Part shown: positions 1 through 64,000 of the stretch, one piece after another
Layout: every line of letters starts with the position of its first letter
Numbering within the stretch: position 1 is the first letter of the stretch
Source of the DNA: an uncultured Alphaproteobacteria bacterium
Lineage (GTDB): Bacteria > Bacteroidota > Ignavibacteria > Palsa-1295
Direction: 5' to 3'
DNA length: 64,000 nucleotides
NCBI GenBank assembly: GCA_964404255.1
Contig: CAYOJJ010000001.1
Coordinates: 243,639 to 307,638 of the forward strand
The notes under the pieces: model-generated
What the model was told of the DNA's origin: nothing
Database searches by the model: none
What the model saw: only the letters and a program-made list of their open reading frames with translations
Made by a program: the position numbers and the translations under genes

Positions 1-775
1 GTGCCTTGTATTGGTTGAAGGAAAGATCATTCGCTCGCAGGTATTATTTCATTTCGATCAAAGTACCGGCAAAATGGAAGGTAATTGGGGCAATGACGAT
101 AACCCCGGTGAGACGCGCGGCATTGCCGACGAGCGGTGGGTCTATATGCGCGAGCGCTTTACTATCGGCGGAGAAAGTAAAGCTTCCATTGAAGTGTACT
201 CCGATATTGGTAAATTCCTCGAGCCATTCTTCAGGGGTTTGCCGGTAACGATTGCCGTCAGCGGTGCACAGAATTCTATTGCCTACTATGCCGATTTTAA
301 CCGCGTAGTAAATGTCTTCGGTCTTACCGATAAACATATCGCTATGCAGGCCGTCACCAAGCGCGGCCGCATCGGCCATGAAAAGAAAGCCTCGAATGAA
401 TACCTTGCCGATGCCGGGGTACATTACTACCTGTATAATATTCGTGAAGAGCCGCCGAAGCCGCTGGCTTGGGATATGGCGGTATTCGGGCTTACTCCGT
501 TTAATCTTTTCCTAAGCGCGCGGGTAGTTAATTATGACAAGGCAATAACTACCGAACTGGAAAAGCGGTTTGCTGCGGCAGGAGTGCCCATCTCCTTACA
601 GCATTACGATGAGGTCCTGCAGAATTACCTGACGAATATTATGCCGACCCTCACACTCGCTCAGGCTGAAGAGAATTACACGCGCTTCAAGAGTTTATAC
701 TTCCGCAACCATCCCGATCCAAGCGCCGAGCAGAAGATGAAGGACTATATTGCCCAGAAAAAACAAACTCCCTAA
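1..775 (+). CDS. 5'-truncated CDS (runs off window start): C-terminal soluble domain paralogous to the C-terminus of the GT-C-like membrane protein at 775-2679
   Basis: The frame is open from position 2 with no stop before the window edge. The TTG at 11 is only an ORF-caller start. 'GIADERWVYMRERF...PFFRGLP...GAQN.IAYYA.F...GLTD..IA.Q...RGRIGHEK' is near-identical to residues ~400-634 of the next gene ('GIADERWVYMRKRL...'). The stop TAA overlaps the next ATG (TAATG). Confidence 0.6.
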   Translation, partial: CLVLVEGKIIRSQVLFHFDQSTGKMEGNWGNDDNPGETRGIADERWVYMRERFTIGGESKASIEVYSDIGKFLEPFFRGLPVTIAVSGAQNSIAYYADFNRVVNVFGLTDKHIAMQAVTKRGRIGHEKKASNEYLADAGVHYYLYNIREEPPKPLAWDMAVFGLTPFNLFLSARVVNYDKAITTELEKRFAAAGVPISLQHYDEVLQNYLTNIMPTLTLAQAEENYTRFKSLYFRNHPDPSAEQKMKDYIAQKKQTP

Positions 776-2679
776 TGGCATCGCAACGCAAAAAACAAGC
801 GCCGGTAAAAAAAGAACCAGCCACCGCCAGATCTTCTTCGATCTATTTTTATATTGGCGCGCTGGCCTCCCTGGTGATGGGATTGTATCATGCTATTAAA
901 CTGAGTTGGGTTTGTGACGATGCCTTCATTACTTTCCGCTATGTAAAAAATTTTGTAGATGGTAATGGCATCGTCTATAATATCGGAGAGCGGGTTGAAG
1001 GCTATACCCATTTTCTGTGGTTGCTTATTCTTTCAGGCTGTCAATGGCTTGGCTTCGAGCAGGTGAATGCCAGTATGGTGGTCGGTATTATCTGCTTTGC
1101 AATTCTTCTGGTTCTCTATATTGCTATTTCTGCAAAAGAAGCCCGCAGCAAGGCATCGCTTACCATCGCTTTACCGCTTGCCGCTTTACTACTATCGTTG
1201 AATTATGATATGAATGTATGGGCAAGCGGAGGACTTGAGACAAGCCTTTATACGCTTCTGCTCTCATCAGCCTTTTATGTCTGGTTCTATTCGAATCTCT
1301 CACGGCCGTTAAAACTCATGGGCGTTGGAAAGCTCCTGACGCTTGCAACATTATCACGGCCCGAGGGTGCGCTTTTTATTATACTTGCCGTAGCGCTGCT
1401 TGCCATTTATGAGTTAAGACGTAAGCACGCTCTCTCTTCGCTTATTAAAGATCTCGGGCTGATGGTGCTGCCAGTAATTGTGATCGGTATTCCATATCTT
1501 CTATGGAAGTATAATTACTATGGCGATCTGCTTCCGAATACCTTTTATACAAAGAGCGCCGGTAGTTCGTATTTCGGTCAGGGGTTCTTTTATATCTGGC
1601 TATTCTTCCGGGTATATTTCACCTGTGGAATTGCGCTACTGGCTCTCGGTGTATATTCTCTGTATCGGCGAAACAAGCATTCGGGAGTAACGACTGGACT
1701 GCCTTCCGGTTCGCCGGTCATTACCGCTATCACTGCTATTACAGTTTATCTTATTTTGTATGTAGCGCAGGTCGGCGGCGATTTCATGTTTGCCCGCTTT
1801 ATCATTCCGATACTGCCGTTGATGTATTACCTCATCGAGCGCGGAATGTGGCAATTGACACAGGAGCGCAAAGCACTCGGCCTTTCACTTTCGGCACTCT
1901 TGCTGCTTGCACTTATCGGCGAAGATCATCTGCGCGAGAATGTGCTTCTTCACGTGGATGCGAAGAGCGGTGAGCAGATGGGTAATTGGGACGATAAAGG
2001 CGGCGGAGAAACGCATGGTATTGCCGACGAGCGGTGGGTCTATATGCGAAAGCGGCTGAATCTCAATGGAGTCGAACGAAGCTCGATGGATGCCTATTCT
2101 GAGATCGGACAATTCTATGAGCCGTTCTTTCGAGGCTTGCCGATCACCATTGAAATCAATGGCGCCCAGAATATGATCGCCTATTACGCCAATTTCCGAA
2201 CAGTGATCAATGAGTACGGACTTACCGATTCTTTCATCGCGCATCAGCCTATCAACCTGCGCGGTAGGATCGGCCATGAAAAGACTGCGCCGGATTCGTA
2301 CCTCGTCAAGCGGGGTGTTCAATTTCAGCTTTTCGGTATTGCACCGAAAAAACCCGATCAGATCTCTTACGACATGGTCGTCTTCGAATTACCGTATGGG
2401 TTATTTCAGGTCGCGCGTATGATCACCTACGACAAGGAAGTAATGGCTGAAGTCCAGAAGCGGTTTAATGCTGCCGGGTTGCATCCGATCATTCCGCATT
2501 ATGAGCGCATTCTGCCAAAATACGTCCGCGATATTATGCCGAAACTGCCGCTCGAACAAGTTGTCAACGATTATGGCGGCTTCAAACAACTATATCTAAA
2601 CCGCTATAAAGACACTGCTTCCGAACATGCTATTCAGGAGTATATAGAGAAAAAACAGAAACAAACACAAGTGAAATAA
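775..2679 (+). CDS. Polytopic membrane protein, GT-C-fold glycosyltransferase-like (DD motif after TM1), with a ~250 aa C-terminal soluble domain
   Basis: 634 aa with at least 10 hydrophobic helices in the N-terminal ~370 aa. 'SWVCDDAFITFRYVKNFVDGNGIVYNIGERVEGYTHFLWLLIL' follows the first TM. 'LSRPEGALF' and 'DLLPNTFYTKSAG' are shared with the paralog at 29355-30905. The C-terminal domain is shared with the upstream partial gene. Confidence 0.7.
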   Translation: MASQRKKQAPVKKEPATARSSSIYFYIGALASLVMGLYHAIKLSWVCDDAFITFRYVKNFVDGNGIVYNIGERVEGYTHFLWLLILSGCQWLGFEQVNASMVVGIICFAILLVLYIAISAKEARSKASLTIALPLAALLLSLNYDMNVWASGGLETSLYTLLLSSAFYVWFYSNLSRPLKLMGVGKLLTLATLSRPEGALFIILAVALLAIYELRRKHALSSLIKDLGLMVLPVIVIGIPYLLWKYNYYGDLLPNTFYTKSAGSSYFGQGFFYIWLFFRVYFTCGIALLALGVYSLYRRNKHSGVTTGLPSGSPVITAITAITVYLILYVAQVGGDFMFARFIIPILPLMYYLIERGMWQLTQERKALGLSLSALLLLALIGEDHLRENVLLHVDAKSGEQMGNWDDKGGGETHGIADERWVYMRKRLNLNGVERSSMDAYSEIGQFYEPFFRGLPITIEINGAQNMIAYYANFRTVINEYGLTDSFIAHQPINLRGRIGHEKTAPDSYLVKRGVQFQLFGIAPKKPDQISYDMVVFELPYGLFQVARMITYDKEVMAEVQKRFNAAGLHPIIPHYERILPKYVRDIMPKLPLEQVVNDYGGFKQLYLNRYKDTASEHAIQEYIEKKQKQTQVK

Positions 2680-2691
2680 CAAGTGGCTATA

Positions 2692-3177
2692 TTAATGATT
2701 CGTTATAGCAAATTTACCGATCGGTAACATCTTCCCAAAATGATTGAGTTGGATATAATATACTCCAAATGCAAAACTTGATACATCGAGTGTCAGCTTT
2801 CCTGTTTCAGGTATTAAAGCCTGAAAGACTTCACGCCCTAGCATATCTAAAATATGAATGGGATGCAGCAGATCATTGGATATGACATGGAGCACTGTAG
2901 AAGCAGGATTAGGAAAAATATAGGTCGCATTAACTATCCTCTCATAGGATTCAACATGAGATAGTTTTATTGAGCCTATAGATGTAGTGGCTGTATCTGT
3001 CTTATAATAAATAACTGTACCTGAATCTTGATTAGATAATACCCCAGAACAGACATATAAGATGGTATCCTCAGCGACGGGATGAGTTACCTGCCAGAGA
3101 AATTGTGCTCTTACTCCCACGTAGCTTAGGAGTAAGAGCGCTACAATTAAAAATAATACTCTACTCTTCACAATCAA
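2692..3177 (-). CDS. Small secreted protein with T9SS C-terminal sorting domain (Por secretion tail)
   Basis: Signal peptide MIVKSRVLFLIVALLLLSYVGVRAQ. C-terminal ~80 aa 'YIFPNPASTVLHVISNDL...YYIQL' resembles type-A T9SS CTDs. The region is low-GC. Confidence 0.7.
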   Translation of the reverse strand: MIVKSRVLFLIVALLLLSYVGVRAQFLWQVTHPVAEDTILYVCSGVLSNQDSGTVIYYKTDTATTSIGSIKLSHVESYERIVNATYIFPNPASTVLHVISNDLLHPIHILDMLGREVFQALIPETGKLTLDVSSFAFGVYYIQLNHFGKMLPIGKFAITNH

Positions 3178-3766
3178 ATGTATAGCATTGATTAAGTATC
3201 AATTGTCCATGAGGTTTTAAGCAATGAGTGTTTGGACCGATTACATCATAGCCACTCCATACCACTATTGGTTGATGAGTTATTTCATCACAATCGTACA
3301 TAGAGCTTTTTTCACAATAAGTACCTTCGCTGCATTGATCATATTCATACTCATTCGGTCCTGTCATAACTAATTTCCAGCAGATGGCTCTGTAGACAGC
3401 ACTGTTTATTCTTGCGTTACACGGATCAATAGCAGCCGGAATACTCGAAAGGAAATTAACCGCGTCTTTCATTAAATCCTGAGGATCTATGGGGTCGCAA
3501 TTGGAGTTTAACGGATCCGGAATAATTTGGAAGATAAAATACTGCCATTCGTTGGTTGGGCCTGTAGTAATCTCACGTGAACAAAAATTTACTATATATC
3601 CACAACCAGTAGTGCCATACATCAGATGTCTTGAAGCTGTGGTCCATGGTACAGAAGTAGGTTCTATATCGGTCGGGCATTGAGCTTCGGCTGTTAAAGA
3701 ATAGCCGAAAGACAACACCATCGAAAATAAAACCACCAAGAAGCTGACACGAAGTAAGATTTTCAT
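3161..3766 (-). CDS. Secreted cysteine-rich protein (~14 Cys), function unknown
   Basis: Signal peptide MKILLRVSFLVVLFSMVLSFGYSLTAEA. Many cysteines in CxxxC-like spacing. Overlaps the downstream T9SS-cargo gene by 17 nt on the same strand. AT-rich coding sequence. Confidence 0.6.
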   Translation of the reverse strand: MKILLRVSFLVVLFSMVLSFGYSLTAEAQCPTDIEPTSVPWTTASRHLMYGTTGCGYIVNFCSREITTGPTNEWQYFIFQIIPDPLNSNCDPIDPQDLMKDAVNFLSSIPAAIDPCNARINSAVYRAICWKLVMTGPNEYEYDQCSEGTYCEKSSMYDCDEITHQPIVVWSGYDVIGPNTHCLKPHGQLILNQCYTFDCEE

Positions 3767-3944
3767 AATTTTAGAGAATAAGTAAGTGAAAAGTGCATGT
3801 CTATTAGAGGAACAAGACTAATATACATGTAAAAAAGCAAACAGGTCATTATTTTTTTAATTCCCCATAAGATTTATTATATTATAAACTCAGGTACGGT
3901 ATTTCGTAGTTTTGTAATAACGTTTACGAACCACTTTTTACCTT

Positions 3945-4961
3945 ATGAATCCAATCAGCGGGTTATCGATCGGTATCATCATCGCCGCCTTCTTTTTCCT
4001 GATCTTTATTTTGTATATGGTCCCTCTCGGGCTTTGGATCACGGCCATTTCTTCGGGCGTTAAAGTCCGCATTTTCGGCGATCTTGTCGGGATGCGCTTT
4101 CGTAAAGTACCGCCGGATGTAATCGTGCGCTCGAAGATTACTGCTCAAAAAGCAGGTATTCCGGTGGATATTCCGCGTCTGGAAGCTCATTATCTTGCCG
4201 GCGGAAATGTTGTTAAAGTCGTGAATGCACTCATCAGCGCTCATAAAGCGAATATCGATCTCGATTTCGACCGCGCCGCCGCTATCGATCTTGCTGGCCG
4301 CGATGTACTCGAAGCCGTAAAGCTTTCTGTTAACCCGAAGGTTATCGAAACCCCGCCGGTGGCTGCTGTTGCAAAGAATGGTATTCAGGTGACGGCTGTC
4401 GCCCGTGTTACAATCCGCGCTAATATCGAGCGCCTTGTCGGTGGTGCCGGTGAAGCAACGATCCTGGCCCGTGTTGGCGAAGGTATTGTTACCACGATCG
4501 GTTCGAGCGAATCACATAAAGAAGTTCTTGAAAGCCCGGATAACATTTCCAAGACCGTACTGAATAAAGGCCTCGATTCCGGTACAGCCTATGAAATTCT
4601 TTCGATCGATATTGCGGACGTCGATGTCGGCCAGAATATCGGCGCTAAATTGCAGAGCGATCAGGCCGAAGCCGAACTGAAAATCGCCCGTGCTAAAGCC
4701 GAAGAGCGCCGCGCTTCTGCTATCGCTTACGAGCAGGAAATGAAAGCGAAGGTACAGGAAATGCGCGCCCGCGTTGTCGAGGCCGAAGCACAGATACCGA
4801 TGGCTATTTCCGAAGCTTTTCGTGGCGGCAAGCTCGGAGTAATGGATTATTACAATATGCAGAACGTCCAATCCGATACGGCAATGCGTAAGTCGATCGC
4901 CGAAAGCTCTTCGCCGGATATGGGTGCGATGGGCGGCGTCTCGACGACCGGTAATGCTTAA
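3945..4961 (+). CDS. floA: Flotillin-like protein FloA (UPF0365/YqfA family)
   Basis: An N-terminal TM followed by '[54 protein letters not shown]...[46 protein letters not shown]' matches the FloA family almost residue for residue. Confidence 0.9.
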
Positions 4962-5026
4962 GTACACCCGCACTGATTTAATAAAAACTTAACAGCTTTT
5001 TAAAAGCTCTGAGTAGTTACGATACC

Positions 5027-5707
5027 ATGAAATATTCCTATTTCATGGTATCGCTGTTTTTATGGGTAAGCTTATGCGGCTGTACTCATCATCCGGTTAT
5101 GGCCCCAACAGTATCGGATACCACAACTCCTGTTTCATTCTCTTACCAGGTGCTTCCTATTATCGAAAGCAGTTGCGGGGTTACGACCTGCCATGACGCC
5201 GGTACTCATCAGGCAGGATTAACTCTTTCTTCGTACGAAGCGATACGGGCACTGGTGCAGCCGGGAGATACAACCGGTAGTCTTCTCTATGAACGAATCA
5301 CGGCGAGCGATACTGCTCTTCGAATGCCGAAGGAGCCGGAGCTTACTCTTACGTCATTACAAAAAGTACTCTTGCGAAACTGGATCCTTCAGGGAGCGCC
5401 GAATTCCTCTGTTCCAACCGATACGATCGATACAACGCTTATTTCTTACAGGACGACTATCGCACCCATCTTTGAAATTCATTGCAGAGGCTGCCATAAT
5501 GAATTCGATCATGCCGGGCATTTCGATGCTACCAACATCGAACACCTACGCGCCTATGCCTCCGATGGCACGCTGCTTGGTGTGATCACCCATGAAAAAG
5601 ATTACCAACCGATGCCGCGCAATGCCGATACACTCGGACCGATGCTTTCAGCGGCTGATATTGCAAGAATACAAGCCTGGATAGATCGAGGCGCTTTAGA
5701 TAATTAG
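5027..5707 (+). CDS. Lipoprotein with two tandem PSCyt1-like (planctomycete cytochrome c-type) domains
   Basis: Lipobox 'VSLCGC'. Two repeats, each with a Cys-His motif ('CGVTTCH' is CX4CH; 'CRGCH' is CXXCH) followed by 'MP...L....L....WI..GAP' / 'MPRN...L...DIARIQAWIDRGA'. Confidence 0.6.
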   Translation: MKYSYFMVSLFLWVSLCGCTHHPVMAPTVSDTTTPVSFSYQVLPIIESSCGVTTCHDAGTHQAGLTLSSYEAIRALVQPGDTTGSLLYERITASDTALRMPKEPELTLTSLQKVLLRNWILQGAPNSSVPTDTIDTTLISYRTTIAPIFEIHCRGCHNEFDHAGHFDATNIEHLRAYASDGTLLGVITHEKDYQPMPRNADTLGPMLSAADIARIQAWIDRGALDN

Positions 5708-5719
5708 CTGTGAACTCCC

Positions 5720-7267
5720 TTATTGATACAGATCATTAAGCAACTGCTTTATGATTCTCTTTTGCTCGGGGGTAATGAGATAAAGAGCATTCAAGCTACT
5801 CGTTTTAATAGGGCTGAGACTATACGTTTGTCGATAGGCATCTATTAATTCACTCGAGGAAAGAAGATACAATTCTTCGGAGGCAAATACACTATCGGCC
5901 GGATAGCTAAAGGTGTTGATCTCTTTCCAATAATAGCCCATGTGCTCTTTATCGTAGGATAAGAACCGGGCATATTTATAACGCGGCTGCAATTCCTGCA
6001 TACATCTGGCGATCGAAGGCTCCGTCGAAGGATCGATCAGCACCATAGCGCTATCGTTGCGAATGCTCTGTATCAGTTTCATCGCGTCTTCCATCTCGGC
6101 TTCACCAGCTCTTAAACGTGCATTTGTCGATGAAAGGGTGGAAACAAGACGTAATGCAGCAGTTCGGATGCGTTCGCTGCTTGTACGATTAGCTTTTGCA
6201 AAGCTCGATTCTACCGGTAGTTGATAATAAGGGACGAAAAGAAAAAGCAGCAGGCTTACCACCGCAATGCTGCTAATTGTGCGAGAGGCATTGCGATAAT
6301 TGCTTACGATTGCTCGCACCGCTATCAATAGATAAGCCGGTGCAATAAGAAGAATATATCCCTTGGCATAATGCCGAAAGACGAAAAACAGGATAGCCGG
6401 TATAACCCAAATAAGTAGGGTTATCCATTGGCTTCGAATCGAGCGAACGGTTGCCGATGGCTTATAAAGTAAGAACCCGATCGAAGGCAAAACCACCCAC
6501 AATGCTATGCTCGCAAGGGTGGCAATATTTTGAGCAATGGTAGAATCGACCGTCGTAGTATCTACGAACAATAGCCAGTATGCTTTCCAACTGCCAACAG
6601 AATAGACCAGTGGCAATAACCAGATACACCAGCCAAGCACAAATGCAGCTACCACTATGCTACCGCTGCCCACATTCAGCTTCAGCTCGATTTTCCTCTT
6701 CCATAAGAGCCACAAGACCAATGGCAACAAGAAGACAATCGAGGACGGGCGAATACCGCCTGCAAGTCCGAGCAGCAATGCACCTACTGGCAAGCTTCGC
6801 TTAGTAATGGAATAAAAGGTATTAAAAATAACGAGCGAGCATGCAGCATCATACACATACATTTCACCCGTACATCCCTGATACATAAATACCGGGCAGG
6901 CCGCTAATAACAGCATCGCATACAGGCTCCCCTCAGCGCCCCATAATAACCGATAGGTTTTCCCAATGGCTGAAACCGCTATCATCATAAATATGGTATT
7001 GATGATCAGCAACGCTGTATGAGGCGATATGGGCAGTAACCGATAAAGGATATTCCATAGCAGAACGAGAATGGGATAGCCGGGAGAATGCGGCCGATAG
7101 TTACTCAGATCGAAACCATATCGAAGCGTTTGGCAGAAGTTGGCTGCATCCATAGTGGTCACGACCTTTTCTCCGAATAAAAGAACGATGGCGATTGGAG
7201 ATAGAATAACCAGCCACCTGAGCAGAGAGCGATCGGAGAATCTATTTTCTATGGAGTTCTCTTTCAC
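5720..7267 (-). CDS. Polytopic membrane protein, PMT/ArnT-like GT-C glycosyltransferase family (GT39/83-like) with C-terminal soluble domain
   Basis: 515 aa. The N-terminal ~350 aa are multi-TM with 'LRYGFDLSNYRPHSPGYPILVLLW'. The hydrophilic C-terminal ~150 aa are distinct from the 775-2679 family. Confidence 0.5.
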   Translation of the reverse strand: MKENSIENRFSDRSLLRWLVILSPIAIVLLFGEKVVTTMDAANFCQTLRYGFDLSNYRPHSPGYPILVLLWNILYRLLPISPHTALLIINTIFMMIAVSAIGKTYRLLWGAEGSLYAMLLLAACPVFMYQGCTGEMYVYDAACSLVIFNTFYSITKRSLPVGALLLGLAGGIRPSSIVFLLPLVLWLLWKRKIELKLNVGSGSIVVAAFVLGWCIWLLPLVYSVGSWKAYWLLFVDTTTVDSTIAQNIATLASIALWVVLPSIGFLLYKPSATVRSIRSQWITLLIWVIPAILFFVFRHYAKGYILLIAPAYLLIAVRAIVSNYRNASRTISSIAVVSLLLFLFVPYYQLPVESSFAKANRTSSERIRTAALRLVSTLSSTNARLRAGEAEMEDAMKLIQSIRNDSAMVLIDPSTEPSIARCMQELQPRYKYARFLSYDKEHMGYYWKEINTFSYPADSVFASEELYLLSSSELIDAYRQTYSLSPIKTSSLNALYLITPEQKRIIKQLLNDLYQ

Positions 7268-7274
7268 CTATTGA

Positions 7275-8672
7275 TTGTTTGATACAAAGATACCACTAAC
7301 CGCAACGCTGCAGAACACTCTTATGCTTATCCGCTCTATCTCCGGGCTTCGTGGCATCACTACTTCGGAATCGGGATTGACCGATGAAGTCGTGACCAAC
7401 TACGCCGTCTCTTTTGCTACTATGGTTAATAATACCGGTAAGATCGCCATCGGCTACGATGGGCGCCAGGGTGGGAAGCGGCTCTATGATCTGGTCTGTA
7501 AGGCGATCTGCGATGCCGGCTGTTCGGTCGTTGCTCTTGGGATGGTGCCGACGCCAACGGTAATGTTCGCGGCAGAAAAGAATGCCGATATTCTCGGCGG
7601 TATCTCTGTAACGGCAAGCCACAACCCCCAGCAATGGAACGGAATGAAGTTCATCAATCACGATGGCCTCTTTCTCGATGCCGAAGAGAATAATCATTTA
7701 TGGAGTATTGTCGATGAATCGAAATGGAAACATCCGCTTCATAAAGGCGAGATGCTCGAAGGGTCTTCCGTCGTAACGGCGCATCTGGATTCGGTACTTT
7801 CTATTCCTTTTCTTGCCCTCGAAGCGATCAAAGCTCGTACCTTTCGCGTTGTACTCGATACTGTTAATGCCAGCGGTTCGTTCATTCAACAAGAGTTATT
7901 GGAAAAGCTCGGTGTGGCGGAAGTGATCGCCATAGCGTGCGACGGCTCGGGGATCTTCCCTCATATTCCCGAGCCAATTCCTGAAAATCTTTCTTCGCTG
8001 TGCCTTGCCGTGCAGGCTCATAAAGCCGATCTCGGTATTGCGATCGATCCCGATGCCGATCGCTGCGTCCTGATAACCGAAACCGGTGAACCGTTTATCG
8101 AAGAGAATACGATCGTTCTTGCCGTCGAAGAAGTATTGAGTAATAGCGAAGCCGGAGCGGCAGTAGTAGTTAATCTTTCTACCACACGCGCTGTCGAAGA
8201 TATTGCCAATGAATACAAAGCAGTAGTGCACCGCACACCGGTCGGCGAGATCAACGTAGCACAGAAGATGCTCGAAACACTCTCTACCATCGGTGGCGAA
8301 GGCTCGGGCGGGGTGATCTATCCGCGAGTACATACTGGCAGAGATTCACTCGTTGCCGTCGCACTGGCCCTCAGTAACCTTTCACGAAGCGGCATGACGC
8401 TTTCCGAAAAGAAGCGCTCCCTGCCACATTATGAAATAGTAAAAGCAAAACGCACGTTATCGGATCGCTCCGAAGTATGGCCGGCCCTGCAGGCAATTAA
8501 AGAAAAGCTACTCCCGGTTATGACCGGCTGCAACGAAGACGACGGCCTGCGTATGGAATTTGGCAACAAATGGCTCCACGTCCGCGCCTCCAACACCGAG
8601 CCCATCATGCGTTTCATAGCCGAGGCCCCGACTAAAGAAGAAGCCGAAAAACTCATCGCAGAGGCCCAATAA
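7275..8672 (+). CDS. Alpha-D-phosphohexomutase (phosphoglucosamine mutase / phosphomannomutase family)
   Basis: Active-site serine motif 'GISVTASHNPQQWNGMKF'. 'SGLRGI' near the N-terminus; the true start may be the internal Met at 7323 ('MLIRSISGLRGI'). 'DPDADR' metal-binding loop. Confidence 0.85.
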   Translation: MFDTKIPLTATLQNTLMLIRSISGLRGITTSESGLTDEVVTNYAVSFATMVNNTGKIAIGYDGRQGGKRLYDLVCKAICDAGCSVVALGMVPTPTVMFAAEKNADILGGISVTASHNPQQWNGMKFINHDGLFLDAEENNHLWSIVDESKWKHPLHKGEMLEGSSVVTAHLDSVLSIPFLALEAIKARTFRVVLDTVNASGSFIQQELLEKLGVAEVIAIACDGSGIFPHIPEPIPENLSSLCLAVQAHKADLGIAIDPDADRCVLITETGEPFIEENTIVLAVEEVLSNSEAGAAVVVNLSTTRAVEDIANEYKAVVHRTPVGEINVAQKMLETLSTIGGEGSGGVIYPRVHTGRDSLVAVALALSNLSRSGMTLSEKKRSLPHYEIVKAKRTLSDRSEVWPALQAIKEKLLPVMTGCNEDDGLRMEFGNKWLHVRASNTEPIMRFIAEAPTKEEAEKLIAEAQ

Positions 8673-8696
8673 CACCATAAAATCAGGGCTTTATTT

Positions 8697-9617
8697 TTGC
8701 CGAAACCTTTCGGGTGGTTTTTGCATATTAGAGGGTTACGCGTGAGTTTTTTACGTAATATCTTCAGACCCGGCGCCTACGAGCAGACTCCCGAGGATAA
8801 AACTATCCAGCAGGAGCTTATTTCGCACGGTCGCATTCCGGAGCACGTCGCCATTATTATGGATGGTAACGGCCGCTGGGCCGAAGAGCGCAATTTCCCG
8901 CGGGCAGTCGGCCATCAGGCCGGTATTGCAAGCGTCCGCGATATAACGCGCGCCTCGCGCGAACTCGGTATCCGCTACGTGACGCTCTATGCCTTTAGCA
9001 CCGAGAACTGGAAGCGCCCCCGCAAAGAAGTAGCCATGCTCATGCGCCTGCTTCGCAAGATGCTCCATGAAGAGCTTGAGGAAATGTGCGATAACGGGGT
9101 ACGCCTTGCCACCATCGGCCAAACCAATTCGCTGCCGAAGGAAGTACAGCAGGATCTTTTTGCCGCCATTGAAAAGACAGCCCATAATACCCGCCTGACG
9201 CTTACGCTCGCTCTTTCGTATTCGGGCCGGTGGGACCTGGTACGAGCCATGCAACTGATGGCGCTCGATATCCGGCGCGGAAAGCTTTCTCCCGAAGATG
9301 TCAACGATACGCTCGTTAAATCGTATCTTACTACTTCTACGATGCCCGATCCGGACCTGATGATCCGTACGTCCGGCGAAATGCGGCTCTCGAATTTTCT
9401 CCTCTGGGAAATGGCCTATAGCGAAATTTATGTGACGAAAGTGTTCTGGCCGGAATTCCGCCGTGAGCACTTATATGAGGCCATTCAGAATTACCAAAGC
9501 CGCGAACGCCGTTTCGGCATGACCGGCGCCCAGCTCAAGGCCAAAGACGATGTACCCCCCGAGCATTCTTCGTATGTAAAACAAATCGTCGGCGCATTGA
9601 CGAAAGGAAAGCGCTGA
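8697..9617 (+). CDS. uppS: Isoprenyl transferase (undecaprenyl diphosphate synthase)
   Basis: 'HVAIIMDGNGRWA', 'YVTLYAFSTENWKRP' and 'IRTSGEMRLSNFLLWEMAYSE' are hallmark UPP synthase motifs. The N-terminus as called is long; the real start is probably downstream. Confidence 0.9.
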   Translation: MPKPFGWFLHIRGLRVSFLRNIFRPGAYEQTPEDKTIQQELISHGRIPEHVAIIMDGNGRWAEERNFPRAVGHQAGIASVRDITRASRELGIRYVTLYAFSTENWKRPRKEVAMLMRLLRKMLHEELEEMCDNGVRLATIGQTNSLPKEVQQDLFAAIEKTAHNTRLTLTLALSYSGRWDLVRAMQLMALDIRRGKLSPEDVNDTLVKSYLTTSTMPDPDLMIRTSGEMRLSNFLLWEMAYSEIYVTKVFWPEFRREHLYEAIQNYQSRERRFGMTGAQLKAKDDVPPEHSSYVKQIVGALTKGKR

Positions 9618-9640
9618 TCTATTGCTCTCATCCCAAACTA

Positions 9641-12067
9641 ATGACTTTTTTCCGCTTGCCTAAGCCAGGTACTTTCATTGCCATCGTATTGGCCGCTCTG
9701 GTTGCTATCGCTGCCCCGCTTCGCGCCCAGGCGCCGGTAGAGCAGCAATATCTTATCATGGGTATTACGGTCGAGGGTAATCAATCCGGTAATGCCGAGA
9801 CGATCATCTCGCAGAGTATGCTGCGAAAAGGCATGAAATTCACGATGCCGAGCAGTGAGATCAGCCGGGCTATCGAGCGCTTGTGGGACCAGAATATTTA
9901 TTCCGATGTCCATATCGATGCTGCAAGGCTCGAACCACAGACCGATGGAACGATCGGCGTCTATATGACCATCAAAGTAAAAGAGTTTTCCCGGGTCGAT
10001 TCGGTGATCATCGAAGGCAACAAGCATCTTTCCAAGACCGATATTGATAAAGCCTACTCCTTCTATAAGAATGAATTTCTCCGCCCCTGGGATATCGATA
10101 ATGCCAAGCAGAAGATCAAAGCGGCCTATATTAAAGAAGGATATAATTTCGTAGAGATCACCGATGAAACGGTGCCGAAAGACGATGGTACGAATAAAGT
10201 GCTGTTATACCTGCATATCAACGAAGGCACCGAAGTAACCGTCCGTCATATCGATTTCACCGGTAACGATAAAATGTCCGCCGGCGATCTTCGCGGCGCC
10301 ATGGACGATACTCATGAAAAGCGCTGGTATAAGATCTTCACGAGCGGCTCGTTCGACGAAAAGAAGTATAATGAAGATAAGCAGAAAGTCCTGGCGCTTT
10401 ACCGATCCAAAGGCTTTCGCGATGCTACCATTCTTTCCGATACGGTATGGGTTACTAACGGTTCGGACCTGAACATCCTTATTAAAGTTTACGAAGGCGC
10501 GCAGTATTATATCCGCAATCTTGCCGTTGTCGGCAATGAAGTCTTTACCGAAGAAGAAGTCCGCCGGGCTATTGGATTTAGAAAAGGCGATCTCTATAAT
10601 CTCGAACGCTTCGATCTTAATTTAAAGGGGCCGACTCAGGATTTCAATGACGTGGGTTCGCTCTATTATGACCGCGGTTATCTCGCCAATGTCAATAAAG
10701 ATGAGACCGTTGTAGCTCCCGACTCCGTTGATATTACCGTTCGCATTCAGGAAGGCAAACGTCATTACTTCCGTAATATCGAGATTAATGGCAATACCAA
10801 GACAAAAGACTTTGTGATCCGCCGCGAGCTGTATACGCGCCCGGGCGATCCCTTCAGCCGCTCGGCGATCATCCGTTCACTTCGCCAGCTCGCGCAGCTC
10901 AATTATTTCAATCAGGAAAAATTGCAGCCGGATGTACGCCCCGTTGCCGATGCCACGCAATTCGACGTCACCTATAATCTTGAAGAAAAATCGAGCGATA
11001 CTTTTAATGCTTCGATCGGCTATGGTGGTGCGTTGGGGCTTACGGGCTCTGTCGGTGTATCGTTCAATAACTTCGATATTGCCGATCCTCTGCATGGTGG
11101 CGCTGGGCAGGTATTTTCCGTTTCGGCAGAATTCGGCCAGCAAAGCTACCGTACGCTTTCGCTAAGTTTCACGGAGCCATGGTTATTCCAGGAGCCGACC
11201 TCGTTCGGGTTTTCGATCTTCAATACGCAGAGCTTCATTTATTTCGAGCAAAAGGTTACCGGCGCTTCGATCTCCGTCGGCCGCCGTTTCCGCTGGCCGG
11301 ATGATTTCTTCCGCGGCGATTGGTCGATCTCCGGTCTTCATACTGATATCGTCAATGGTGGCGGCTACTATTCGACGGGCGTGAACGATGAGTTGAGCTT
11401 GCAACAGGTGATTTCGCGTAACTCGATTGACGATCCGCTATTCCCGGGTACGGGCTCGGAATTCTCTTTCCTGAGCAAGATCGCTTACCTTCCGCCGAAA
11501 GTGGTTGCTCCGAATATTGCAGCAAACTATTACCGCCTCGGACTTACCACCAAATTTTATAATACGCTTTTTAGCTTCAACCCGACAAATAAATTCGTTC
11601 TTGCAACCACCGGCGAGATTGGCCAGCTTGGAAATGTTTCCGGCTCGCCGTTCATTCCGCCGCAGAATAGATTTGTCATGGGTGGTTCGGGTTTAACGAG
11701 CGGCTTTGTGACGATACCGTTACGCGGCTATGACGATGCCTCTATCGGCTCGCATCATGCAACCGGTTCTACATTTGCACAAGGTGGTAATGCATATATG
11801 CGCTTTGCGGCAGAGCTTCGTTTTCAGATCGCTCGCGAACCGATCCCGATCTTCATCAATCTCTTTGGTGAAGCCGGAGATGTGTGGGAAGATTTCTCTC
11901 ACGCCGATCCCTTTAACTTAAAACGCTCGCTTGGTATCGGCGCCCGGTTACAGGTCCCGGCGGTTGGCCTTATTGGTATCGATGAAGCCTATGGCTTCGA
12001 TAACGTCATACCGTTCGGTACCCCGAGCGGCTGGCATACGCACTTCCAGTTCGGTAAGTTCTTCTAA
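9641..12067 (+). CDS. bamA: Outer membrane protein assembly factor BamA
   Basis: 808 aa with a signal peptide and repeated POTRA-like modules ('IEGN', 'FRKGD.YN'). A C-terminal beta-barrel ends in '...FQFGKFF'. Confidence 0.9.
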   Translation: MTFFRLPKPGTFIAIVLAALVAIAAPLRAQAPVEQQYLIMGITVEGNQSGNAETIISQSMLRKGMKFTMPSSEISRAIERLWDQNIYSDVHIDAARLEPQTDGTIGVYMTIKVKEFSRVDSVIIEGNKHLSKTDIDKAYSFYKNEFLRPWDIDNAKQKIKAAYIKEGYNFVEITDETVPKDDGTNKVLLYLHINEGTEVTVRHIDFTGNDKMSAGDLRGAMDDTHEKRWYKIFTSGSFDEKKYNEDKQKVLALYRSKGFRDATILSDTVWVTNGSDLNILIKVYEGAQYYIRNLAVVGNEVFTEEEVRRAIGFRKGDLYNLERFDLNLKGPTQDFNDVGSLYYDRGYLANVNKDETVVAPDSVDITVRIQEGKRHYFRNIEINGNTKTKDFVIRRELYTRPGDPFSRSAIIRSLRQLAQLNYFNQEKLQPDVRPVADATQFDVTYNLEEKSSDTFNASIGYGGALGLTGSVGVSFNNFDIADPLHGGAGQVFSVSAEFGQQSYRTLSLSFTEPWLFQEPTSFGFSIFNTQSFIYFEQKVTGASISVGRRFRWPDDFFRGDWSISGLHTDIVNGGGYYSTGVNDELSLQQVISRNSIDDPLFPGTGSEFSFLSKIAYLPPKVVAPNIAANYYRLGLTTKFYNTLFSFNPTNKFVLATTGEIGQLGNVSGSPFIPPQNRFVMGGSGLTSGFVTIPLRGYDDASIGSHHATGSTFAQGGNAYMRFAAELRFQIAREPIPIFINLFGEAGDVWEDFSHADPFNLKRSLGIGARLQVPAVGLIGIDEAYGFDNVIPFGTPSGWHTHFQFGKFF

Positions 12068-12073
12068 GAGAAC

Positions 12074-13192
12074 CTACTTCATTTCCACAACCGTATTCGT
12101 TAGATCGCCGAGCATTTCGATAGAGCAGGTTACTGTATCGCCGATCGTGAGCCAGCGGTTATCATAGACCTTCGAACCGTTCAATTCTAAGAAGCAGCCG
12201 GTGCCGACGGTGCCGGAGCCGATCACATCTCCCGGATATAAAGTTACGCCATAGCTCGCGCGTTCGATGATCTGGGCAAACGTCCAGTTCATATCTTTAA
12301 GATTGCCCCTTGAGATTTCTTCATTGCCAATACGGAAGGTCATCGTCAGATCATACCGCTCTCCGTTCGGGCCCGGAATACGACGCGGGGCCAGTTCATC
12401 ACGAGTTACAAGCCAGGGGCCGATCGCTGTTGCAAAATCCTTTCCTTTCGCCGGACCAAGCGAAAGCTTCATTTCTTCCATCTGCAAATAACGCGCACTC
12501 CAATCGTTCATGATCGTGTAGCCGAAGATATAGTCGTCTGCTTCTGAGGCTTTGATGTTGCGGCCTTCTTTGCCGATCACGATAGCGGCTTCGAGTTCGA
12601 AATCAAGCTTCTTTAAATGCTCGGGCATTACCTCCATGGGGCCCGGTCCGATCACCGCCTGATGATTAGTAAAATAAAAGACCGGAAAAAGATCGAACTC
12701 CGGTATCATTTCCACTCCGCGGTTTCTTCTGGCGGCTTCGACGTGCTGACGGAAGGCATAGCCATCGCGCATGGAAGTCGGGCGCGGCACCGGAGCGAGT
12801 AACGGTACTTCGTTTACATCGCCGACCCTGAGCTTCATAGTATCGAGTTCGGAATCGGTTTTTGCCATACACCAGGCAAAGACTTCCTTGGCCGATGCTT
12901 TAGCCGGTTCTCCAAGACAAAGAAAGGTAATGATATCGGATGGCAAGGGAGTAATATGCGAATTGCCTTTTGCCATTCCATAGGCGAATGAAGCCATCGC
13001 GAGATCGACAATACTATTTCCGACCAAAAATCCGAGGCGTCCTTTCGGTGAGAATGGCAGTTTCGGCTGCTGGGCTTTGAGCTTATCCTGCTCCTTCTTA
13101 AGTTCTACCGCTATACCCTGATGTTCGGAGCCTGGGAAATCTTCTTTTAAATACGTTACGAATTTCATTGTCTTGATCAGATTATTGTACAA
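12074..13192 (-). CDS. Fumarylacetoacetate hydrolase (FAH) family protein
   Basis: 'GDVIGSGTVGTGCFLELNG' and 'GYTIMNDWSARYLQ' are FAH-fold signatures. The start is probably the second Met (MKFVTYL). Confidence 0.75.
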   Translation of the reverse strand: MYNNLIKTMKFVTYLKEDFPGSEHQGIAVELKKEQDKLKAQQPKLPFSPKGRLGFLVGNSIVDLAMASFAYGMAKGNSHITPLPSDIITFLCLGEPAKASAKEVFAWCMAKTDSELDTMKLRVGDVNEVPLLAPVPRPTSMRDGYAFRQHVEAARRNRGVEMIPEFDLFPVFYFTNHQAVIGPGPMEVMPEHLKKLDFELEAAIVIGKEGRNIKASEADDYIFGYTIMNDWSARYLQMEEMKLSLGPAKGKDFATAIGPWLVTRDELAPRRIPGPNGERYDLTMTFRIGNEEISRGNLKDMNWTFAQIIERASYGVTLYPGDVIGSGTVGTGCFLELNGSKVYDNRWLTIGDTVTCSIEMLGDLTNTVVEMK

Positions 13193-13256
13193 AAATACGG
13201 CGGTGGGAGTAAAATAACCGATAGAATCAGTTATTTAGATTCTATTAAAGAAGAAG

Positions 13257-13646
13257 ATGAAAACGACAAGCATTATAAGTATCCTGGCAGTACTACTGAT
13301 CGGCTGTACTTCGAAGAACGATGCACCACAGCCTACGCATAACGACTCGATTATTACGGCTCCTATAGCTCCGGCAAAAGATACAACGGTCCAGGCGCCG
13401 GCCGATCCTGCTACCGGCTTACTTATCGATCATGCCCGCATGCGAACACCTCAGCATGATAAGCTCCTCGAACGCTTTAAGCCGTCTGAGGTCGTGCAGA
13501 TCTACCATGATTTCAAACCGCTTCGCAAACCGGGTATCACCAAAGAGCAAGTAGATACGTACCTGAAGCAGAAGAATATTACACTCGATGAATTAACGGC
13601 CGTGCTGGAGGAAGGCGATCTCCTCGGCTGGAACAAAACAAAATAA
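13257..13646 (+). CDS. Small lipoprotein, unknown function
   Basis: Signal peptide plus lipobox 'LLIGCTS'. 129 aa. Confidence 0.5.
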   Translation: MKTTSIISILAVLLIGCTSKNDAPQPTHNDSIITAPIAPAKDTTVQAPADPATGLLIDHARMRTPQHDKLLERFKPSEVVQIYHDFKPLRKPGITKEQVDTYLKQKNITLDELTAVLEEGDLLGWNKTK

Positions 13647-13647
13647 T

Positions 13648-14541
13648 ATGACGGCTGCAAAACGGAGCGGCTCCTGGTATGTGATCGTTGCGGCGCTTCT
13701 CTGGAGCACGGGCGGCTTCTTTATCAAGGATGTATCGCTCGATGGCTTCGGAGTTTCGCTTTGGCGCAGTCTCTTTGCTTCACTCACACTATTCATTATT
13801 TTCAGGCTTCGGATCGCGAAGAAAGAGAGCACCCGGGCCGGAGGCTGGTTTAGCTGGCGAACCATCGGTACGGCATTGGTCTATTCCGGATTACTCATTT
13901 TATTCGTGCTGGCCACCAAACTCACGACCAGCGCGAATGCTATCTTCCTGCAGTACACGGCGCCGATCTATGTCTTATTTTTCGAGCCGATCATTTCCAG
14001 ATCGAAGATCAAACGCGGCGATATAGTTGCGGTACTAATTACGATCTCGGCAATGGGGCTATTCTTCGTCGGGAAGTTCGATACCAGCTCCACCCTCGGC
14101 AATACGCTGGCGTTATTAAGTGGTGTTTGTTTCGCTGCTTATGCACTGCTATTAAAACATGAAAAGACCGATGAGCAGATGAGGTGGCAATCGGTTATCG
14201 TCGGTCATGGTATAATCGTACTGCTGATGCTGATACTTTGGGGAATGGGAGTAACGAATCCTGTTCCTCATGCTGCAAAGGAGCTGTTCGAACTGGCATA
14301 TCTCGGTATTTTCCAGATCGGCGTTGCGTATGCCTTATTCACAACGGGCATTCATTACATTCGGGCGCTCGATGCTTTGCTTTTATCGATGATCGAGCCG
14401 GTGCTCAATCCGGTATGGGTGTTCATCGGTATCGGCGAAACACCGACGTTCTGGGCAATCGTCGGCGGAGCCATTATCCTTACCGTCTCGGCCGTAAGAA
14501 CCTATCGTGAAGGCAAAGCGGATTTAGTACCCGCCGAATAA
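13648..14541 (+). CDS. EamA/DMT-family transporter
   Basis: Ten predicted TM helices in a two-fold repeat, typical of the drug/metabolite transporter superfamily. Confidence 0.7.
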   Translation: MTAAKRSGSWYVIVAALLWSTGGFFIKDVSLDGFGVSLWRSLFASLTLFIIFRLRIAKKESTRAGGWFSWRTIGTALVYSGLLILFVLATKLTTSANAIFLQYTAPIYVLFFEPIISRSKIKRGDIVAVLITISAMGLFFVGKFDTSSTLGNTLALLSGVCFAAYALLLKHEKTDEQMRWQSVIVGHGIIVLLMLILWGMGVTNPVPHAAKELFELAYLGIFQIGVAYALFTTGIHYIRALDALLLSMIEPVLNPVWVFIGIGETPTFWAIVGGAIILTVSAVRTYREGKADLVPAE

Positions 14542-15516
14542 CTGAATAACATAGTAAGCTCCGCCTGCAATAGCAGCCGAAGCGGGGATTGTTAGTACCC
14601 ACGCCCACACAATTCTTGTAGCAACTCCCCAGCGAACCGCCGAAGCGCGCTTCAACGATCCTACGCCAACAATAGCACCGGTGATCGTATGAGTGGTAGA
14701 GACCGGAATACCGGCAGCAGCCGAACCAAGTAACGTAACGGCGGCGGCAGTCTCTGCCGAAAATCCGCCGATCGGCTTTAGCGCAGTGATCTTCATTCCC
14801 ATCGTTTTAACGATACGCCAGCCTCCGGAAAGCGTACCGAGACCGATCGCAGCATGAGCGGCCAGGATAACCCACATCGGAATATCGAAGGTTGGAATCA
14901 GCTTATTCGCAAAGAGCACTCCGGCAATAATGCCCATCGTTTTCTGTGCATCGTTAGTCCCATGGCCAAGGGAATAGGCCGCCGCACTAAAAAGCTGTCC
15001 GCGTCGAAACCACTTATCAACCGTGAATGGCGATTGCCTTCTGACAAGATAGGAAACACCGAACATCAGAAAGAACCCAAGCACCATTCCGATAAGCGGC
15101 GATAGGACGATAAAGAGCAAGGTCTTTATCCAACCTGACGCTATGACCACACTCAACGTCCCACTCTTAGCAACTGCTGCACCGGCATAGGCGCCAATGA
15201 GTGCATGGGAAGAGCTTGTTGGCAAGCCGAGCCACCAGGTAATAAGATCCCAGGCAATAGCGCCGATAAGCCCTGCGAGGATCACGTACGAGGTAACGAC
15301 CGATATATCGATCATACCGGATCCGATCGTCTTTGCAACACCCGTTCCAAACCCAAAGGCTGCAACGAAGTTAAAGAATGCTGCCCATAGCACTGCCTGC
15401 CCCGGGGTTAAGACTCTCGTCGATACAACTGTTGCGATCGAATTAGCTGCATCGTGAAAGCCATTGATATAATCGAAGATCAGCGCGATCGCGATTACGA
15501 TAATTACTAACGTCAT
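14524..15516 (-). CDS. pit: Inorganic phosphate transporter, PiT family
   Basis: 'GFHDAANSIATVVSTRVL' and a second repeat 'GTNDAQKTMGII'. Overlaps the convergent EamA gene by 18 nt. Confidence 0.9.
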   Translation of the reverse strand: MTLVIIVIAIALIFDYINGFHDAANSIATVVSTRVLTPGQAVLWAAFFNFVAAFGFGTGVAKTIGSGMIDISVVTSYVILAGLIGAIAWDLITWWLGLPTSSSHALIGAYAGAAVAKSGTLSVVIASGWIKTLLFIVLSPLIGMVLGFFLMFGVSYLVRRQSPFTVDKWFRRGQLFSAAAYSLGHGTNDAQKTMGIIAGVLFANKLIPTFDIPMWVILAAHAAIGLGTLSGGWRIVKTMGMKITALKPIGGFSAETAAAVTLLGSAAAGIPVSTTHTITGAIVGVGSLKRASAVRWGVATRIVWAWVLTIPASAAIAGGAYYVIQLFGGY

Positions 15517-15531
15517 ACTGCTCGCTTCTGC

Positions 15532-16185
15532 TTAGGCGTACTTAATGACGACACTTTCGATCAGGTTGGCGACATGCTCGCACCGATCGATCGCCTCTTC
15601 GATATCGCTGAGGATCTCCTTGAGCTTGATAAGCATGATCGGGTCTTTTTGTTCGCGAAAGAGACGGGCAATGGCATTATGATAAATATCGTCGCCGGCA
15701 TTTTCACACGTATTGACGTGCTCGCAAAGCGTTTTGATGCGGGCGACGTGCTCGGTCTTCAACCCACTTAACATGGGTACTGCTTCGCTGAGATCTTTTA
15801 CCGCACTGCAGAGCGTATCGGAAAGATCGCGGAATTCGTTCGGGAAGACGGTGACTTCATATAAAACGGTTCGAAGCGCCACATCCTCCATGAGGTCGAG
15901 GATGTCGTCGAGCCGGGCCGCAAGAGCGTGGATATCTTCGCGGTCGATGGGGGTAATAAACGTCTGGGAGACGTCATTAAAAATGTCATGGGTGATCAGA
16001 TCGCCGCGGTGTTCGGCATCTTCGATCTGGGAGATAAGGATCTTACGCTCCGATTCGCTTGAGGCATCGAGCAGTTTTCGCAGATTCTGCGCTGCCGATT
16101 CAATATTACCTACATTCGCGGTAAAGAGATCGAAAAAACGGTTCTCTTTCGGTAATAGCCTGCTCAGGAACGATACAAAGCCCAT
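15532..16185 (-). CDS. DUF47 (PhoU-like, TIGR00153) protein partnering Pit
   Basis: 217 aa helical protein immediately upstream of pit on the same strand. This is the conserved DUF47-Pit pair. Confidence 0.75.
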   Translation of the reverse strand: MGFVSFLSRLLPKENRFFDLFTANVGNIESAAQNLRKLLDASSESERKILISQIEDAEHRGDLITHDIFNDVSQTFITPIDREDIHALAARLDDILDLMEDVALRTVLYEVTVFPNEFRDLSDTLCSAVKDLSEAVPMLSGLKTEHVARIKTLCEHVNTCENAGDDIYHNAIARLFREQKDPIMLIKLKEILSDIEEAIDRCEHVANLIESVVIKYA

Positions 16186-16276
16186 AAGTTAAATAATAAA
16201 TACGAAATTATTATGGCAAAATTATGAAAATTTTACCTACTTATGGGCAGAAACTATAAAAAGGCGGTTTTGACCG

Positions 16277-17002
16277 TCAGTCTTCTTTGGAAAGGATCGA
16301 TTCCGTTGATTGGTGCTTAAGCATTTTTGCCTCGACGATAAAAATAACGTCTTCGGCAATATTGGTCGCATGGTCAGCCAGACGCTCGACATGGCGAAGC
16401 AGACCCATTGCATGGGCAGCCGGCTCGATCTGAAGCGGATCGCGCTTCATTTCATCGATCAGAATATCGAAAGCCCGGTGGGCAGCTTTATCGATGGCAT
16501 CTTCGCGGTCGAACAGTGTGCGGGCAAGATTTGCATCGTTATTAATAAAGGCATCAAAGGCGAGTCGCGAAGTGCGATGGGCTTCTTCGATCATCGTCTT
16601 TAAGCCGGTACGTTCGAGCATATCGATCTGGCCTTCGAGCGCTTCGGTGCGCTCGGCAATGTTGACGGCAATATCGCCAATGCGCTCGAATTCGGAGTCG
16701 ATCCGCATGGCGGCGATAAGCTTGCGAAGATCGGTTGCTACCGGCTGGGTGAGCGCGAGAATACGCTGGCAAAGGGCATCGACCATCAGATCGTATTCGT
16801 TGACGCGCGTTTCCCGTTTAATGACAAAGCGGGCCGATTCATGATCGCCCGTCAGTACGGCACGCGAAGCAAGTTCGATTTGCTCATCGACAAGCGATCC
16901 CATCCTGATAAGCAGGGCACGAAGCTTATCGAGTTCATCCTCAAAATGGCGGTGGACCCGTGAGGCGGCGGCTTGAAATTCTCCGATACTATCTATACTC
17001 AT
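16277..17002 (-). CDS. phoU: Phosphate signalling complex protein PhoU
   Basis: Two PhoU repeats ('ERIGD.A.NIAE' and 'ERLADHATNIAEDVIF'). Confidence 0.9.
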   Translation of the reverse strand: MSIDSIGEFQAAASRVHRHFEDELDKLRALLIRMGSLVDEQIELASRAVLTGDHESARFVIKRETRVNEYDLMVDALCQRILALTQPVATDLRKLIAAMRIDSEFERIGDIAVNIAERTEALEGQIDMLERTGLKTMIEEAHRTSRLAFDAFINNDANLARTLFDREDAIDKAAHRAFDILIDEMKRDPLQIEPAAHAMGLLRHVERLADHATNIAEDVIFIVEAKMLKHQSTESILSKED

Positions 17003-17022
17003 GGTGGTTTATCTCCTACAGC

Positions 17023-17868
17023 TTATCCGAAACGTCCGGTGATGTAATCTTCGGTTTGTTTTTTTACAGGTTTGGTGAACATATCGCGGGTATCGCCGGC
17101 TTCGATGAGTTCGCCAAGATAGAAAAAGGCGGTGACATCGCTTACACGGGCGGCCTGCTGCATATTATGTGTTACGATAGCGATCGTATAATTATGCTTG
17201 AGTTCGAAAATAAGCTCTTCGATCTTTGCCGTGCTGATCGGGTCGAGAGCGCTGGCCGGCTCATCCATTAATAATACTTCCGGGCTCGTTGCGAGGGCAC
17301 GCGCTATACAAAGACGCTGCTGCTGGCCGCCGGAAAGCCCAAGGGCCGAGTGGTGCAGGCGGTCTTTTACTTCTTCCCACAGTGCCGATTGCTGCAAACT
17401 GCGCTCGACGAGTTCATTAAGCGTCTGCTTATTTTTCTCCCCCAAAATTTTCGGGCCATAGGCAACATTCTCCCAGATCGACTTCGGAAACGGGTTCGAT
17501 TTCTGGAAGACCATCCCGACGCGTTTGCGAAGCTCGACGACATCAAGGCGAGAATCGTAGATATTCACCCCATCGATAACTGCATCGCCGGTGATCTTGC
17601 AGCCGACGATCGTATCGTTCATGCGATTGAGTGTGCGAAGGTATGTCGATTTTCCACATCCCGAAGGGCCAATGAATGCCGTGACGCGGTTCGTTGGGAT
17701 ATCGAGCGTTATATCGCGCAAGGCATGCTTTTCCCCATAAAAGAGGTTAAGGTTTTTTGTCGAGACTTTTACCGAGTGGTACATATTGCTTTGTTCATGG
17801 CTCGTAACCGGTGCCACTTTATCAACGCGCACCTGAGGCGTTTGTTCCTGAGCTACTGGTTCTAACAT
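17023..17868 (-). CDS. pstB: Phosphate ABC transporter ATP-binding protein
   Basis: Walker A 'GPSGCGKST', signature '[15 protein letters not shown]', Walker B '[11 protein letters not shown]'. Confidence 0.95.
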
Positions 17869-17881
17869 CTCTTCCTATCTC

Positions 17882-18844
17882 CTATCCTAATTGTTGCTTG
17901 TTTCTTAAGCGCGACCGTAAGATCACCGCAACCAAATTCAGCGAGAACGTCAATGCCAGAAGCACCAGCGTCGTCGCATATTGCAGTGGTATGGTTTTAT
18001 CGACATTTGCCGACTGAGTAGCCAATACATAAATATGATACCCAAGATGCATAAACTGATGAGAGAGCGACGAGGGTATCTGGGGTAAAAAGAAGGCCGC
18101 TCCGGTAAAGAGGATCGGCGCGACTTCACCGGCGCCGCGGCTGATTGCCAGGATCATGCCGGTAAGAATGCCGGACATCGAGCTTGGCAATACGATCTTG
18201 CGAATCGTCTGCAATCTGGTTGCCCCGAGAGCAAGTGAAGCATCTCGCCACTCTCTCGGTACATTGCGAATTGCTTCTTCGACCGAGACGATCACGACCG
18301 GCATGGTTAGCAAGCCCATCGTCATCGAAGCCCAGAGAATATTCGGCTGCCCCCAGACAAGGGTGCCGGGATTAGCAATCGAATCGATTCCTTTGCCAAC
18401 GAACTGCACAAAGAAACCGAGACCGAATAACCCGAAGACGATCGAAGGGATACTGGCAAGCGTATTGACAGCGAATCTGATAGCCCGGGCAAAGATCGAA
18501 GTTGGCTTTGCATATTCGGAAAGATAGATCGCCGTGATCGTACCGAGCGGTACTGCCATCAGCGACATCAATAAGGTCATTAGTACCGTACCGATGATAG
18601 CCGGATAGATACCACCTTCCATCATACCTTCCTTCGGAGCTTCCGTCAGAAATTCCCAGGTAAGATGATCCCATCCTCCGATAACGACCGTTACGATGAT
18701 CGTAATGACGATCGCAACAATAATAAGTGCAGCAGCACCGGTCAATCCTCCGGAAAGACCGCCAAGCAGCCGTCGCTTCAGCGAGGCGCTTGCCAACAGG
18801 CTGTTATCGGCCCTGGATGCGTTTAATGAGACGCTTACGGACAT
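17882..18844 (-). CDS. pstA: Phosphate ABC transporter permease PstA
   Basis: EAA-type permease motif region 'EEAIRNVPREWRDASLALGATRLQTI.K.VLP'. Confidence 0.9.
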   Translation of the reverse strand: MSVSVSLNASRADNSLLASASLKRRLLGGLSGGLTGAAALIIVAIVITIIVTVVIGGWDHLTWEFLTEAPKEGMMEGGIYPAIIGTVLMTLLMSLMAVPLGTITAIYLSEYAKPTSIFARAIRFAVNTLASIPSIVFGLFGLGFFVQFVGKGIDSIANPGTLVWGQPNILWASMTMGLLTMPVVIVSVEEAIRNVPREWRDASLALGATRLQTIRKIVLPSSMSGILTGMILAISRGAGEVAPILFTGAAFFLPQIPSSLSHQFMHLGYHIYVLATQSANVDKTIPLQYATTLVLLALTFSLNLVAVILRSRLRNKQQLG

Positions 18845-20408
18845 AGAATTCTACCAGTGCATTAAGTAAGAATGTGAAGACGAATAGCAACGCACCAATT
18901 AAGAAAAGAATGGTGTAGTGCTGATCGCCAAAAACTACTTCCGCCATTTCCGCGCCGATCGTTGCAGCGAAGGTGCGGACGGGCTCGAAAGGGTTTGCAC
19001 TTGAAAGCGAAGCATTACCGGTTGCCATCAGGGCGATCATCGTTTCGCCGAACGCACGGCCAAAGCCCAGAATGATCGCAGCAAAGACACCGGGTATCGC
19101 TGATGGTAATACGACACGAAAAGCTGTTTGCCACTTTGTAGCTCCAAGCGCCGTACTGGCATCGCGTAATTGCTGAGGCACTGCCGTTAAGGCATCTTCG
19201 CTGATGGTATAAATGATCGGGATAATGGCAAAGCTCATCGCAATACCACCGACAAAAGCATTGAGCCGGAATTGGTATCCGAAGATACTTTGCAAAACCG
19301 TTGCCATGACGATGAGTGCAAAGAAGCCGACGACAACACTTGGAAGGCCGGCCAGGAGTTCGATGATCGGCTTCAGTGTCTCGCGAGCCCATTTCGGGGC
19401 AAAGGTACTCGTGAAGATCGCAGCAAGAATAGCAAGGGGCGCTCCGAAGAGGATAGAAAGCAATGTTACTTTGAGCGTACCAATAAATAAGGGTACGAAT
19501 CCGAATTTCGGGACGGTAGAAACGGGCTGCCAATTAGTGCCAAAAAATAGCGAGGAGAAATCGGTCGCATGAGCACGTTCAGTGGAATCGCGTTTCTCTT
19601 TTGCAGCAGCGCTATCGGCTTCTGCTTTCGATGCAAGAAGGCTCGCCGAATCTATTGCGGCAACTACCGGCGTGGACGAGACGCTATCCTTGCGAACCAC
19701 TGCCGTCGATTTTTGTCCGGGAATAGTAGCAACACCTCCCTTTTCATCGGCGAACGGATCATAGACTTCCTGCTCCACTTTGCCATCGCCGGTTGTCGTA
19801 AAGACTTTGCCTTTCTTTGGCTCATTCGATGCGGTAGGTTTAGCTTTAGCAGTAGTATCTTTTACCGCGGCAAGCGGAGCTGCTTTCTTTGCCGGAGCTT
19901 TCTTAACTTCTTCTACTGCTTCCTTCTTTACTTCTTTTTTAGGAGCTTCTTCTTTTTTTGCATTGGGGGTATTATCGGCCGCAGGAGTATCCTCGGCAAA
20001 CGGGTCGTACACTTCCTGTTCTACCGTGCCACCATTTTTGGTAAGCTCTTTCTTTTTACCGCTTGCATCTATTTTCACGGTAATATCGGTGCCTTTTATA
20101 CCTTCCTTCGATTTAATAACACCGACGGTTTTCATCGAAGAGAATGCCGTATCTGCTGGAGATACTTTTACAGAAGTATCTGCCTTCGCGGTTGCAGCGA
20201 CGTGGCTTGAATCGGCAACCGTAACCACTTCCGGTTTCGAGGGTCCGAAAAATACCGGAGAAGCTTCGCGAAAGACGAAGACGAAGATCAGTATGATCGC
20301 GGCAAAAGAAACGAACGAAAGGATACGAATCAATGCTTCGATAACCTGTTCGCCGATGCGTTTCTTTTTACCGAGCGTCAGAGGCTTCGGTGGATTGATT
20401 GGTGACAT
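18804..20408 (-). CDS. pstC: Phosphate ABC transporter permease PstC with ~230 aa lysine-rich, repeat-containing insertion after TM1
   Basis: The C-terminal ~290 aa is canonical PstC ('LRDASTALGATKWQTAFRVVLP'). The N-terminal half has one TM, then low-complexity 'KKEEAPKKEVKKEAVEEVKKAPAKKAA' and a duplicated 'VEQEVYDPFA(E/D)' unit. Confidence 0.85.
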   Translation of the reverse strand: MSPINPPKPLTLGKKKRIGEQVIEALIRILSFVSFAAIILIFVFVFREASPVFFGPSKPEVVTVADSSHVAATAKADTSVKVSPADTAFSSMKTVGVIKSKEGIKGTDITVKIDASGKKKELTKNGGTVEQEVYDPFAEDTPAADNTPNAKKEEAPKKEVKKEAVEEVKKAPAKKAAPLAAVKDTTAKAKPTASNEPKKGKVFTTTGDGKVEQEVYDPFADEKGGVATIPGQKSTAVVRKDSVSSTPVVAAIDSASLLASKAEADSAAAKEKRDSTERAHATDFSSLFFGTNWQPVSTVPKFGFVPLFIGTLKVTLLSILFGAPLAILAAIFTSTFAPKWARETLKPIIELLAGLPSVVVGFFALIVMATVLQSIFGYQFRLNAFVGGIAMSFAIIPIIYTISEDALTAVPQQLRDASTALGATKWQTAFRVVLPSAIPGVFAAIILGFGRAFGETMIALMATGNASLSSANPFEPVRTFAATIGAEMAEVVFGDQHYTILFLIGALLFVFTFLLNALVEFYVRKRLIKRIQGR

Positions 20409-20512
20409 TATGATACATCCTTAATATGGTGACTGTAGTAAAAAGTCGTACCCGGAGAGCTTGCCGATCTATGCGGAGTGCTCTCCGGGATACGTATGTC
20501 ACCACAAAAAAG

Positions 20513-21355
20513 TTAGCGAACCGGGAAAAACCCTTCGTTCTTTACGACAGCCTGGCCATCCGGTCCGAGGATCCACTTGATGTATTCCTGCAGTGTGCCG
20601 GTGGGCTTCTGACGTAAGTAAATGTATAAGAAGCGGGTGATCGGGTAATTACCGGTCTTTACATTTTCTTCGGTTGGCTTATAAGCAGTACCGGAAGCTT
20701 CGATCTTCACGGCACATTCTTTAATACCTTTTGCATAGCCGGCACCGCCATATCCGATACCATTCACATCGCGCTTGACGGCGTTCACGACAGCAGCAGT
20801 ACCCGGAAGGGTCTGCGTGGAGCTGGCATAATCTTCATCGTTGAGTACGCGCTCTTTGAAGAACGAGTAGGTACCCGAGCTATTCTCACGACCGTAAAGA
20901 ATGATCGGAGCATCGGAGCCGCCAACTTCTTTCCAGTTCTTGATCTGGCCGGTATAGATACCTTTGAGCTGGGCAAAGCTGAGTTCGGTTACCGGATTGC
21001 CTTCGTTAAGATACACCGTAAGACCGTCCTTAGCAGTACGAATTTCAATACCGGTCGAGCCATAGCGTTCGCGGAGTTTGAGCTTCTCGGCATCTTTCAT
21101 CGGGCGCGATGCATCGCAGACATCGATTGTGCCGTTGATAAGAGCGCTGATGCCCGTGCCCGATCCGCCGCCATTCACCTGGATATTGACACCCGGATGT
21201 TCCTTCATATACTTTTCAGCCCAGCGCTGAGCGAGCTGAACCATGGTATCCGAGCCTTTGACGGTGATCGTCTCTGCCGGTGCGAAAACGAAGCCAACTG
21301 CTGCTGCAAAAAGGGCTGCAACAACGGTCAATTTCGCAATTAAAGAGGTTTTCAT
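20513..21355 (-). CDS. pstS: Phosphate ABC transporter substrate-binding protein
   Basis: Signal peptide and PBP-fold motifs ('VKGSDTM', 'GGGSGTG', 'ASRPMKD'). Confidence 0.9.
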   Translation of the reverse strand: MKTSLIAKLTVVAALFAAAVGFVFAPAETITVKGSDTMVQLAQRWAEKYMKEHPGVNIQVNGGGSGTGISALINGTIDVCDASRPMKDAEKLKLRERYGSTGIEIRTAKDGLTVYLNEGNPVTELSFAQLKGIYTGQIKNWKEVGGSDAPIILYGRENSSGTYSFFKERVLNDEDYASSTQTLPGTAAVVNAVKRDVNGIGYGGAGYAKGIKECAVKIEASGTAYKPTEENVKTGNYPITRFLYIYLRQKPTGTLQEYIKWILGPDGQAVVKNEGFFPVR

Positions 21356-21394
21356 ATTCTAAATTCCTTTACTTTCAGTTCTTGTATCCTATGA

Positions 21395-23035
21395 TTAAAA
21401 TTTGTATTGCATACGGAAGGTGAAGCGATCGTCGTGAGCATCGGCAACCGTTGCAACAACCGGGGCAGCAGCAGTACCACCATTTTTGGTGAATTCTTCG
21501 GTGGTCGGATGATCCCAGTCAAGCATAAGGCGCATCGAGCCCGAAATAAAGATATTAAGATCGACCGAAATAGTATTGGTAGCAAGGTCTCCACCAAAAC
21601 CATTGTTTGCCTGAACACCTTTAAGTGTGGTGCCGGTAGTACCGTTAACAGCAAAGATATCGGTACCTTTTACATCCGTATTCGGGTCATACATTTCGTA
21701 GCGAAGCGCTAATTGAAGGTTATCGCCAAGGTTCTGTACGAGCATTGCATAGAAGCCCATGACATTTTTGATAACCGTCGAAGCAACCGGTGCTCCGAGC
21801 GCATCGGCATCGGCTTTGGAGAATAAGTATGCCGAACCGTAGAAAGGAACATGGCCGGTATAAAGCTCACCCTTGATGATCGAGCCGCCGAAAGGCAGTA
21901 CCGATAAGTAAACTTGTGCATCGGCACCAAACAGGGAGCGATTTGACTCAAGGAAGGTATTGTTCTGGAGATTAAAGCTATGAGTGGTCTTCGGATTATC
22001 ACTCTTATGAAGTTGTAAAGCACCGTTAGTACCATCATACTTTGCGACGATATCCGAAGGCTCGGTAATACCACCCATAGAGATAGAGCCACCGATATCG
22101 AAGCTCAACTCATCGCTTACCATAAAAGGAATACGCAAATGACCGATGATTTCCTTTGCCGGCTGGCCAATGACAGCGCTGCTTGCAAGAGCAATTTTGC
22201 CGGTACCTACACCGCCACTACCGCTCATTGGTGTTCCGCTGTTGAACGTACCACCTGGCAATCCTCCCTGAGTAAATAACTGGAGAGCGCCTTCTTTTGC
22301 AACGGCAGTATTCACACTTGCCTGGAATGCAGAATCTGCACCGGCAGCAACGTAAGAATTCTGTCCGATCGGAGCAGAAGTGAAACCAGCTTTATTGTTA
22401 GCGCCGGGCAGAAAGCCTGAAGGACCTGTTCCAAAATTGTCTGATCCATTGAAAAGACCAATTTCGAGCAACGGCTTAATATCACCGAAGGTCGGGTTAT
22501 AAGCAACCTGCAAGCCGAGATCGCGCTCGCCGTTAAAGAAACGGTTTTCAAAAAGCGAACGCTCGGTGACTTCGCGGGCGCTTGAAGAGTAAGCGATTTC
22601 ATAACCGAAGGGGCGGTTCATTGCACCCATGGTGAAGGTAAGGTCTTTTGTAGCATACCAATCGGCGAAGACTTCTTTCATTACAAGGCCGTTTTCCGTA
22701 ATATCCGGATAAACGGTTGCACCGATACTTCCGGCTTTATGAACGAATTTAACGCGGCCACGACGAATACTAAAGGCGTTTCTGTTATTAGCAGCCGAAG
22801 CAAGAGAATCGCCATCCTGCCACTGCCACTGTGGCTGGACATATCCGCTGATCTTCAGCTTCGTAAGGCTATTCACAGTGTTTTCAAGTTCGGTTACGCG
22901 GTCAGCGACACCATCGACTTTACCGGAAAGCTCCGATACTTTTTCGTCGGCGGTTTGCGCCAGCGCCGTGCCTTGGCAGGCGACAACGAGGAGAGTCAAG
23001 AACGAAAGGGTCGTTCTAAGTTTCTTTGATAGCAT
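21395..23035 (-). CDS. Outer-membrane porin, phosphate-selective porin O/P-like, with N-terminal coiled-coil segment
   Basis: Signal peptide, then 'VSELSGKVDGVADRVTELENTVNSL' (coiled coil), beta-strand-rich body, terminal '...FRMQYKF'. Heads the pst operon. Confidence 0.7.
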   Translation of the reverse strand: MLSKKLRTTLSFLTLLVVACQGTALAQTADEKVSELSGKVDGVADRVTELENTVNSLTKLKISGYVQPQWQWQDGDSLASAANNRNAFSIRRGRVKFVHKAGSIGATVYPDITENGLVMKEVFADWYATKDLTFTMGAMNRPFGYEIAYSSSAREVTERSLFENRFFNGERDLGLQVAYNPTFGDIKPLLEIGLFNGSDNFGTGPSGFLPGANNKAGFTSAPIGQNSYVAAGADSAFQASVNTAVAKEGALQLFTQGGLPGGTFNSGTPMSGSGGVGTGKIALASSAVIGQPAKEIIGHLRIPFMVSDELSFDIGGSISMGGITEPSDIVAKYDGTNGALQLHKSDNPKTTHSFNLQNNTFLESNRSLFGADAQVYLSVLPFGGSIIKGELYTGHVPFYGSAYLFSKADADALGAPVASTVIKNVMGFYAMLVQNLGDNLQLALRYEMYDPNTDVKGTDIFAVNGTTGTTLKGVQANNGFGGDLATNTISVDLNIFISGSMRLMLDWDHPTTEEFTKNGGTAAAPVVATVADAHDDRFTFRMQYKF

Positions 23036-23156
23036 TGGTTTTTAAGCGTGAAAAAATAGATAATCGGATGCAAAATTACCCGATGCACATTAGATAAGTG
23101 TTACTGTAAAATTACCAAATTATTAAGTAGATAAAAATCCTGTAATATATTGATAA

Positions 23157-23573
23157 TTATAAATCTAACGGGCCTGCCTGTGTATCGGAAATGACTTGTA
23201 TTTTCGAAATATCTCTGATAAATACAGTGCGGACAGCATGATCGTGGAGCTCATATCCCGTCCACGATTTGGAATCCCCGGTAATACCTATAGCATTATC
23301 GACCTTGATACCCTGTAAATAAAACGTGTACACTTCTCCGTAGATCGTCGTTGCTTCGAGTTTCGTTTTAGGGGTCACCGCAAGACGATACATTTTGCCG
23401 TCTTCACCAAGAACAGTGATCTTTGTTACGACATTATCCTGATAATCCCACTTGATCTTTTCGGCAGGAAACCGCTTTTGCATGTCAGCATCGGGCAGCC
23501 CATACGTGTATAAATGCTGGCAGGAGCCAAGCAGCAAGGCAAGAACTACAACGATAGCAGCATTTTTTTTCAC
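23157..23573 (-). CDS. Lipoprotein, unknown function
   Basis: Lipobox 'LLLGSCQ'. 138 aa. Confidence 0.5.
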   Translation of the reverse strand: MKKNAAIVVVLALLLGSCQHLYTYGLPDADMQKRFPAEKIKWDYQDNVVTKITVLGEDGKMYRLAVTPKTKLEATTIYGEVYTFYLQGIKVDNAIGITGDSKSWTGYELHDHAVRTVFIRDISKIQVISDTQAGPLDL

Positions 23574-23762
23574 TTCTGCATACTACAGCGGAAAGCTCGC
23601 CTATGTTCCGTTGGTAATAATTTCTTAATATTTCGGTTATGCGGAGGCCTCCCTCAAGAGTTGCAGAAAGTTAATGATTCGGAGGAAATTTCCCTTTCCA
23701 ACACGTTGTTTTCCTGAGCTACGCCGAATTACGGTTTGGCAATACTTTACCTTGCACGCTTC

Positions 23763-25784
23763 ATGGCCAAGAAAAAGCTCTCAACCGAAGAAATAGATTG
23801 GATCGCCGTTGCCCGTACGGTTCTCACCTCCCGGGCTATTGACCGCATCGAAGAAACCGAGCTCGTCCCGGCCGGCCTGGTAACCTATCAGTTTTCCGCC
23901 CGTGGCCACGATATGATCCAGGCCATTCTTTCCGATAGGCTTTCGCATCCGCATGACGGAGCCACTGTCTATTATCGTTCGCGTCCGTTCGTACTTGGGC
24001 AGGGACTTACCGCCGAAGAATCGATGGCCGCTTCGATGGCCCGCTCCGGTGGCGTACATGGCGGCCGCGACATCGGCGTCGTACATTTTCTGCGCTCACG
24101 CGGAAAGGCAACAGTACTTCCGGCTTCCGGTGATGTCGGTGCACAGTATTCGCCGGCTATCGGCTGGGCGCAATCGGTCCAGTACTATGCTAATGAATTA
24201 AAGGACGAATCATATCAAGGAGCAATCGCCGTAGCGCTTGGCGGCGATGGTTCGGTAGCTGCCAATGGATTCTGGGCTGCACTCAATGTAGCTACGACGC
24301 AAAAGCTTCCGCTGCTATTCTTCATTGAGAATAACGGCTATGGTATTTCCGTCACCGGAGATTTCCAAACTCCCGGAGCGAATATTGCAAAGAATCTTGC
24401 TTCCTTCGGTAATTTAAAAATATGGGATGGCGATGGTACCGATCCGCAAAAAGCTTCTGCTCTGATCAATGAGGCAGTAGAGTACGTGCGTCAGTGGAAG
24501 GGACCAGGATTAATTCATTTGACGGTACCGCGTCTTGAAGGTCATTCCTTCGTCGATACTCAAAGTTATAAGCCGAAAGAATTACTGGAGAAAGAGCGCG
24601 CCAGCGATCCGCTCGAAAAGCTGAAGAAGTATATGATCGGCAAGGCGCTCAGCGCCAAGCAATGGGAGGATCTGGAAAGACAGGTAGAGCAAGAAGTAAA
24701 TGCTGCTCGTGACAAAGCAAAGGCTTCTCCAGCCCCGGATGTATCGACGGTTACCGAGCATGTCTTCTCTTCCAATAAAGTAACGATCGTTACGACCAAA
24801 GAAGAAGGCGTCCGTATGAACATGCAGGATGCTGTTCGTAAAACGCTGGAAGTTGAACTGGCAAGGAATCCGAAGCTGCTTATTTTTGGTGAAGATGTCG
24901 GCGCAAAAGGTGGCGTCCATGGTGCTACCGTTGACTTACAAGTAAAGTTTGGTAAAGAGCGTGTCTTCGATACTTCGCTTTCTGAAGAAGGTATTATCGG
25001 TCGTTCGGTAGGTATGGCGTTTGCAGGATTGAAGCCAGTACCGGAAATTCAATTTAGAAAATACGCCGATCCGGCAACCGAGCAGATCAATGATGCCGGT
25101 ACGGTACGCTGGCGTACGAAATCACAATTCACGGCAGGAATGGTAATTCGTATTCCGGCAGGCTTTGCAAAAAAGACGGGCGATCCCTGGCACTCGGTAT
25201 CGGGTGAAGCGGCCTTCGCTCATCAGATCGGTTGGTGCATTGCTTTCCCATCGAATGCGGAAGATGCCGTCGGTTTATTACGCACCGCGCTTCGCAGTGA
25301 TGACCCCACATTCTTCTTCGAACACCGTGCACTGCTCGATACGCCGCAAGGCCGTACTCCTTACCCCGGCGACGAATTCATGGTGCCGTTTGGCAAAGCT
25401 CGTGTAGTAAAAGAAGGCCGTGATGCAACGATCGTTACCTGGGGCGCAATGGTATCACGCTCGGTTGAAGCCGTAGAAGCGCTCGGCGCTTCAGTTGAAA
25501 TTCTCGATCTTCGTACCATCGTGCCGTGGGATAAAGAAGCGGTATTAGCATCAGTTCGCAAGACCAATCGCGTGATCGTTATCTGTGAAGACAACTGGAC
25601 GGCAAACTTCGCGGCCGAAGTCTGCTCCACGATTATGCAGGAAGTTTTCGATTCGCTCGATGCACCGGTCGAACGTCTTTCTACAATCGATGTACCAATC
25701 CCTTACAATGTCGGCCTAATGGATGCCGTGCTTCCGGGAGTCGATATGATCCGCACTGCTGTTTCAAAATTGCTTGCATATTAA
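23763..25784 (+). CDS. Fused E1 alpha/beta subunit of a TPP-dependent 2-oxoacid (pyruvate/branched-chain) dehydrogenase
   Basis: N-terminal half E1-alpha ('GGDGSVAANGFWAALNVA', 'LPLLFFIENNGYGIS'), C-terminal half E1-beta (transketolase-like 'GEDVGAKGGV', 'EEGIIGRSVGMA'). The called TTG at 23736 is less likely than the ATG at 23763 (MAKKKLS). Confidence 0.85.
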   Translation: MAKKKLSTEEIDWIAVARTVLTSRAIDRIEETELVPAGLVTYQFSARGHDMIQAILSDRLSHPHDGATVYYRSRPFVLGQGLTAEESMAASMARSGGVHGGRDIGVVHFLRSRGKATVLPASGDVGAQYSPAIGWAQSVQYYANELKDESYQGAIAVALGGDGSVAANGFWAALNVATTQKLPLLFFIENNGYGISVTGDFQTPGANIAKNLASFGNLKIWDGDGTDPQKASALINEAVEYVRQWKGPGLIHLTVPRLEGHSFVDTQSYKPKELLEKERASDPLEKLKKYMIGKALSAKQWEDLERQVEQEVNAARDKAKASPAPDVSTVTEHVFSSNKVTIVTTKEEGVRMNMQDAVRKTLEVELARNPKLLIFGEDVGAKGGVHGATVDLQVKFGKERVFDTSLSEEGIIGRSVGMAFAGLKPVPEIQFRKYADPATEQINDAGTVRWRTKSQFTAGMVIRIPAGFAKKTGDPWHSVSGEAAFAHQIGWCIAFPSNAEDAVGLLRTALRSDDPTFFFEHRALLDTPQGRTPYPGDEFMVPFGKARVVKEGRDATIVTWGAMVSRSVEAVEALGASVEILDLRTIVPWDKEAVLASVRKTNRVIVICEDNWTANFAAEVCSTIMQEVFDSLDAPVERLSTIDVPIPYNVGLMDAVLPGVDMIRTAVSKLLAY

Positions 25785-25799
25785 ATTCTCAAACCACCC

Positions 25800-26348
25800 A
25801 TGGATAGACTCGTAGCCATCAATTCAGTCGAAGATATTTTTCCGCAGTATCGCAATACGCCGATTGGCAAGTTGCTCGAGTATCACGATCTTAATCGCGA
25901 TCTCGATCCCATAACTGCGCCGCAATTACTTATCGGTATGTGCATGGATAACCGCAAGCACTTGCGTATCCCTGATAACTTCTCGTATATCATCCGTACC
26001 GGCGGCGCGAATCTGCGCTATAGCGAATTCAAAGTATCGTATGCATTAGCAGTCGGCAATGTACATCACATCGCTCTTATCGGCCATACCAATTGCGGCA
26101 TGGTGCATTTGGTCGATAGGAAAGAAGCGTTCATTAAGGGCCTTATCGAATCGGCCGGATGGGATCGTGCCCATGCCGAAGCGCACTTCGATCAATACGC
26201 ACCGATGTTCGAGATCGGTAATGAAATAGATTTCGTCCTTTCCGAAGCCAAGCGCTTGCGTACGCAATACCCTAAGATCATGGTTGCTCCGATGATCTAC
26301 AGAGTCGAAGATAATCGCATCTACCTTGTCAAAGAATCGGCCGAGTGA
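25800..26348 (+). CDS. Beta-class carbonic anhydrase-like protein
   Basis: 'CMDNR' and 'GHTNCG' match beta-CA zinc-ligand motifs (CxDxR / HxxC). Confidence 0.7.
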   Translation: MDRLVAINSVEDIFPQYRNTPIGKLLEYHDLNRDLDPITAPQLLIGMCMDNRKHLRIPDNFSYIIRTGGANLRYSEFKVSYALAVGNVHHIALIGHTNCGMVHLVDRKEAFIKGLIESAGWDRAHAEAHFDQYAPMFEIGNEIDFVLSEAKRLRTQYPKIMVAPMIYRVEDNRIYLVKESAE

Positions 26349-28583
26349 TCAGACGCTTCCGAGGTATTCGAACTGGTACGTTTCGGAGATTCTGAATACC
26401 TGAATGGCTCCGGAACAATCTTTGAAATAGAAGATCGTAGATGGTGAAGCCTTTCCATCGAGGCCAACTCCATCTATGACTCCGTACTTATTAAGCGCCT
26501 GCGCTTTTACGATCTGCTTCACATGATCGTCGGCAAGCTTTTTTGCCGCGACCTCTAATTGCCCCTGCATCCAGCCATAGAAAGCACCCGCACCAATATT
26601 TATACCGGCGCTTGCCAATCCATTAGCAATTCCAACAGCAATACTTTCTCCTTTTGCCATTGCCTCGGCAACAGCGGAAGTTACTTCACCAATGTTCTCG
26701 GCAACATCAGTGATCAGATCGAGATCGGATGAAGAAACATTGGATTGCGGATTCGCTTTGATCCAGGCTTGAAAGGCATGAAGAGCATTGGTATCCTGAA
26801 CTATGCATAGCGCCACATCTTCCGGAATACCGATCTTGGAAAGAGCCGCTGCCATTTTTTGCAGCACTGCCCGGTGAGCTGCGGCCAGAGCAGCCTTCTT
26901 CTGCTGTTGTTCTTTCAGGTGTTGTTGGTACTCCTGCTGCCTTATACGTGCAAACCGCTCCTCCTCTTGCTGGCTGACTGTTGCAACCGCCGCTCTGGCA
27001 GTCCGGGCATAATAGGCAAGCTGGGTCACCCAATTATCGCACGATTGGCAAATGCTCAACCCTCTAAGCCAGGAAGGATCGCCGCCGGAATTCTTTGCTA
27101 TGGCATCATCGAGGCTTTTTTGCATCGACTGCCGCATCTTTATAACCCGGCCGATGGAATTCTGTAAAGTGGTGATCGCCTCGGCGATCCTGTAATCGTT
27201 ACGTCCGATATTTTTTAAGGAATCGAGAAGCTGACGCATCGAATCGATCGAAGCATCGAGATGACGCAGGCATTCTTTAGAGGATGTAACGATCTGTTCG
27301 AGGCGCTCGGTCTCTTCGGTCTGTTCGTGTAAAAGTTCGGAGCATTCTTTGGTGAGACGGTCTATCGTCGAGCGATGAGATTCAGCATCCGAGATGGCAT
27401 GAGAAAGAGCATTGCTGAAATTGAATTTCATAAGTACCGATTCAACAATCGAAAGCGAGTCGGAGATAGCTCTATATACTTTATACGCCTTTGCCGCTTC
27501 CTGCTCCATGCTATCGGCAATTCTTCTATATTCAAAGCCGCCATCGGCTGAGGCAATGTACTTTCCGAAAAACTTTCTTTGCAAAAATTGATACGCCTGC
27601 TCCAGTGAATCGAAACGTTTACGTTGCTGCTTCAGGCTATCGATGCGGTGTTGCAGCGAATCGCGATACGCCGTAAAATGCTGAATATTTTGTTCATCGG
27701 TCTGAAGATCTTTTTTATATTCTTCAATCTGAGTTTTAATCTTATCGCAGGGCCCGGGCTCAGTATTCCCATCGGCAATCGTAACCGTTGAAGGAAGTGA
27801 GGCGAGGCGTTCACCTTCGGGTGTGATAAGGGTTACTTTCCAGATATAGGTTTTAGTAGGCGAAGGGATGATGCCCGTAATATTCGTCGTCGGCAGTGTC
27901 ATCGAAGGTGCAGTCGTTTGCTCGCGCAACGCAATGCCGCTCGAGGAGAATTGGGCCGTAGAAGTTTGCCCGGGTATTATGGGGATGATCTCAAACTCAT
28001 AGCGGTTCGCTCCGCTCATCGAGGGAGCGGCCATCCAGGTAAAGGTGATCGCTCCAATGCTGGTAGTATCTCCATTGGCAGGGGTGATAAGTATCGGGGC
28101 GGTAGCAGCTATGATCTTCGTGACGGCACAATCGCTTGAAAGCAAAGTAGTGCCGGTAGAAGGTGTGCTGCCCACTACCTGCACCGAGGCGCAGATCGTA
28201 TAGATACCATCCGGCAGTGTTCCGCTTCGCTGGGTTGTGGATGCCGTTGCGCCGAAGAACTCGATAGCAGAAAATTGGATCGCATCACTTCCGTGGATAA
28301 TAGTGCTTCCGGGCTGAAGTGTAATGACGACCCCGGCATTATCCCGAACTTTGGCAATGAGTTCACCATCTCGGGTAAGCGTGGCGCCTATCCTTGCCGA
28401 TATAGAATGAGTAGTAGGGTTCAAAAGCGAAAGGGTGATCGCGGCAGGGTCGCTTTGCCAATCGGAGAGATGGTTACTTACAGTCGGTGCAACGATTACA
28501 TGAATTGCCGGCTGCTGGGCCCGGCTTCGCTGGCCGACCAAAAACAGTACGGCCAGCAAGATGAGATGGATAGTGTATTTCAT
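26349..28583 (-). CDS. Large secreted protein: two N-terminal beta-sandwich (Ig/FN3-like) modules, ~350 aa coiled-coil, C-terminal Gly/Ala-rich globular domain; unknown function
   Basis: Signal peptide MKYTIHLILLAVLFLVGQRSRAQQ. 'ITFTWMAAPS...YEFEI' is FN3-like. A long heptad-like Q/E/R/L-rich stretch. 'IAVGIANGLASAGINIGAGAFYGWMQG' is a glycine-zipper-like segment. Confidence 0.6.
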   Translation of the reverse strand: MKYTIHLILLAVLFLVGQRSRAQQPAIHVIVAPTVSNHLSDWQSDPAAITLSLLNPTTHSISARIGATLTRDGELIAKVRDNAGVVITLQPGSTIIHGSDAIQFSAIEFFGATASTTQRSGTLPDGIYTICASVQVVGSTPSTGTTLLSSDCAVTKIIAATAPILITPANGDTTSIGAITFTWMAAPSMSGANRYEFEIIPIIPGQTSTAQFSSSGIALREQTTAPSMTLPTTNITGIIPSPTKTYIWKVTLITPEGERLASLPSTVTIADGNTEPGPCDKIKTQIEEYKKDLQTDEQNIQHFTAYRDSLQHRIDSLKQQRKRFDSLEQAYQFLQRKFFGKYIASADGGFEYRRIADSMEQEAAKAYKVYRAISDSLSIVESVLMKFNFSNALSHAISDAESHRSTIDRLTKECSELLHEQTEETERLEQIVTSSKECLRHLDASIDSMRQLLDSLKNIGRNDYRIAEAITTLQNSIGRVIKMRQSMQKSLDDAIAKNSGGDPSWLRGLSICQSCDNWVTQLAYYARTARAAVATVSQQEEERFARIRQQEYQQHLKEQQQKKAALAAAHRAVLQKMAAALSKIGIPEDVALCIVQDTNALHAFQAWIKANPQSNVSSSDLDLITDVAENIGEVTSAVAEAMAKGESIAVGIANGLASAGINIGAGAFYGWMQGQLEVAAKKLADDHVKQIVKAQALNKYGVIDGVGLDGKASPSTIFYFKDCSGAIQVFRISETYQFEYLGSV

Positions 28584-28705
28584 AGCGATAGTGAATTTAA
28601 TACCGTATAAACGTCCGAACTCTCATTGATGTGACTTTCATCGGTATCGAAGCGTTATACCGCTATTGTAATGGAGTTAGCATCATTGTTTTTTGAGGAG
28701 AAAAT

Positions 28706-29353
28706 ATGAAGATCGCAGTATTCGGTACGGGGATGGTAGGTAATACGATCGGCTCTAAATTAGTGAGCCTCGGTCATGAAGTAATGATGGGTTCGCGCAC
28801 GGCAACAAATGAAAAAGCGGCGGCCTGGGTTGCTGCCAATGGGGCCAATGCTTCGGCAGGTACGTATTCCGATGCCGCTGCTTATGGTGAGATCGTGTTC
28901 AATTGTACGAACGGCGCCGGCTCGCTCGATGCCCTTCGTGCGGCCAGTGCTTCGAATCTCAGCGGTAAGATCATCGTCGATATTTCTAATCCGCTTGATT
29001 TTTCTAAGGGTATGCCACCTTCGTTGTTTGTCTGCAATACCGATTCACTTGCCGAGCAAATCCAGAAGGAATTTCCAAGTGCAAAAGTCGTGAAGACACT
29101 TAATACCGTCAATTGTAATCTCATGGTCAATCCTTCATTGGTTAAGGGCGATCATGATATGATGTATTGCGGTAACGATGCCGATGCAAAAGCGCAGGTA
29201 AAAGAAATCCTTACCGGCTGGTTCGGCTGGAAGCACACCCTCGATCTTGGTGATCTCACTGGCGCTCGTGGGATGGAGATGTGGCTGCCGTTATGGTTAA
29301 AGCTATGGGGAGCAGTCGGTAGTCCGAACTTCAATTTGCATATTGCAAAATAA
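28706..29353 (+). CDS. NADP-binding Rossmann protein, F420-dependent NADP reductase (Npd)-like family
   Basis: 'MKIAVFGTGMVGNTIGSKL...GHEVMMGSR' is a dinucleotide-binding motif. 215 aa. Confidence 0.6.
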   Translation: MKIAVFGTGMVGNTIGSKLVSLGHEVMMGSRTATNEKAAAWVAANGANASAGTYSDAAAYGEIVFNCTNGAGSLDALRAASASNLSGKIIVDISNPLDFSKGMPPSLFVCNTDSLAEQIQKEFPSAKVVKTLNTVNCNLMVNPSLVKGDHDMMYCGNDADAKAQVKEILTGWFGWKHTLDLGDLTGARGMEMWLPLWLKLWGAVGSPNFNLHIAK

Positions 29354-29354
29354 G

Positions 29355-30905
29355 CTACGGATTTCGCTCATAGATCTCAAAGACGCCTTCGGTACTTATA
29401 TAATGGTACTGCTCTCTGAAGTGATTATCTGCCTGCAGTTGCGTATTATAATTATCCGTTGAAGATGCAGCTAGTGTTGCCGCTTCATTACAACTGGCGC
29501 TAAGCAGCAGCACATAATTAGGACGTTTATCTATAACATATTCTGCATCGAATGTTTTGCCGGCCTTTCGGTCGCGGGCGATCTTTTTATCCATTAGTCC
29601 ATTTAGATCGAGTAACCTAATCGAAGGATTTCGAAAACCGATCAACCCTGCCTCACCGGTTGCCACCACCGCTGTATCATGGATATGCTCTTTTACCCAG
29701 CTTGCAGCAGCTTCATGATCGATCGTCGAATGACCGATGATCCTCGAGAATCCTGTTTCCATTGATAGGTGCTGACCGCGAAGCGTTACCCGTTCGATAA
29801 AAATAGTACAGAGGGAAAGAAACACACAGATAGTCATGGCAAGCACGGGCCGTGCAAAGAACCTTGTCCCGCCCCGAAACCTGAAAAAGAAGGAGCGAAG
29901 CCCGATAGTACTAAGTATAATGAGTATCGGGGCAATAGGAATAAGAAAGCGAAAGCCCGGCATCCAATCGCCACTCGAGTAGATAGTAAATACCGAAGCG
30001 GTACCAATGAATAATAAGCAGCTCACCAAAAAGCGGTGTCGATAGGTCGGCTCCGTAAATGAGAACGGTATCACAAATAATAATGGCCCGCATAAGCCAC
30101 CAAAACAGGCAAGCAAATACTTGAATCCTAAGATATAGGCTTTTATACCGCCGCCTGTTTTGGCGTAGAACGTATTAGGCAACAGATCGTGGTAGAGCGA
30201 CCATCTCCAGGTAATAAGTATTACCATAAGCAATAGATACGGGAGGAAGCAGTATCGTATCATTCTCAGTTTTTTTCCTGAAAGAATAAAGAGATATGCC
30301 ATAATGATGAGAGCAAATAGGGGCGCTTCGGGACGAACATAAGATGCGAGACCAAAAAATACTGCGAGGGAAAGATAATAACCGGGAGGAACAAGTTCTT
30401 TCGTTACTAATTGTTCGAGGATATAAGCGATCGATAAATAGAAGAAGGCGACCATTGTCATTTCCAATGCTCCGCAGCTCCAGAGGATAAAGGCCGAGCA
30501 CGAAGAGAGCGAGAGCACGGCAAGGGAGGCGTAAACCGTCTGATATAGGTCGCCGCGAAATAACCTTCTTGTGAAGATGAATAGTAGTACAATAGTCGCT
30601 AATCCAAAGAAATAGCTAAGGCCTTTTGCAGCCCAGAGCAGCCCTGCCTCACTTCGGGCGAGACCGGTATATTTTATTGCGGCGATCAATACTACCCACA
30701 AGGGATCGGAAAAACCTTCCACATATTCACCCGCATTATAGACAAACCCATTTCCCGAGGCGACATTATCGGCTACCCGCAGGGAAATAAAAATATCGTC
30801 AACTCCGAAGTTTATATAGTCGATCGTTTGTATCACGATCAATACACTGCTTAACCCCAGAAGAAGGACGACAAGCACGGACCGAGCCTTCCATTGAACC
30901 TTCAT
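29355..30905 (-). CDS. Polytopic membrane protein, GT-C-like, paralog of 775-2679
   Basis: 'GVDDIFISLRVADNVASGNGFVYNAGEYVEGFSDPLWVVLIA', 'RPEAPLF' and 'DLLPNTFYAKTGG' align with the 775-2679 motifs. The C-terminal soluble domain is distantly similar. Confidence 0.7.
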   Translation of the reverse strand: MKVQWKARSVLVVLLLGLSSVLIVIQTIDYINFGVDDIFISLRVADNVASGNGFVYNAGEYVEGFSDPLWVVLIAAIKYTGLARSEAGLLWAAKGLSYFFGLATIVLLFIFTRRLFRGDLYQTVYASLAVLSLSSCSAFILWSCGALEMTMVAFFYLSIAYILEQLVTKELVPPGYYLSLAVFFGLASYVRPEAPLFALIIMAYLFILSGKKLRMIRYCFLPYLLLMVILITWRWSLYHDLLPNTFYAKTGGGIKAYILGFKYLLACFGGLCGPLLFVIPFSFTEPTYRHRFLVSCLLFIGTASVFTIYSSGDWMPGFRFLIPIAPILIILSTIGLRSFFFRFRGGTRFFARPVLAMTICVFLSLCTIFIERVTLRGQHLSMETGFSRIIGHSTIDHEAAASWVKEHIHDTAVVATGEAGLIGFRNPSIRLLDLNGLMDKKIARDRKAGKTFDAEYVIDKRPNYVLLLSASCNEAATLAASSTDNYNTQLQADNHFREQYHYISTEGVFEIYERNP

Positions 30906-31088
30906 AGTGAATTCTGATTATCGTCTTAACACACTACTGGAGCAACCCAGGCTCATTCGGAAAGTTGTCGATCAGTCCAGGTCATTAATCTATCCCCATA
31001 GTATTCTATGATGTCCCAAAGATAAGTTTTCCCTTCGCGGAGAAAATATCGTATTTTTGAGATCTGTTAACAAGCACCTCACTCAACG

Positions 31089-32531
31089 ATGAAACGCTCT
31101 GCCCTTGCTCTGTTTCTGTTACTGCCGCTGGTTGTCTTCGCTCAGCATAATGACGAAGCCACCGACCGCACCGAAAAATACTTCGATCATATTCGTTCGA
31201 CCGAATCCGAATTGACCACTTTCTTTCAGGCGATGCCGAAAGGCGGCGACCTGCATAATCACTTCACGGGCGCCATTTTCCCTGAAGAATATTATGATAT
31301 TGCCCGCGATAGCGGCTTCTATGTGAATCTAAATACTTTTTCTCTGTATGCTCCGCAGACCAACTCCTACGACCCCGGTGTCGTAAAAATTAAAACCTAT
31401 ACCGGGCCGGTCGATATTCGCACTAACCTTATCGAGAACTGGTCGATCAGGAATTATACATCCTCCGAAGGCGCTCCGGACGATTTTTTCTTTTCGACAT
31501 TCGGCAAATTCGGCGCCCTCGTGCCTGGAAACGAGACCAAGTATTTGATGAACCTAAAGAAGCGCTATATCTCCGAGAATATTCAGTATCTCGAAACGAT
31601 GTTCCTTCGGGCTACTTACGATCATACTAATAAAGCGCTCGTCGGATATTTAAGCAGCAAGGATGCCGATCTCGAAAAGATTCAGGCCGTTCATGATAAA
31701 GCAGCGCTTTATAAAGTACTCGATGAGATCTATTCCGAACTTACAACAAAGTACTCTTTTACCGATGTGGCAAATTCCTTTTCACAAAATGTAAAAAGCT
31801 TGTATGCGAAGTCGGCTCTGCCGAATGGCGCCGATAGCGCACTCGAGCTTCGCTTCCTCAATTACTGCTCGCGTACTTTGCCGCCTTCCGATGTGTTCGG
31901 CCAGCTAGTACTGAGCTTTCTTTCCTGTGATAATGAGCTTATCGTTGGCGTAAATATTGTGGCGCCGGAAAATAACCCGACCTCGATGCAGGATTACTGG
32001 CTGCATACCATGTACTTTGCTTATCTGCACGAGAAATTCCCGCAGGTAAAATATTCTATGCATGCCGGAGAGCTGACAATGAATCAGGTGAAGCCGGAAG
32101 ACCTGCATTGGCATATCCGCCAGGCAGTGCTTGAAGCCGGGGCGAACCGCATCGGTCATGGAGTCGATCTTCCTTTTGAGCGCGATTGCCTCGCACTACT
32201 CGATACAATGGCCGCGCGAAAAACCGCCATTGAGATCAATCTTACCTCTAATGAATTTATTCTTGGTGTAAAAGATGGCTTTCACCCCTTCCCGCTGTAT
32301 TTCAGCCACCATGTACCTATTGTTATCAGCACCGATGATGCCGGTATCCTCAGAACTAATCATACCGATCAATTCGTCCTACTTGCAAAAAGGTATTCCG
32401 AGGTGAAGTATAAGGATATTAAGCAGTTCGTCTACAATAGTATCGACTACAGTTTCATGCCCGATGCGAAAAAGAAGACGCTGCATACAAAGCTCGATCA
32501 GAAATTCACGGCCTTCGAAAAACAATTCTGA
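31089..32531 (+). CDS. Secreted adenosine/adenine deaminase-family metallohydrolase (ADGF-like architecture)
   Basis: Signal peptide MKRSALALFLLLPLVVFAQ. 'MHAGE', 'NRIGHGVDL' and 'ISTDDAGI' match ADA catalytic motifs. Confidence 0.75.
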   Translation: MKRSALALFLLLPLVVFAQHNDEATDRTEKYFDHIRSTESELTTFFQAMPKGGDLHNHFTGAIFPEEYYDIARDSGFYVNLNTFSLYAPQTNSYDPGVVKIKTYTGPVDIRTNLIENWSIRNYTSSEGAPDDFFFSTFGKFGALVPGNETKYLMNLKKRYISENIQYLETMFLRATYDHTNKALVGYLSSKDADLEKIQAVHDKAALYKVLDEIYSELTTKYSFTDVANSFSQNVKSLYAKSALPNGADSALELRFLNYCSRTLPPSDVFGQLVLSFLSCDNELIVGVNIVAPENNPTSMQDYWLHTMYFAYLHEKFPQVKYSMHAGELTMNQVKPEDLHWHIRQAVLEAGANRIGHGVDLPFERDCLALLDTMAARKTAIEINLTSNEFILGVKDGFHPFPLYFSHHVPIVISTDDAGILRTNHTDQFVLLAKRYSEVKYKDIKQFVYNSIDYSFMPDAKKKTLHTKLDQKFTAFEKQF

Positions 32532-32540
32532 CCGTAAATA

Positions 32541-32572
32541 AAAAGAGCCGCTTGTAGCGGCTCTTTTATTAT
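32541..32572. terminator. Bidirectional rho-independent terminator between convergent adenosine-deaminase and M42 peptidase genes
   Basis: 'aaataaaaAGAGCCGCTtgtAGCGGCTCTtttatt': a perfect 9-bp stem flanked by A- and T-tracts. Confidence 0.8.
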
Positions 32573-32583
32573 TCAACCTATCG

Positions 32584-33654
32584 TCACGGTCTGAAATCCA
32601 TCTTGCCATTTAGAGCAAGAATGAATTCTGTTAATAGATTCACACAATGATCGATGTCATTTAAGTCCAGCACTTCGACCGAGGAGTGCAGGTAGCGGGT
32701 CGCCGGGCTCAGGACATTGATCGGAATACCGGAGCGGGCCTGGCTGATGGGGTCGGCATCGGTTGAAGTATGGCCGTTATCGACCTCGACCTGATACGGA
32801 ATATTTTTATCGACGGCCGTCTTAATCATGAGGTCGCTGATCTTGCGATTATTACGAATACCGCGTGAGATCACTGCACCTTTGGAAACATCGACCTGTC
32901 CCCATAATTCTTTCGAGATACCGGGAGAATCCGTAGCAGGAGTAACATCGAGTGCTACGGCAAGTGTGGGGTTCAAGTGATACCCCGCCTGACCGGCACC
33001 CCAGACCCCTGTCTCTTCCTGAATGGAGCTTACACCATAGACGGTAGCCTTAAGTTCATTACGGCGGCCATGTAAATTCTTCAATACTTCGGCTACGATA
33101 TAAATGCCAATTCTATTGTCGAAACAGCGGGCGGTGGCACGGGTATCGATGAGGCGGTTATACCCTTCGCCATAGATCGCCACATCACCGATAGCAACAT
33201 ACTTCTCGGCTTCTTCTCTGTTGGTTGCACCAATATCGATCCAGACATCGGTATAGGTGATCTTCTTTGCGCCGCTATCGTCCTTCATGTGATGCGGGGC
33301 TGTGCGGCCGACAACTCCGTGCACTACTCCACCGGTCTTCGAGGAGAAGATACGTACTCGGTGAGATGGTAGAATTGCCGGATCGACACCACCTACGCGA
33401 GAGACATACAAAAATCCGTCGGAATTGATATAGCGGATGACAAGGCCGATCTCATCGGCATGACCGACGATCAGAATAGAAATATCTTCCGTGCCTTTGA
33501 GCGTTGCAATGTTATTGCCGTGACCAATGACCTCGATCGAATCCGAGTACGGCTTAACGGCATCGCGCCAGAGGCTCTGCACATTCTCTTCGTAGTTCGA
33601 GACACCCGGCGTTTCAATAAGTTTTTGTAGGAATTGCTCCTGTGATTGATTCAT
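32584..33654 (-). CDS. M42 family metallo-aminopeptidase
   Basis: 'ILIVGHADEIGLVIRYINSDGFLYVSRVGGVDP' is a typical M42/FrvX signature. Confidence 0.85.
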   Translation of the reverse strand: MNQSQEQFLQKLIETPGVSNYEENVQSLWRDAVKPYSDSIEVIGHGNNIATLKGTEDISILIVGHADEIGLVIRYINSDGFLYVSRVGGVDPAILPSHRVRIFSSKTGGVVHGVVGRTAPHHMKDDSGAKKITYTDVWIDIGATNREEAEKYVAIGDVAIYGEGYNRLIDTRATARCFDNRIGIYIVAEVLKNLHGRRNELKATVYGVSSIQEETGVWGAGQAGYHLNPTLAVALDVTPATDSPGISKELWGQVDVSKGAVISRGIRNNRKISDLMIKTAVDKNIPYQVEVDNGHTSTDADPISQARSGIPINVLSPATRYLHSSVEVLDLNDIDHCVNLLTEFILALNGKMDFRP

Positions 33655-33781
33655 CTATTGTTCTCATAAAAATGTATCGCATGGTTAACGCTCGTTTACC
33701 GAGAGAGTTTCCCCCGCAATTTCCCAGAACTTGTAGATGGTAACAGAGGGATTGCTATCGCGTATGTTTGTAGAGACGACC

Positions 33782-34531
33782 ATGAGAACATTTTCTATTT
33801 TTATCGGCGCGCTGCTCTGCAGCCTCGTTCTTCCGTTACGCGATACGCTTTGTTTTTCAACTCCTGACCCGACCCATTTCCGTCTGCTGCTGACAACCGA
33901 TTCCAATGCCGGCGGGCGCCACCTCGATGTCTGGACCGTACTTCCACAAGCGAACGATCCTAAACATCCGAACCTTGCTTTTATTAATGCGAAGGTGTAT
34001 ATCGATGGAATAGCTTTACCGGTCAATGATGGTACGGGCGGGCAGGTTAATTTTAAGGATGGGCATGTACCGGATTCGGTCACTATTCTTGTCGTTCAGG
34101 GAAAAGATTCTGCGTTGTTCAGGCTTCCTATCCCCCATTCGATGATGGAGCTGCGGCCGGTAGTTCATCGGTCTTCGATCGCTACCTACATCAATATCAT
34201 TCAGCGACAACTCGGGCCGAGCGATGAAGCCGACGTCTTTTTTTCCATTCCCCCGGATGATAAAAATCCCCATCTTCCGGCACGATTGAAAGCTACCCGG
34301 CACTCGGTAGAACTTGCTCCGAGCAGAGGAACACCCGGCGATATCCATTCCGAATTCTATGCCGTCCCGGCAAAACTCGATACGGGATCATATCTTTTAC
34401 AAATTACGGTCGATAATGGAATAACGGCCATTTCCCCTTTTAGATCTTCCGTTAAAAAGGAGCGGCAGCCGGTGTTCGAATCAGTGGCTATAACCCATAC
34501 AGAAAAAACTATTACTCTTGTAGATCCCTAA
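33782..34531 (+). CDS. Secreted hypothetical protein
   Basis: The probable start is MRTFSIFIGALLCSLVL (signal peptide). No recognisable motif. Confidence 0.45.
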   Translation: MRTFSIFIGALLCSLVLPLRDTLCFSTPDPTHFRLLLTTDSNAGGRHLDVWTVLPQANDPKHPNLAFINAKVYIDGIALPVNDGTGGQVNFKDGHVPDSVTILVVQGKDSALFRLPIPHSMMELRPVVHRSSIATYINIIQRQLGPSDEADVFFSIPPDDKNPHLPARLKATRHSVELAPSRGTPGDIHSEFYAVPAKLDTGSYLLQITVDNGITAISPFRSSVKKERQPVFESVAITHTEKTITLVDP

Positions 34532-34584
34532 CACAGCTCCATAGAGAGCATCAGCGCGTTCTAAAGCATTGTACATTGTAAGCC

Positions 34585-35091
34585 TTATCGCTTTTCAAAA
34601 TTCAGCGACGCAGAGTTCATGCAATAGCGAAGGCCGGTCGGCTTTGGACCGTCATCGAAGACATGACCAAGGTGAGCGCCGCAATTCGAGCACACTACTT
34701 CCGTACGCTCCATACCATAGCTGTTATCCGATCTATTGACTACCGCTTTTTCATTGATAGGTTTATAAAAACTCGGCCAGCCGGTCCCGGATTCGAACTT
34801 CGTTTTTGAATCGAAGAGCTTCTGCCCGCAGACAATACATGTGTACGTACCGTCTTCATGATTATCCCAGTACTTGCCGGTATACGCTCGCTCGGTGCCT
34901 TGCTCCTGGGTAACGTTATATTGTTCGGGTGTGAGGCGTTTACGTAGTTCGCTTTGGCTGAAGGTTTTGCGCGGCCTGAACTTCATCGAATCGGCAGTAC
35001 TATTTCCTGCAGTAGATTTTCCGCAGGAAGAGGATGATCCAAGTACGGCAATCAAACCGATGATAATGAGTAATACGCGAGTCGCTTTCAT
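34585..35091 (-). CDS. msrB: Peptide-methionine (R)-S-oxide reductase MsrB, lipoprotein (periplasmic) form
   Basis: Lipobox 'GSSSSC'. SelR motifs 'CGWPSF' and '[21 protein letters not shown]'. Confidence 0.9.
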
Positions 35092-35156
35092 ATTCTTATT
35101 AATTTTGTAGTAGATACAACGTCTTATCGTTGCCAGATTTAATAGTACGAGCAGTT

Positions 35157-35819
35157 ATGAAAACAGTTGCAGTCATTCTCTCAGGATGCGGCTACCTCGA
35201 TGGAGCCGAGATCCGCGAATCCGTCGCCACCTTATTGGCGCTTGCCAAACGCAAAGCCACGGTGCATATCTTTGCGCCCGATGCACCACAGACCGTTGTT
35301 ACGAATCACTTAAGTGCGAAAGCTACCCCGGAGACACGTAATATGCTTATCGAAGCAGCCCGCATTGCCCGGGGAAAGATCAGCCCGCTTTCCGAACTTC
35401 CCGATCTCGATTACGATGCCATGATCCTGCCCGGCGGCTTTGGGGTTGCAAAAAACCTTTGTACGTTCGCTAACGATGGCGCTGCCGGCAAGATCCTCTT
35501 TCCCGAACTCGAACGCGATATAAAGGGAATGTATCAGGATGGCAGGCCGATCGGAGCTATTTGCATTTCTCCCGCTCTTATAGCTCTTGCCCTAAAAGGA
35601 GAGAAGCTGGAATTGACCCTTGGCGCCGATAATGGCGCTGCCGACGAAATAAGAAAGCTTGGCCATACCCACATTGTTACTACTCCTTCAGAGATCCATA
35701 TCGACGAAGCCCACAAGATCGTTACGACCCCGGCTTATATGTATGACGATGCCGCGATCGACGAAGTTTTTACCGGTATCGATGCCCTGGTCGAAGCAGT
35801 GCTCTCAATGACGCATTAA
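35157..35819 (+). CDS. elbB: DJ-1/PfpI-family glyoxalase ElbB
   Basis: 'MKTVAVILSGCGYLDGAEIRE' and 'AICISPALIA' match ElbB. The start is at the internal Met of the called ORF. Confidence 0.8.
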   Translation: MKTVAVILSGCGYLDGAEIRESVATLLALAKRKATVHIFAPDAPQTVVTNHLSAKATPETRNMLIEAARIARGKISPLSELPDLDYDAMILPGGFGVAKNLCTFANDGAAGKILFPELERDIKGMYQDGRPIGAICISPALIALALKGEKLELTLGADNGAADEIRKLGHTHIVTTPSEIHIDEAHKIVTTPAYMYDDAAIDEVFTGIDALVEAVLSMTH

Positions 35820-36847
35820 AAATTCTTCGAAGTAAATTCGGGAGCGGCAACTTCGATGGGCGGAAGATCGATAAGATCGAACGCATCGATCTTTTCAAGA
35901 TCGAGTACGCTCGTCCCGTCGTCATCGGTTGAAATAGCCGAGACGAATTTTGCTCCGTAAATAATCTCATTGTGAACGTATGAGCTGCGGGAATAGACCG
36001 TCTGCGAATACGTCTCATCGTACGCTTTAATCTGCACCATCACTTCCGAATCTCCGGCGATGATCTCTTCGCGCGTATAACCGAAGAGCGGGCTGGCTTC
36101 GCTGATTGGATGAACGATCGTCCAACTCGATGCCAGGACACTTACCCGTTGCAATTCCAGCGGCAAGGTATAAAATTTTCTCGATAATCCTCCGCTTTCC
36201 GAAAGCTCATTACGCGAGAGAATCATCAAGGCTTCGAGCTCGATAAGCTGGTTACGCCTGCCATTGGCCAGACGCACCATTACCCCCCGGCCTCCTTTAT
36301 AGGGAGCAACGACGGCTGTCTTACTATAAATAATATTTGCATCCGGATGCGAAAAGCGCCCATATAATAAACCGGTAGCCATCGCAAAAGAAAGCAGGCC
36401 GAGCATTGATTCTATGGCCGCCACCAGGCTCGTTGAAAAACCTACTGGGCTAATACGCCCATAACCGAGGGTCGTCAGTGTTTGAGTACTAAAGAAGAAC
36501 GCTTCGCTGAATTGATCGAAGAAGGTATCGCCGATCATACCATGCAAATGCTCTACCCCGAGCAAATAATAAAGAATGGCAAAAACAAGATTTGTGGCGA
36601 TAAATACAATAAAGAGCATCAGGAAGAACTTGCTCCATCTCATTGTCACGAGCGAGTGAAAAGAGTTATTGAAGAAGTTCTGGCGCTCGCCGATGCGGCG
36701 TACATTAAATGTTCCATCCTGCCGGACCAGGCGTTGGCCACTATAGGTCGGACGCGTACCGAAGCCAAGCTCCGCCGCTTCGGCAGGCTTTTGGCCGTCG
36801 TGTTGTTTTGGGCGCAACAATACTCTATTCTTCGATCGGTAAATCAT
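35816..36847 (-). CDS. Inward-rectifier-type K+ channel (KirBac-like)
   Basis: Selectivity filter 'TTLGYG' between two TMs. The cytoplasmic beta-rich domain 'RLANGRRNQLIE...HPISEASPLFGYT' resembles KirBac1.1 'RAANARQNVIAE...HVIDESSPLFGET'. Confidence 0.85.
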   Translation of the reverse strand: MIYRSKNRVLLRPKQHDGQKPAEAAELGFGTRPTYSGQRLVRQDGTFNVRRIGERQNFFNNSFHSLVTMRWSKFFLMLFIVFIATNLVFAILYYLLGVEHLHGMIGDTFFDQFSEAFFFSTQTLTTLGYGRISPVGFSTSLVAAIESMLGLLSFAMATGLLYGRFSHPDANIIYSKTAVVAPYKGGRGVMVRLANGRRNQLIELEALMILSRNELSESGGLSRKFYTLPLELQRVSVLASSWTIVHPISEASPLFGYTREEIIAGDSEVMVQIKAYDETYSQTVYSRSSYVHNEIIYGAKFVSAISTDDDGTSVLDLEKIDAFDLIDLPPIEVAAPEFTSKNF

Positions 36848-36852
36848 TGTCG

Positions 36853-37263
36853 TTACTTTGCTTCGGTTTCTCCTTCTTTAAAGACAAGCGAGGCGGAATT
36901 GATGCAGTACCGTAAATGTGTGGGCGGCGGCCCGTCATCGAAGACATGGCCAAGATGCGCGCCACAGGTAGCGCAGGTAATTTCTTTACGGTACATTCCG
37001 AAAGATAAATCGACGGATTCTTTAATGGCTACATCCTTCGTCGGCTGGTAAAAACTCGGCCAGCCGCAGCCGGATTCGAATTTTGCTTCCGAGGCAAAAA
37101 GCGGCGTATCGCAGACCACGCAGTGATATATGCCCTTCTTGTGGTTATTCCAATACTCCCCGGTGAAGGCTCGTTCGGTACCTTTTTCCTGGGTCACATG
37201 ATATTGCATCGGCGTCAGGCGCTCTCTGAGCTCCTCATCGCTAAAAATCTTCTTGGTTTCCAT
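36853..37263 (-). CDS. msrB: Peptide-methionine (R)-S-oxide reductase MsrB (cytoplasmic form)
   Basis: 'CGWPSFYQP' and '[24 protein letters not shown]'. No signal peptide. 5 nt upstream of the Kir gene on the same strand. Confidence 0.9.
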
Positions 37264-37397
37264 TTGGGTGGTAATTCAGTAGCCTACATAGTACGAATAT
37301 ACCACCGAAGCGTTACAAGCCGCTTATACTGTGAAAGAGGCCCCGTTTCTTTATTTGTACTGTTCGGAAAGGCCGTTTTGGACTTCTTATAAATAAC

Positions 37398-37433
37398 AAC
37401 TCCTTCCCTCTTGTGCGAAAGAAGGAAGGAGTT
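37398..37433 (-). terminator. Putative terminator hairpin downstream of the BNR/T9SS gene
   Basis: 13-bp arms AACTCCTTCCCTC / GAAGGAAGGAGTT (1 mismatch), 10-nt loop. On the minus strand it is followed by GTTATTTATAAG. Confidence 0.4.
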
Positions 37434-37459
37434 AATTAAGAAATTAACGACGTATCAGA

Positions 37460-38686
37460 TCAATTTATCAATAATTTCCCATGCCCCATCTGCTTATTAC
37501 CCTCTGAAACTCCCTCCCAGAAATATACCCCGTTTGAAAGCGAGGCCATGGAAACTTCATGCTGGCCCTGCAGGTCTTTTTGCAGGACTTTGCGACCGAG
37601 ATTATCATAGATCGCTATCGAATTCATTCCGGCATCTTCGGCCAGGTGCAGTACCTTTCCGGCATCGATACCAGCAACCATCTCGCGCTCGGAAGAAGGG
37701 ATATAGACCGATTCCTGTGGTGTATTTATGAACAGTACTCCGTTCTGGCCACCAACGAGTTCTTTGCCATCCGGCGAAAGCGCCATCATGGTAAATACCT
37801 GGTCTTTATTATAATAATCTGTTTTCCAGCTTTCACCGCCATCGGTACTTTTTACGATGCGCCCGTTTTGATTCACGGCGTACCCCGTATTGTTATCGTG
37901 AAAATCAATAGCGATGAACACACTGCTATCAGTGCCTTCATAAACCCGTTTCCAGCTATTGCCGCCATCAACTGTTTTATAGATGGCATCCTGGCCATCG
38001 GAGCCGGCATAGAAGCCTGTGCGATCATCGAGAAACTTCAACCCCCCAATGCTTCTGGTTTGATCGAAATCTTTAAGCAGCGACCAGCTCAAACCACCAT
38101 CGGTCGATTTATAGATCTTATCGGCAAGACTGGGAATAAAACCGCCTGCGGCATAACCGGTCATCGCATTAGGAAAATTTAAGTATCGATACACCAGTGT
38201 ATCGTTACCGGTATCCGCCGCTTTCCAAAATTTTCCGGCATTAACTGTTTTAATAATAAGGCCGTTAAACCCGCAGGCAACTATAGTATCAACCCCCAGT
38301 TGCTTTACCGCATATAATCCGAGCGAAGAAGAGAAATTAATATTATTCCAATTATCGCCGCCATCGAATGACTGCATGAGCAGTGCACAACCGCAGGTCG
38401 GATCATAACCCGCTACATAGGCTACATCTTTCGAGATAGAACTGACACCGAATAAAAAATAATCGTCAACCACACCCCAAATATCCTTGAAGTGCATCCC
38501 CCCATCGGTCGATTTGAAGATAGTAACATTTCCATTTCCCCAGGCGCTCAGGTAGGCGGTCATGGTATCGCCAAAAGCTCCGCCATAATAACTTTGGGGT
38601 AACGGCGCTCCCAACGAATGCCATTGCGATTCGGCGGCAGTGCTGACAAGCAGCAGACAAAGAGAAAAAAGTACCGATGTTTTCAT
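37460..38686 (-). CDS. Secreted BNR/Asp-box repeat protein with T9SS C-terminal sorting domain
   Basis: Start at MKTSVLFSLCLLL (signal peptide). Repeated 'S(T)xDGGxxW(F)K' Asp-boxes (at least 5). The C-terminal ~80 aa look like a T9SS CTD. Confidence 0.75.
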   Translation of the reverse strand: MKTSVLFSLCLLLVSTAAESQWHSLGAPLPQSYYGGAFGDTMTAYLSAWGNGNVTIFKSTDGGMHFKDIWGVVDDYFLFGVSSISKDVAYVAGYDPTCGCALLMQSFDGGDNWNNINFSSSLGLYAVKQLGVDTIVACGFNGLIIKTVNAGKFWKAADTGNDTLVYRYLNFPNAMTGYAAGGFIPSLADKIYKSTDGGLSWSLLKDFDQTRSIGGLKFLDDRTGFYAGSDGQDAIYKTVDGGNSWKRVYEGTDSSVFIAIDFHDNNTGYAVNQNGRIVKSTDGGESWKTDYYNKDQVFTMMALSPDGKELVGGQNGVLFINTPQESVYIPSSEREMVAGIDAGKVLHLAEDAGMNSIAIYDNLGRKVLQKDLQGQHEVSMASLSNGVYFWEGVSEGNKQMGHGKLLIN

Positions 38687-38922
38687 GATGTTCCTCGTGA
38701 TGATTCGAATGATCGATGATAACCGAACGATATACACTCCCTGCCGGGGAAGCATAGGATATATCGAAACTATACCTGTTGATATACTCCACGAGGAATA
38801 ACTGGATTCAGCAACTCCTTCTCAGGAATTGCTTATCAGACAAGCACAAAAGGAATGAGCAAAAACCGATAAAAAACGAGGAATAAATCTATTGGAATCA
38901 ATATATTTCGATCCCCAATTTA

Positions 38923-39300
38923 TTATAAACCTGACCAATGGTAAGCAATAATGGTGCCGGTAGTATTGATGGTAAAACTGCGTTCAACCGTTTTTGAATG
39001 TTTCGTCGGACGGGAAATATGAGTCCTTCCCCAGCTATCATACCAGACATATCCCGGAGATGAAGAAGACTGGGTATAACGATAGGTAAGCTCGCGAGAA
39101 CCATCCATTGTTTTGTAGGTCCGGTTGGGAGCGCCCCAACGGGCGACAAGATCGGTCTCGGATTTACCAACCCAGCTTTTCATTGCCGTTTCAATTTCTT
39201 CGCGGCGCGCTGCTTCGGAGGGGCCACAGCTATTTACGGTAATAGCAGCTAATAGAATTAATAAAAATAGACGTACCGATAGAATGGAATTCTTATTCAT
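38923..39300 (-). CDS. Small exported protein/lipoprotein, unknown function
   Basis: Signal peptide with 'TVNSCGP'. 125 aa. Confidence 0.5.
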   Translation of the reverse strand: MNKNSILSVRLFLLILLAAITVNSCGPSEAARREEIETAMKSWVGKSETDLVARWGAPNRTYKTMDGSRELTYRYTQSSSSPGYVWYDSWGRTHISRPTKHSKTVERSFTINTTGTIIAYHWSGL

Positions 39301-39302
39301 AC

Positions 39303-39737
39303 TTACTTTGACGGATATTTCTTTTTCATTCCCTGATAAGCGGTACGTACTATCTGGGAAAGGACTTTCTCATCGACATCGGAAAGTTTCGTAATGTACA
39401 AACACCCTTTGCTCATCTTATGCTTCCCAAGTTTTTCGAGAAGGGTATCGAGCAATCCGCTGCCGGCCATGACATAAAATGTCATCTTCCCTTTGCGCGG
39501 AGAAAACCCAACGAGCGGCGCATCACCTTCACGGCCGCTTTCATAGACATAGTGATAGGATCCAAAACCAATAATAGCAGGTCCCCACATCACCGCCTTT
39601 TCGCCGGTGGCTTCTTTCATAAGTTTCAAAGCCTTCTTGCTATCGGCACGCTGCGCCTCATCTTCCACCGAGTTGATAAAATCCGTTACACTGGCTTTGG
39701 TTGCGACCGTTTGGTTTTCGTTCTTCTTTGCCATCAA
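39303..39737 (-). CDS. DUF1801 (YdhG/YjdN-like) domain protein
   Basis: 144 aa. 'VTDFINSVEDEAQRADSKKALKLMKEATGEKAVMWGPAIIGFG' has the DUF1801 pattern. Confidence 0.55.
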   Translation of the reverse strand: MMAKKNENQTVATKASVTDFINSVEDEAQRADSKKALKLMKEATGEKAVMWGPAIIGFGSYHYVYESGREGDAPLVGFSPRKGKMTFYVMAGSGLLDTLLEKLGKHKMSKGCLYITKLSDVDEKVLSQIVRTAYQGMKKKYPSK

Positions 39738-40255
39738 CGTTCTAAAAAATAGGTTTTGAATTCCTGCAGTTCTTTGAGTTCTTCTTCAATATATTTTTCG
39801 AAGAGTATATCCCCAACTTGGGGTCGCAAGGAAGAGATTCCCGTGTCTATAAGCCGAAATCCCTGTTCGGTCAAGAGCACATTATCATATTGCTTACCAG
39901 ATGAAACCGATCGGGAAATATGACGGTGTACAAAGTTTGAAGTATGTAGCTGCTCTATCTTCTTCTCAAATTCTTTAAATAGTACTTCTCGCTTCTCCAC
40001 TTCATAGCTGCGATAATCAAGCGGATATAATCTCTCCATGACAAGCATCTCCGCATTACTTGCTTCATGCACATCGAGCCGAATAAACTTTACTACCAGA
40101 CCATTAATACTATTAGCGAGCTTCATTTTCTCGGCTTCGGAGCCGATATCGCTTCTGGTATCACCACTAAAAAGCTTCCCACACTCGGTATCCGAGAGGG
40201 CGACAACCACATTGTTCTCGCCCGATGAAAGCCGGTGCTGGTAATACCTCGTCAT
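39734..40255 (-). CDS. Minimal protein-kinase-like (PKL) fold protein
   Basis: 173 aa. 'FVHRHISRS...NVLL' resembles the catalytic-loop pattern HRDxxxxN; 'LIDTG' is DFG-like; 'VVKF' is a candidate ATP-lysine strand. Overlaps the DUF1801 gene by 4 nt. Confidence 0.45.
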   Translation of the reverse strand: MTRYYQHRLSSGENNVVVALSDTECGKLFSGDTRSDIGSEAEKMKLANSINGLVVKFIRLDVHEASNAEMLVMERLYPLDYRSYEVEKREVLFKEFEKKIEQLHTSNFVHRHISRSVSSGKQYDNVLLTEQGFRLIDTGISSLRPQVGDILFEKYIEEELKELQEFKTYFLER

Positions 40256-40259
40256 AGCA

Positions 40260-42452
40260 TTATCTTACAACCTCAAGCAATATCTCCGCAATATCTTTTA
40301 CTTTGACATCGTCGGTGCGTTCTTTGGTTTTTACACCGTCGGTCATCATCGTCATGCAGAAGGGGCAGGCCGAAGCAATTGTATTGGCTTCTGTGGAGAG
40401 GGCTTCCTCCGTACGTTCGATATTGATGCGCTTGCCTTGGGTCTCTTCCATCCACATCTGTCCGCCGCCGGCGCCGCAGCAGAGACCCTTAGATTGGTTA
40501 CGCGGCATTTCGATGATCTCAAGGCCCGGAATCGATTCGAGCGTAGCGCGCGGTGCATCGTAAATATCATTCGAGCGGCCGAGATAGCAGGAATCGTGAT
40601 AGGTCACGCGCTCTTCAAGATCTTTGGTGATCTTTAAGTCGCCTTTTGCAAGTAACTCGGCTACGTATTCGGTGTGGTGAACGACATCGTAGTTACCGCC
40701 GAAATCACCCCACTCATTTTTGATCGCATTGAAGCAGTGCGGGCACGTCGTAACGACCTTCTTAATATTATACCTATTAAGCGTCTCGACGTTCTCTTTA
40801 ATAAGCATTTGTGCGAGATACTCATTGCCCATACGACGAGCCGGGTCGCCAGTGCACTTTTCTTCTGTGCCGAGAATCTTGAAATTAATACCGGCGATCT
40901 GCATTAATTCTGAAAAAGCGCGGGAGATGCTCTTCGCACGAGCATCGAACGAACCGGCACAGCCAACCCAGAAGAGCACGAGGTCTTCTTTCTTCGGAGC
41001 GCCACGTTCTTCATAGGAAGCCATTGTTTCAATACCCAGTCCATCGGCCCAATCGGCGCGCTCGCTCGGGCTGAAAGCCCACGGCGAGAAATTATTTTCC
41101 ATCGAGCTGAAGGCCGGCTGTAATTCCGGCGGGAAGTTCGCTTCCATCATCACGAGGTTACGGCGCAGATCGACAATCTCATCAACGTGCTCAATCGTTA
41201 CCGGGCATTCCTGCATACAAGCCTGGCAGGTGGTACACTGCCAAAGCATTTCAGCCGGAATATAATCGCCGATAAAATTCTTTGCATCGACTTCCTCTGT
41301 ACTCATCTTTGCCTTTGCACCAAGCAAACCACCGGCTTTGGCAGGAGCAACCGTTGCAGCAGGTTCGGCATGGTGGTGGCCATGGGGATCGGCAGGCGTG
41401 GCATTCTGGCCCGGCATATTGACAGACTTGCCAGAGTAGCTTCCGCCTCTCCAGGCGGCCTGCATACCGTCTTCCCAGGAATCGAAACCAAACTTATTTT
41501 CGGCTACCAGGTGCGGAGCCTTATCGAGCATACGCTGATGCGTTGCAATGATGATCCATTTTGGATCAAGAATTTTTCCCGTCGTATTTGCCGGACAGAC
41601 TGAAGTACAACGGCCGCAATGCGTACAAGTATCGCCATCGAAAAGCTGCTTCCAGGTCAGATCTTCTATATCTTTAGCACCATACTGTGTCAGCGTTTCA
41701 TCTTCGAAGTTGATGGGCTTCAGATAATTCTTGCGGCGAAGATCGGAAAAGAACACGTTGGGGATACTCGTCATTACATGCAAGTGCTTCGAGTATGGGA
41801 GGTAATTCATGAAGCCAAGCACACCAAGTATATGCACCCACCAGAATACTTCGCCCATCGTTGCCGTCTTATGACAAGGGCAAAGCATACCGGCTATATA
41901 AGAAGCTACCGGACGAACTTCGCCGTGATACATGCCCCCGGTTGCAATGCGCGAGGCATTCGTCATCATCAATGAAAGGACGATGAGTGTAATAGCATAG
42001 AGCACGACCTGGGCATCCACCTGCTCATGCTTATCGCCTTGCAGGCGCTTTACTTTGCTAACCAGACGACGCCAGAGCGCAACGATCACCGATAAGAAAA
42101 TTAAGACGACAAAGATATCCTGCGAAACCGTAATGACGGGATAAATAGGGCCGAGGAATGAAAGCGAGAAATGGCCAAGGAGACCTTCGCCGATCGATTC
42201 GATAACGGCGGCAAGCAATACTAAAAAGCCCCAAAAGATAAACGCATGAACCGGACCAGCAACCGGGTCGCGAAAGATCTTTGTCTGTCCGATGGCAATG
42301 ACCAGCGTCCGGCGCAAACGCTCGACGAGGTTATCGAAGCGGTTCGTCCATTTGCCGATACGCAGGAAGTCGATCAGCCTGCGGCTATTATAGAAGACGC
42401 CGCCAAAGGCCGCCAAAAGCACAACAAGGAATACGATCGTTTTTACGGTCAT
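40260..42452 (-). CDS. Membrane-anchored Fe-S oxidoreductase, fused HdrE-like (b-type heme TM domain) + HdrD/GlpC-like (2x[4Fe-4S] + 2 CCG domains)
   Basis: N-terminal 5-6 TMs with conserved His. 'CTHCGRCTSVCP' and 'CTTCQACMQECP' are ferredoxin motifs. 'CAGSFD', 'CPHCFNAI', 'CCGAGGG' and 'CPFCMTMM' are CCG cysteine-rich domains. His-rich linker 'PHGHHHAEP'. Confidence 0.75.
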   Translation of the reverse strand: MTVKTIVFLVVLLAAFGGVFYNSRRLIDFLRIGKWTNRFDNLVERLRRTLVIAIGQTKIFRDPVAGPVHAFIFWGFLVLLAAVIESIGEGLLGHFSLSFLGPIYPVITVSQDIFVVLIFLSVIVALWRRLVSKVKRLQGDKHEQVDAQVVLYAITLIVLSLMMTNASRIATGGMYHGEVRPVASYIAGMLCPCHKTATMGEVFWWVHILGVLGFMNYLPYSKHLHVMTSIPNVFFSDLRRKNYLKPINFEDETLTQYGAKDIEDLTWKQLFDGDTCTHCGRCTSVCPANTTGKILDPKWIIIATHQRMLDKAPHLVAENKFGFDSWEDGMQAAWRGGSYSGKSVNMPGQNATPADPHGHHHAEPAATVAPAKAGGLLGAKAKMSTEEVDAKNFIGDYIPAEMLWQCTTCQACMQECPVTIEHVDEIVDLRRNLVMMEANFPPELQPAFSSMENNFSPWAFSPSERADWADGLGIETMASYEERGAPKKEDLVLFWVGCAGSFDARAKSISRAFSELMQIAGINFKILGTEEKCTGDPARRMGNEYLAQMLIKENVETLNRYNIKKVVTTCPHCFNAIKNEWGDFGGNYDVVHHTEYVAELLAKGDLKITKDLEERVTYHDSCYLGRSNDIYDAPRATLESIPGLEIIEMPRNQSKGLCCGAGGGQMWMEETQGKRINIERTEEALSTEANTIASACPFCMTMMTDGVKTKERTDDVKVKDIAEILLEVVR

Positions 42453-42522
42453 ATAAAATAGCTAAACTCGAAAGGGCAAAAATACGCGATTTAGGGCCAG
42501 CGCTTGGTTATCGCGCCTTGGC

Positions 42523-43347
42523 TTATTGAATTGAAGCAAAAAACGCCAGAATGATAATGCCGGCCAGTATTCTATAAATACCAAAACCCACAAATGAGTG
42601 ATGGCGCACATACCCGATAAGCCAACGAACTACTACCAGGGCGGAGATAAATGCCATTACAAACCCGATACCGAGCGTCGAGAACATTTCGCTCGTAAGC
42701 AAATGGCGGTACTTCACCAATTCATAACCACTGGCCGCAATCATCACCGGAAAGCTAAGCAGGAAGCTGAATTCCGTTGCCGATTCTCGGCTCATACCAC
42801 CGGCATAACCACCCATGATCGTCGCACCGGAGCGTGAGACGCCCGGAATAAGCGAAAGTACCTGCGAAAACCCTACGATCCAGGCATCGCGCATACTCAT
42901 CGAATGCAGGTCTCTTCTGCTGCCGCGGCGAGCCATAATCATTTCTATTGTGATCATTATAACCCCGCCGATAATAAGGCTCAGTGCCACCGTTGTTGGA
43001 GAAAAAAGATAGTCTTTGATCTGCTTATGAAATAAAAAGCCGATGGCGGCAGCCGGAAGGAAAGCTATGATCAAATGAGAGCGCAGATTTCCCGAAAAAG
43101 AACGAGCCTCTCTTGCAATAAGCGCCTTCCATAGCCGTTTACGATACAAGAAGCCGATCGCAAGAATAGCTCCGAGCTGGATAACGACCTCGAATAGTTC
43201 GGCCTGATCGGGGTTTGAAAGCATTTTCTGGAAGCCCAGCAAATGATCGAAAACGATCAGATGCCCGGTCGAAGAAACGGGGATGAATTCGGTCAGGCCC
43301 TCGACAAGGCCCAAAATGAGCGATTGGATCCAGATCGGAAACGGCAT
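42523..43347 (-). CDS. uppP: Undecaprenyl-diphosphatase
   Basis: 'GLVEGLTEFIPVSSTGHLI' and 'SRSGATIMGG' are BacA/UppP motifs. Confidence 0.9.
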   Translation of the reverse strand: MPFPIWIQSLILGLVEGLTEFIPVSSTGHLIVFDHLLGFQKMLSNPDQAELFEVVIQLGAILAIGFLYRKRLWKALIAREARSFSGNLRSHLIIAFLPAAAIGFLFHKQIKDYLFSPTTVALSLIIGGVIMITIEMIMARRGSRRDLHSMSMRDAWIVGFSQVLSLIPGVSRSGATIMGGYAGGMSRESATEFSFLLSFPVMIAASGYELVKYRHLLTSEMFSTLGIGFVMAFISALVVVRWLIGYVRHHSFVGFGIYRILAGIIILAFFASIQ

Positions 43348-43523
43348 TATCCTTGCAATTGAAAGTGCAAACTTACGGATTGCCCACTTACCGAGGTAGT
43401 AAAGCAGGTAAAACTCACCATCACTGCCCGCTAAAGCATACCGCCATGGGCTAAACCTTCTCGACTGCTTCGGCGTTTTCGACGGCTACTTTATACGCAC
43501 CTATTACACTAAGACCAATTTAG

Positions 43524-45350
43524 ATGAATTCCTCACGTACGACCATGATGGGCATAGGCCTGATCCTGGTAGTTCTTTTCGGCTGGATGATCTGGAATCA
43601 GCCAAAGCGCGTTCCACCGCCACCGCCGAAACCTGCTGCACCGGCAGCGGTCGATACGGCGAAGCATACCGCCACCCCTGCTCAGGCGCCCGCCGAGCTT
43701 TCTTCAACTGTTTTTCAGGCCGATAGCAGCTCGGCGCCGAGTTCTAAATTCGTCGAAACGCCGCTCGTCAGCGCTGTCGTTTCCTCGCATGGTGGTAACG
43801 TCGTAAGCTGGGTCTTAAAACAGTATAAGACCTTCCAGCATACTCCGCTCGAACTTGTCGATCATAATACTCATTCCGGCGATGTGAATTTGGTCTTCGT
43901 TGCGAGCGATGGTAAGAAAGTCTCGACCAAAGACCTTCATTTCACGATCGAAGATAATAGCCAGAAAACGCTTGGCTACCATGACTCAGTAACGATCCGA
44001 ATGATGGCAACGGTCGATTCGCTCGGCTCGATCGAAAAGCTCATTCGTATTTATTCCGATAAATACCTCCTGCGCGTCGAATATAAGCTTCATAATTTAA
44101 ACTCGAAGATCGCCGGCTACCGGTATACCCTGGCTGTCGATAATCCGATACCTTATAATGAAGCTCATTCCGAAGAAGAGTCTGCTTCGGCCAATGCTGC
44201 TGTGATGACTAAATCTGGTATCGAAACGATCGATGCCAATAAGAACGATAAAGTCGAGCAGAAATCTTTTACCGGCGATGTGGAATTCGTCTCGGCTCGC
44301 ACTAAGTATTTCCTCGGTGCGCTCATCCCCCGCTATCCGCGTCCGGTGGGCAGCGATATTACCGGCACTTCCCATGCTGTTGGCGAGAATGGACGAGTGG
44401 AGAGTTACACGTTGAATGTTTCTATCCCTATCGCTTCACTGGCGAAGGATTCAATGGCAGTCGAGTATTATCTCGGCCCATTGGAATACGATCGTGTTTC
44501 TTCGATCGATCCACCACTTAACGATGTAATGGATTTCGGATGGAGATTCCTCGTTCGCCCGATAAGCGTCTATGTTCTCTTCCCATTCATTATGTGGCTC
44601 CATAGCTTTATTGCTAACTGGGGTCTGGTAATCATCGTCTTCTCGATCGCTGTAAAGCTTGCAACGATGCCCTTCTCCCGCAGCCAGATGGCCGCGATGA
44701 GAAAGATGCAGGCCTTACAGCCGCTGATGAATGACATCCGCGACAAGCACAAAGAGGATCCAAAAAAACAGCAGGAAGAAACCTTTGCGCTTTATAAAAC
44801 ATACGGCGTAAACCCTGCTGGTGGCTGCTTACCATTATTACTGCAGATGCCGGTACTCTTTGCTCTGTATGCAGTGCTTCGTAATGTTATTGAACTTCGC
44901 CAGGCGCCGTTCTTTGGCTGGATCACCGATCTTTCCTTGCCGGATGCACTTATTAAATTTGGTACACATATACCGATCCTCGGCGAACAGCTTTCCGGAC
45001 TTACGTTATTAATGGGCGCTACAATGCTCATTCAGTCGGTCTTTCAGACGACCGATCCGCGCCAGAAGACAATGGCCTACATTATGCCGATCTTCATGAC
45101 GGTGCTCTTTAATAATTTGCCGTCCGGTGTGGCATTGTACTATTTCATGTTCAACCTCTTCGGTATTGCACAGCAGCTCTACAATAAGAAATTCCTGCCG
45201 CCGCTCGATCTCGAAGAATTGAAGAAGAATGCCAAGAATAAAAAAGGCTTCATGTCGAAAATGCAGGAAATGGAAAAAACTGCCCGCGAACAGCGCCAGA
45301 ATGCAATGGCCGGAAAGACTCAGCCACCAAGCCGCAAGAAAAAAGGCTGA
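43524..45350 (+). CDS. yidC: Membrane protein insertase YidC
   Basis: N-terminal TM, a large periplasmic domain, and C-terminal 5-TM core 'WGLVIIVFSIAVKLATMPFS...GGCLPLLLQMPVLFALY' with a positively charged tail. Confidence 0.9.
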   Translation: MNSSRTTMMGIGLILVVLFGWMIWNQPKRVPPPPPKPAAPAAVDTAKHTATPAQAPAELSSTVFQADSSSAPSSKFVETPLVSAVVSSHGGNVVSWVLKQYKTFQHTPLELVDHNTHSGDVNLVFVASDGKKVSTKDLHFTIEDNSQKTLGYHDSVTIRMMATVDSLGSIEKLIRIYSDKYLLRVEYKLHNLNSKIAGYRYTLAVDNPIPYNEAHSEEESASANAAVMTKSGIETIDANKNDKVEQKSFTGDVEFVSARTKYFLGALIPRYPRPVGSDITGTSHAVGENGRVESYTLNVSIPIASLAKDSMAVEYYLGPLEYDRVSSIDPPLNDVMDFGWRFLVRPISVYVLFPFIMWLHSFIANWGLVIIVFSIAVKLATMPFSRSQMAAMRKMQALQPLMNDIRDKHKEDPKKQQEETFALYKTYGVNPAGGCLPLLLQMPVLFALYAVLRNVIELRQAPFFGWITDLSLPDALIKFGTHIPILGEQLSGLTLLMGATMLIQSVFQTTDPRQKTMAYIMPIFMTVLFNNLPSGVALYYFMFNLFGIAQQLYNKKFLPPLDLEELKKNAKNKKGFMSKMQEMEKTAREQRQNAMAGKTQPPSRKKKG

Positions 45351-45374
45351 TCTAAAAAAATCTATTTATAAAAA

Positions 45375-45399
45375 GGCTGGTATATACCGGCCTTTTTTT
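45375..45399. terminator. Rho-independent terminator downstream of yidC (A-tract on left, T-tract on right; possibly bidirectional)
   Basis: 'aaaaaGGCTGGtatataCCGGCCttttttt': a 6-bp GC stem with one G-U pair, then T7. Confidence 0.6.
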
Positions 45400-45406
45400 A
45401 TGTATG

Positions 45407-45865
45407 CTATTTTCTATACTGGATAAGAATGCTTAGCGAGCGATCCTTCGTATATTCAAGCTCAATAGCATAAGAATTCATGGTGAAGCAAGTCTTTGTA
45501 GGTACTTTCTGTCTGACCCTCTTATAACGATTATCAAGAACCGTAACGAGAGAATCAAATAGTTGTGTTGTGGCGGAATCTGAACTCCAGGAAAAACGAT
45601 CGAGTATATTATTTTTCTCAAATACCGATAGCATATATCTCCCGCCGATTTTAAACCAACGAACCGCATCCTGAAAAAAAAGTAGGTCTGGGTTTCCCGT
45701 AGAATACCAGTGTTTTACCGTTAGAGTCGTTAAAATCTCCTTGTGCAATAGGTGTAACGGTTTCTATTTTTTTGGAATCACATCTAATGTAAAGGCTACA
45801 TCATCCGAGTACCTGTCGGAGCAAAAACATAGCGCCCCTATTAAATATATAATTACTAATTTCAT
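45407..45865 (-). pseudogene. Exported protein gene interrupted by in-frame TAG (45764-45766)
   Basis: The ATG at 45865 gives MKLVIIYLIGALCFCSDRYSDDVAFTLDVIPKK, then TAG. The same frame continues '..KPLHL(L)HKEILTTLTVKHWYSTGN...' to 45407. The called ORF 45407-45748 starts at TTG in that frame. AT-rich. Confidence 0.45.
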
Positions 45866-45889
45866 TATTAAAGACTATTCTTCAAATAT

Positions 45890-45906
45890 AGCACTTAGTA
45901 AGTGCT
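45890..45906. promoter_or_regulatory. 17-bp perfect palindrome AGCACTTAgTAAGTGCT about 40 bp upstream of mnmE
   Basis: Read directly from the sequence: 8-bp arms and a 1-nt centre. Lies in the AT-rich leader. Confidence 0.4.
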
Positions 45907-45946
45907 GACACCCTACTATTAGTAATCGTGTTCTTGTTAAGCTACA

Positions 45947-47242
45947 ATGTCGCTTACAACGCTGACTGATACGATCTGCGCGCTTTCTACCCCGCTTGGT
46001 ACGAGTGCGCTAGCAACGCTCCGGCTTTCCGGTGCGGATGCGATCGTTATTGCTGCAAAATGCTTGCAATCACCTGAGCGTCTCATTACTGCACTTGGTG
46101 GTGAATCTATTTATTCCACTATTAAAGATATTACGGGCGGACATATCGATGATGTCGTGCTTTCGGTCTGGAGAGCGCCGCGTTCGTATACCGGCGAGGA
46201 CATTGTTGAATTTCATACCCATGGTTCTCCGGTCATAACCGATCTCTTGCAAAGGCAGCTCATCGCCCATGGGGCGCGGCTTGCAGAGGCAGGCGAGTTT
46301 TCGCGCCGGGCCTTTATGAATGGTAAGCAATCGCTGCAGGAGCTGGAGCGAACGCTAATGAGGCTCGATGCATCGAGCGAGGATTCGCTTTCGAAAATAG
46401 AGCCATTATTGCAAGCAAAGTTTGATAGATTACGCGAAGTATATGACGATTGCATTTCATTACTTGCGCAGGTAAATGCAGAAATAGATTTTGGTGAATC
46501 AGATCAGGTGGAGCTTTCGGGATTCGCTGCACAGATGGGAGCCATACGCCACAAGCTTTCCGAGCTTGTGGCCCGATCGGTAAATCAGCAATTAAATAAA
46601 GGCTATTTTTCTGTTGTGCTCACAGGGCCGCCGAACGTCGGCAAGAGCAGTCTCTTTAATGCTCTTATTCGCTATGAGCGCAGCATCGTCAGCGATATTG
46701 CCGGTACGACCCGCGATTACATCGAAGCCTTTGTGATGCTTGAGGGGTTTAAAGTGAAGATCATCGATACGGCGGGGTTAAGGGACTCGGCAGATTCTAT
46801 CGAAAGCCGGGGTATCGCCCTCGGAAAAGATATTGCAGAAAAGGCTGATATTGAGCTTCGTATGACCGACCCTGCAACGAGATCCGTGCGTGCAGCAACC
46901 GGACAAATTCTTGTTCATAATAAGTGCGATCTCGATGGATTTAGCGATGGCATTGCTATATCCACGGTAACCGGTCAGGGAATGAAAGAGCTTATATCAT
47001 TGATAAAGAATGAGATAGCTGCTATTGACCAGGGACGTACCAGCTATAACATAGCTGAAACGGAACTTGCCACGATAGAATCGGTTCGGCAAAGACTCAA
47101 TAATTCATTGATAAACAAAGAGTTATCCTTAATTGCCGAAGATCTTCGCTTTTCGGCCGATGCCATTGCATCGTTGCTTGGGTTTCGCATTACAGATGAT
47201 AATTTAAATTATATTTTTACAAAAATGTGTATTGGTAAATAA
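45947..47242 (+). CDS. mnmE: tRNA modification GTPase MnmE
   Basis: N-terminal 'TICALSTPLGTSALATLRLSG'. G-domain 'GPPNVGKSSLFNAL' and 'DTAGLR'. C-terminal 'CIGK'. Confidence 0.9.
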   Translation: MSLTTLTDTICALSTPLGTSALATLRLSGADAIVIAAKCLQSPERLITALGGESIYSTIKDITGGHIDDVVLSVWRAPRSYTGEDIVEFHTHGSPVITDLLQRQLIAHGARLAEAGEFSRRAFMNGKQSLQELERTLMRLDASSEDSLSKIEPLLQAKFDRLREVYDDCISLLAQVNAEIDFGESDQVELSGFAAQMGAIRHKLSELVARSVNQQLNKGYFSVVLTGPPNVGKSSLFNALIRYERSIVSDIAGTTRDYIEAFVMLEGFKVKIIDTAGLRDSADSIESRGIALGKDIAEKADIELRMTDPATRSVRAATGQILVHNKCDLDGFSDGIAISTVTGQGMKELISLIKNEIAAIDQGRTSYNIAETELATIESVRQRLNNSLINKELSLIAEDLRFSADAIASLLGFRITDDNLNYIFTKMCIGK

Positions 47243-47286
47243 ATAGGATATATTTATTTACTATTTATACATTATAATCAGACAAC

Positions 47287-47300
47287 GTTCCACGTGGAAC
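47287..47300. promoter_or_regulatory. 14-bp perfect palindrome GTTCCACGTGGAAC overlapping the GTG start of mnmG
   Basis: Read from the sequence. The core TTCCACGTGGAA recurs only at 49116-49127. Confidence 0.5.
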
Positions 47301-49114
47301 ATTACATTGCAGATATTATAGTGGTTGGTGGCGGCCATGCCGGTATTGAGGCAGCGGCTGCAGCTTACCGTATGGGGCTGAAGGTCCGGCTCCTGAGTCT
47401 GCACGCCGATAAAGTTGGAGAGCTTTCCTGCAATCCCGCAATAGGTGGTACTGCAAAAGGTCAGGTTGTTAAGGAAATAGATGCACTGGGCGGGCTCATG
47501 GGTAGGATTACCGATGAAGCCGGCTTGCACTTTAGAATGCTTAACCGTTCTAAAGGCCCGGCTATTTGGTCTCCACGGGCTCAGGTTTCGAGGAGCCAGT
47601 ATCCCTTAATTGCTCAGCGAGTACTAAAAGAGTTAGACCCCGAAATGATCCTCGAAGCAAACGTCCAGAAAATCTGGATAGAGCAGGGGACAGTAAAGGG
47701 AGTCGTTCTTTCCGATGGTACCAAGTATGGGGCAAAGGCTGTAATTATCTGTGCCGGTACCTTTCTCAATGGGGTAATGCATACCGGCCTTACCAAGACC
47801 ATTGGTGGCCGATACGGCGAAGAACCAACCAGCTTAAGAACTGAGCCGGAAGGTGCACTTTCCCTCGTATCATATCGGCTTAAGACGGGGACTCCTCCCA
47901 GAATTTCTCTTAAGAGTATCGATACTGCCTCCCTTGAAATACAGGAAGGCGATCCTAATCCCGTAGCTTTTTCTTCCAAGACCACCTCCGAAGTAGCTAA
48001 TAAGATCCATTGCTACATCACCTATACCTCAGAGGTAACTCATAACGAGCTTGCCAAAGGCTTTGCCGAATCTCCAATGTTTACGGGGAAGATCCAGGGC
48101 AAAGGACCCCGGTATTGCCCCTCGATCGAAGATAAGGTAACCCGTTTTCCGGATAAGCTCCAGCACCATCTCTTCCTTGAACCAGAGGAAGAAGATGGAA
48201 ATGTGGTCTATGTCAATGGATTTTCTACCAGTCTGCCGGCTGAAGTTCAGGTAGCTGCGCTGAAGACAGTGCCCGGTCTTGAAAATGTGGTAATGCTCAG
48301 ACCAGGCTATGCTGTCGAGTATGATTACTTCCCGGCCTTTCAGCTATATCATACCCTTGAATCTAAATCTGTCTCCGGGCTTTACTTTGCCGGTCAGGTA
48401 AATGGCACTTCAGGTTATGAGGAAGCCGGCGCTCAGGGATTGGTAGCCGGAGTAAATGCTGCGGCTAAGCTAAAAGGCTTACCTGAATTTATCCTTGGCA
48501 GGGACGAAGCTTATATAGGGGTACTGGTTGACGATCTTATTAATAAAGTGCAGGAAGAACCCTACCGTCTTTTTACTGCCAGTGCCGAGCATCGGCTAAT
48601 CCTCAGGCAGGATAATGCCGATATCCGTCTCAGTAAAAAAGCTTATGAATATGGTCTTATCGATCATGAGACCTATACTGAAGTCTGTAATAAAAAAGAA
48701 TCAATAGATAAGCTTATCTATTGGACTGAGACTACCAGGGTACCCTCGTTACAAAATGCTGAGCTTAAGCAGAGCATAAAAGCCCAGATGGTTTCCGGAG
48801 GTATATCTATAGAGAAGTACTTAGCAGAACTGGAGAATCCTTTTAATGATCTTAACCAAGCCGTTCTTGAAGGAGCGTCCATCGAGATCAAGTACGAAGG
48901 TTATATTAAGCAGCATAGGAACCAGATCGAGCGGATGCATATCCAGGAGCAGAAAAAAATACCCCATAGTTTTTCTTTCAGATCGCTTAAAGCGTTGAGC
49001 AGCGAAGCACGGGAAATTCTTGAAAAAGTGCGACCAGAGACAATAGGGCAAGCATCACGTTTGCCGGGTGTGGCTCCAACCGATCTAACCATCCTGATCG
49101 GATCACTTAAATAA
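47294..49114 (+). CDS. mnmG: tRNA uridine-5-carboxymethylaminomethyl synthesis enzyme MnmG (GidA)
   Basis: FAD-binding '[15 protein letters not shown]'. Conserved '[20 protein letters not shown]' and 'GxAPTDL' C-terminus. Confidence 0.9.
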
Positions 49115-49128
49115 TTTCCACGTGGAAA
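49115..49128. promoter_or_regulatory. 14-bp perfect palindrome TTTCCACGTGGAAA 1 nt after the mnmG stop
   Basis: Read from the sequence. Shares its 12-bp core with the palindrome at the mnmG start. Confidence 0.5.
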
Positions 49129-49162
49129 ATAAAAGTTAAAAGAACAAATAATTATATAGTTT

Positions 49163-50071
49163 ATGTCAGAGCTTTTTAACGAGCTTAATTCTCTTTCTAC
49201 CGAGCAGCGCAACCCCAGATCGATGAATCTTGATTCGATGACAACCAGACAGATCCTCGAATTAATAAACGATGAAGATGCAAAGGTAGCAATGGCGGTA
49301 CGAGTAGAGCTTCCCTACATCGAACGTGTGGTCGAGCGGCTGGTAAGCGTTCTTGGAAATGGCGGCCGTCTGTTCTATGTCGGCGCCGGGACGAGCGGCA
49401 GAATGGGTGTGATCGATGCGGCTGAGTGTCCGCCTACGTTCGGTACCAGCCCCGCCCAGATCCAGGCAATTATAGCCGGCGGCAAAGACGCCGTCTTCCG
49501 TTCTCAGGAAGGAGCGGAGGATAATGCTGAAAAAGGGGCGCTTGAAATTGCCCTGCAGCGCTGCAGTGAAAAAGATATGGTCATCGGTATTGCGGCGAGC
49601 AAGCGCACTCCGTTCGTCCTTGGCGCTCTGAAGAAGGCGTCAGAACTAGGCTCCGCGGCAGTGCTCATTACTACGAACCCAAGAGAATCGGTCGATACCG
49701 GTTATCTTTTCGAAGCGATCTGCCCCGTTGTCGGTCCGGAAGTACTGATGGGATCTACAAGAATGAAATCGGCAGTGGCGCAAAAGATGATCCTAACCAT
49801 GGTCACAACGACGACAATGGTACGGCTTGGAAAAGTCTATGAAAATATGATGGTCGATCTCCAGCTTACCAATCAAAAATTAGCAGAACGGGCGAAGAAA
49901 ATCATTATGATCGCTACCGGAGTTGAATACGAAAAAGCAGCAGAACTCTTAAAAGCAAGCGGCAACCACGTAAAAAGCGCGATTGTAATGCATTATAAAG
50001 GAGTCACGGTAAACGAAGCAAAACAACTCATCGCCAATTCGAATGGTTTTGTACGTGGGGCAATGAGCTAA
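49163..50071 (+). CDS. murQ: N-acetylmuramic acid 6-phosphate etherase
   Basis: SIS-domain motifs 'GRLFYVGAGTSGRMGVIDAAECPPTFG' and 'GSTRMKSAVAQKMILTMV'. Confidence 0.9.
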   Translation: MSELFNELNSLSTEQRNPRSMNLDSMTTRQILELINDEDAKVAMAVRVELPYIERVVERLVSVLGNGGRLFYVGAGTSGRMGVIDAAECPPTFGTSPAQIQAIIAGGKDAVFRSQEGAEDNAEKGALEIALQRCSEKDMVIGIAASKRTPFVLGALKKASELGSAAVLITTNPRESVDTGYLFEAICPVVGPEVLMGSTRMKSAVAQKMILTMVTTTTMVRLGKVYENMMVDLQLTNQKLAERAKKIIMIATGVEYEKAAELLKASGNHVKSAIVMHYKGVTVNEAKQLIANSNGFVRGAMS

Positions 50072-50245
50072 GTCCTTCTAATAAAGAAAATATCCACAGG
50101 TTTGTCTCCCCATTTTATTGATAACTCGGTATTTGGATTATTTCCAAGGTTATCCACTTTCTGCGTGCAACTTTGGGATTTATGCCGTGTTGAAATAAAT
50201 AAGGAAGTATTCTTCAAACTTTAACTAAAGCTATCCTAACTTAAG

Positions 50246-50833
50246 GTGGCTGAACTCTTAGAAACGGTGGAAAAGCGCAAGGCGGGTTCGAACGAACAGG
50301 ACCAGGCGCTCGAGCTGCAACTGCTTCGCGAATTCAAGGAAGGAAAGCGCGAGGCTTTTACGCAGCTATACCTACGGTATCGCCAGCGGGTCTATGCGTA
50401 TTGTCTGAGAATGCTTGGTAATGCCGATGAAGCGGAAGACTTATTCCAGGAGGTCTTTATCCGTGTCTGGCAGCGGGCTTACCAGTTCACCGAAGAACGA
50501 AGCCTCTCCGGATGGATCTTTACCATCGCTCATAACTTGTGCCTCAATCGTATCCGCGATCGTAAAGAGCATTCTTCGATCGACGATTACTCCGATCTGG
50601 CAGCCGAAACACCGGCCTTCGGAGAAGATTGGGCAGAACGGATTCAATCGGCACTCGAGCAGGTACCGCCCGAAAACCGGGAGCCCTTCGTGCTCTTCGA
50701 GTACCAGGGGCTAACCTATCAGGAGATCGCCGAAGTTATGAAACTCACGATCGCCGCGGTCAAGAGCAGAATTTACCGCGCCCGCGAAGAGCTGAGAAAA
50801 ATTTTAGAACCCTATTATAGAGAAGAAATATAA
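50246..50833 (+). CDS. ECF-type RNA polymerase sigma-70 factor
   Basis: Region 2 'LFQEVFIRVWQ' and region 4 'REPFVLFEYQGLTYQEIAEVMKLTIAAVKSRIYRAREEL'. Confidence 0.9.
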   Translation: MAELLETVEKRKAGSNEQDQALELQLLREFKEGKREAFTQLYLRYRQRVYAYCLRMLGNADEAEDLFQEVFIRVWQRAYQFTEERSLSGWIFTIAHNLCLNRIRDRKEHSSIDDYSDLAAETPAFGEDWAERIQSALEQVPPENREPFVLFEYQGLTYQEIAEVMKLTIAAVKSRIYRAREELRKILEPYYREEI

Positions 50834-50873
50834 TAACGATATAGAGCTACAGGAAAGAGGTAATTCATAGGTT

Positions 50874-52202
50874 ATGGAAATGGATATCATGACAATACAG
50901 CTTCAGGAATTTCTCGACGGAAGTTTGCCGCCCGAGCAGGAAGCTGAATTGCTGCACCGGTTATCGGTCTCGCCGGAGCGGAGAAATTTGCTGCGCAGCT
51001 ATATGAAGCAGCAGGCGGTCATCAGCACCGACCGTGCTTCGATCGCCGTGCCGTATGCAACCGAGCAAAAATTATGGGCGGCGCTTGCTGCTCTTCCACC
51101 GGCTGCGGCACCGGTTATTCCTGCTGCAACTTCCGTTGCTCCTATTGCCGCTACTTCGGTATTCTTCAAAGTAGCTGCTGTTGCCCTGGTCTCTGCTATC
51201 GTTGGCCTGGGCTCCGGATATTTTCTCTGGCATAGCGAAGGTGCTACCTCAGCAGCAGGTAAAACGATTGTTCCCGGACCGGTTGCAGAGCTTGCCCCGG
51301 CCGCTTCTTCTACCACGTCTGCCACTACTACTCTTACGGACAACGGTACCAGCCATACCGTTTTAGCGAATGCCTCACGTCCGGCAATTATTTCCCAGAA
51401 CCACTCTATTGTATCTCAGTCATACGAAGCGCCCCTGCCAACCCTTGAGATCGCTTCGGTTCCGTTGGTTAATGACCCGATGCATCTCAATGGTTCGACT
51501 CGTACCATCCCGGAAGGATCCTATTTCCTTCCGGCTTCGGTACAGATTCGCGATCCGTATGGAGTGCAATACAATCGCCCTGCCCTCGGTGGCAGCGCCG
51601 AAGTTCGTGAACAAGGATTTCTCGAACGCTTCGACCTGCAGGTTCATGAAGCGGTTGGAAAACAATTTCCAAACACCACGGCAACCAATACCTCTTACCC
51701 TATTATTATCAATTCCGATGTTCAGTTAAAATATATGCTGAATCAGGATTTCTGGGTCGGAGTAGGAGTAGGTACTTCAAATGTAACGCAAAAGAAATTG
51801 AGTAAGGCTTTGATCGATGATGGCAATCCGTTAGCAGGATATACTATTGTCAGTGATCTGGTCCACGAGCAAACGAATTGGGTAGGCGCATCGCTCGAAT
51901 ACCGGATACCGGTCAGTTCAAGAGTCGCTATTGCTGCTAATGCAGGTATTGCCGCTTCTTCGCTCGGACCGATTTACAGTTCGGAGATAGGTGCCCGCTT
52001 CGATGTCTCGACCCAGATCGGTATTTTGGCCGGAGTTCGGGGAACGATGGTTTATAGCAGTGCTACCCAGCAGTATGAAGCGGTTAAAGCGGAAATTCTG
52101 CAAACAAAAAGTCCTTCGCCTACAAGCGTAGGACCGGATGTTAGTAAAAATAACCCGAACTATAACCTGGAGCTTTCGACGGGAATCTATTTTCACTTTT
52201 AA
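50874..52202 (+). CDS. Anti-sigma-like single-pass membrane protein with beta-rich C-terminal domain
   Basis: The N-terminal ~60 aa is an anti-sigma-type helical domain. TM 'VFFKVAAVALVSAIVGLGSGYFLW'. Ala/Thr/Ser linker. The C-terminal ~170 aa has an alternating hydrophobic pattern and ends 'GIYFHF'. Confidence 0.6.
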   Translation: MEMDIMTIQLQEFLDGSLPPEQEAELLHRLSVSPERRNLLRSYMKQQAVISTDRASIAVPYATEQKLWAALAALPPAAAPVIPAATSVAPIAATSVFFKVAAVALVSAIVGLGSGYFLWHSEGATSAAGKTIVPGPVAELAPAASSTTSATTTLTDNGTSHTVLANASRPAIISQNHSIVSQSYEAPLPTLEIASVPLVNDPMHLNGSTRTIPEGSYFLPASVQIRDPYGVQYNRPALGGSAEVREQGFLERFDLQVHEAVGKQFPNTTATNTSYPIIINSDVQLKYMLNQDFWVGVGVGTSNVTQKKLSKALIDDGNPLAGYTIVSDLVHEQTNWVGASLEYRIPVSSRVAIAANAGIAASSLGPIYSSEIGARFDVSTQIGILAGVRGTMVYSSATQQYEAVKAEILQTKSPSPTSVGPDVSKNNPNYNLELSTGIYFHF

Positions 52203-52259
52203 TAGATTTCCATTGTAGAAGGTAAGTTTTGTAGTGTTCATATTTCCAAAGGGACGACT

Positions 52260-52985
52260 GTGAAAACGTTTCTGTTACTTCTGACGCTCGGCACGATGCT
52301 CGCTTCATGCGCGGTGAGTACCGAACCGGAATTATCGAGCAATCCCCAGGCTTATGAGTACTTCTTTCCCCAATCTGTTGGGGATCAATATGTCTATTCC
52401 GAAGGGACTGCCCCTTCGGCTTCCGATACGACAACGTATCAATCACGGCTTGTCGATGCCAATATCGGCAGCTACATGCAACTTATTAGCACTGTACCTT
52501 CTAACCAGCAGGCATCTCCGGTGCTCTATTATTTCAAGGTAGAGCAGGCGAAAAATGTCGGCAGTCAATGTATCCTTTCCTCGAAAGGCTCATCCGATAG
52601 AGGGCTGGTAGTTTTACAAGGTGATCTTTCGATCGGCTCATTCTGGAATGCCGATTCCGCGGGTTCAATAGTTGCAACAGTTGTCGGCCGGTATGTCGAT
52701 TATTTCTCACCTGGCGCCTCGGAAGTATATCATGATGTAGTAGTAGTAAAATATATAGATAGTACTACTACAGATGGAAGCTATATTGTCCGCTTTTTTG
52801 CCCGGGACTACGGTCTTATCCTCGAACGGACAGTGCTTGCGAATGCTTCCGAAGTATTGAATCTGCAATTACTCAAGAAATTATCGGCCGATGGCTCCGG
52901 ATCGGGAAATCCGAAGCATGATCCCTGGTATGACGTTCACGGACGCTATATCATGCGACAGGCCAACGACGACCAAATTAAATGA
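52260..52985 (+). CDS. Lipoprotein, unknown function
   Basis: GTG start. 'MKTFLLLLTLGTMLASC' lipobox. Confidence 0.55.
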   Translation: MKTFLLLLTLGTMLASCAVSTEPELSSNPQAYEYFFPQSVGDQYVYSEGTAPSASDTTTYQSRLVDANIGSYMQLISTVPSNQQASPVLYYFKVEQAKNVGSQCILSSKGSSDRGLVVLQGDLSIGSFWNADSAGSIVATVVGRYVDYFSPGASEVYHDVVVVKYIDSTTTDGSYIVRFFARDYGLILERTVLANASEVLNLQLLKKLSADGSGSGNPKHDPWYDVHGRYIMRQANDDQIK

Positions 52986-52992
52986 TTTTTCA

Positions 52993-53022
52993 AAGGCGGG
53001 GTACCAGACCCGCCTTTTTTGT
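52993..53022 (+). terminator. Rho-independent terminator
   Basis: 'aaaGGCGGGgtaccagaCCCGCCtttttt'. Confidence 0.7.
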
Positions 53023-53150
53023 CACAAGCTTGCCCCCCGCAGACGTTATCCGATCAGAGGTAGTGTCGCCTTGTAATGCCCGGACCCCGAGGAACAGACT
53101 CCGAGGGCCGCGGTAGTAGTGTTAAAAGTATTGTCTAATTCGAAAAATCT

Positions 53151-54695
53151 ATGAAACGTTATGCTGTGCAATTACTCCCCGTTTTAGTACTGCTATTATG
53201 TTCGCTGCGAGTAAATGCCCAGATACCGCGGCAATTGAGTTATCAGGGTGTGCTGGCCGATGGCTCAGGAAATCTCGTACCAGATGGTAATCATACGCTC
53301 CAGGTAAAACTATACGAAAGCTCGACCGGAGGAACAGCCATCTTTACCGAAACCCAGACCGTACCTGTTGTAAAAGGCTTGTTCAATCTTATTATCGGTA
53401 GTTCAACGCCGTTGCCCGGCACTATAGGATTTGATAAAGCCTACTTTATCGGCGTATCCGTCGATGGCGGCTCTGAGCTTAGCCCGAGAACGGCCCTCGT
53501 TGCTTCTGCGTATGCAATCCACGCTGCTTACGCCGATGTTGCCGGTAGTGTAGTTGGCGGAAGTGGCAATAGCGGCGTCCTATCGGTAAATGGACTTAGC
53601 GGAACAGTGCAGATCGTCGGTGCCGGAGCAACGACCGTTAATAAAGATGCCGGCACAAATACGATCACCATCAGTTCGAGCGGTGGTTCGGGAGCAAGCG
53701 GCATTCAGGGCGTACAAAGCCCCGATGGTACGATCGCCATTACCAACCCGAACGGCCCTTCGGCAACGCTATCGCTTGCCGATAATTCTGTTACCACAAA
53801 AAAAGTAGCCGATAGCTCGATTACTTCACGAAAACTTGCAACAGGAATAATACCGACCGAACTACCGCCAACAGGCGGAGCCGGTGGCGATTTGAACGGT
53901 ATCTATCCGAATCCGAGTGTTGCCAAGATCCAGGGCTATGCCGTTGCGGCTAACCTTCCTCAAAATGGTGATGTACTGCGCTGGGATGGTATTAATAGCA
54001 ATTGGACACCCGGCAGCGTTACGTTATCGCTTCCCTTCTCGGCAACCGATAACTCCGCCAATAATCCTTCGATCAGCGTTACGAATTCCGGCGGGAATAC
54101 AGCCATTGCCGGCACAGGAACGATCGGCCTTTCGGGAAGCAGCAGCGACAATACTAACGGCGCCGGTGTGCTTGGTACCGGCGGAAAGTACGGCGTTCAA
54201 GGCAGCTCTTCAAATGGCTCCGGTGTATTCGGCAGTTCGTCACTCAATAACGGAAAAGGAGTTGAAGGTGTCGCGAACAGCGGAGCCGATGCTGCCGGTG
54301 TTGCGGGTTCGAGCACGAGTGGTGTTGGTGTGAAAGCCTCTTATTCCGGACAAAGCGCCAGTGGAAATGCACTGCAAATCGATAATGGTTATATTAAGCT
54401 TAGCGGCAGTACCCGTACGGCTTATACCCATACGATAACGGCAAATAATCTCGCCGCTGGAGCTCAATGGTCAACCTTTTTGAATTATCCCGGCATGGCT
54501 GCAACGGATATTGTTATAGTTACTCATTGCCTGGTTAATAATGCTTTGAAAAAGAATCTTGGTGCCGGATTAACCGATGGCTTAGGGTATGGCGTCTCCT
54601 GGAATGCCGCGTTTAACCGGTGGGAAATTTATAATGAAGACCAGGCTACGATCATGCCGCTTGGCGAAAAGTTCTTTGTGCTCGTGATCAAATAA
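53151..54695 (+). CDS. Secreted Gly/Ser-rich surface protein, tail-fibre-like
   Basis: Signal peptide. The N-terminal 'IPRQLSYQGVLADGSGNLVPDGNHTLQVKLYES.TGGTAIFTETQTV.VVKGLFNLIIG' module recurs in Bacteroidota fibre-like proteins. Long G/S/T/N-rich middle ('SGGSGASGIQGV', 'GSSSNGSGVFGSSSLNNGKGVEGV'). Confidence 0.6.
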   Translation: MKRYAVQLLPVLVLLLCSLRVNAQIPRQLSYQGVLADGSGNLVPDGNHTLQVKLYESSTGGTAIFTETQTVPVVKGLFNLIIGSSTPLPGTIGFDKAYFIGVSVDGGSELSPRTALVASAYAIHAAYADVAGSVVGGSGNSGVLSVNGLSGTVQIVGAGATTVNKDAGTNTITISSSGGSGASGIQGVQSPDGTIAITNPNGPSATLSLADNSVTTKKVADSSITSRKLATGIIPTELPPTGGAGGDLNGIYPNPSVAKIQGYAVAANLPQNGDVLRWDGINSNWTPGSVTLSLPFSATDNSANNPSISVTNSGGNTAIAGTGTIGLSGSSSDNTNGAGVLGTGGKYGVQGSSSNGSGVFGSSSLNNGKGVEGVANSGADAAGVAGSSTSGVGVKASYSGQSASGNALQIDNGYIKLSGSTRTAYTHTITANNLAAGAQWSTFLNYPGMAATDIVIVTHCLVNNALKKNLGAGLTDGLGYGVSWNAAFNRWEIYNEDQATIMPLGEKFFVLVIK

Positions 54696-54720
54696 CTATA
54701 AGGTCGAAAGTACGAAGTAG

Positions 54721-54760
54721 AAAGGCGGCTCATTCCCCGGCCGCCTTTCGTGTTATTTGG
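54721..54760 (+). terminator. Rho-independent terminator
   Basis: 'AAAGGCGGCtcattccccgGCCGCCTTTcgtgttattt'. Confidence 0.55.
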
Positions 54761-54834
54761 AGTTGCCAAAACCTGCAAATCCTTGCCTTCCTTCGGTTTC
54801 GTTCTTATTTTTGTTGTCTTACGTTCATGAACGA

Positions 54835-55740
54835 ATGGGAGAATTACTACAGCAATTAGTTAATGGCATCTCGCTCGGCGCAATTTATGCGCTTATTGCT
54901 TTGGGCTATACGATGATCTACGGTGTGCTCCGATTCATCAACTTTGCCCATGGGGATGTCTTTATGGTCGGTGCGTTCTCCGGGTATTTCGTTGCCAATG
55001 CCGTCAGCCGTGTACTGCCGATCGGCGGTGTGCCGGCGGCTATCATCGTCTTTGTTGCTGCGATGGTGATCTGCGCCCTGCTTGGAGCTACGATAGAATA
55101 CCTTGCCTATCGCCCGTTACGTTCGCGGCCAAAGCTTACTGTGCTTATTACGGCCATTGGAGTTTCATTATTCCTCGAGTACCTTTCGCAGTTGCTCTTC
55201 GGTGCTACCCCTCGTGGTTTTCCGGAGATCATTTCCAATGCGCCGTTCATTAAGACGAGCTATCTGACGATCAATATCATCGGAGCCGTTGTCATTGTTA
55301 CTTCTATCGCCCTGATGATAACACTTCGGATCATCGTTATGAAGACGAAGATCGGAACGGCGATGCGCGCAGTCAGCCATAACCAGGCAGCGGCAAGCCT
55401 CATGGGTATTAATATCTCGAAGGTCATTACCTTTACCTTTATGACGGGCAGCGCTCTCGCTGCGGCCGGTGGTGTGCTCTATGCGGCGCAATATCCGAGT
55501 ATCGATCCCCTGATGGGCATTCTGCCGGGCTTAAAGGCATTCGTTGCGGCAGTACTCGGCGGCATTGGCAGCATTACCGGTGCGGCGCTCGGTGGGATGC
55601 TTATCGGTGTCGTAGAAAGTTTTATCGGAGGGACGTTCTTATCGACCTATCGTGATGCGATCGTCTTTGCTATTCTTATCGGTATCCTGATCTTCAAGCC
55701 AAGCGGTATCATGGGTAGAAACGAGGTAGAGAAAGTCTGA
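54835..55740 (+). CDS. livH: Branched-chain amino acid ABC transporter permease (LivH-type)
   Basis: 'MGELLQQLVNGISLGAIYALIALGYTMIYGVLRFINFAHGD' is the LivH N-terminal signature. The called upstream TTG extension lies over the terminator and is unlikely. Confidence 0.85.
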   Translation: MGELLQQLVNGISLGAIYALIALGYTMIYGVLRFINFAHGDVFMVGAFSGYFVANAVSRVLPIGGVPAAIIVFVAAMVICALLGATIEYLAYRPLRSRPKLTVLITAIGVSLFLEYLSQLLFGATPRGFPEIISNAPFIKTSYLTINIIGAVVIVTSIALMITLRIIVMKTKIGTAMRAVSHNQAAASLMGINISKVITFTFMTGSALAAAGGVLYAAQYPSIDPLMGILPGLKAFVAAVLGGIGSITGAALGGMLIGVVESFIGGTFLSTYRDAIVFAILIGILIFKPSGIMGRNEVEKV

Positions 55741-56717
55741 TGAAACCGCAGATTAGCTTCCTGCTTATCTTTGCCGCTCTGGCCGGCCTATCGTTTATTA
55801 CGGGCCAGCTCGATCCCTATTACTTTACCATCGTAATGTTTATCGGGATAAACATTACGATGGCGACGAGCCTGAATCTTATTAATGGATTCACCGGGCA
55901 ATTCTCACTGGGTCATGCAGGCTTTATGGGTGTGGGTGCGTATGTTTCCGCAATAGTCTCGACTTTCCTTACTACCCATGGTCTTCAGGCACAGGGAATG
56001 AGCGGCGATATTGCATTGCTCATCTCGCTGCTTATCGGCGGAGCTGTCGCGGCCCTGACCGGCCTTGCCGTTGGAATCCCGAGTTTACGGTTGAAGGGCG
56101 ATTACCTTGCTATCGTTACGCTCGGCTTCAATGAGATTATCCGTGTAATAATCCAGAATGTCGATTTCAAGATCGGCCATACGAGCTATGTCGGTGGTGC
56201 GAGAGGGTTTGCCGTACCTCAGCTTGCAAGCTTTTTGTGGGTCTATGGTATTGCGCTGGTTGCCGTCTATTTCGTAGAGAACCTGGTGAATTCTACCTAT
56301 GGTCGTGGGTTCCTTGCCGTGCGAGATGATGAAGTTGCTGCCGAAGCAATGGGAGTCAATACCACCACGTTCAAAGTACGGGCGTTTGTGATCGGCTCCT
56401 TCTTTGCCGGTATCGGTGGTGGGCTCTTTGCTCATTTCATCCAGTATATTACGCCGGATAATTTTACCTTCCTGAAGTCGATCGAGATCGTCGTCATGGT
56501 CATTCTCGGTGGTATGGGTTCAACCTATGGAGTTATCCTTGCCGCGATCCTGCTGACGATCCTGCCGGAAGCGCTACGGGAATTCAGCGAATATCGAATG
56601 ATCATTTATTCGCTGATGCTTATTATCCTGATGATCCTGCGCCCGCAAGGCCTCTTCGGCAATTCGACGATCAATAAGCTCTTCACCAGAAAAAAATCTT
56701 CTACCGCTAACGCCTGA
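55740..56717 (+). CDS. livM: Branched-chain amino acid ABC transporter permease (LivM-type)
   Basis: 'GQFSLGHAGFMGVGAYVSA' and 'LRLKGDYLAIVTLGFNEII'. Confidence 0.85.
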   Translation: MKPQISFLLIFAALAGLSFITGQLDPYYFTIVMFIGINITMATSLNLINGFTGQFSLGHAGFMGVGAYVSAIVSTFLTTHGLQAQGMSGDIALLISLLIGGAVAALTGLAVGIPSLRLKGDYLAIVTLGFNEIIRVIIQNVDFKIGHTSYVGGARGFAVPQLASFLWVYGIALVAVYFVENLVNSTYGRGFLAVRDDEVAAEAMGVNTTTFKVRAFVIGSFFAGIGGGLFAHFIQYITPDNFTFLKSIEIVVMVILGGMGSTYGVILAAILLTILPEALREFSEYRMIIYSLMLIILMILRPQGLFGNSTINKLFTRKKSSTANA

Positions 56718-56720
56718 TCT

Positions 56721-57227
56721 ATGGAACGGTTGTATTCGCCCTGGCGCAGTGCCTATATCGATACCTTCAAAGGCAAAGCACCGGCAAAAGACGAGTGCAT
56801 TTTCTGTTCGGCGCTTACTTCGAATCAGGATGAGGAACGCCTGATGATCTACCGGGGGAACGAAGCGTTTGCGATCATGAATCTCTATCCGTATAATAGC
56901 GGCCACCTGATGATCGTCCCCAACCGGCATACGGCAGATTTTGCCGGGCTCACCGAAAGCGAGCTTGCTGAATGTATGAAGCTCCTGCAAACCGCCCAGA
57001 AAGCGCTGATCGCCATGTCGGCTCCTCATGGCTATAATATCGGAATGAATCTTGGCCGAGGCGGAGGGGCGGGTATCGACGACCACCTGCACTGGCACAT
57101 CGTTCCACGATGGAACGGCGATACCAACTTTATGCCAACCATTGCCGATGTTAAAATGGTCTCCGAAGATATGCAGCGCCAACGCAAAGAATTAGCGACA
57201 TTATTTGCAGATATTCTGGGTTCTTGA
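56721..57227 (+). CDS. HIT-family nucleotide hydrolase/transferase
   Basis: Histidine triad 'HLHWHIVPR'. 'CIFC'. Confidence 0.8.
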   Translation: MERLYSPWRSAYIDTFKGKAPAKDECIFCSALTSNQDEERLMIYRGNEAFAIMNLYPYNSGHLMIVPNRHTADFAGLTESELAECMKLLQTAQKALIAMSAPHGYNIGMNLGRGGGAGIDDHLHWHIVPRWNGDTNFMPTIADVKMVSEDMQRQRKELATLFADILGS

Positions 57228-57286
57228 GTGTAACTTTTGGCTCCCCGGGCTGGTTATTTTTTTAGTTAAAACATACTCGTGATTCT

Positions 57287-58099
57287 ATGAAGCTTCGTTA
57301 CTTATTTGTTCTGGTGTTCCTATTATGCTCCTCGGCTCCCCTATGGGCAATCACTACCGCTATCGATACCGTCTGGATCGATACCGTAAAATTTAAATAT
57401 CCGGATAAGCTGCCATTTCCAACCGATATGTACGGTAAGGCGGATAATCATTTCGTGCAATTGGACGGACAGAAATATAACAGCCCCTATTTCGATATAG
57501 ATTTTCGCCGGGCCGACGGCTCTTACCTGCCGATAAAAGCTAATTCCACGGTCATTATTTGGGCTAAGAAAGACCTGAATGTAGATACTTCCGGGGCGCA
57601 GATCACATTCAATAAATTCGATCTTGGCGGTACGCTCGTTTCGACCGATGCTATTATTCTTAACGATGGCATCAATGTAATAACCGTACCAGCAGAGGAT
57701 TATGAATATATCGAACTTTCCCTGACCGTTAATCCCAACGTGGGTACCGTTGGAAAAAGTTATTTCTTCGATGCTATTGCTATAGTCGAAGATACCTCGC
57801 GCCCGAGCTCCAGTGTTCCACGTACGGGATCAGCGCTATCGAATAGCGGCCTTCGCTCAAATTATCCGAATCCGTTTGAAGCAATGACTACGGTAAATTA
57901 TACTATCGAACAAGGTGGTAGTATCGAGCTTGCTGTTGTCGATCTTACCGGTACCGAGCATACCCGAATCAGCCTCGGGTATCAAAACGAAGGAGCCCAT
58001 GAAGCCGAACTGCATTTTAGCGATCATGGAATGTACTTTGCCCGTCTCTATAAAGATGGTGTACCGTATGGAAATGTACTAAAGATCGTTTCCAAGTAA
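57287..58099 (+). CDS. Secreted protein with T9SS C-terminal sorting domain
   Basis: Signal peptide MKLRYLFVLVFLLCSSAPLWA. C-terminal 'NYPNPFEAMTTVNYTIEQGGSIELAVVDLTGTE...YFARL...K' is a T9SS CTD. Confidence 0.75.
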   Translation: MKLRYLFVLVFLLCSSAPLWAITTAIDTVWIDTVKFKYPDKLPFPTDMYGKADNHFVQLDGQKYNSPYFDIDFRRADGSYLPIKANSTVIIWAKKDLNVDTSGAQITFNKFDLGGTLVSTDAIILNDGINVITVPAEDYEYIELSLTVNPNVGTVGKSYFFDAIAIVEDTSRPSSSVPRTGSALSNSGLRSNYPNPFEAMTTVNYTIEQGGSIELAVVDLTGTEHTRISLGYQNEGAHEAELHFSDHGMYFARLYKDGVPYGNVLKIVSK

Positions 58100-58120
58100 A
58101 AGGATTGTTCGTAAAAAAGA

Positions 58121-58161
58121 AGTCGCAAGTTCACTCCTAAAGAGCTTGCGACTTTTTTTAT
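58121..58161 (+). terminator. Rho-independent terminator
   Basis: 'AGTCGCAAGttcactcctaaagagCTTGCGACTttttttta'. Confidence 0.75.
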
Positions 58162-58167
58162 CCCTTT

Positions 58168-59601
58168 ATGAGTACTGCTCTCGTCTGGCTCAGAAGAAAC
58201 CTGCGAGTAACGGATAACCGGGTACTTGCAACGGCTATTGGCACTCATGATGAAGTTATCCCTGCCTATATTTGGGATACCTACCGCCCGCTTAATCGCT
58301 GCCCGAACCGGCTTGGTTTTATCGTTGAATCGGTTGCCGATCTTAGCGAGAGTGTTGCTATTGCCGGTTCGAAGCTCATTGTTCGCCGCGGACGAGTGCA
58401 GGAAGAGCTTGCAGTCCTTGCAAAAGAATGTACTGCTTCGACCGTCTATGCCGATACAAATTACGAGCCATACGAACTTGAGCGCGATGAAGCTTGTGCG
58501 AAAGCGCTCTCAGCTATTGGCATCGAACTCCGGTATATAAAAGATACCGTACTTTTTGAATCAACGGAAGTAAGAACAAAAGAAGGCAGGCCCTATACTG
58601 TCTTTACTCCCTTTAAGCGGACGCTACTCGATCGATTAGATTCTGCTTCGGAGGAAGCGATAGTACCAAGGAATCTCAAAGCCCCGGAGAATATCAGGAG
58701 TTATTCTTCGCATACACCACCCGATCTTACAGCGCTCGATCAGAGTAACGTATCGCTAAGCAGATCGCAATTAGGAGGTTCGACAAGGGCGCAAGAGCGA
58801 TGGGAAATGTTTAAGAAGGGGGGCCTAAAGAACTACCGTAACGATCGTGACCGCCTTGACCTCGATGGCACTTCTATGCTTTCGCCGCATATTAAATTTG
58901 GTACGATCTCGGTCCGGCAGTTAGCCCGCGAAGCGCTTGCTCTTTCAAAAAAAGCGGAATACAAAGAAGGAGCAGAAACCTATATCAGCGAATTGCTCTG
59001 GCGCGAATTCTATTATTCCATTCTTACAGAATTTCCTTACGTTGCAACTTCAGCGTTTCAGAAAAAGTACGATGGTCTTAAATGGCAGAAAAATGAAGCA
59101 TATCTTGAAGCATGGAAAGCAGGCAAGACGGGCTTCCCGATCGTCGATGCCGGTATGCGGCAATTACTCGAGACCGGGTGGATGCATAATCGCGCACGGA
59201 TGATCGTCGCTTCCTTTCTGACCAAAGACTTATTAATTAATTGGCAGGAAGGTGAGCTGCACTTTATGTGGTACCTGACCGATGGTGATATTGCCCAGAA
59301 CAATGGCGGCTGGCAGTGGTCGGCTTCTATCGGTACGGATGCCCAACCCTATTACCGGATCTTCAACCCTTATTTACAATCGAGGAAATTTGATCCTAAT
59401 GGAGAATACATCCGCCGATACGTACCGGAGCTTCGTTCGCTGCCGAATTCTCTTATTCATGAGCCGCATTTGATGACAGAATTCGATCAGGCCGAATACC
59501 AGTGCCGCCTTGGTGAAAATTATCCCTATCCTATTGTCGATCATTCCAAGCAACGCGATAAAGCAAAAGCGATGTTTGAAGCCCTGAAAGAACGAGTATG
59601 A
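58168..59601 (+). CDS. phr: Deoxyribodipyrimidine photolyase (CPD photolyase/cryptochrome family)
   Basis: 'LVWLRRNLRVTDN' at the N-terminus. FAD-binding 'GWMHNRARMIVASFLTKDL' and 'GGWQWSAS'. Confidence 0.85.
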   Translation: MSTALVWLRRNLRVTDNRVLATAIGTHDEVIPAYIWDTYRPLNRCPNRLGFIVESVADLSESVAIAGSKLIVRRGRVQEELAVLAKECTASTVYADTNYEPYELERDEACAKALSAIGIELRYIKDTVLFESTEVRTKEGRPYTVFTPFKRTLLDRLDSASEEAIVPRNLKAPENIRSYSSHTPPDLTALDQSNVSLSRSQLGGSTRAQERWEMFKKGGLKNYRNDRDRLDLDGTSMLSPHIKFGTISVRQLAREALALSKKAEYKEGAETYISELLWREFYYSILTEFPYVATSAFQKKYDGLKWQKNEAYLEAWKAGKTGFPIVDAGMRQLLETGWMHNRARMIVASFLTKDLLINWQEGELHFMWYLTDGDIAQNNGGWQWSASIGTDAQPYYRIFNPYLQSRKFDPNGEYIRRYVPELRSLPNSLIHEPHLMTEFDQAEYQCRLGENYPYPIVDHSKQRDKAKAMFEALKERV

Positions 59602-59816
59602 CATTCCGACAACTCATCCCGAGACTGGCGCTTATCCTGGTATTTCTGGCCGGGGCGGCCTTTACCTATATCGAGAGCACCTATATGCGCGATCATGCCG
59701 CTTCGCTCGGGCAAAAAGGAGATAGTGTAACCTTTTGGATGTGGTTCTACCGGATCCTGGCCATGGTTTTTTTCTTTGCCGCCTCGTTTTTTGCCGGCTC
59801 CATCTTCAGGAGATGA
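59598..59816 (+). CDS. Small 2-TM membrane protein
   Basis: 72 aa. Its ATGA overlaps the photolyase stop. Confidence 0.4.
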   Translation: MTFRQLIPRLALILVFLAGAAFTYIESTYMRDHAASLGQKGDSVTFWMWFYRILAMVFFFAASFFAGSIFRR

Positions 59817-59872
59817 AAACTTATAGCCCGATTTTGCGGTTTAGAAAGCCTACTTAGTATTAGAAACGACTT

Positions 59873-59974
59873 ATGGTAATCTTCTTCTTATTTATGCTCG
59901 CCGGAATGGTAGGTATCACTTATATCTGCTACAAGGACGTTCTCGCCGATAAGAAAAAAGCAGCAAAATAAGGC
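59873..59974 (+). CDS. Possible 33-aa single-TM micro-protein (MVIFFLFMLAGMVGITYICYKDVLADKKKAAK)
   Basis: ATG-initiated ORF below the track cutoff. Hydrophobic core plus a basic tail. Confidence 0.25.
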
Positions 59975-59977
59975 TTT

Positions 59978-60358
59978 TTATACCGGGATAAGTCCCAGGC
60001 AGCCGCATACTATTGCTATTGCAACGGCTCGCTTAACGATTGTATTGCGTTTTTGGCGGTCCAACTTTTTATATAACTCATCGACTACCGGCAGTCTTTT
60101 CAAGTTTATTTCCTGAGTACCCGCGGTTGCATTTGCGACACAAAAATGCTCTTTTACCTGCATAATATTTAGTGCCGTGGCATACCCAAAGAGGAAACCG
60201 ATAATAAATCGTATCGGCATCGAAAACCCGGCATAGTACGAAAGCCCAAGTGCTATAATCCCACCAATGCCGGCAATGTAAGCAAGCACCCGACGGTAGG
60301 ATACCCCTTTCGCATCGATATTACACTCGCCTGGTTTATAGATAAATGCTTCGTTCAT
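59978..60358 (-). CDS. Small integral membrane protein, unknown function
   Basis: 126 aa with about 3 TMs. The start overlaps the namZ stop. Confidence 0.45.
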   Translation of the reverse strand: MNEAFIYKPGECNIDAKGVSYRRVLAYIAGIGGIIALGLSYYAGFSMPIRFIIGFLFGYATALNIMQVKEHFCVANATAGTQEINLKRLPVVDELYKKLDRQKRNTIVKRAVAIAIVCGCLGLIPV

Positions 60359-61602
60359 TAATATAGCAAATACTTCTTTCGCTTAGTACGGAAAGCGGCA
60401 ACTTGCGGTTTCCAGTTATTGATGAGCGCTGTAACTTCATCCCCGCTGCTATGGATCGAAACATGAGTAAAGAGCTTCAATACATCATCGCAGCCCGTTA
60501 CTTTTTCGAACATTCGTTTTGAAGAAAAGGCTACGGCATCGAAGGCTTTTTTAAACGCAGTATCGCTTAGGAGTGAATAAAAGATCTTGAACTGGCAGCT
60601 ATAAAGATCGGGTATATTCAGTATATCCTTGGGCAAAATTATTTTCACACCATTATAGGTTTTTAGCGAATCTGCATAAGGGATGGTAAATGATTCTGTA
60701 ATAAGCGAGAAGCCATTGAACGAGATCGTTGCTTCGGAAAGCAGCCGATCGCTTGTGACAAGCCGCGACCCCAACCGCAGAAATGGTAAATCAGAACCAA
60801 CACCGACCGAAAGCGTGCCAAGCTCACCGATCGCTCCACACATAGCACATCCCACAGCACTTTCGAAGGTAGGGATGTTCGGGCTGGGGGCGACCCATTT
60901 CAAACCGGTTTCCGGCCAAAGCGTATAACGACCCCATTTCTGCATTGTAATTACCGATAGTTTTAATTTATTGGCAGCATTGAACCAGCGCTCGCCTTTT
61001 GCCATCTTAGCCAGTTCACCAAGTGTCATGCCATGAATATATGGTATCGGGACTTGGCCAACGAACGAGCGAAGGGTCGTATCGAGCACATTCCCTTCAA
61101 TGCGTGTACCTCCCAAGGGATTAGGCCGATCGAGTACGATGAATTCAACCTTCTGCTCTGCTGCTGCCTCCATTGCAAGGATCATCGTGGAAAGATAGGT
61201 ATAGGCTCGCACACCAATATCCTGAAGATCGAAAACCACGGCGGTTACACCTTTGAGCATTTTCTTCGTTGGCTTGCGGGTAGAGCCATAAAGCGAATAA
61301 ACCGGGATGCCATTGTACTTCTCTATTTTATCGCTTTCAACTCCGGCCTTGCGAGTACCGTTTAAGCCATGTTCAGGCGTTAATAACGCAACCAGCGTAC
61401 AGCCTTTTTGCTTAAGCAGTACATCGGCGGCAAACTTGCCATCGGAGGAAACAGAAGTCTGGTTACAAATCAGGGCGATCTTCTTCCCTTTAAGCAAAGA
61501 AGCATCGCCTGAAACTACATCGAGACCGGTACGCACCGAAGCAAATAGCGGCACCGATACCAACAGCATTATAAATAAAAAAAAGCTACGCATGGGGTTC
61601 AC
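60358..61602 (-). CDS. namZ: Exo-beta-N-acetylmuramidase NamZ (DUF1343)
   Basis: Signal peptide. 'ALLTPEHGLNG', 'DLQDIGVRAYTY' and 'VLDRPNPLGG' are DUF1343 signatures. Confidence 0.8.
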   Translation of the reverse strand: MNPMRSFFLFIMLLVSVPLFASVRTGLDVVSGDASLLKGKKIALICNQTSVSSDGKFAADVLLKQKGCTLVALLTPEHGLNGTRKAGVESDKIEKYNGIPVYSLYGSTRKPTKKMLKGVTAVVFDLQDIGVRAYTYLSTMILAMEAAAEQKVEFIVLDRPNPLGGTRIEGNVLDTTLRSFVGQVPIPYIHGMTLGELAKMAKGERWFNAANKLKLSVITMQKWGRYTLWPETGLKWVAPSPNIPTFESAVGCAMCGAIGELGTLSVGVGSDLPFLRLGSRLVTSDRLLSEATISFNGFSLITESFTIPYADSLKTYNGVKIILPKDILNIPDLYSCQFKIFYSLLSDTAFKKAFDAVAFSSKRMFEKVTGCDDVLKLFTHVSIHSSGDEVTALINNWKPQVAAFRTKRKKYLLY

Positions 61603-61664
61603 AAGCTTCGTGTAACAATAGATAATTCATAGCGTTCTATTAGTAGCGAATTTTTATCATCCCA

Positions 61665-62339
61665 ATGACCAAACATATCGTAGCCTTCGGCGGCGGAGCA
61701 TTTTACCAGAACAATGAGCTATCGGTACTCGATAAGTATTTGCTCAAACTCACGAAAAAGAAAAAACCAAATGTTTCGCTGATACCTACTGCCAGTGGCG
61801 ATGCGCTTAGCATTATCCAACGCTTTTATGGCGCTTATACAAAAGAGGTCTGTAAACCAACACACCTGAGTTTATTCCGCCGGGAAATTACCAATCTCGA
61901 AAAGTATATTCTTTCCCAGGATCTTATTTTTGTCAGCGGAGGAAATACGGTAAATATGCTGGCCCTTTGGCGGCAATGGGATCTTGACATACTACTCTAC
62001 AAAGCCTGGCAGAAGGGTATTGTCCTTGCCGGTTCGAGCGCCGGGGCGATTTGCTGGTTCGAAAGCGGGACTACTGATTCCTACGGACCGATACTAAAAC
62101 CTATGCAGGGAGCGCTTGGCTTTTTGAAAGGCTCGTTCACCCCCCACGTCTCCTCAGAAAAAACGAGACTCGGCATTTGCAAGGCATCCATTAAATCAGG
62201 TGCAATAGATGAAGGATATGCTGTTGACGATCATGTTGCCTTACATTTTAGAAATGAGAAGCTATATAAAGTATTACGTGCTAATCCCAAAGGCAAAGCA
62301 CGTTATGTTACAAAATCGAAAGTACAGTTATTAAAGTAG
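61665..62339 (+). CDS. S51-family peptidase (PepE/cyanophycinase-like, class I glutamine amidotransferase-like fold)
   Basis: 'VAFGGGAF' and 'AGSSAGAICWFE' (catalytic Ser). Confidence 0.7.
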   Translation: MTKHIVAFGGGAFYQNNELSVLDKYLLKLTKKKKPNVSLIPTASGDALSIIQRFYGAYTKEVCKPTHLSLFRREITNLEKYILSQDLIFVSGGNTVNMLALWRQWDLDILLYKAWQKGIVLAGSSAGAICWFESGTTDSYGPILKPMQGALGFLKGSFTPHVSSEKTRLGICKASIKSGAIDEGYAVDDHVALHFRNEKLYKVLRANPKGKARYVTKSKVQLLK

Positions 62340-62341
62340 AA

Positions 62342-63877
62342 TTACACGATCCGCTTTCTCATGCGGGCGACAGGGATATTCATCTGCTCGCGGTATTTAG
62401 CTACGGTACGACGGGCCAGATCGTAGCCGGCATTTTTAAGCATCTCAGCCAGCTCGTCATCAGTAAGCGGCTTCATTGGGTTCTCGTCGGAGATCAATTC
62501 TTTTATTCTTGCCTTGACTACTTTATTCGAGACCAGTTCGGCATTCTCTCCACCTTCATCGCCGCCTTCGAGCGGGATGGCTTCGCTGAAGAAATATTTC
62601 AACTCATAGACGCCATAATCGCATTGGCAGTATTTACCGTTAACGACACGGCAGATTGTCGAGATATCCATGGAGATATCATCGGCAATATTCTTGTAGA
62701 TCATCGGCTTCAGGAATTTCTCTCCATTGAGGAAGAATTCTTTTTGGCGGGCAACAATAGCCTGCATTACATTTAATAACGTCTTTCGGCGTTGATAATA
62801 AGCAAGGACAAAAGCCTTAGCCGCTTCGAACTTCTTATTAATAAAATCGCGGGCATCGTCGGAGAGCGGGCGGGGATTTACTACCCCTTTACTTTTCTTC
62901 GTAAGCTCTTTATAAGAGGAATTGATCCTGATCGAAGGCACCCCGCGTTCGTTGAGCGTAATGACAAACTCTTTACCTTCAGGAGTTTTTTCGATATAAA
63001 AATCCGGAGTGATATAGCGGCGGGTTTCGCTTGCTGTTCCCGAAGGAGCGCCGGGCTTTGGGTTCATGCGCTGGATAAGATCGAGGGCCGGCTTGAGGTC
63101 CGGCAATTTCAGCTTCAGCTTCTTAGCCAGTACCTGGTAATTCTTTTTAATAAAAAGCTCGAAATGCTCGCGAATGATCTCGAGCGCCATCTTATGGGCT
63201 TCGTTGTGATCACTATGGGCTTCAAGCTGTACAAGCAAGCATTCCTGCAGTGTGCGCGATGCAATGCCGATAGGGTCGAGGCGCTGAATACGCTTTAGCA
63301 AGCGCTCCGGCTCAAGCGCTGCATAATCTTCACCGTAATAGATCGAAGTATCCTGGACGATCTGCTCCAGCGGTACGCGTAAATACCCATCTTCATCGAG
63401 CGAACCGACGATCTCTTCGGCCAGTACTTTTAAGCGAGGGCTGAGATTGAGCAGGGAAAGCTGGGAGATCAGCGCTTCGGTAAGCGTCTCTTCGGCGACC
63501 TGGCCACGGTCTTCGCGCTCTTCATCCTCACTATAGTTATTCGAACGAGGAGCCTTATACCCTTCAAGCTCATCGTTCATAAAATCTTCTAAGGTATAAT
63601 CGTTATCGCGCTCAGGAGCTTCGGTCTCTTGTTGGTCGCGGGTGACGGGAGATTCTTCGGAAGGAGTGGAGGCGATAATACTCGTTTCAATGGAGGTATT
63701 GAGCGTATCTTCCGGAAGCTGATCTTCCGGCATTTCTTCGAGCATCGGATTTTCTTCGAGCTCTTCTTTTATACGCTCTTCAAGCTGGGCGGCGGGAAGT
63801 TGAAGCAATTTGAGATACTGCACCTGCACGGGGGTGAGGCGCTGATGTAACCCAAGCCGTTGCTTCAGTTGAAGCAT
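62342..63877 (-). CDS. rpoN: RNA polymerase sigma-54 factor
   Basis: N-terminal Gln/Leu-rich activator-interaction region 'MLQLKQRLGLHQRLTPVQVQYLKLLQLP'. C-terminal RpoN box 'ARRTVAKYREQMNIPVARMRK'. Confidence 0.9.
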   Translation of the reverse strand: MLQLKQRLGLHQRLTPVQVQYLKLLQLPAAQLEERIKEELEENPMLEEMPEDQLPEDTLNTSIETSIIASTPSEESPVTRDQQETEAPERDNDYTLEDFMNDELEGYKAPRSNNYSEDEEREDRGQVAEETLTEALISQLSLLNLSPRLKVLAEEIVGSLDEDGYLRVPLEQIVQDTSIYYGEDYAALEPERLLKRIQRLDPIGIASRTLQECLLVQLEAHSDHNEAHKMALEIIREHFELFIKKNYQVLAKKLKLKLPDLKPALDLIQRMNPKPGAPSGTASETRRYITPDFYIEKTPEGKEFVITLNERGVPSIRINSSYKELTKKSKGVVNPRPLSDDARDFINKKFEAAKAFVLAYYQRRKTLLNVMQAIVARQKEFFLNGEKFLKPMIYKNIADDISMDISTICRVVNGKYCQCDYGVYELKYFFSEAIPLEGGDEGGENAELVSNKVVKARIKELISDENPMKPLTDDELAEMLKNAGYDLARRTVAKYREQMNIPVARMRKRIV

Positions 63878-64000
63878 TTACTATACTATTCCTCCCTAAC
63901 CAATGTAACAAAAATCATACCATAAGCAGATTGCTTATGGAGTAAAAAAATTCCGCGATATCAAAGGATCGCGGAATTCAACACAACATCAAAGAGAATC

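Follow-up and report, generated by a model that had tools for sequence, protein, structure and literature searches.

A low-GC islet between a GT-C-like gene and floA, probably a horizontally acquired and partly decayed copy of a conserved T9SS cargo cassette

Each T9SS cargo protein is normally recognized singly, through a C-terminal domain of its own. Type A cargo, such as P. gingivalis RgpB and F. johnsoniae ChiA, combines a Sec signal peptide with a sorting domain of about 75 residues, as does the 161-aa protein described here. The full-length homologues of this protein follow the cargo layout, with a passenger between signal peptide and sorting domain; in the 161-aa protein, unlike in type A cargo, an internal deletion, judged by alignment, has reduced the passenger to an approximately 60-residue stub. 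We know of no T9SS cargo class that is defined by a conserved upstream gene for a disulfide-rich partner, which is the arrangement reported below. A second point of comparison is offered by the Ycf48/HCF136-like BNR propellers (PF14870; PDB 2xbg, 5ojp), whose Asp-box repeats recur in the full-length partner proteins and in the product of a gene at 37460–38755; however, the matches to this family lie below or near its cut-offs, the 161-aa protein has no detectable repeat, and there is no photosystem context. Finally, small genomic islets show a sharp drop in GC and codon usage between conserved genes and are absent in syntenic relatives, as is the case here, but the present islet is just 1.27 kb long and lacks integrase, transposase, tRNA and flanking repeats.

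The islet (2680–3944) lies in a 64,000-nucleotide stretch of DNA from a Kapabacteria-type genome, which was analysed as a whole and is called the window. It consists of a minus-strand gene pair wedged directly between a plus-strand GT-C-like gene (775–2679) and floA (3945–4961; PF12127, E 1e-157), the position given to it by a sequence-only reading that preceded this analysis. That reading had also called the islet conspicuously low in GC, and a windowed GC run agrees: GC at 2680–3940 is 0.371 against a window mean of 0.482, or 4.4 SD below it (SD 0.025 for 1261-nt windows), making this the lowest-GC stretch in the 64 kb. By part, GC is 0.372 in the 161-aa ORF, 0.398 in the 201-aa ORF and 0.275 in the intergenic region at 3767–3944, compared with 0.468 in the GT-C gene and 0.517 in floA. 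Codon usage is likewise not uniform, with both islet genes having the lowest GC3 and codon adaptation among the 58 window ORFs. Their GC3s values are 0.287 and 0.314, against 0.498 ± 0.055 in the other 56 (z −3.9 and −3.4), and the codon-adaptation index, for which the other window ORFs were the reference, gives z −3.0 and −2.3. In tetranucleotide usage the islet stands at a distance of 0.506 from the remainder of the window, whereas 147 control windows of equal length average 0.278 ± 0.033 with a maximum of 0.418, which puts the islet about 7 SD out; its signature is nearer to the low-GC contigs L081 and L082, which carry the same cassette (0.30–0.33), than to its own window. Another small low-GC ORF lies at 45407–45748.

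The two minus-strand ORFs, at 3161–3766 (201 aa) and 2692–3177 (161 aa), overlap as had been claimed, by 17 nt from a TTG start or by 11 nt from the alternative GTG at 3171. The longest stop-free stretch of the islet is 218 codons, compared with 79 ± 17 (maximum 166) across 2000 islet shuffles; this length, together with the homologues found for both proteins, shows that the ORFs are not due to chance. The window ORF list contains no further ORF inside the islet. At the left edge, the ORF coordinates leave a 12-nt spacer (2680–2691) between the convergent stops of the GT-C and 161-aa genes, in which no terminator-like hairpin was found. The right edge is an AT-rich intergenic region (3767–3944, 27.5% GC) from which the cassette and floA diverge, and which presumably carries the promoters of both; sigma-70-like matches in the islet do not exceed the shuffled background, and searches of the islet for Rfam families, tRNA and terminators found none.

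The 201-aa product of the upstream gene begins with a Sec signal peptide (residues 1–28; 3683–3766, minus strand), identified by reading the sequence for an MK n-region, a hydrophobic core and an A-x-A site ending in TAEA|Q. The mature disulfide-rich part (residues 29–201 plus stop; 3161–3682, minus strand) starts with QCPTDI; its N-terminus reads AEA|QCPTDIEPTSVPW and includes the family motif Q-C-P-(T/D)-D-I...P...W. A lipoprotein (SPase II) interpretation of the A-Q-C motif was rejected, as Gln at −1 leaves no lipobox. This Gln precedes the Cys in the 201-aa protein and most of its family, with the A-x-A SPase I site one residue upstream, and Ala-Gln-Cys is conserved across the family. The Q-rule has been described in Ignavibacterium album, where the Q-value is 77% (PMC5837995).

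Word-indexed searches returned only the islet proteins themselves, but the orphan status that this suggested was overturned for both by exhaustive HMMER and local comparisons. For the 201-aa protein, HMMER gave 25 further matches at E ≤ 1e-3 (26 with self), of which 23 are true relatives at 24–38% identity; the matches P0017 and P0019 were rejected as low-complexity repeat proteins, and profile-searching the indexed database yielded few additional family members. Residues C30, P31, P36, W41, C55, C62, R64 and C90 are invariant, with C30, P31, P36 and W41 so across 24 sequences. The sequence-only reading had counted about 14 cysteines, which is in fact the number of core Cys columns in the family framework (alignment A1); the 201-aa protein has 12 of them, all in its mature part. 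The absent columns, 320 and 337, correspond to S155 and S171, and since P0025 lacks the same two cysteines, both partners of one disulfide were probably lost together. The protein had also been described as having no recognizable domain, and this stands for curated libraries: it has no match in Pfam, NCBIfam or PDB, no recurrent Pfam family appears at E ≤ 1 among all 24 family members, and PHROGs and PADLOC gave nothing for the islet proteins. An AF2 model reached a pLDDT of 89.2 and a pTM of 0.81; no PDB analogue of the model was found, and a PDB sequence-profile search returned 0 matches. The protein is a member of a real, unannotated family, the modelled fold of which is confidently predicted and has no solved analogue.

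The 161-aa product of the downstream gene can be divided into three parts. The first, at 3076–3177 (minus strand), comprises the TTG start at 3177 (alternatively GTG at 3171), a signal peptide at residues 1–24 and the mature decapeptide QFLWQVTHPV. The signal peptide, with MIVKSRV, a hydrophobic core and VRA|Q, is of the Sec type as read from the sequence, and is colinear with those of the homologues. Residues 35–86 (2920–3075, minus strand) represent the remnant of a last propeller blade and a linker, and align with approximately residues 326–372 of the 448-aa partner L081p. Residues 87–161 (2695–2919, minus strand; stop at 2692–2694) form a T9SS type A C-terminal sorting domain, in which PF18962 scores 37.3 bits (cut-off 27; E 3.5e-9; residues 87–146) and TIGR04183 30.4 bits (cut-off 23). 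The sorting domain noted earlier is therefore real, but it is not the sole recognizable part of the protein, as the N-terminus and residues 35–86 are stubs of a propeller protein.

The evidence for this comes from both ends of the partners. Using phmmer and blastp, the N-terminal end matched at E 2.9e-7 and the C-terminal end at E 1e-28 to 1e-32; residues 54–158 share 52% identity with the C-terminal stretch of the 447-aa L082 partner (E 1e-31), and the mature decapeptide agrees at 7 of 10 positions with QFLWHVTHTD of L081p and at 6 of 10 with three other partners. In alignment A3, residues 1–34 and 35–161 flank a main gap of 251–273 partner residues, placing the internal deletion point after residue 34, and about 290 partner residues are missing between the matched ends. 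No BNR or Ycf48 Pfam match (PF14870/PF02012 Asp-box blades) was found in the 161-aa protein at E ≤ 1. Its passenger, about 60 residues between signal peptide and sorting domain, does not qualify as a folded domain, and a single-sequence AF2 model was poor, with pLDDT below 50 for residues 31–85, which is weak evidence. By these alignments, the gene derives by internal deletion from a Ycf48/BNR-like propeller plus sorting-domain gene of about 450 codons. With both partner ends matched and some 290 residues absent, it is a deletion remnant and not a designed mini-effector. An assembly artefact is a conceivable source of the deletion. An independent function for the remnant is conceivable as well, as its ORF remains uninterrupted and runs into the end of the upstream gene.

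The pairing of the two genes is itself conserved. In all nine informative loci, a large gene follows the disulfide-rich gene on the same strand after 1–37 nt, and in the eight with domain calls this partner encodes a beta-propeller with PF18962, the ninth gene being cut off. The propeller is Ycf48/BNR-like, or Kelch in one case, with lengths mostly of 410–470 aa; it is full-length at 7 of these 8 loci, and the full-length partners have Asp-box repeats and weak Ycf48 and Sortilin-Vps10 matches. The islet retains the pairing, with a truncated partner. As judged from these gene neighbourhoods, the two islet genes are a conserved cassette of Ignavibacteriota-type contigs and no arbitrary pair.

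Horizontal acquisition had been suggested on the basis of composition and cargo-like content, and is supported both by the compositional measures above and by synteny. Relatives were reached through members of a 90%-identity FloA cluster. At L170 and L171 the gene order is GT-C, floA (94.6% identical), cyt c, PGM, UppS and BamA; the floA start follows the GT-C stop after only 82 nt, and no islet is present at that junction. The floA neighbourhoods of L168, L169, L001 and L002 are also without it, a racemase gene directly preceding floA in L168, L169 and L001, so that six related floA loci lack the islet. Searches of all six (L001, L002, L168–L171) by tblastn with either islet protein gave zero matches. 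A floA-based scan of species genomes covered 80 loci, none of which had GT-C or cyt c neighbours, and a GT-C-based metagenome scan found relatives at no more than 39% identity. The 82-nt gap in L170 points to the islet as a lineage-specific insertion. The intergenic region at 3767–3944 does not align to the 82-nt spacer. Even L170, the closest syntenic relative, is not a close lineage, its neighbouring proteins being only 50–83% identical, and loss of the islet there is conceivable.

No tRNA occurs in the whole window, and no mobility genes, direct repeats or IS ends were found at the islet borders. The repeats around the islet are short and resemble chance matches. A 21-nt near-palindromic repeat (2714–2734 and 3963–3983) was considered as a target-site duplication and rejected, as its two copies fall in the coding sequence of conserved motifs, one in the sorting domain and one in FloA, and it was judged to be chance. 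Phage and plasmid collections gave neither DNA nor protein matches to the islet. None of the homologues identifies a donor, with the best identities reaching only 24–38% for the disulfide-rich gene and 52% for the sorting-domain end of its partner.

The strongest competing explanation is that these are native, fast-evolving and weakly expressed genes for secreted proteins, made AT-rich by relaxed codon selection and lost from the relatives. The absence of mobility signatures and of an identified donor fits this, as does the presence of the second small low-GC ORF elsewhere in the window. In other genomes, too, the cassette is slightly AT-richer than its surroundings, by 1–4 GC points relative to its own contig at 6 of 7 other loci, so the genes themselves may account for some of the AT bias. 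However, the deficit here is 11 points, the tetranucleotide distance exceeds the maximum of all 147 control windows, and with the islet missing from six related floA loci, two of them sharing the same GT-C/floA junction, a single gain is preferred by parsimony. We therefore regard a native origin as unlikely.

We suggest, as the more probable reading overall, that the islet was acquired horizontally and represents a partly decayed copy of a cassette conserved in Ignavibacteriota/Kapabacteria-type bacteria, the products of which act jointly. In this model the upstream product would be exported by Sec and cleaved after Ala28, exposing a Gln that would probably convert to pyroglutamate, and would yield a mature protein of about 173 aa with six disulfides and a predicted alpha+beta fold. 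The downstream gene normally encodes a signal peptide, a Ycf48/BNR-like (once Kelch) propeller and a type A sorting domain, and with this architecture its full-length product would fold in the periplasm, pass the T9SS translocon and be released or anchored at the surface. In the islet gene (2692–3177), an in-frame loss of about 290 codons has left the signal peptide, 10 mature residues, a last-blade stub, a linker and an intact sorting domain. The data show family membership, the conserved pairing of the genes, the deletion, the foreign composition and the lack of the islet in syntenic relatives; beyond this, we infer that the two products of the cassette cooperate outside the cytoplasm. As the disulfide-rich protein has no sorting domain of its own, it would most likely attach to the propeller and share in its display or export; here the module would be crippled, since what the remnant could export is no more than an approximately 60-residue stub.

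The host itself probably uses a T9SS, as the window includes at 37460–38755 a gene of native GC for a Ycf48-like propeller with Asp-box repeats, in which PF18962 scores 24.4 bits (below the cut-off of 27) and TIGR04183 29.3 bits (above the cut-off of 23). Foreign sorting domains may be subject to cross-species incompatibility (PMC11285876).

Two other roles for the proteins were weighed against joint action in an acquired, decayed cassette. Instead of being a co-exported subunit, the disulfide-rich protein could work in the periplasm, as an inhibitor of the propeller cargo, an immunity factor against it or a chaperone for it, and would now be left over after the propeller was deleted; we think this improbable. 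That the genes are an intact pair of small secreted effectors (toxin or adhesin) with a purpose-built miniature T9SS cargo, as the sequence-only reading proposed, is more doubtful still: the intact ORFs with signal peptides, the sorting domain above both the Pfam and TIGRFAM cut-offs and an overlap suggestive of co-translation are in its favour, but the 161-aa protein matches both ends of propeller partners of about 450 aa without the propeller, its residues 35–86 are a blade fragment and linker without a confident fold, full-length partners occupy most other loci, and no family of toxins, adhesins, phage or defence proteins is matched by either islet protein. There is no support for the islet proteins acting as toxin or adhesin, and annotation of the islet as an effector or toxin is inadvisable, the cargo gene already being without a functional domain.

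Hitch-hiker export of signal-less subunits is known from the Tat pathway and from peroxisomal import. The cassette resembles these purely by analogy, in that one subunit bears the export (sorting) signal and the adjacent product does not. The T9SS also transports folded proteins, in which it resembles Tat (PMC9251779). No report of piggy-back export through the T9SS was found in the literature searched. It is a speculative idea, with little chance of proving right, that the disulfide-rich family is a new-fold co-cargo that lacks a sorting domain and is carried through the T9SS by binding to its propeller partner in the periplasm; if true, it would be the first piggy-back T9SS substrate class, with the conserved gene pair as its genomic signature.

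The rare but strictly conserved pairing points to an unrecognized two-component surface module in Ignavibacteriota/Kapabacteria, and adds a protein family with a confidently predicted fold and no solved analogue. The islet also illustrates how in-frame deletion may give rise to 'miniature' proteins that consist of little but a sorting domain. At the L082 locus, an IS1595 transposase gene lies 1.3 kb upstream of the cassette.

The interval between a GT-C gene (775-2679, plus strand) and floA (3945-4961) has the lowest GC content in the 64 kb, with 37.1% at 2680-3940 against 48.2% for the whole window (SD 2.5 points in windows of equal length); the sequence-only reading had noticed that it was lower than its surroundings. 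The steps are sharp, from 46.8% in the GT-C gene to 37.2% in ORF161, 39.8% in ORF201, 27.5% in a 178-nt intergenic stretch and 51.7% in floA. Two minus-strand genes fill this islet, ORF201 (gene 1; 3161-3766, 201 aa, ATG start) and ORF161 (gene 2; 2692-3177, 161 aa, TTG start), and they do overlap, by 17 nt. They are not chance ORFs, because the longest stop-free stretch of 218 codons exceeds those in all 2000 shuffles (79 +/- 17, maximum 166). Their GC3s values (0.287 and 0.314, z -3.9 and -3.4; other ORFs 0.498 +/- 0.055) are the lowest of the 58 long ORFs in the window, and their codon-adaptation index, with the other ORFs of the window as the reference set, is also the lowest (z -3.0 and -2.3), showing that codon usage is not uniform. 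In tetranucleotide composition the islet lies at a distance of 0.506 from the rest of the window, compared with 0.278 +/- 0.033 (maximum 0.418) for 147 control windows, and its signature is nearer to two low-GC contigs carrying homologues, L081 and L082 (0.30-0.33), than to the window around it. At other loci with the same cassette its GC content tracks that of the contig, from 36% to 52%, lying 1-4 points below it in six of seven; against these, the 11-point deficit seen here is exceptional.

The FloA of the window is 85% identical to that of a Candidatus Kapaibacterium MAG (L001) and 83% to that of an Ignavibacteriae MAG (L002), and members of the FloA 90%-identity cluster, whose gene contexts were used for the synteny comparison, are named Candidatus Kapabacteria bacterium or Bacteroidota bacterium. 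By Pfam, the window reads GT-C, islet, floA, cytochrome c, a 515-aa glycosyltransferase-like gene, PGM, UppS and BamA. One relative (L170, Ca. Kapabacteria bacterium, GCA_035712525.1, 45.6% GC) has a racemase, a 621-aa GT-C, an 82-nt spacer, floA, cytochrome c, PGM, Fic, UppS and BamA, with identities to the window of 50-54% for GT-C, 94.6% for floA, 70% for cytochrome c, 70% for PGM and 83% for UppS; a second (L171) shares its GT-C/floA junction, and in L168, L169 and L001 the racemase gene is followed directly by floA. The extra 1.27 kb lies exactly within the spacer, as the GT-C and FloA alignments are colinear up to a few residues from the ends of both genes. Neither islet protein has a tblastn match in any of the six relatives. 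A single gain in the lineage of the window is the parsimonious reading and agrees with the composition, with the caveat that the syntenic relative is not close. The proposal of horizontal acquisition is thus supported by foreign composition together with absence from syntenic relatives. Two further caveats are that a search of the islet for a mobility signature, tRNA or target duplication found none, and that phage and plasmid collections gave no match to it. As a small foreign insertion with genes for secreted proteins, the islet is of a familiar kind.

Other features of this neighborhood also vary. Tandem GT-C-like paralogues lie beside the islet at 11-775 (cut by the window edge) and 775-2679, both on the plus strand, and the single 621-aa orthologue in L170 is 54% and 50% identical to them, which points to a lineage-specific tandem duplication. 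The 515-aa gene, a candidate PMT_2-like membrane glycosyltransferase (5720-7267, minus strand) between the cytochrome c and PGM genes, has no counterpart at the equivalent position in L170 or L171 and is therefore a second lineage-specific insertion, of native GC. Small inserts in the floA-PGM-UppS block differ from genome to genome: the window (2680-9617) has the islet and the 515-aa gene, in L169 (1354-1835) floA and PGM are separated by a 65-aa gene and a ParE toxin gene, and in L170 (10647-11630) a Fic gene separates PGM from UppS. In this otherwise conserved block small insertions seem to have a local hotspot.

The 201-aa protein contains 12 cysteines rather than the roughly 14 first counted. 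That it has no recognizable domain holds for curated libraries, as no family in Pfam, NCBIfam, PHROG or PADLOC matches it, but it is no orphan. A word-indexed search returned only itself, and scanning 1.84 billion representatives exhaustively with HMMER returned 25 further proteins at E<=1e-3, mostly of 190-220 aa, of which 23 are true relatives (24-38% identical) and two were rejected as spurious repeat proteins. In the family alignment a signal peptide is followed by a near-invariant Ala-Gln-Cys-Pro-Thr-Asp-Ile that opens the mature protein; C30, P31, P36, W41, C55, C62, R64 and C90 are invariant. Fourteen cysteine columns are conserved, two of which are replaced in the window protein by S155 and S171; a second member, P0025, lacks the same two, as would be expected if one disulfide were lost as a pair. 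We rejected a lipoprotein reading, since Gln at -1 before the Cys leaves no lipobox. The A-x-A site instead predicts SPase I cleavage exposing Gln, in agreement with the 'Q-rule' reported for Bacteroidetes and, with a Q-value of 77%, for Ignavibacterium album (PMC5837995); Gln also comes first after the signal peptide in the 161-aa protein and its homologues. An AlphaFold2 model built from the alignment is confident (pLDDT 89.2, pTM 0.81), with beta-strands predicted at 42-83, a helix at 95-112 and beta-strands at 120-176. A sequence search of the PDB gave no match, and Foldseek found no neighbor of the model in PDB or BFVD at E<=1e-3. The family, which has a confident model and neither a solved analogue nor a curated family, appears not to be described in the libraries and papers covered by the searches. 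One member, P0029, is attributed by NCBI to a 'Nitrosopumilaceae archaeon', yet T9SS sorting-domain and BNR genes abound on its contig, which is probably bacterial and mis-binned.

At every readable homologous locus the next gene after the family gene, within 1-37 nt and in the same orientation, is a large one, and wherever its domains are on record it encodes a beta-propeller with PF18962. These downstream genes encode 452 and 462 aa (JGI 3.8-kb contig), 448 aa (L081), 447 aa (L082), 454 aa (L083), 450 aa (L084), 412 aa (L165), 462 aa (L166 and a 179-kb JGI contig), 448 and 472 aa (first copy at L167) and at least 326 aa (JGI 1.8-kb contig, whose end cuts the gene short). The propellers are of the Asp-box type, and their similarity to Ycf48/HCF136 and Sortilin-Vps10 is weak. 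At L165 (7001-8825) the partner of the family gene is a Kelch-repeat propeller bearing a sorting domain, in place of a BNR propeller, so the linkage is to an architecture, a propeller with a sorting domain, and not to one homologous partner family. Nothing besides the gene pair is conserved in these neighborhoods, and it therefore behaves as a self-contained unit. Such strict pairing of the disulfide-rich family with T9SS propeller cargo likewise appears to have no description in any library or paper that was searched. At L082 the cassette has an IS1595 transposase 1.3 kb upstream. In L166 and the 179-kb contig (JGI 3300050821) the cassette adjoins a GT2 gene and a gene for a 1058-aa TMEM260-like GT-C glycosyltransferase, an echo of the GT-C flank in the window that might be chance or might hint that these surface proteins are glycosylated.

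The 161-aa protein had been taken for a miniature T9SS cargo with only a sorting domain recognizable. The type A sorting domain is real (PF18962, 37.3 bits, cut-off 27; TIGR04183, 30.4, cut-off 23), but stubs of a propeller partner are present as well, as phmmer and blastp match the protein to both partner ends. Residues 7-54 match 5-53 of the L081 partner (E 2.9e-7) and residues 41-159 match its 326-446 (E 3e-28); residues 68-159 match 353-444 of the L082 partner (phmmer, E 2e-32), to which residues 54-158 are 52% identical by blastp. In a MAFFT alignment residues 1-34 correspond to the partners' N-termini, a signal peptide and QFLWQVTHPV (QFLWHVTHTD, QFTWQISHPA and QFLWQIEHTD in partners), and residues 35-161 to their final ~125 residues. 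Between these blocks the main gap covers 251-273 partner residues, the window protein being 286-311 residues shorter overall, and no BNR or Ycf48 signal is left in it. Because both partner ends match with a gap between them, we read the protein not as a miniature cargo but as a deletion remnant, in which the sorting domain is intact, the signal peptide is kept and the propeller survives as stubs. Modelling with AF2 from the single sequence gave a poor result (pLDDT <50 at residues 31-85) that adds little. Propeller-gene decay is not unique to the window: after the second family copy at L167 (954-2948) the partner is again shortened or split, appearing as an ORF of 99 aa plus a BNR protein of 293 aa that bears a sorting domain. 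A word-indexed protein search with the 161-aa protein returned only itself, although homologues 52% identical over 107 residues exist, so 'orphan' calls from such a search alone are unsafe for short proteins.

Type A sorting domains route proteins that have folded in the periplasm through the T9SS (PMC9251779; PMC11285876). The disulfide-rich protein has a Sec signal and no sorting domain, and its gene always lies just upstream of, or overlaps, the start of the cargo gene; from this we infer that it most likely acts jointly with the propeller outside the cytoplasm. We favor a bound subunit that would be displayed or exported together with the propeller; the main alternative is a periplasmic inhibitor or chaperone. 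The effector or toxin suggested earlier is not supported. With the propeller gone, the module of the window is probably non-functional or reduced to gene 1 acting alone. Sorting-domain incompatibility between species is documented (PMC11285876), so the foreign domain may or may not be compatible with the T9SS of the host.

Elsewhere in the window, a 431-aa Ycf48/BNR-like beta-propeller of native GC (37460-38755, minus strand) has the architecture of the full-length cassette partners and no disulfide-rich family gene upstream. Its sorting-domain match is below the cut-off for PF18962 (24.4 bits, cut-off 27) and above it for TIGR04183 (29.3, cut-off 23), which suggests that the host uses the T9SS. 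Between yidC (43524-45350) and mnmE (45947-47242) lies a 113-aa ORF (45407-45748, minus strand) with 39% GC, a GC3s z of -2.6, the third-lowest codon adaptation and no Pfam match, which may be spurious or one more very small foreign ORF.

Follow-up and report, generated by a model that had tools for sequence, protein, structure and literature searches.

The characterised glycine-zipper toxins are exported through T7SS, T6SS or T1SS, are encoded next to their immunity genes and keep their zipper glycines strongly conserved (PMC10434224, PMC5380434). The protein described here, encoded in a 64-kb stretch of DNA that was analysed as a whole (the window), resembles TelE, EsxX, Tse4, CdzC/CdzD and the N-terminus of VacA in having a small-residue C-terminal stretch with GxxxG spacing (PMC10434224, PMC5380434), and differs from such toxins in its Sec export, its variable glycines, the lack of a conserved immunity candidate and the lack of detectable homology. 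FN3 modules occur in Vibrio RbmA, Salmonella SiiE and C. thermocellum CbhA, to which the N-terminal module of our protein is only 9-22% identical; it has motifs of its own (PSPYLSDW as the family consensus, and RTGxLPxGxYxxC...C), rises above no Pfam threshold and, unlike the modules of RbmA or SiiE, occupies an N-terminal or nearly N-terminal position ahead of a helical stalk. The helical hairpins of this stalk recall EnvC of FtsEX-EnvC and the ESCRT-III Snf7 core, as a generic fold match only (for Snf7 a pure fold match); no LytM or other domain is common to EnvC and the target, whose hairpins are predicted to be closed by disulfides. With the cargo of T9SS the protein has in common the FCB group, a Sec signal with Gln after the cleavage site and the character of a large, beta-rich secreted protein, whereas that cargo carries a C-terminal sorting domain, which the target and the 13 other module-family proteins scanned do not have, their conserved element being N-terminal instead. 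In the literature on Kapabacteria surface proteins nothing relevant was found.

The protein, which belongs to an uncultured Kapabacteria-like bacterium, is only moderately unusual. The reading that we favour, while giving it slightly less than an even chance, is that of a Sec-exported, disulfide-stabilised and non-enzymatic envelope protein, most likely attached to the outer membrane or the cell surface, with a stalk and a binding or oligomerising tip. The features of the gene and its neighbour are collected in Table 1.

Table 1. Positions of the gene, the parts of its protein and the convergent neighbour within the window.
Feature	Position	Strand	Basis
Whole gene, 744 codons plus stop (26349-26351)	26349..28583	(-)	ORF list; homologues P0002, P0003, P0004
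Predicted signal peptide, residues 1-22, MKYTIHLILLAVLFLVGQRSRA/QQ	28518..28583	(-)	sequence and aligned N-termini; inferred
Beta-sandwich domain 1 of the N-terminal module, residues 23-160	28104..28517	(-)	AF2 pLDDT 88-97; module HMM; Cys pair
FN3-like domain 2 of the N-terminal module, residues 161-272; P168, W183, Y195 conserved	27768..28103	(-)	
Helical stalk, residues 277-585, five long helices	26829..27755	(-)	predicted fold-back into antiparallel hairpins
Conserved C-terminal domain, residues 586-744	26352..26828	(-)	A1 and 9-sequence alignments; HMM 203 bits; AF2
Glycine-zipper-like segment, residues 645-672, GESIAVGIANGLASAGINIGAGAFYGWM	26568..26651	(-)	sequence; AF2; Hessa-scale dG
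Convergent neighbour, 182 aa, marginal beta-carbonic-anhydrase match; outside the feature	25800..26348	(+)	Pro_CA profile

The open reading frame, which starts with ATG and whose coordinates, strand and length were reproduced exactly as the earlier note had given them, is a real gene to judge from its homologues, since an exhaustive HMMER search with the protein as query found a full-length relative (P0002, E=1e-96) and 716 matching proteins at E<1e-3. These relatives surfaced only in that search; word-indexed protein searches with the protein and with alignments A1 and A3 returned the query itself or nothing. The claim that no intergenic space separates the gene from a convergent beta-CA-like gene is also correct when the stop codons are read directly: the neighbour closes with TGA at 26346-26348, and the stop of the target, TCA on the + strand, starts at 26349, therefore the two touch and together read TGATCA. 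The Pro_CA profile scores 27.4 bits on this neighbour against a cut-off of 25.7 and covers its residues 78-127 only. No beta-CA-like gene lies beside the relatives of the target in loci L001-L005, and a functional link was rejected because the adjacency is kept in no relative. A search for co-conserved neighbours across the window and these five related loci gave none; the proteins with the C-terminal domain have no neighbour gene in common, all six loci being different.

The N-terminus of the protein reads M-K, a hydrophobic LILLAVLFLVG and then SRA/QQ, and the same layout of M, hydrophobic stretch and A-Q is common to the 133 module proteins of the alignment, query included. Because the N-termini of 132 homologues align with that of the target and their consensus likewise closes in A-Q, the start codon is supported, and with it the signal peptide proposed at first sight. 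Cleavage by signal peptidase I is predicted to leave an N-terminal Gln, and the sequence supports an extracytoplasmic protein; conserved, co-varying Cys pairs argue for an oxidising compartment. There is no lipobox, and residues 1-130 contain no Cys at all, so that the protein does not classify as a lipoprotein. The T9SS C-terminal sorting domain (Por_Secre_tail PF18962 or type B CTD) has no match in the whole protein at E<=1, none in the set of C-terminal domain sequences even at E<=10, and is likewise absent from 13 of the 13 other module-family proteins scanned, while the Por_Secre_tail model does pick up other proteins encoded in the window and at related loci. Elsewhere in the window, T9SS-tailed proteins are encoded at 37460-38755. 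Besides the Sec signal peptide no known surface-sorting signal was found in the target, so the protein could simply remain periplasmic.

Two beta-sandwich-like modules had been noticed behind the signal peptide, and they are now confidently predicted to form a tandem FN3/Ig fold: the AF2 model reaches pLDDT 88-97 in domain 1, and structure comparison identifies the seven-stranded beta-sandwich of the FN3/Ig class. An HMM of the module (133-sequence profile) scores 219 bits over query residues 1-262 (hmmsearch); Cys131 and Cys152 are kept in all relatives aligned, and the motif of domain 1 is the divergent SNHLSDW in the query against PSPYLSDW in the family consensus. These N-terminal ~260 aa are in neither Pfam nor NCBIfam, with no Pfam model above threshold. 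We define here a twin-FN3 'PSPYLSDW' family, to which the query belongs by its signal peptide, its ~250-aa module and the N-terminal location of the latter. The family comprises hundreds of 50%-identity representatives, and the module opens hundreds of Ignavibacteriota/Kapabacteria-type proteins of 188-4751 aa; among the best 150 of the 716 relatives, it is present at the N-terminus of 141 proteins besides the query (142 with it), again of 188-4751 aa. The payloads behind it include further FN3-like repeats, CarboxypepD_reg and Big domains, which are typical of surface proteins, and the members of 2000-4751 aa have dozens of Ig-like repeats. On the alignments, the twin-FN3 module is a large, undescribed family with interchangeable payloads.

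The other parts of the protein recombine in the same manner. P0004 has the N-terminal module and the stalk of the target without the C-terminal domain, P0002 joins the N-terminal module and the C-terminal domain through a different stalk, and proteins of Bacteroidales and Lentimicrobiaceae have the C-terminal domain only, which there follows long helices and beta-rich N-termini of other kinds; judged by these homologues, the three parts have evolved as separate modules. In Pfam, NCBIfam, PHROGs and PADLOC the whole protein finds only sub-threshold coiled-coil noise, and matches to SMC/Rad50, LmuB, JetC, MakB and DUF4988 were rejected as such. An SMC/Rad50-type ATPase, the family behind most of these weak matches, was rejected in particular, the matches covering residues 280-590 only, far below the cut-offs and without ATPase heads, in whose place the target has its signal peptide and FN3 domains. 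The view that the protein has no catalytic motif is thus upheld, as these four libraries and the PDB sequence searches yield no enzyme family, and the C-terminal domain gives no confident match to an enzyme or housekeeping family in Pfam or among PDB sequences; such a match is what the earlier note had named as refuting its reading.

At other loci the module has a recurrent partner. In 47 metagenome loci, whose ORFs were crudely called, the module is found at the start of its ORF or up to ~270 residues behind it, and in 17 of these a protein of ~570 aa (family A) is encoded on the strand of the module gene. In six of the 17 it lies directly upstream, the two genes overlapping or standing up to 31 nt apart (7 nt apart in three loci); in the remaining 11 the distance is 0.2-4.2 kb. 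This unannotated protein, a putative beta-barrel of the outer membrane, has a signal peptide and ends in an aromatic residue (e.g. ...YKF); P0078 and P0114 are fusions in which the module precedes such a barrel-like protein. From this adjacency and the two fusions we infer that the module may dock its protein to the barrel. Families A and B are absent from the 64-kb window and from L001-L005, next to the proteins with the C-terminal domain; therefore the docking idea is borrowed from paralogous module proteins. A broader and rather unlikely proposal is that the module marks an undescribed system by which Ignavibacteriota and Kapabacteria display or secrete proteins at the outer membrane. It would consist of a module protein and the ~570-aa barrel of family A, often joined by the ~800-aa family B and by a two-component system of LytTR type, with payloads interchangeable as in polymorphic toxins or adhesins; the target would then be an unlinked cargo with a membrane-active or adhesive tip.

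The region first described as a coiled coil of 350 aa is indeed a long helical one, and it is not continuous, being divided in the AF2 model into five separate helices (278-342, 350-386, 389-459, 464-498 and 511-582). Cys279, Cys414, Cys438 and Cys512 are common to the target and P0004. The pair C279 and C414 would centre a hairpin at 346.5, inside the predicted loop 343-349, and pairs of equal sum recur in P0002 (297+519 = 318+498) and in P0003 (209+433 = 230+412). This spacing indicates disulfide-stapled antiparallel hairpins rather than one long fibril, and the stalk is thus probably pinned by disulfide bonds, with a modelled hairpin arm of ~65 residues or roughly 10 nm. The periplasm has a width comparable to such an arm, and disulfides would be equally compatible with that compartment. 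With the Sec signal peptide as the sole sorting signal, and neither T9SS tail nor lipobox, the protein may alternatively be a periplasmic scaffold or adaptor, which we consider unlikely: the hairpin stalk would span part of the periplasm (cf. EnvC and the coiled coils of membrane-fusion proteins), the C-terminal domain would sit at the inner membrane or peptidoglycan machinery, and the FN3 module at the periplasmic face of a barrel. Outer-membrane proteins often carry periplasmic N-terminal domains ahead of the barrel, and the order in P0078 and P0114 would by analogy suit this; however, the dozens of Ig-like repeats in module relatives of 2000-4751 aa are of extracellular type, and the target lacks partner domains such as a peptidase or LytM, and its gene any conserved companion in an operon.

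The C-terminal domain of ~150 aa was found in nine distinct sequences and is, by its alignments, a rare undescribed family. It consists of 4-5 short helices, a Gly/Ala/Ser-rich segment, an amphipathic helix and a four-stranded sheet closing with FRIS-x(5)-E-x-LG. Alignment A1 (7 sequences) has 17 invariant columns, which include the F..W...N, A.G, Y, K, FRIS and E..G positions; the query fits the family with 203 bits in its HMM, and the domain is also encoded in L002 and L003. Cys593 and Cys723 co-occur, and only with this domain. Pfam gave no match to it, PDB sequence searches with the whole protein and the profile of the domain gave nothing below E=0.4, and its pattern had no match in JGI metagenomes. 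Fold libraries returned no match either, because the lists were saturated by FN3 matches. The alignment-based AF2 model (pTM 0.40) is good for the N-terminus and the stalk and falls below pLDDT 50 in the Gly-rich segment at residues 659-679, so the C-terminal fold and the arrangement of the domains are uncertain; a single-sequence AlphaFold run (pLDDT 51) was uninformative.

The glycine zipper that the earlier note had quoted (IAVGIANGLASAGINIGAGAFYGWMQG) corresponds to residues 648-674 and does lie in this conserved domain, while the zipper itself is only partly conserved and not transmembrane-like. The query has the pattern GxxxGxxxA/GxxxG (G651, G655, A659/G660, G664) with a polar stripe N654/S658/N662; the GxxxG motif is also present in P0002 and degenerate in P0003 and the Bacteroidales subgroup. 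Only A657 never varies and G664 hardly does, and the segment of P0003 contains the charged residues E, K and D. The crude Hessa-scale insertion energy is +5.9 kcal/mol for the query and +1.9 to +7.5 in the family, and a transmembrane helix was rejected on this unfavourable energy and the charged substitutions. The same results bear on a secreted membrane-active toxin or bacteriocin, in which the FN3 module would bind a receptor, the helices would act as spacer and the zipper would insert and oligomerise into a pore, as in TelE, EsxX, Tse4 and CdzC/D. The activity of TelE and CdzC/D needs their glycine zippers (PMC10434224, PMC5380434), and the pattern and polar stripe of the query would suit such a role, as would the carriage of several C-terminal ends on one N-terminal module, known from polymorphic toxins; the zipper is moreover the sole low-confidence part of the C-terminal domain as modelled, perhaps a sign of a conformational switch. 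Colicin-type toxins are laid out as a receptor part, long helices and a pore part, an order that the build of the target may loosely recall. We nevertheless regard a toxin as quite doubtful: the zipper glycines vary across the family, insertion is unfavourable, and no conserved adjacent small or membrane protein offers an immunity candidate in the window or L001-L005. Neither a cognate immunity gene nor a dedicated secretion system was found in these six loci, the genes examined around the target being free of T1SS, T6SS and T7SS context and its signal a plain Sec one. No sequence or fold match to pore-forming families was obtained, MakB being noise at E=0.072 and 12 bits where the cut-off is 240, and the alpha-helical pore-formers (ClyA/Hbl/Nhe/MakA-B) were rejected for lack of a family match. 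The initial suggestion of a surface fibril, adhesin or membrane-inserting toxin rather than an enzyme is thus supported as regards the adhesin-type build of FN3 module, stalk and distal domain and the non-enzymatic character, and gains no support as regards the toxin.

The strands of the C-terminal domain have runs of four hydrophobic or aromatic residues (FFFF[RK]), which together with the charge-tolerant zipper fit a soluble alpha/beta domain. A trimeric autotransporter adhesin (type Vc), in which the helix and four strands at 678-743 would be the trimeric anchor of a 12-stranded barrel exporting the helical stalk, was rejected as highly improbable: its modelled topology matches the helix and four C-terminal strands of a YadA-type anchor (PF03895), but no YadA_anchor or other autotransporter match appears even at E<=10, the strand pattern does not alternate between lipid and lumen, the tails after 'LG' are variable and non-aromatic, and the stalk, antiparallel and disulfide-stapled rather than a parallel trimer, would precede the barrel folded and oxidised.

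In the favoured reading of an envelope protein with stalk and tip, removal of the signal peptide would leave a mature protein that begins with the two-domain FN3-like module, the family-defining 'head', which by the example of other loci would dock it to an outer-membrane barrel. The ~300-aa helical region would fold into cysteine-stapled antiparallel hairpins, a rigid stalk of ~10 nm that presents the alpha/beta C-terminal domain; the Gly/Ala/Ser helix of this domain would probably allow helices to pack tightly or the protein to self-associate, and binding would be the probable role of the entire domain.

Taken singly, the gene adds another uncharacterised exported protein to those of uncultured FCB-group bacteria. 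It exposes, however, two domain families outside Pfam and NCBIfam, and the C-terminal domain, which follows unrelated N-termini in Kapabacteria and Bacteroidales, is a candidate for a functional 'tip'. If the link between module and barrel stands for anchoring or export, it would explain how Ignavibacteriota and Kapabacteria display giant surface proteins without the T9SS tail of their Bacteroidota relatives.

The 744-aa reading frame is a real gene, lying exactly where the earlier note had placed it, and its GC content is nothing unusual. Searching 1.84 billion representative proteins exhaustively with HMMER gave 716 relatives of its product at E<1e-3; one of them, P0002 (850 aa, E=1e-96), is full-length, and two others, P0003 and P0004, have part of the architecture. 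The whole protein gave only sub-threshold coiled-coil matches (SMC/Rad50, LmuB, JetC and similar) in Pfam, NCBIfam, PHROGs, PADLOC and PDB sequences, and the C-terminal domain alone, queried with seven sequences or with a profile, had no match in Pfam or PDB. A word-indexed search of 5.8 billion proteins found no relatives, and the C-terminal domain profile missed even the present protein; queries rich in helix apparently swamp the word index with coiled-coil candidates. Every named cluster member is labelled "hypothetical protein", and the sole taxon-labelled close relative is HET9137315.1 from Candidatus Kapabacteria. By genome scan, the C-terminal domain turned up in three MAGs, one of Candidatus Kapaibacterium (57% identity), one of an uncultured Bacteroidales and one of Lentimicrobiaceae. 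Because of these taxon labels, and because the window's own proteins (PstB included) are singletons at 90% identity, the host represents a thinly sampled lineage that is probably Kapabacteria-like.

The N-terminus, MKYTIHLILLAVLFLVGQRSRA followed by QQ, has the n/h/c layout of a signal peptide and aligns with the N-termini of the homologues, which supports the start codon. The signal peptide is devoid of a lipobox cysteine, and cleavage is predicted between SRA and QQ. A Gln at the first position of the predicted mature protein is the consensus of the N-terminal module family (A-Q) and is also found in two other exported proteins of the window, recalling the Q-rule of Bacteroidetes, a rule that does not extend to all of the FCB group (PMC5837995). 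One of the two, an adenosine-deaminase-family protein, is possibly extracytoplasmic, given its apparent signal peptide.

Three independent modules build the protein: a twin FN3-like N-terminal module of ~260 aa, a helical stalk, and a C-terminal domain. Most relatives align with residues ~5-260 only, at their own N-terminus, and among the best 150 of the 716 matches the N-terminal module occurs in 141 other proteins (142 with the present one) of 188 to 4751 aa. P0004 (744 aa) has this module and the helical region in common with it (26% identity over residues 36-563) and a different C-terminus, while P0002 carries the module (32% identical) and the C-terminal domain (54%) on either side of a different, low-complexity helical middle. 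In P0036, P0079, P0117, P0140 and the proteins of two related loci, L002 and L003, the common part is the last ~150 aa only; proteins of this kind have unrelated beta-rich N-termini and long helices ahead of the domain. The module consensus starts with M, a hydrophobic stretch, A-Q, 'sPxPSPYlSDW' and 'rTGrLPxGxYxlC...C', and its FN3-like part reads 'PxLxxPxxg....FxWtPv...YxlxvxEv.pGQ ... YvWxVqa'. Since the Pfam Ig model Ig_Rha78A_N is weakly touched by only 6 of 46 members, the module corresponds to no described family; one member, MBI5647224.1, is annotated as coming from an Ignavibacteriota MAG. Payloads behind it are varied: the largest cluster (57 of 120) consists of further FN3-like repeats, others include CarboxypepD_reg or Big domains, and the payload class seen here is rare. 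A T9SS sorting tail is absent from all 13 of the other module proteins that were scanned. In one metagenome locus (L030) two divergent module-bearing genes suggest a local paralogue expansion.

The long helical region described in the earlier note is present, broken however into five helices (residues 278-342, 350-386, 389-459, 464-498 and 511-582) in a predicted model with pLDDT 70-90; a crude heptad scan, in which the breaks fall at Gly/Pro positions, is in agreement. The arrangement of the cysteines speaks for helices folded back on each other and against a 45-nm fibre; the proposed fibril was not borne out. C279 lies in the opening turn of helix 1 and is kept in all relatives, and C279, C414, C438 and C512 are all kept in P0004; the positions of the first two sum to 693, giving a hairpin centre of 346.5 within the predicted loop 343-349. 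In P0002 (297+519 = 318+498 = 816) and P0003 (209+433 = 230+412 = 642) the equal sums put two cysteine pairs each in perfect antiparallel register, and in P0053 and P0075, both short module proteins, a single Cys stands at either end of a helix-loop-helix of ~85 aa. C593 and C723 occur together in Kapabacteria-type carriers of the C-terminal domain and are missing from P0004. The protein has nine cysteines, among them C131-C152 in domain 1 and C593/C723, which together suggest four disulfides, and the pattern, including the joint presence of C593 and C723, makes a good case for a location that is oxidising and extracytoplasmic.

We tentatively favour a stalked protein of the surface or outer membrane whose C-terminal domain binds or self-associates. 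It would be exported by Sec, cleaved by signal peptidase I and oxidatively folded; the twin-FN3 module would then associate with the outer membrane or cell surface, and a folded-back stalk of ~10 nm would present the C-terminal domain, which might bind a ligand or self-associate via its small-residue helix. The earlier note's interpretation is thereby supported in part: its secreted, non-enzymatic, adhesin-like protein holds up. A periplasmic scaffold is an unlikely alternative, in whose favour the protein carries no surface-sorting signal.

The C-terminal domain is alignable over ~150 residues in nine sequences, and a seven-sequence alignment has 17 invariant columns (F604, W607, N611, A643, G645, A657, Y669, K681, A694, G701, I703, F730-R-I-S733, E739, G742) with no conserved triad of catalytic-type residues evident. 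In the predicted structure, short helices lead into a Gly/Ala/Ser-rich segment at 645-676, which is followed by an amphipathic helix (678-695) and then by a sheet of four strands (700-743); pLDDT is 63-91, except at residues 659-679 (<50). Fold-search lists for the model were filled by FN3 matches, and this domain's fold was unmatched there. Our reading is that the domain is soluble and of alpha/beta type, with a helix of small residues used for packing. The glycine zipper noticed earlier is clear as GxxxGxxxA/GxxxG in this protein and P0002; across the family, however, A657 alone is invariant, G664 is nearly so, and in P0003 one face of this stretch carries E, K and D. A stop-transfer transmembrane helix was rejected for this segment on crude Hessa-scale sums of +5.9 kcal/mol here and +1.9 to +7.5 kcal/mol across the family. 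The suggestion of a secreted, membrane-inserting glycine-zipper toxin gained no support and is rather improbable: the motif is poorly conserved, and characterised glycine-zipper toxins have an immunity gene and a dedicated secretion system (PMC10434224, PMC5380434), whereas neither was seen among the neighbouring genes examined here.

The gene stands alone, divergent from an F420-oxidoreductase-like gene (122-nt spacer) and convergent with a marginal beta-CA-like gene, whose Pro_CA match is limited to residues 78-127, whose NCBIfam match has E=0.08, and which may have no working carbonic anhydrase activity. The stop codons of the convergent pair touch, as had been noted, and spell TGATCA when read directly; no functional implication of this spacing is supportable. 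A search for co-conserved neighbours, proposed earlier, found entirely different genes beside the relatives: sigma-54 and disulfide isomerase (L001); a T9SS-tailed amylase and AbgT (L002); an unannotated 156-aa protein and a metallo-beta-lactamase-fold protein (L003); a polysaccharide-synthesis gene and T9SS-tailed proteins (L004); and APH, an unannotated 87-aa protein and a transposase (L005). No conserved partner or immunity-like gene was seen in the window or these five loci. The phage capsid region in L004 is probably an unrelated prophage remnant.

Coordinates of features in the window, in other loci (L) and in relatives (P)
Feature	Position	Strand	Remarks
Gene under study	26349..28583	-	ATG start, 744 aa (ORF list); stop 26349-26351
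Beta-CA-like gene	25800-26348	+	182 aa; Pro_CA 27.4 bits, cut-off 25.7; TGA 26346-26348
Phosphate-uptake block	16277-23035	-	complete: PhoU, PstB, two permeases (one unusually long, 534 aa), PstS-like binding protein, porin O/P-like outer-membrane protein with N-terminal coiled-coil segment
Gln-after-cleavage protein	21395-23035	-	ALA then QT
Multi-pass membrane protein	29355-30905	-	516 aa, very hydrophobic; no Pfam match at E<=1; two genes upstream, same strand, plus-strand gene between
Adenosine-deaminase-family protein	31089-32531	+	480 aa; VFA then QH
T9SS-tailed protein	37460-38755		consistent with FCB group
Phage capsid gene (PF05065), small ORFs	L004:1-1192		~7 kb upstream of P0004 gene
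Divergent module genes	L030:3-4346; L030:5995-7737	-; +	
Cassette example	L008:4300-5973, 5980-10704		
Cassette example	L019:1604-4132, 3904-6492, 6492-8243		
P0078 fusion (826 aa)	module ~13-260; family A region 319-818		end ...YRRNF
P0114 fusion (927 aa)	module ~13-260; family A region 412-922		

An autotransporter-type anchor at the C-terminus is very improbable; it was rejected because Pfam gives no match, because the strands do not have the right pattern, and because the stalk is antiparallel and putatively disulfide-paired. A membrane-barrel pattern was likewise rejected for the C-terminal strands, which hold runs of four hydrophobic/aromatic residues (FFFF[RK], [IV]FRIS), the proteins ending in variable non-aromatic tails after 'LG'. 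Other functions take up the remaining probability.

The N-terminal module was followed into 47 metagenome loci, L006-L052 (crude ORF calls, neighbouring ORFs clustered), where its genes sit in a recurring cassette and it lies at, or at most ~270 residues from, the start of a called ORF. In 17 of these, on the same strand, is a gene of family A, a putative outer-membrane barrel of ~560-590 aa with a signal peptide, an aromatic C-terminal residue (...YKF, ...RRF, ...HRF) and no match in Pfam, NCBIfam or PDB. It is directly upstream in six loci, with a spacing that runs from an overlap to a gap of 31 nt and is 7 nt in three of them; in the other loci the distance is 0.2-4.2 kb, and family A then mostly lies on the downstream side, beyond family B, an unannotated ~800-aa protein that is often part of the cassette; a LytTR response regulator and a Reg_prop/Y_Y_Y histidine kinase are often upstream. 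In two of the best 150 proteins (P0078, P0114), module and family A are parts of one chain, connected by a linker rich in Gly, Ala and Pro. Both families are absent from the 64-kb window and from the neighbourhood of any C-terminal-domain protein. Gene order and fusions make a functional link between module and putative barrel likely, and we infer that it would be one of anchoring or export. The protein itself, in no described family, joins two undescribed domain families, and its general kind is that of a familiar modular exported FN3/helical protein; the association of module and barrel is the more interesting lead.

Follow-up and report, generated by a model that had tools for sequence, protein, structure and literature searches.

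The locus lies within a window of 64,000 nucleotides, the whole stretch of DNA that was analysed. The four open reading frames placed here by the initial annotation are all present. On the minus strand, msrB (36853-37263, 136 aa) encodes a cytoplasmic methionine-R-sulfoxide reductase and is followed by kir (35816-36847, 343 aa), the gene for an inward-rectifier K+ channel of the KirBac type. These are the first and second genes of the pair discussed below. Convergent with kir is elbB, on the plus strand (35157-35819), which encodes an ElbB glyoxalase of the DJ-1/PfpI family. A second msrB (34585-35091, minus strand) with a predicted lipoprotein-type signal lies beyond it.

MsrB proteins are recognised by the SelR fold, a catalytic Cys in RxCxN, two Zn-binding CxxC motifs and a resolving Cys in GCGWPSF. 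The cytoplasmic protein had already been called MsrB, and its matches to Pfam SelR (1.1e-53) and NCBIfam TIGR00357 (194.2 bits, cut-off 113) bear this out. It is complete, lacks a signal peptide and contains two CxxC motifs, SGCGWPSF and RYCINS; the latter two are kept in all cytoplasmic MsrB orthologues, which share 76-84% identity. Its best solved match is human MsrB3 (1.3e-53), and it has no extra domain. The second MsrB (SelR 2.1e-55; TIGR00357 202 bits, cut-off 113) begins with a hydrophobic stretch followed by a Cys, also kept in its orthologues. This N-terminus fits a lipoprotein, as had been proposed. Both copies contain RYC[IM]NS and both CxxC motifs, while the resolving Cys is found only in the cytoplasmic MsrB, the lipoprotein MsrB having SGTGWPSF instead. 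A tblastn search of the 64-kb window for msrA, with an E. coli MsrA sequence as query, gave no hit.

The kir product is, from its sequence, a member of the KirBac family, for which K+ selectivity and inward rectification are predicted. It matches Pfam IRK_C (3.6e-22; 79.3 bits, cut-off 22.5; residues 172-332), IRK (2.3e-08) and Ion_trans_2 (6.4e-08), the last two also above their cut-offs. The protein has a two-TM pore domain with a pore helix and the K+ signature T-x-G-Y-G, and a C-terminal, beta-rich, Ig-like cytoplasmic domain, which is covered by the IRK_C match and by an alignment with KirBac3.1 that reaches residue 320. TM1, pore and TM2 all align with KirBac3.1, the closest solved relative (2e-59, residues 30-320). 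The match to KirBac1.1 is weaker (3.8e-45), so the earlier label 'KirBac1.1-like' is slightly off. The channel is homologous to KirBac3.1 and KirBac1.1 over its full length, from the slide-helix region through both TM helices, the pore helix and the TxGYG filter to the Ig-like cytoplasmic domain. It differs from them in its position in an apparent operon behind msrB, in its N-terminus MIYRSKNRELL, conserved in the Kapaibacterium-type clade, and in the Leu of its filter. This filter, TTLGYG, was correctly read beforehand and corresponds to residues 125-130 (36458-36475, minus strand). Leu replaces the usual Val/Ile in 11 of 13 msrB-linked channels, against 11 of 148 other channels, and is thus typical for the Kapaibacterium-type Kir clade.

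The elbB product is assigned to ElbB, a predicted glyoxalase, by NCBIfam equivalog NF008747 (267.8 bits, cut-off 180, model positions 1-217 of 218), and it contains the nucleophile-elbow Cys motif GAICISP. As the NF008747 match begins at residue 10 of the longest open reading frame, the true start is taken to be the ATG at 35157. The convergent overlap of elbB with the channel stop, noted before, is indeed there: the two stop codons have 4 nt in common (TTAA, 35816-35819). Between elbB and the lipoprotein msrB lies a divergent intergenic region of 65 nt (35092-35156; 38-70 nt in orthologous loci), and both promoters must sit within it. We found no ECF-like motif common to these divergent regions; only the lipoprotein msrB of locus L005 has one upstream. 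elbB and the lipoprotein msrB are transcription units apart from msrB-kir. G+C content stays flat across this region.

The cytoplasmic msrB lies on the same strand as kir, 5 nt upstream of it (TAA-cgaca-ATG), as originally described. In most orthologous loci the two genes share 4 nt (ATGA/GTGA), and in others they abut. Kir alignments were used to scan both GTDB genomes and JGI metagenomes for Kir loci. Uniqueness of the pair to this genome had been named in advance as grounds for abandoning its interpretation, but msrB and kir are adjacent in 17 of the 19 informative loci in a single Kir clade, formed by Kapaibacterium-like MAGs of uncultured Bacteroidota, in which Kir identity is 51-69%. The two exceptions, L082 and L084, form a nested sublineage that has kept the channel and lacks msrB. 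In the other Bacteroidota, none of 133 informative Kir loci shows the adjacency. The conservation across FCB genomes that had been suggested thus holds within the Kapaibacterium-type clade and not elsewhere in the Bacteroidota, and the association is lineage-restricted rather than FCB-general. The Kir neighbours in other Bacteroidota are unrelated genes (trp genes, SDR) on the opposite strand, which likewise indicates that the msrB link is specific to the Kapaibacterium-like lineage. The lone candidate from outside the clade was the Saprospiraceae locus L036, where a divergent 335-aa ORF containing an MsrB lies about 670 bp away from the Kir gene; we rejected it as compatible with chance.

Within the linked loci msrB is always the upstream partner and no breakpoint falls between the two genes. 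The flanks vary both upstream (Fer4/CCG-DUF1801, the pst operon, BNR/TMEM131-like genes) and downstream (M42, S20, GSDH, an ECF sigma gene). Genes were regarded as an operon when they lie on one strand, leave no space between them for a terminator or promoter and are conserved as neighbours. By strand, 5-nt gap and conserved adjacency, msrB-kir is an apparent bicistronic operon whose genes are probably co-transcribed. The initial annotation had gone further and had proposed a redox-repair and K+-flux unit of all four genes. The conserved pair and the block msrB-kir/elbB/msrB(lipoprotein), present in 11 loci with differing flanks, speak for such a unit, but elbB and the lipoprotein msrB are transcribed separately and one or the other is lost in some clade members (L005, L006, L083).

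Upstream, a terminator-like hairpin with a T-rich tail (37397-37434, minus strand) follows the preceding BNR/T9SS gene and sets it apart from msrB-kir. It consists of a 16-pair stem, with 6 G-C pairs, and TTATTTATAA. The promoter-like motif GTAACGCTTCGGTGGTATATTCGTA (37292-37316, minus strand), of the ECF-sigma type (GTAAC-N16-CGTA), ends 28 nt before the msrB ATG. ECF promoters are expected to have a -35 'AAC' and a -10 'CGT' at a spacing of about 16-17 nt and to recur before orthologous genes. The motif G[AT]AAC-N15-17-CGT[AT] was found upstream of msrB in 11 of 17 linked loci, 10-29 nt before the ATG; the other 6 lack it. In alignment A3 the upstream DNA cannot otherwise be aligned, and G-AACG...T-T-CGT are its sole invariant columns. 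A like motif precedes the M42 peptidase gene in 6 loci and, in L170, the adjacent ECF sigma gene as well; the same type of footprint before msrB-kir and M42 suggests common regulation. Over the whole window the pattern, which was derived from the same loci, occurs 7 times against an expected 4.9 +/- 2.2, no more often than chance would give. We think that the motif before msrB looks like an ECF-sigma promoter and propose it as a candidate. No Rfam family matched in 30000-43000 at E<=0.1, so this stretch contains no recognised riboswitch or leader. The window also encodes an ECF sigma/anti-sigma pair (50246-52202), which we rejected as the partner of the motif. Its sigma gene (50246-50833) lies at a distance of 13 kb and is not preceded by a matching motif; the link is unsupported because the AAC...CGT before it is wrongly spaced.

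Earlier work provides precedents both for ECF sigmas that drive msr genes under hypochlorite stress and for the sigma-F motif (PMC3511200, PMC4436054, PMC7907618), and ECF-controlled msr regulons answer hypochlorite or ROS (PMC4436054, PMC7907618, PMC2893595). In the systems of Neisseria (Ecf/sigma-E-msrAB), H. influenzae (RpoE2), Azospira (SigF/NrsF-MrpX-MsrP) and Caulobacter (sigma-F), msr lies behind an AAC...CGT-type promoter, and our msrB follows a promoter-like motif of that type. The sigma-F motif, GTAACC-N16-CGAA (PMC3511200), resembles the candidate promoter GTAAC-N16-CGTA seen here. Unlike in our locus, a K+ channel has not been reported in any of these regulons.

Our preferred reading, to which we give roughly even odds (about 0.5), is that msrB-kir is a bicistronic operon of Kapaibacterium-like Bacteroidota, with its own ECF-like promoter and co-regulated under stress. 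The two genes would be transcribed from this promoter, which lies beyond the terminator-like hairpin of the gene before them, and the promoter would respond to an alternative, stress-responsive sigma of the ECF type. An ECF-like promoter would mean that the MsrB repair enzyme and a K+ conductance are made together. The inducer would most likely be oxidative, chlorine or electrophile stress. MsrB would repair oxidised cytoplasmic proteins, and the Kir channel may adjust K+ flux or membrane potential, and hence cytoplasmic pH or turgor, in the same stress, although both the direction and the role of this flux are what we infer. The adjoining, separately transcribed elbB and periplasmic lipoprotein msrB would contribute glyoxalase detoxification and further repair. 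We thus see msrB-kir as co-transcribed, and probably stress-induced, within a redox/electrophile-repair gene neighbourhood. The link between MsrB and the channel is read as one of co-regulation and not as an action of the enzyme on the channel.

A rival reading is simple inheritance. The msrB of the pair might be the lineage's housekeeping cytoplasmic MsrB, behind which kir landed by chance, and the pair would have been passed on with no relation between repair and K+ flux. Breaking up genes so closely joined would leave kir without its promoter, and the msrB copies and elbB would be close by local duplication and chance. The restriction of the pairing to one family-level lineage agrees with this, as does the loss of the link in L082 and L084, where the channel is retained. 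The two MsrB paralogues resemble one another (63% identity) more than they do the lone outgroup sequence (54%). Moreover, Fer4/CCG-DUF1801 lies upstream in the window and in L161, L165, L169 and L172, and M42 lies downstream in several loci; since the region is fairly syntenic across the lineage, inheritance and not selection may account for some of the conservation. However, several independent rearrangements or losses occurred right beside the pair and never inside it, the start/stop overlap is maintained down to 51% Kir identity, and like promoter-type footprints precede both msrB-kir and the neighbouring M42 gene. We consider chance inheritance a possible but rather unlikely explanation.

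It is also conceivable that MsrB is a dedicated partner of Kir, either reducing methionine-R-sulfoxide in the channel, which would then be gated by oxidation and repair, or binding to its cytoplasmic domain as an auxiliary, redox-sensing subunit in the manner of Kv-beta. The start/stop overlap kept in the 17 loci is an arrangement typical of translational coupling, and msrB, always upstream, stays with kir even where elbB or the lipoprotein msrB is lost. In eukaryotic BK/Slo1 channels, Met oxidation changes gating and Msr, namely MsrA, reverses it (PMC2225619). BK/Slo1 and Shaker N-type inactivation thus share with our pair the association of a K+ channel with a methionine sulfoxide reductase, but there it is MsrA, in other channel families, with a biochemical link, whereas here it is MsrB, with a genomic link only and no linked-specific target Met. 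The Kir cytoplasmic domain contains three Met, of which the one conserved, M190, is family-wide. When linked and unlinked channels were compared, no Met was clade-specific or enriched (Met content 2.9% against 3.1%), and the sequences lend no support to the mechanism implied earlier, in which MsrB repairs or regulates oxidised Met in the channel. Residues peculiar to the clade are few (E26, F82, R212 and Y280), conservative and not redox-active. MsrB itself is a generic, highly conserved enzyme, L082 and L084 hold the channel without it, and MsrB-Kir fusions are absent among the 120 best homologues. A dedicated partnership therefore appears improbable to us. We give still less credence to its specific form, in which MsrB docked to the cytoplasmic domain, or a reversibly oxidised Met such as the family-wide M190 or M148, would turn the channel into a redox-gated K+ conductance.

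The components of the locus are ordinary, but their association appears undescribed. The initial annotation knew of no such pairing, and our literature search agrees: it returned no paper tying KirBac channels to Msr, none describing msrB-K+ channel operons and no genomic partner of KirBac channels. Bacterial Kir channels have been structural workhorses whose regulation and physiological role are largely unknown (PMC3003375). The conserved pair connects one of their clades with the repair of methionine sulfoxide, probably under the control of a stress sigma factor, and provides a testable hypothesis on their role, with the channel acting within an oxidant/electrophile stress response. The reach of this proposal is limited, as the association is restricted to an uncultured lineage and the functional steps are all inferred. 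The pair also offers a natural system for studying a possible gating of prokaryotic K+ channels by Met oxidation. If the partnership were true, MsrB would be the first physiological regulator defined for any KirBac channel, and a prokaryotic counterpart of Msr- or Kv-beta-regulated eukaryotic K+ channels would have been found.

A parallel for the wider neighbourhood comes from E. coli, where KefB/KefC K+ efflux works with glyoxalases in electrophile defence. The Kef systems differ from Kir channels in being K+/H+ antiporter-like proteins gated by glutathione, and the likeness is one of logic only. What the two have in common is K+ flux beside methylglyoxal/electrophile detoxification, here in the form of kir converging on elbB, an adjacency present in 15 loci of the clade.

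All four genes described by the initial annotation were found in the window by both the ORF list and profile scans, and all are ordinary representatives of known families. The first, msrB (36853-37263, minus strand; 136 aa), encodes a complete MsrB without signal peptide (SelR, 1.1e-53; TIGR00357, 194 bits against a cut-off of 113), with two CxxC zinc motifs, a resolving cysteine (SGCGWPSF) and a catalytic cysteine (RYCINS); its best solved match is human MsrB3 (1.3e-53). Five bases beyond its stop (TAA-cgaca-ATG) begins kir (35816-36847, minus strand; 343 aa), which matches Pfam IRK, IRK_C and Ion_trans_2 and carries the selectivity filter TTLGYG (36458-36475, minus strand). Kir residues 30-320 align to KirBac3.1 (2e-59), the match to KirBac1.1 being weaker (3.8e-45). 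The elbB gene (ATG at 35157; NCBIfam ElbB equivalog, 267.8 bits against a cut-off of 180) is convergent with kir, and the TTAA at 35816-35819 is common to both ORFs, giving a 4-nt stop overlap. Divergent from elbB across 65 nt lies a second msrB with a lipoprotein-type N-terminus (34585-35091, minus strand), whose hydrophobic stretch and cysteine are kept in orthologues. The G+C profile of the region is flat, and an Rfam scan of 30000-43000 gave no match. Since kir and elbB converge with overlapping stops, each transcript must end inside the other gene. The units could affect each other by antisense effects or transcriptional interference. Among homologous loci (numbered here with L; L001, L002, L003, L165, L167 and others), the stop overlap is usually 4 nt but can reach 20 nt.

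More than 5,000 Kir homologues were found, the nearest labelled Candidatus Kapabacteria or Kapaibacterium, a family of Bacteroidota. We searched 80 genome loci, obtained via the family alignment, and 80 metagenome loci for the neighbours seen in the window. In a tree of 160 Kir proteins built by neighbour joining, all channels with msrB upstream fall in one Kapaibacterium-like clade. In 17 of 19 informative loci of this clade (51-69% Kir identity to the window), a co-directional msrB lies immediately 5' of kir, so the pair is not unique to this genome; exact-protein look-ups of eight further members found msrB directly 5' in all eight. The exceptions, L082 and L084, form a nested sublineage whose channel lacks msrB, flanked in L082 by TPR and alpha/beta-hydrolase genes. 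In most loci msrB and kir overlap by 4 nt (ATGA/GTGA); elsewhere they are 0-5 nt apart. Convergent kir/elbB adjacency occurs in 15 loci and the full four-gene block in 11. Conservation across FCB genomes, raised by the initial annotation, did not hold: the pairing is lineage-restricted and absent from 133 informative non-clade loci (from Pedobacter, Mucilaginibacter, Cytophagales, Flavobacteriales, Saprospiraceae and Ignavibacteriaceae), where trp-biosynthesis-like genes (by sequence inspection) and an SDR gene on the opposite strand recur as neighbours. The only Msr neighbour among these is in L036, a Saprospiraceae MAG with a Kir of an unrelated clade, and is probably there by chance: an MsrB domain occurs in a 335-aa ORF (4311-5318, minus strand; perhaps an MsrA-MsrB fusion) that is divergent from Kir (5989-6927, plus strand) and about 670 bp away.

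Around the pair the flanks change. Upstream, the window, L161, L165, L169 and L172 share a Fer4/CCG-DUF1801 context, L162 and L163 have an opposite-strand pst operon and L170 has BNR/TMEM131-like genes; downstream flanks include M42, ribosomal protein S20, GSDH, an ECF sigma gene and DUF4097. L005 and L006 have lost elbB; L006, L083 and L170 have lost the lipoprotein msrB. No rearrangement splitting msrB from kir was seen within the linked group. In the window, msrB is preceded by a BNR/T9SS-sorting gene (37460-38755), which appears inserted here and in L003. A strong hairpin with a T-rich tail (37434-37397) closes this gene, and msrB-kir thus looks like its own transcription unit. The ancestral upstream context, likewise present in L161, L165, L169 and L172, is the run at 38923-42452 (minus strand), encoding a 730-aa Fer4/CCG-domain protein, a 173-aa ORF, a DUF1801 protein and a 125-aa lipoprotein-like ORF.

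The DNA upstream of msrB is unalignable among loci but for one block, in which only the columns G-AACG ... T-T-CGT are invariant. The window version, GTAACGCTTCGGTGGTATATTCGTA (37316-37292, minus strand), ends 28 nt before the msrB ATG. Of the 17 linked loci, 11 have the pattern G[AT]AAC-N15-17-CGT[AT], derived from the very loci in which it was counted, 10-29 nt before the ATG. Its layout is that of an ECF-sigma promoter, from which we infer ECF dependence. It resembles GTAACC-N16-CGAA, bound by Caulobacter sigma-F (PMC3511200), and the similar SigF motif from which a hypochlorite-induced Msr system is expressed in Azospira (PMC4436054); msr genes under ECF control are also reported in Neisseria, Haemophilus and Brucella. 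The window total of 7 is close to chance (4.9 +/- 2.2 expected); only position stands out, five of the seven sites lying <60 nt from a long ORF against a 14% baseline. In L006 (~5480-5570) and L083 (~4500-4590) the motif gives way to an inverted repeat (ATAACTT-N15-AAGTTAT) and, after it, a hairpin rich in G+C whose T-run ends ~10 nt before the ATG; this arrangement may be an attenuator or operator.

Six loci, the window (33711-33687, minus strand) among them, have a motif of the same type, GAAACTCT-N13-CGTT, 5' of the neighbouring gene for an M42 aminopeptidase. Other window sites precede the likely true start (MRTFSIF..., signal peptide) of a secreted 264-aa protein (33740-33764, plus strand) and an S51 peptidase gene (61612-61636, plus strand); another is at 60387-60412 (minus strand), and a small membrane-protein gene is among those preceded by the motif. 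Elsewhere it occurs in L003 (8402-8426), L005 (7523-7547, 6948-6972), L162 (8203-8227), L167 (4415-4439) and L081 (3449-3473); it precedes the lipoprotein msrB of L005 and the ECF sigma gene abutting the block in L170. The G[AT]AAC-N16-CGT[AT] sites suggest a putative alternative-sigma regulon of repair and peptidase genes. The window has an ECF sigma gene (50246-50833, plus strand; Sigma70_r2 and r4_2 profile domains), followed by a gene (50874-52202, plus strand) whose 442-aa product has an anti-sigma-like N-terminus and a membrane segment; no matching motif was found upstream of this pair (50246-52202).

The best-supported reading, to which we give a probability of about 0.5, makes msrB and kir an operon among repair and detoxification genes that is co-transcribed and probably induced by stress through an ECF-type factor, the two being linked by co-regulation. 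Protein repair by MsrB would then be co-regulated with K+ conductance through Kir under stress. E. coli pairs Kef K+ efflux with glyoxalases, and msrB-kir near elbB is like it in logic only. Neutral inherited synteny of the pair is a less probable account. Direct MsrB-channel coupling, the idea of methionine repair or modulation hinted at by the initial annotation, seems improbable: family-wide methionines could be targets, but comparing 13 linked with 148 unlinked channels revealed no methionine conserved specifically in the linked ones and no enrichment (2.9% against 3.1%). M69, M148 and M190 are conserved equally in both groups, only roughly half of the linked channels carry methionine at position 156 (M156), and of three methionines in the cytoplasmic domain only the family-wide M190 is conserved. 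The cytoplasmic MsrB is, judged by its sequence, a generic enzyme. For these reasons the eukaryotic precedent of BK channels and MsrA (PMC2225619) stays an analogy that the sequences do not support. The physiological role of KirBac channels has been called poorly understood (PMC3003375), and full-text searches found no KirBac-Msr connection or msrB-K+ channel operon; what is new here is the placing of a KirBac channel in a putative repair operon. The finding is hypothesis-generating, restricted to one uncultured lineage, and its mechanism is putative.

Clade-specific Kir residues are few and conservative (E26, F82, R212, Y280), and the N-terminus MIYRSKNRELL is conserved. The filter leucine (TLGYG) occurs in 11 of 13 linked channels against 11 of 148 others, TVGYG being present in 136 of these 148 other Bacteroidota channels. 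The two MsrBs are 63% identical paralogues kept distinct across the clade. Cytoplasmic orthologues (76-84% identical) lack extra domains, and the lipoprotein form is predicted to be periplasmic, without a thioredoxin domain. Among the orthologues compared, the lipoprotein MsrB lacks the resolving cysteine, always having SGTGWPSF, and the cytoplasmic one always has SGCGWPSF.

Follow-up and report, generated by a model that had tools for sequence, protein, structure and literature searches.

Organization of the Gene Locus

Four densely packed open reading frames (ORFs) lie on the minus strand of the analysed stretch of 64,000 nucleotides (the window), preceded by a candidate promoter element:

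42477–42484, minus strand: TATTTTTG, a candidate −7 promoter element of the Bacteroidetes type, located 25 nt upstream of the etfD ATG
40260–42452, minus strand: etfD, encoding a putative membrane ETF:menaquinone oxidoreductase of 730 aa
39734–40255, minus strand: minimal protein-kinase-like gene, encoding a protein of 173 aa from an unnamed family
39303–39734, minus strand: DUF1801 (YdhG-like) gene, encoding 143 aa from the ATG at 39734 or 144 aa from a TTG at 39737
38923–39300, minus strand: gene for a small lipoprotein-like exported protein of 125 aa with a hydrophobic N-terminus ending in VNSC

The original prediction of four tightly packed minus-strand ORFs was borne out when coordinates and junctions were read again from the sequence. 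The etfD stop codon is separated by 4 nt from the ATG of the kinase-like gene, the stop codon of which overlaps the start of the DUF1801 gene; with the TTG at 39737 as start codon the overlap amounts to 4 nt, and with the ATG at 39734 to 1 nt (TGATG). A further 2 nt lie between the DUF1801 gene and the gene for the 125-aa protein.

A search for a promoter upstream of position 42452 had been suggested, and the −7-like element listed above is a candidate. Matches to the motif TAnnTTTG number 38 in the window, eight of which sit 18–36 nt upstream of a start codon on the same strand, compared with 0.88 expected (Poisson p = 4e-6); none was found 10–60 nt upstream of the three genes downstream of etfD. 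Scans for sigma-70 promoters and for terminators stayed at the level of shuffled sequence (9 promoter-like sites versus 7.3 expected, and 6 terminator-like sites versus 5.2 expected), and the hairpin after the last gene, encoding the 125-aa protein, is no stronger than in shuffled sequence (z = 0.03). Since the junctions are short (4, −1/−4, and 2 nt) and a −7-like element precedes etfD only, co-transcription of the four genes is plausible from the sequence.

Regarding the two small genes at the downstream end, the DUF1801 protein is recognised by Pfam PF08818 (E = 2.2e-12), and its 143-aa ATG form has an exact match in a public protein collection. The 125-aa protein has no match in Pfam, NCBIfam, or PADLOC, and its PHROG matches are weak and of unknown function. 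A defence-system or phage origin was considered and rejected; PADLOC and PHROGs returned only generic weak kinase matches.

The EtfD-Type Membrane Oxidoreductase

The 730-aa protein had been described as HdrE/HdrD-like in architecture, combining a NarI/HdrE-like membrane domain with two ferredoxin clusters and two CCG domains. The overall architecture is confirmed, with Pfam finding two CCG domains (E = 5e-36) and Fer4 twice, i.e., two 4Fe-4S motifs. As to the membrane part, the N-terminal domain aligns with the five-helix (5-TM) heme-b domain of EtfD, but it has no match to the Pfam NarI model.

With the EtfD of Mycobacterium smegmatis (PDB 9ojn, chain A), the protein aligns at E = 1.5e-137, residues 34–727 of the query being placed on residues 43–743 of the chain. 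According to the published heme and Fe-S ligand list of EtfD (PMC13083937), His69 and His225 align with the axial heme-b ligands His78 and His241, CTHCGRCTSVCP and CTTCQACMQECP align with the ligands of the cubane clusters D3 and D4, and cysteines equivalent to Cys503, Cys538, Cys581, and Cys584 of the linear [3Fe-4S] cluster D1 are kept; every Fe-S cysteine motif checked is conserved. As judged by sequence, the 730-aa protein is orthologous to mycobacterial EtfD, for which both a structure and biochemical data are available, and by analogy with this enzyme it would act as an ETF:menaquinone oxidoreductase. In EtfD, solvent has no access to the cluster cavity, and ETF rather than a disulfide serves as substrate (PMC13083937). 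Given the orthology to a characterised EtfD, the original reading as a quinone-linked thiol/disulfide-type oxidoreductase is better dropped; despite its HdrDE-like architecture, the protein is probably not a thiol/disulfide enzyme.

In related loci, etfB-etfA are found directly upstream of the etfD homologue (L102, L103, L114, and L115, with EtfD 45–51% identical), or etfA alone (L108, with EtfD 61% identical). The scan of ORFs in the window itself, which covered part of it, revealed no ETF genes. The His-rich stretch PHGHHHAEP, which had been singled out as notable, is indeed present; however, it lies in a hypervariable loop in which relatives carry 0–3 His residues, and a metal site was rejected.

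The Minimal Protein-Kinase-Like Protein

The 173-aa protein belongs to a strongly conserved family which has no Pfam model and spans Bacteroidota, Ignavibacteriota, Chlorobiota, and Kapaibacteria. At least 410 genomes carry the gene, and members from Kapaibacteria, Ignavibacteria, and several Bacteroidota orders share about 60% identity. No study of this family was found in the literature, which does not prove that none exists. Its members are acidic (median pI 5.3), offering no clue to the substrate.

The proposed resemblance to kinases survives both profile and structure tests. Across the family, kinase profile matches are weak but uniform; the Pfam Pkinase model produced sub-threshold matches in 21 of 28 relatives (best E = 2e-4) and no match in the window copy. 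The 173-aa protein displays a bilobal PKL fold with a β3 Lys, an αC Glu, a catalytic-loop Asn, and a DFG Asp; the AF2 model was built on a 107-sequence alignment, an earlier run on 28 close homologues (pLDDT 49.8) having been discarded. The corresponding residues Lys27 (β3), Glu40 (αC), Asn125, and Asp137 are invariant in the family and all kept in the window copy, in which the DFG-equivalent reads IDTG, compared with IDVG in the family consensus. As the protein ends in one long helix after the DFG-equivalent, the substrate-binding lobe is absent.

The catalytic loop of the window copy departs from that of its relatives. The predicted HRHxxxxN...IDTG pattern is present, but 12 residues, not four, separate His112 from Asn125. 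HRH stands in place of HRD/HHD, one residue is deleted, and about 5 of 15 loop residues are shared with the closest homologue (P0002), versus 82% identity overall. A compensated frameshift behind this odd loop was rejected; the ORF is uninterrupted, and the consensus is not recovered in any other frame. His112 occupies the position of the catalytic Asp of HRD, which is Asp in 77 of 84 relatives. An Asp-to-His exchange has arisen independently in dispersed lineages (the 84 loci include HRH four times and HQH once), which suggests that His can be tolerated here and may even be functional.

Tentatively, and with more doubt than conviction on our part, the family could comprise uncharacterised, deeply conserved enzymes that are the smallest of the protein-kinase-like type, in which an ePK-like HRD core is combined with a lengthened catalytic loop and the substrate lobe is missing. 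Their housekeeping function and partner would differ from those of RIO, Bud32, OspG, and ArkI, and the recurrent Asp-to-His exchange would mark an alternative chemistry; the EtfD link in Kapaibacteria would then be a lineage-specific extra.

The loss of the HRD Asp, the one-residue deletion, and the diverged loop could also mean that the window copy alone is a catalytically dead pseudokinase, which binds nucleotide without transferring phosphate. It is this copy alone that falls below any Pkinase Pfam match, and its loop block (residues 111–120) is modelled with the lowest confidence outside the N-terminus (mean pLDDT 72). We nevertheless consider this explanation unlikely, since the reading frame is intact, the four invariant core residues are retained, the same exchange has arisen repeatedly, and ArkI, which has HGQ at the HRD position, is active as a kinase (PMC9095486).

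Conservation of the Gene Order

As a conserved unit, the four-gene operon could not be upheld: the block occurs in none of 117 related loci, and only the etfD/kinase-like pair recurs, in a few close Kapaibacterium relatives. Lack of conservation in any relative, by which the original prediction was to be judged, therefore nearly describes the whole block but does not describe this pair. Sampling from the kinase-like side revealed adjacency to etfD in 4 of 80 genome loci, all of them Kapaibacterium MAGs; in L005, L006, and L007, less than about 70 nt separate the two genes. In 76 of the 80, the kinase-like gene is without any window neighbour and without etfD within 7 kb; the commonest neighbour family around it is found in at most 5 of 78 loci. 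From the etfD side, the kinase-like gene is located downstream in 1 of 32 informative metagenome loci, with a HicAB-like pair between. Seven etfD-side metagenome loci combine an EtfD at least 73% identical to that of the window with available downstream sequence; the kinase-like gene is present in only one, with a toxin-antitoxin-like pair between.

In L005–L008, L085, L087, and L116, the small genes are rearranged or missing. The DUF1801 gene follows the kinase-like gene in L005, separates etfD from the kinase-like gene in L008, and is absent from L006 and L007, while homologues of the 125-aa protein are encoded after the kinase-like gene in L006 and directly after etfD in L085 and L087. L120, in which DUF1801 follows etfD, looks like a palindromic assembly artefact and was given no weight. 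Downstream of etfD lies a variable slot in which the three small genes may be present or missing, with the DUF1801 and lipoprotein genes as variable cargo.

If the operon were a real functional module in Kapaibacteria, as originally suggested, the 173-aa protein might be a dedicated EtfD regulator or accessory subunit, for instance phosphorylating EtfD or imposing a gate on β-oxidation electrons by ATP sensing. The gap of 4 nt in the window, the comparably tight spacing in three relatives, and the lack of a promoter-like −7 element before the kinase-like gene are in line with such a role. It is very improbable, however, for a gene that is found in at least 410 genomes and has no etfD nearby in almost all sampled loci, that accompanies only one of the seven etfD genes just mentioned, and that is separated from etfD by DUF1801 in L008. 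Functional coupling of etfD and the kinase-like gene is unsupported; as the pair recurs in four Kapaibacterium MAGs with tight spacing, a lineage-specific functional link may still exist.

Proposed Role of the Locus and Its Significance

It is quite probable that the locus consists of four functionally unrelated genes, probably co-transcribed, in which EtfD is combined with a kinase-like protein of about 173 aa and variable cargo in a lineage-specific slot, and that it does not represent a conserved module. The host would have a Kapaibacterium-like genome, in which EtfD may serve as a respiratory enzyme for fatty-acid oxidation. Menaquinone is predicted to receive electrons from the reduced electron-transfer flavoprotein by way of the CCG-domain clusters, the two cubane [4Fe-4S] clusters, and a single heme b. 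The 173-aa protein would bind Mg-ATP via its retained nucleotide/metal-binding core and might function as a partner-dependent ATPase or phosphotransferase, as is the case for RIO, Bud32, and OspG/NleH; with regard to its activity, substrate, and partner, we infer entirely. The variable slot behind etfD, specific to this lineage, would account for the tight packing.

Being a lineage-specific arrangement, the operon itself is of little weight. The range of EtfD-type ETF:menaquinone oxidoreductases that carry the complete linear [3Fe-4S] motif reaches into Kapaibacteria, in agreement with the broad distribution suggested in the 2026 paper on the structure, and the kinase-fold family of about 173 aa offers an easy target for studying the minimal catalytic core of protein kinases.

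Comparison with Known Systems

Homology to EtfD (Rv0338c/M. smegmatis EtfD, PDB 9ojn) extends over the whole ordered part of the 730-aa protein and includes the 5-TM heme-b domain with both His residues, both cubane Cys motifs, and both CCG domains. Mycobacterial EtfD comprises 1042 aa with a disordered C-terminal region of about 30 kDa, whereas the 730-aa protein is devoid of a long C-terminal tail. Related forms are FadF of Bacillus subtilis, DgcB of Pseudomonas aeruginosa, and the syntrophic EMO. With the heterodisulfide reductases HdrDE/HdrBC, the protein shares the domain architecture and the CCG-type noncubane cluster motifs; sequence matches to HdrB and HdrC chains are weak (E about 2e-4), and the Hdr, TfrB, and DsrK NCBIfam models all score far below cut-off, the best among HdrB, HdrC, and TfrB being TfrB (176.8 bits versus a cut-off of 385 bits).

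For the 173-aa protein, likeness to the RIO kinases (Rio1/Rio2) is structural only. Pfam RIO1 has no match at E ≤ 1 in the window copy and its relatives, the Rio1 NCBIfam model weakly matches only 17 of 107 family members, and a protein of 173 aa is too short to include the RIO-specific N-terminal extension; in the family, the catalytic loop is HRD-like with an insertion of about 8 residues.

Bud32 of the KEOPS complex provides the closest curated sequence model, with weak matches in 98 of 107 members, and is of similar size, likewise with a minimal C-lobe. Some automatic annotations give the family this name; that the 173-aa protein is a bacterial Bud32 orthologue, i.e., a KEOPS-type ATPase in tRNA t6A synthesis, is nonetheless scarcely credible with TIGR03724 at 14.9 bits in the window copy (E = 0.014), more than 100 bits short of the 125-bit cut-off, at E = 1.6e-6 for the best match within the family, and with no recurrent neighbour of any kind in 78 kinase-like loci that would point to a Kae1/TsaD partner.

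At 160–173 aa, the OspG/NleH effector kinases and the tRNA 2′-kinase ArkI are minimal kinases, too, but have no match to the family at the sequence level. Unlike OspG/NleH, the family is chromosomal and widespread, and not an effector. ArkI (COG2112/AQ578) is defined by the motifs HGQ, DFE, and a C-terminal YKR and has a positive tRNA-binding patch (PMC9095486). An ArkI-like RNA kinase function is unlikely for the acidic family described here, in which these motifs are replaced by HRD/HHD, DVG, and a terminal FLxR.

Organization and Putative Transcription of the Locus

The four minus-strand open reading frames of the original prediction are all present, with exact positions, and encode the following products:

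40260–42452, minus strand: etfD (gene 1), 730 aa
39734–40255, minus strand: kinase-like gene (gene 2), 173 aa
39303–39734 (or 39737), minus strand: DUF1801 gene (gene 3)
38923–39300, minus strand: small lipoprotein-like gene (gene 4), 125 aa

Read directly from the sequence, the etfD stop is separated from the kinase-like ATG (40255) by 4 nt; the kinase-like stop overlaps the DUF1801 start by 4 nt from TTG 39737 or by 1 nt (TGATG) from ATG 39734, the ATG form (143 aa) being the version in the public protein collection; and DUF1801 is followed by the lipoprotein-like gene after 2 nt. Clustering at 90% identity leaves each of the four products a singleton, and all are located on one 451-kb NCBI contig. 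Upstream of etfD lies uppP, beyond which yidC and mnmE are found on the opposite strand; downstream of the string are genes for a BNR/T9SS protein, MsrB, and a Kir-type K+ channel. The latter, which follows msrB (the pair spanning 35816–37263), is of the eukaryote-type inward-rectifier (Kir/IRK) class. Elsewhere on the minus strand, genes for two permeases and an ABC ATPase form a phosphate-transport operon with phoU (16277–20408).

A generic scan for sigma-70 promoters and terminators was uninformative, and the Bacteroidetes-type −7 element TAnnTTTG shows no overall excess. It is, nonetheless, strongly enriched at 18–36 nt before start codons (8 sites versus 0.88 expected, p = 4e-6), which suggests that this Kapaibacterium-like genome uses Bacteroidetes-style promoters. 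The eight sites include a candidate −7 element at 42477–42484, 25 nt before the etfD ATG, another at 43368–43375, and six more; one copy precedes uppP. No such element occurs 10–60 nt upstream of the kinase-like, DUF1801, or lipoprotein-like genes, nor does a convincing terminator follow the last of these. Because the junctions measure 4, −1, and 2 nt, co-transcription of the four genes from the putative etfD promoter would be the simplest reading.

Gene 1 as a Probable ETF:Menaquinone Oxidoreductase

Pfam detects the CCG domain twice and a ferredoxin-type motif twice in the gene 1 product, while the NCBIfam Hdr, TfrB, DsrK, and GlpC models all score far under their cut-offs. The decisive match is to PDB 9ojn_A (E = 1.5e-137; residues 34–727 over chain positions 43–743). 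The cryo-EM paper on Mycobacterium smegmatis EtfD, which cites PDB 9ojn and reports a matching length of 1042 residues, describes a protein of five transmembrane helices whose cofactors together connect ETF to menaquinone: a single heme b, a pair of cubane clusters, one noncubane [4Fe-4S] cluster, and one linear [3Fe-4S] cluster (PMC13083937). In the alignment, the heme ligands His78/His241 of EtfD correspond to His69/His225 of gene 1, the cubane ligands are matched by CTHCGRCTSVCP and CTTCQACMQECP, and cysteines equivalent to the linear-cluster residues Cys503, 538, 581, and 584 are all kept. Furthermore, etfB-etfA lie directly upstream, on the same strand, of etfD homologues with 45–51% identity in four related loci (L102, L103, L114, L115; at about 2000–3750 in each, thus an etfBAD arrangement), with the ETF domains in L114 confirmed by Pfam; in L108, etfA alone takes this position.

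Taken together, the structural match, the conserved ligands, and the etfB-etfA neighbours in relatives indicate that gene 1 most likely encodes an ETF:menaquinone oxidoreductase rather than a thiol/disulfide reductase. The HdrE/HdrD-like architecture originally proposed is, hence, correct, while the thiol/disulfide role is unlikely, and the protein falls into a family already known and with a solved structure. Going by the solved homologue, electrons from reduced ETF would enter at the CCG clusters, cross the two cubane clusters, and reach menaquinone via heme b.

The His-rich stretch PHGHHHAEP (41361–41387; EtfD residues 356–364) aligns to EtfD loop 348–373, which is disordered in the cryo-EM map, and the surrounding linker is hypervariable. 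The mycobacterial loop is likewise His-rich (HEQKHAHDH), whereas closer relatives contain just 0–3 His.

A Minimal Kinase-Like Family

On its own, the window's gene 2 product has no Pfam match, a weak match to a Bud32 model (E = 0.014), and, among PDB sequences, matches at E of about 0.3 to two constructs of one protein kinase, BRSK2. It belongs to a family of 2223 homologues (mainly 172–176 aa; 256 clusters at 50% identity), found in at least 410 species-representative genomes and 60–82% identical over Kapaibacteria, Ignavibacteria, Saprospiraceae, Chitinophagales, and Cytophagales. Sub-threshold matches are obtained to Pkinase (Pfam) in 21 of 28 members and to archaeal Bud32 in 98 of 107 (best E = 1.6e-6); the family profile matches 182 PDB sequences, of which the best 60 are all protein kinases. 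Annotation pipelines name relatives "serine/threonine protein kinase" or "BUD32 family", and a literature search found no paper on the family. Some distant relatives (P0142, P0150, P0183; alignment A2) carry N-terminal zinc-ribbon-like repeats of the CxxxxHHYxSxKYxxCPxC type; others reach 270–325 aa with additional C-terminal sequence.

A confident AF2 model built from 107 sequences (pLDDT 90.4, pTM 0.86) follows the canonical order β1–3, αC, β4–5, hinge, αE, catalytic loop, β7–8, and DFG-equivalent, and ends in one long helix. Foldseek returned more than 1000 matches to it at E ≤ 0.001, and every one of the 50 listed is a protein kinase. The kinase-like resemblance first noticed in the HRH-containing motif is, thus, borne out by model, Foldseek, and family profile, and the modelled structure places the protein within the kinase-like superfamily by fold. 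Membership of Pkinase, Bud32, RIO, or ArkI was rejected, as curated thresholds or defining motifs failed.

Every one of 84 loci keeps Lys27, Glu40, Asn125, and Asp137, core residues that are predicted to bind Mg-ATP. The family consensus, GFVHRDIKRPSxxxGxxYDN...LRLIDVGIS, has an HRD-type catalytic loop with about 8 extra residues. The window copy is an atypical member, with HRH (the codon replacing the Asp at 39920–39922) and a one-residue deletion, and shares about 5 of 15 loop residues with a homologue 82% identical overall; a compensated frameshift does not explain this. The HRD Asp is also lost in 7 of 84 other loci of scattered lineages (L043, L052, L062, L070, L077, L080, L082), being His in five; the variants include HRH and HQH, but also HRS and HHE.

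Gene Order in Relatives

Comparison was made from both sides, using 80 genome loci with 7-kb flanks around the kinase-like gene and 37 metagenome loci around etfD, 32 of them with usable downstream sequence. The two genes adjoin in four kinase-side loci, all Kapaibacterium MAGs (L005–L008); the other 76 contain none of the window's neighbours within their flanks, the adjacency is missing from two more Kapaibacterium MAGs (L020, L082), and no gene family neighbours the kinase-like gene in over 5 of 78 loci. On the etfD side, the kinase-like gene lies downstream in one of 32 loci (L118). Seven of the 32 encode an EtfD that shares at least 73% identity with that of the window, and of these seven L118 alone has the kinase-like gene.

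Genes downstream of etfD in the window and in related loci
Window: kinase-like, DUF1801, lipoprotein
L005: kinase-like, DUF1801
L006: kinase-like, lipoprotein
L007: kinase-like only
L008: DUF1801, kinase-like
L085, L087: lipoprotein
L116: DUF1801

The small genes are, thus, reshuffled between genomes within a variable slot of a stable uppP-etfD ... msrB-kir backbone; the msrB-kir pair is retained in L006, L007, L008, L085, and L087. In L118 (EtfD 83% identical), HicA-like (83 aa) and HicB-like (75 aa) ORFs, identified by eye without a profile, occupy 620–1086 and separate the etfD stop from the kinase-like gene, so that this junction tolerates insertions. Elsewhere (L019 / L003, Ilyomonas limi; L024 / L001), the kinase-like gene is found within a type I CRISPR-Cas locus in Ilyomonas limi, directly after aspS in a Chitinophagaceae MAG, and, in five Ignavibacteria loci, between hutI-like and ftcD-like ORFs (both identified by eye). 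None of these contexts is general.

The four-gene block occurs in no relative among the loci compared, and the pair in few Kapaibacterium loci; the coupling once regarded as unprecedented is a lineage-specific juxtaposition. The residual novelty is the unnamed minimal kinase-like family itself.

Comparison with Known Kinase-Like Systems

Defence and phage libraries yielded nothing beyond generic weak kinase matches to the kinase-like protein. An RNA-kinase role is unlikely, because family members are acidic, with a median pI of 5.3, and the ArkI motifs are missing. RIO, Bud32, and OspG/NleH are partner-dependent ATPases or kinases, and the kinase-like protein resembles them in the absence of both the activation segment and the αF–αI substrate lobe. 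By this analogy, we favour a model in which it would likewise act as a partner-dependent ATPase or kinase, any substrate assignment being tentative.
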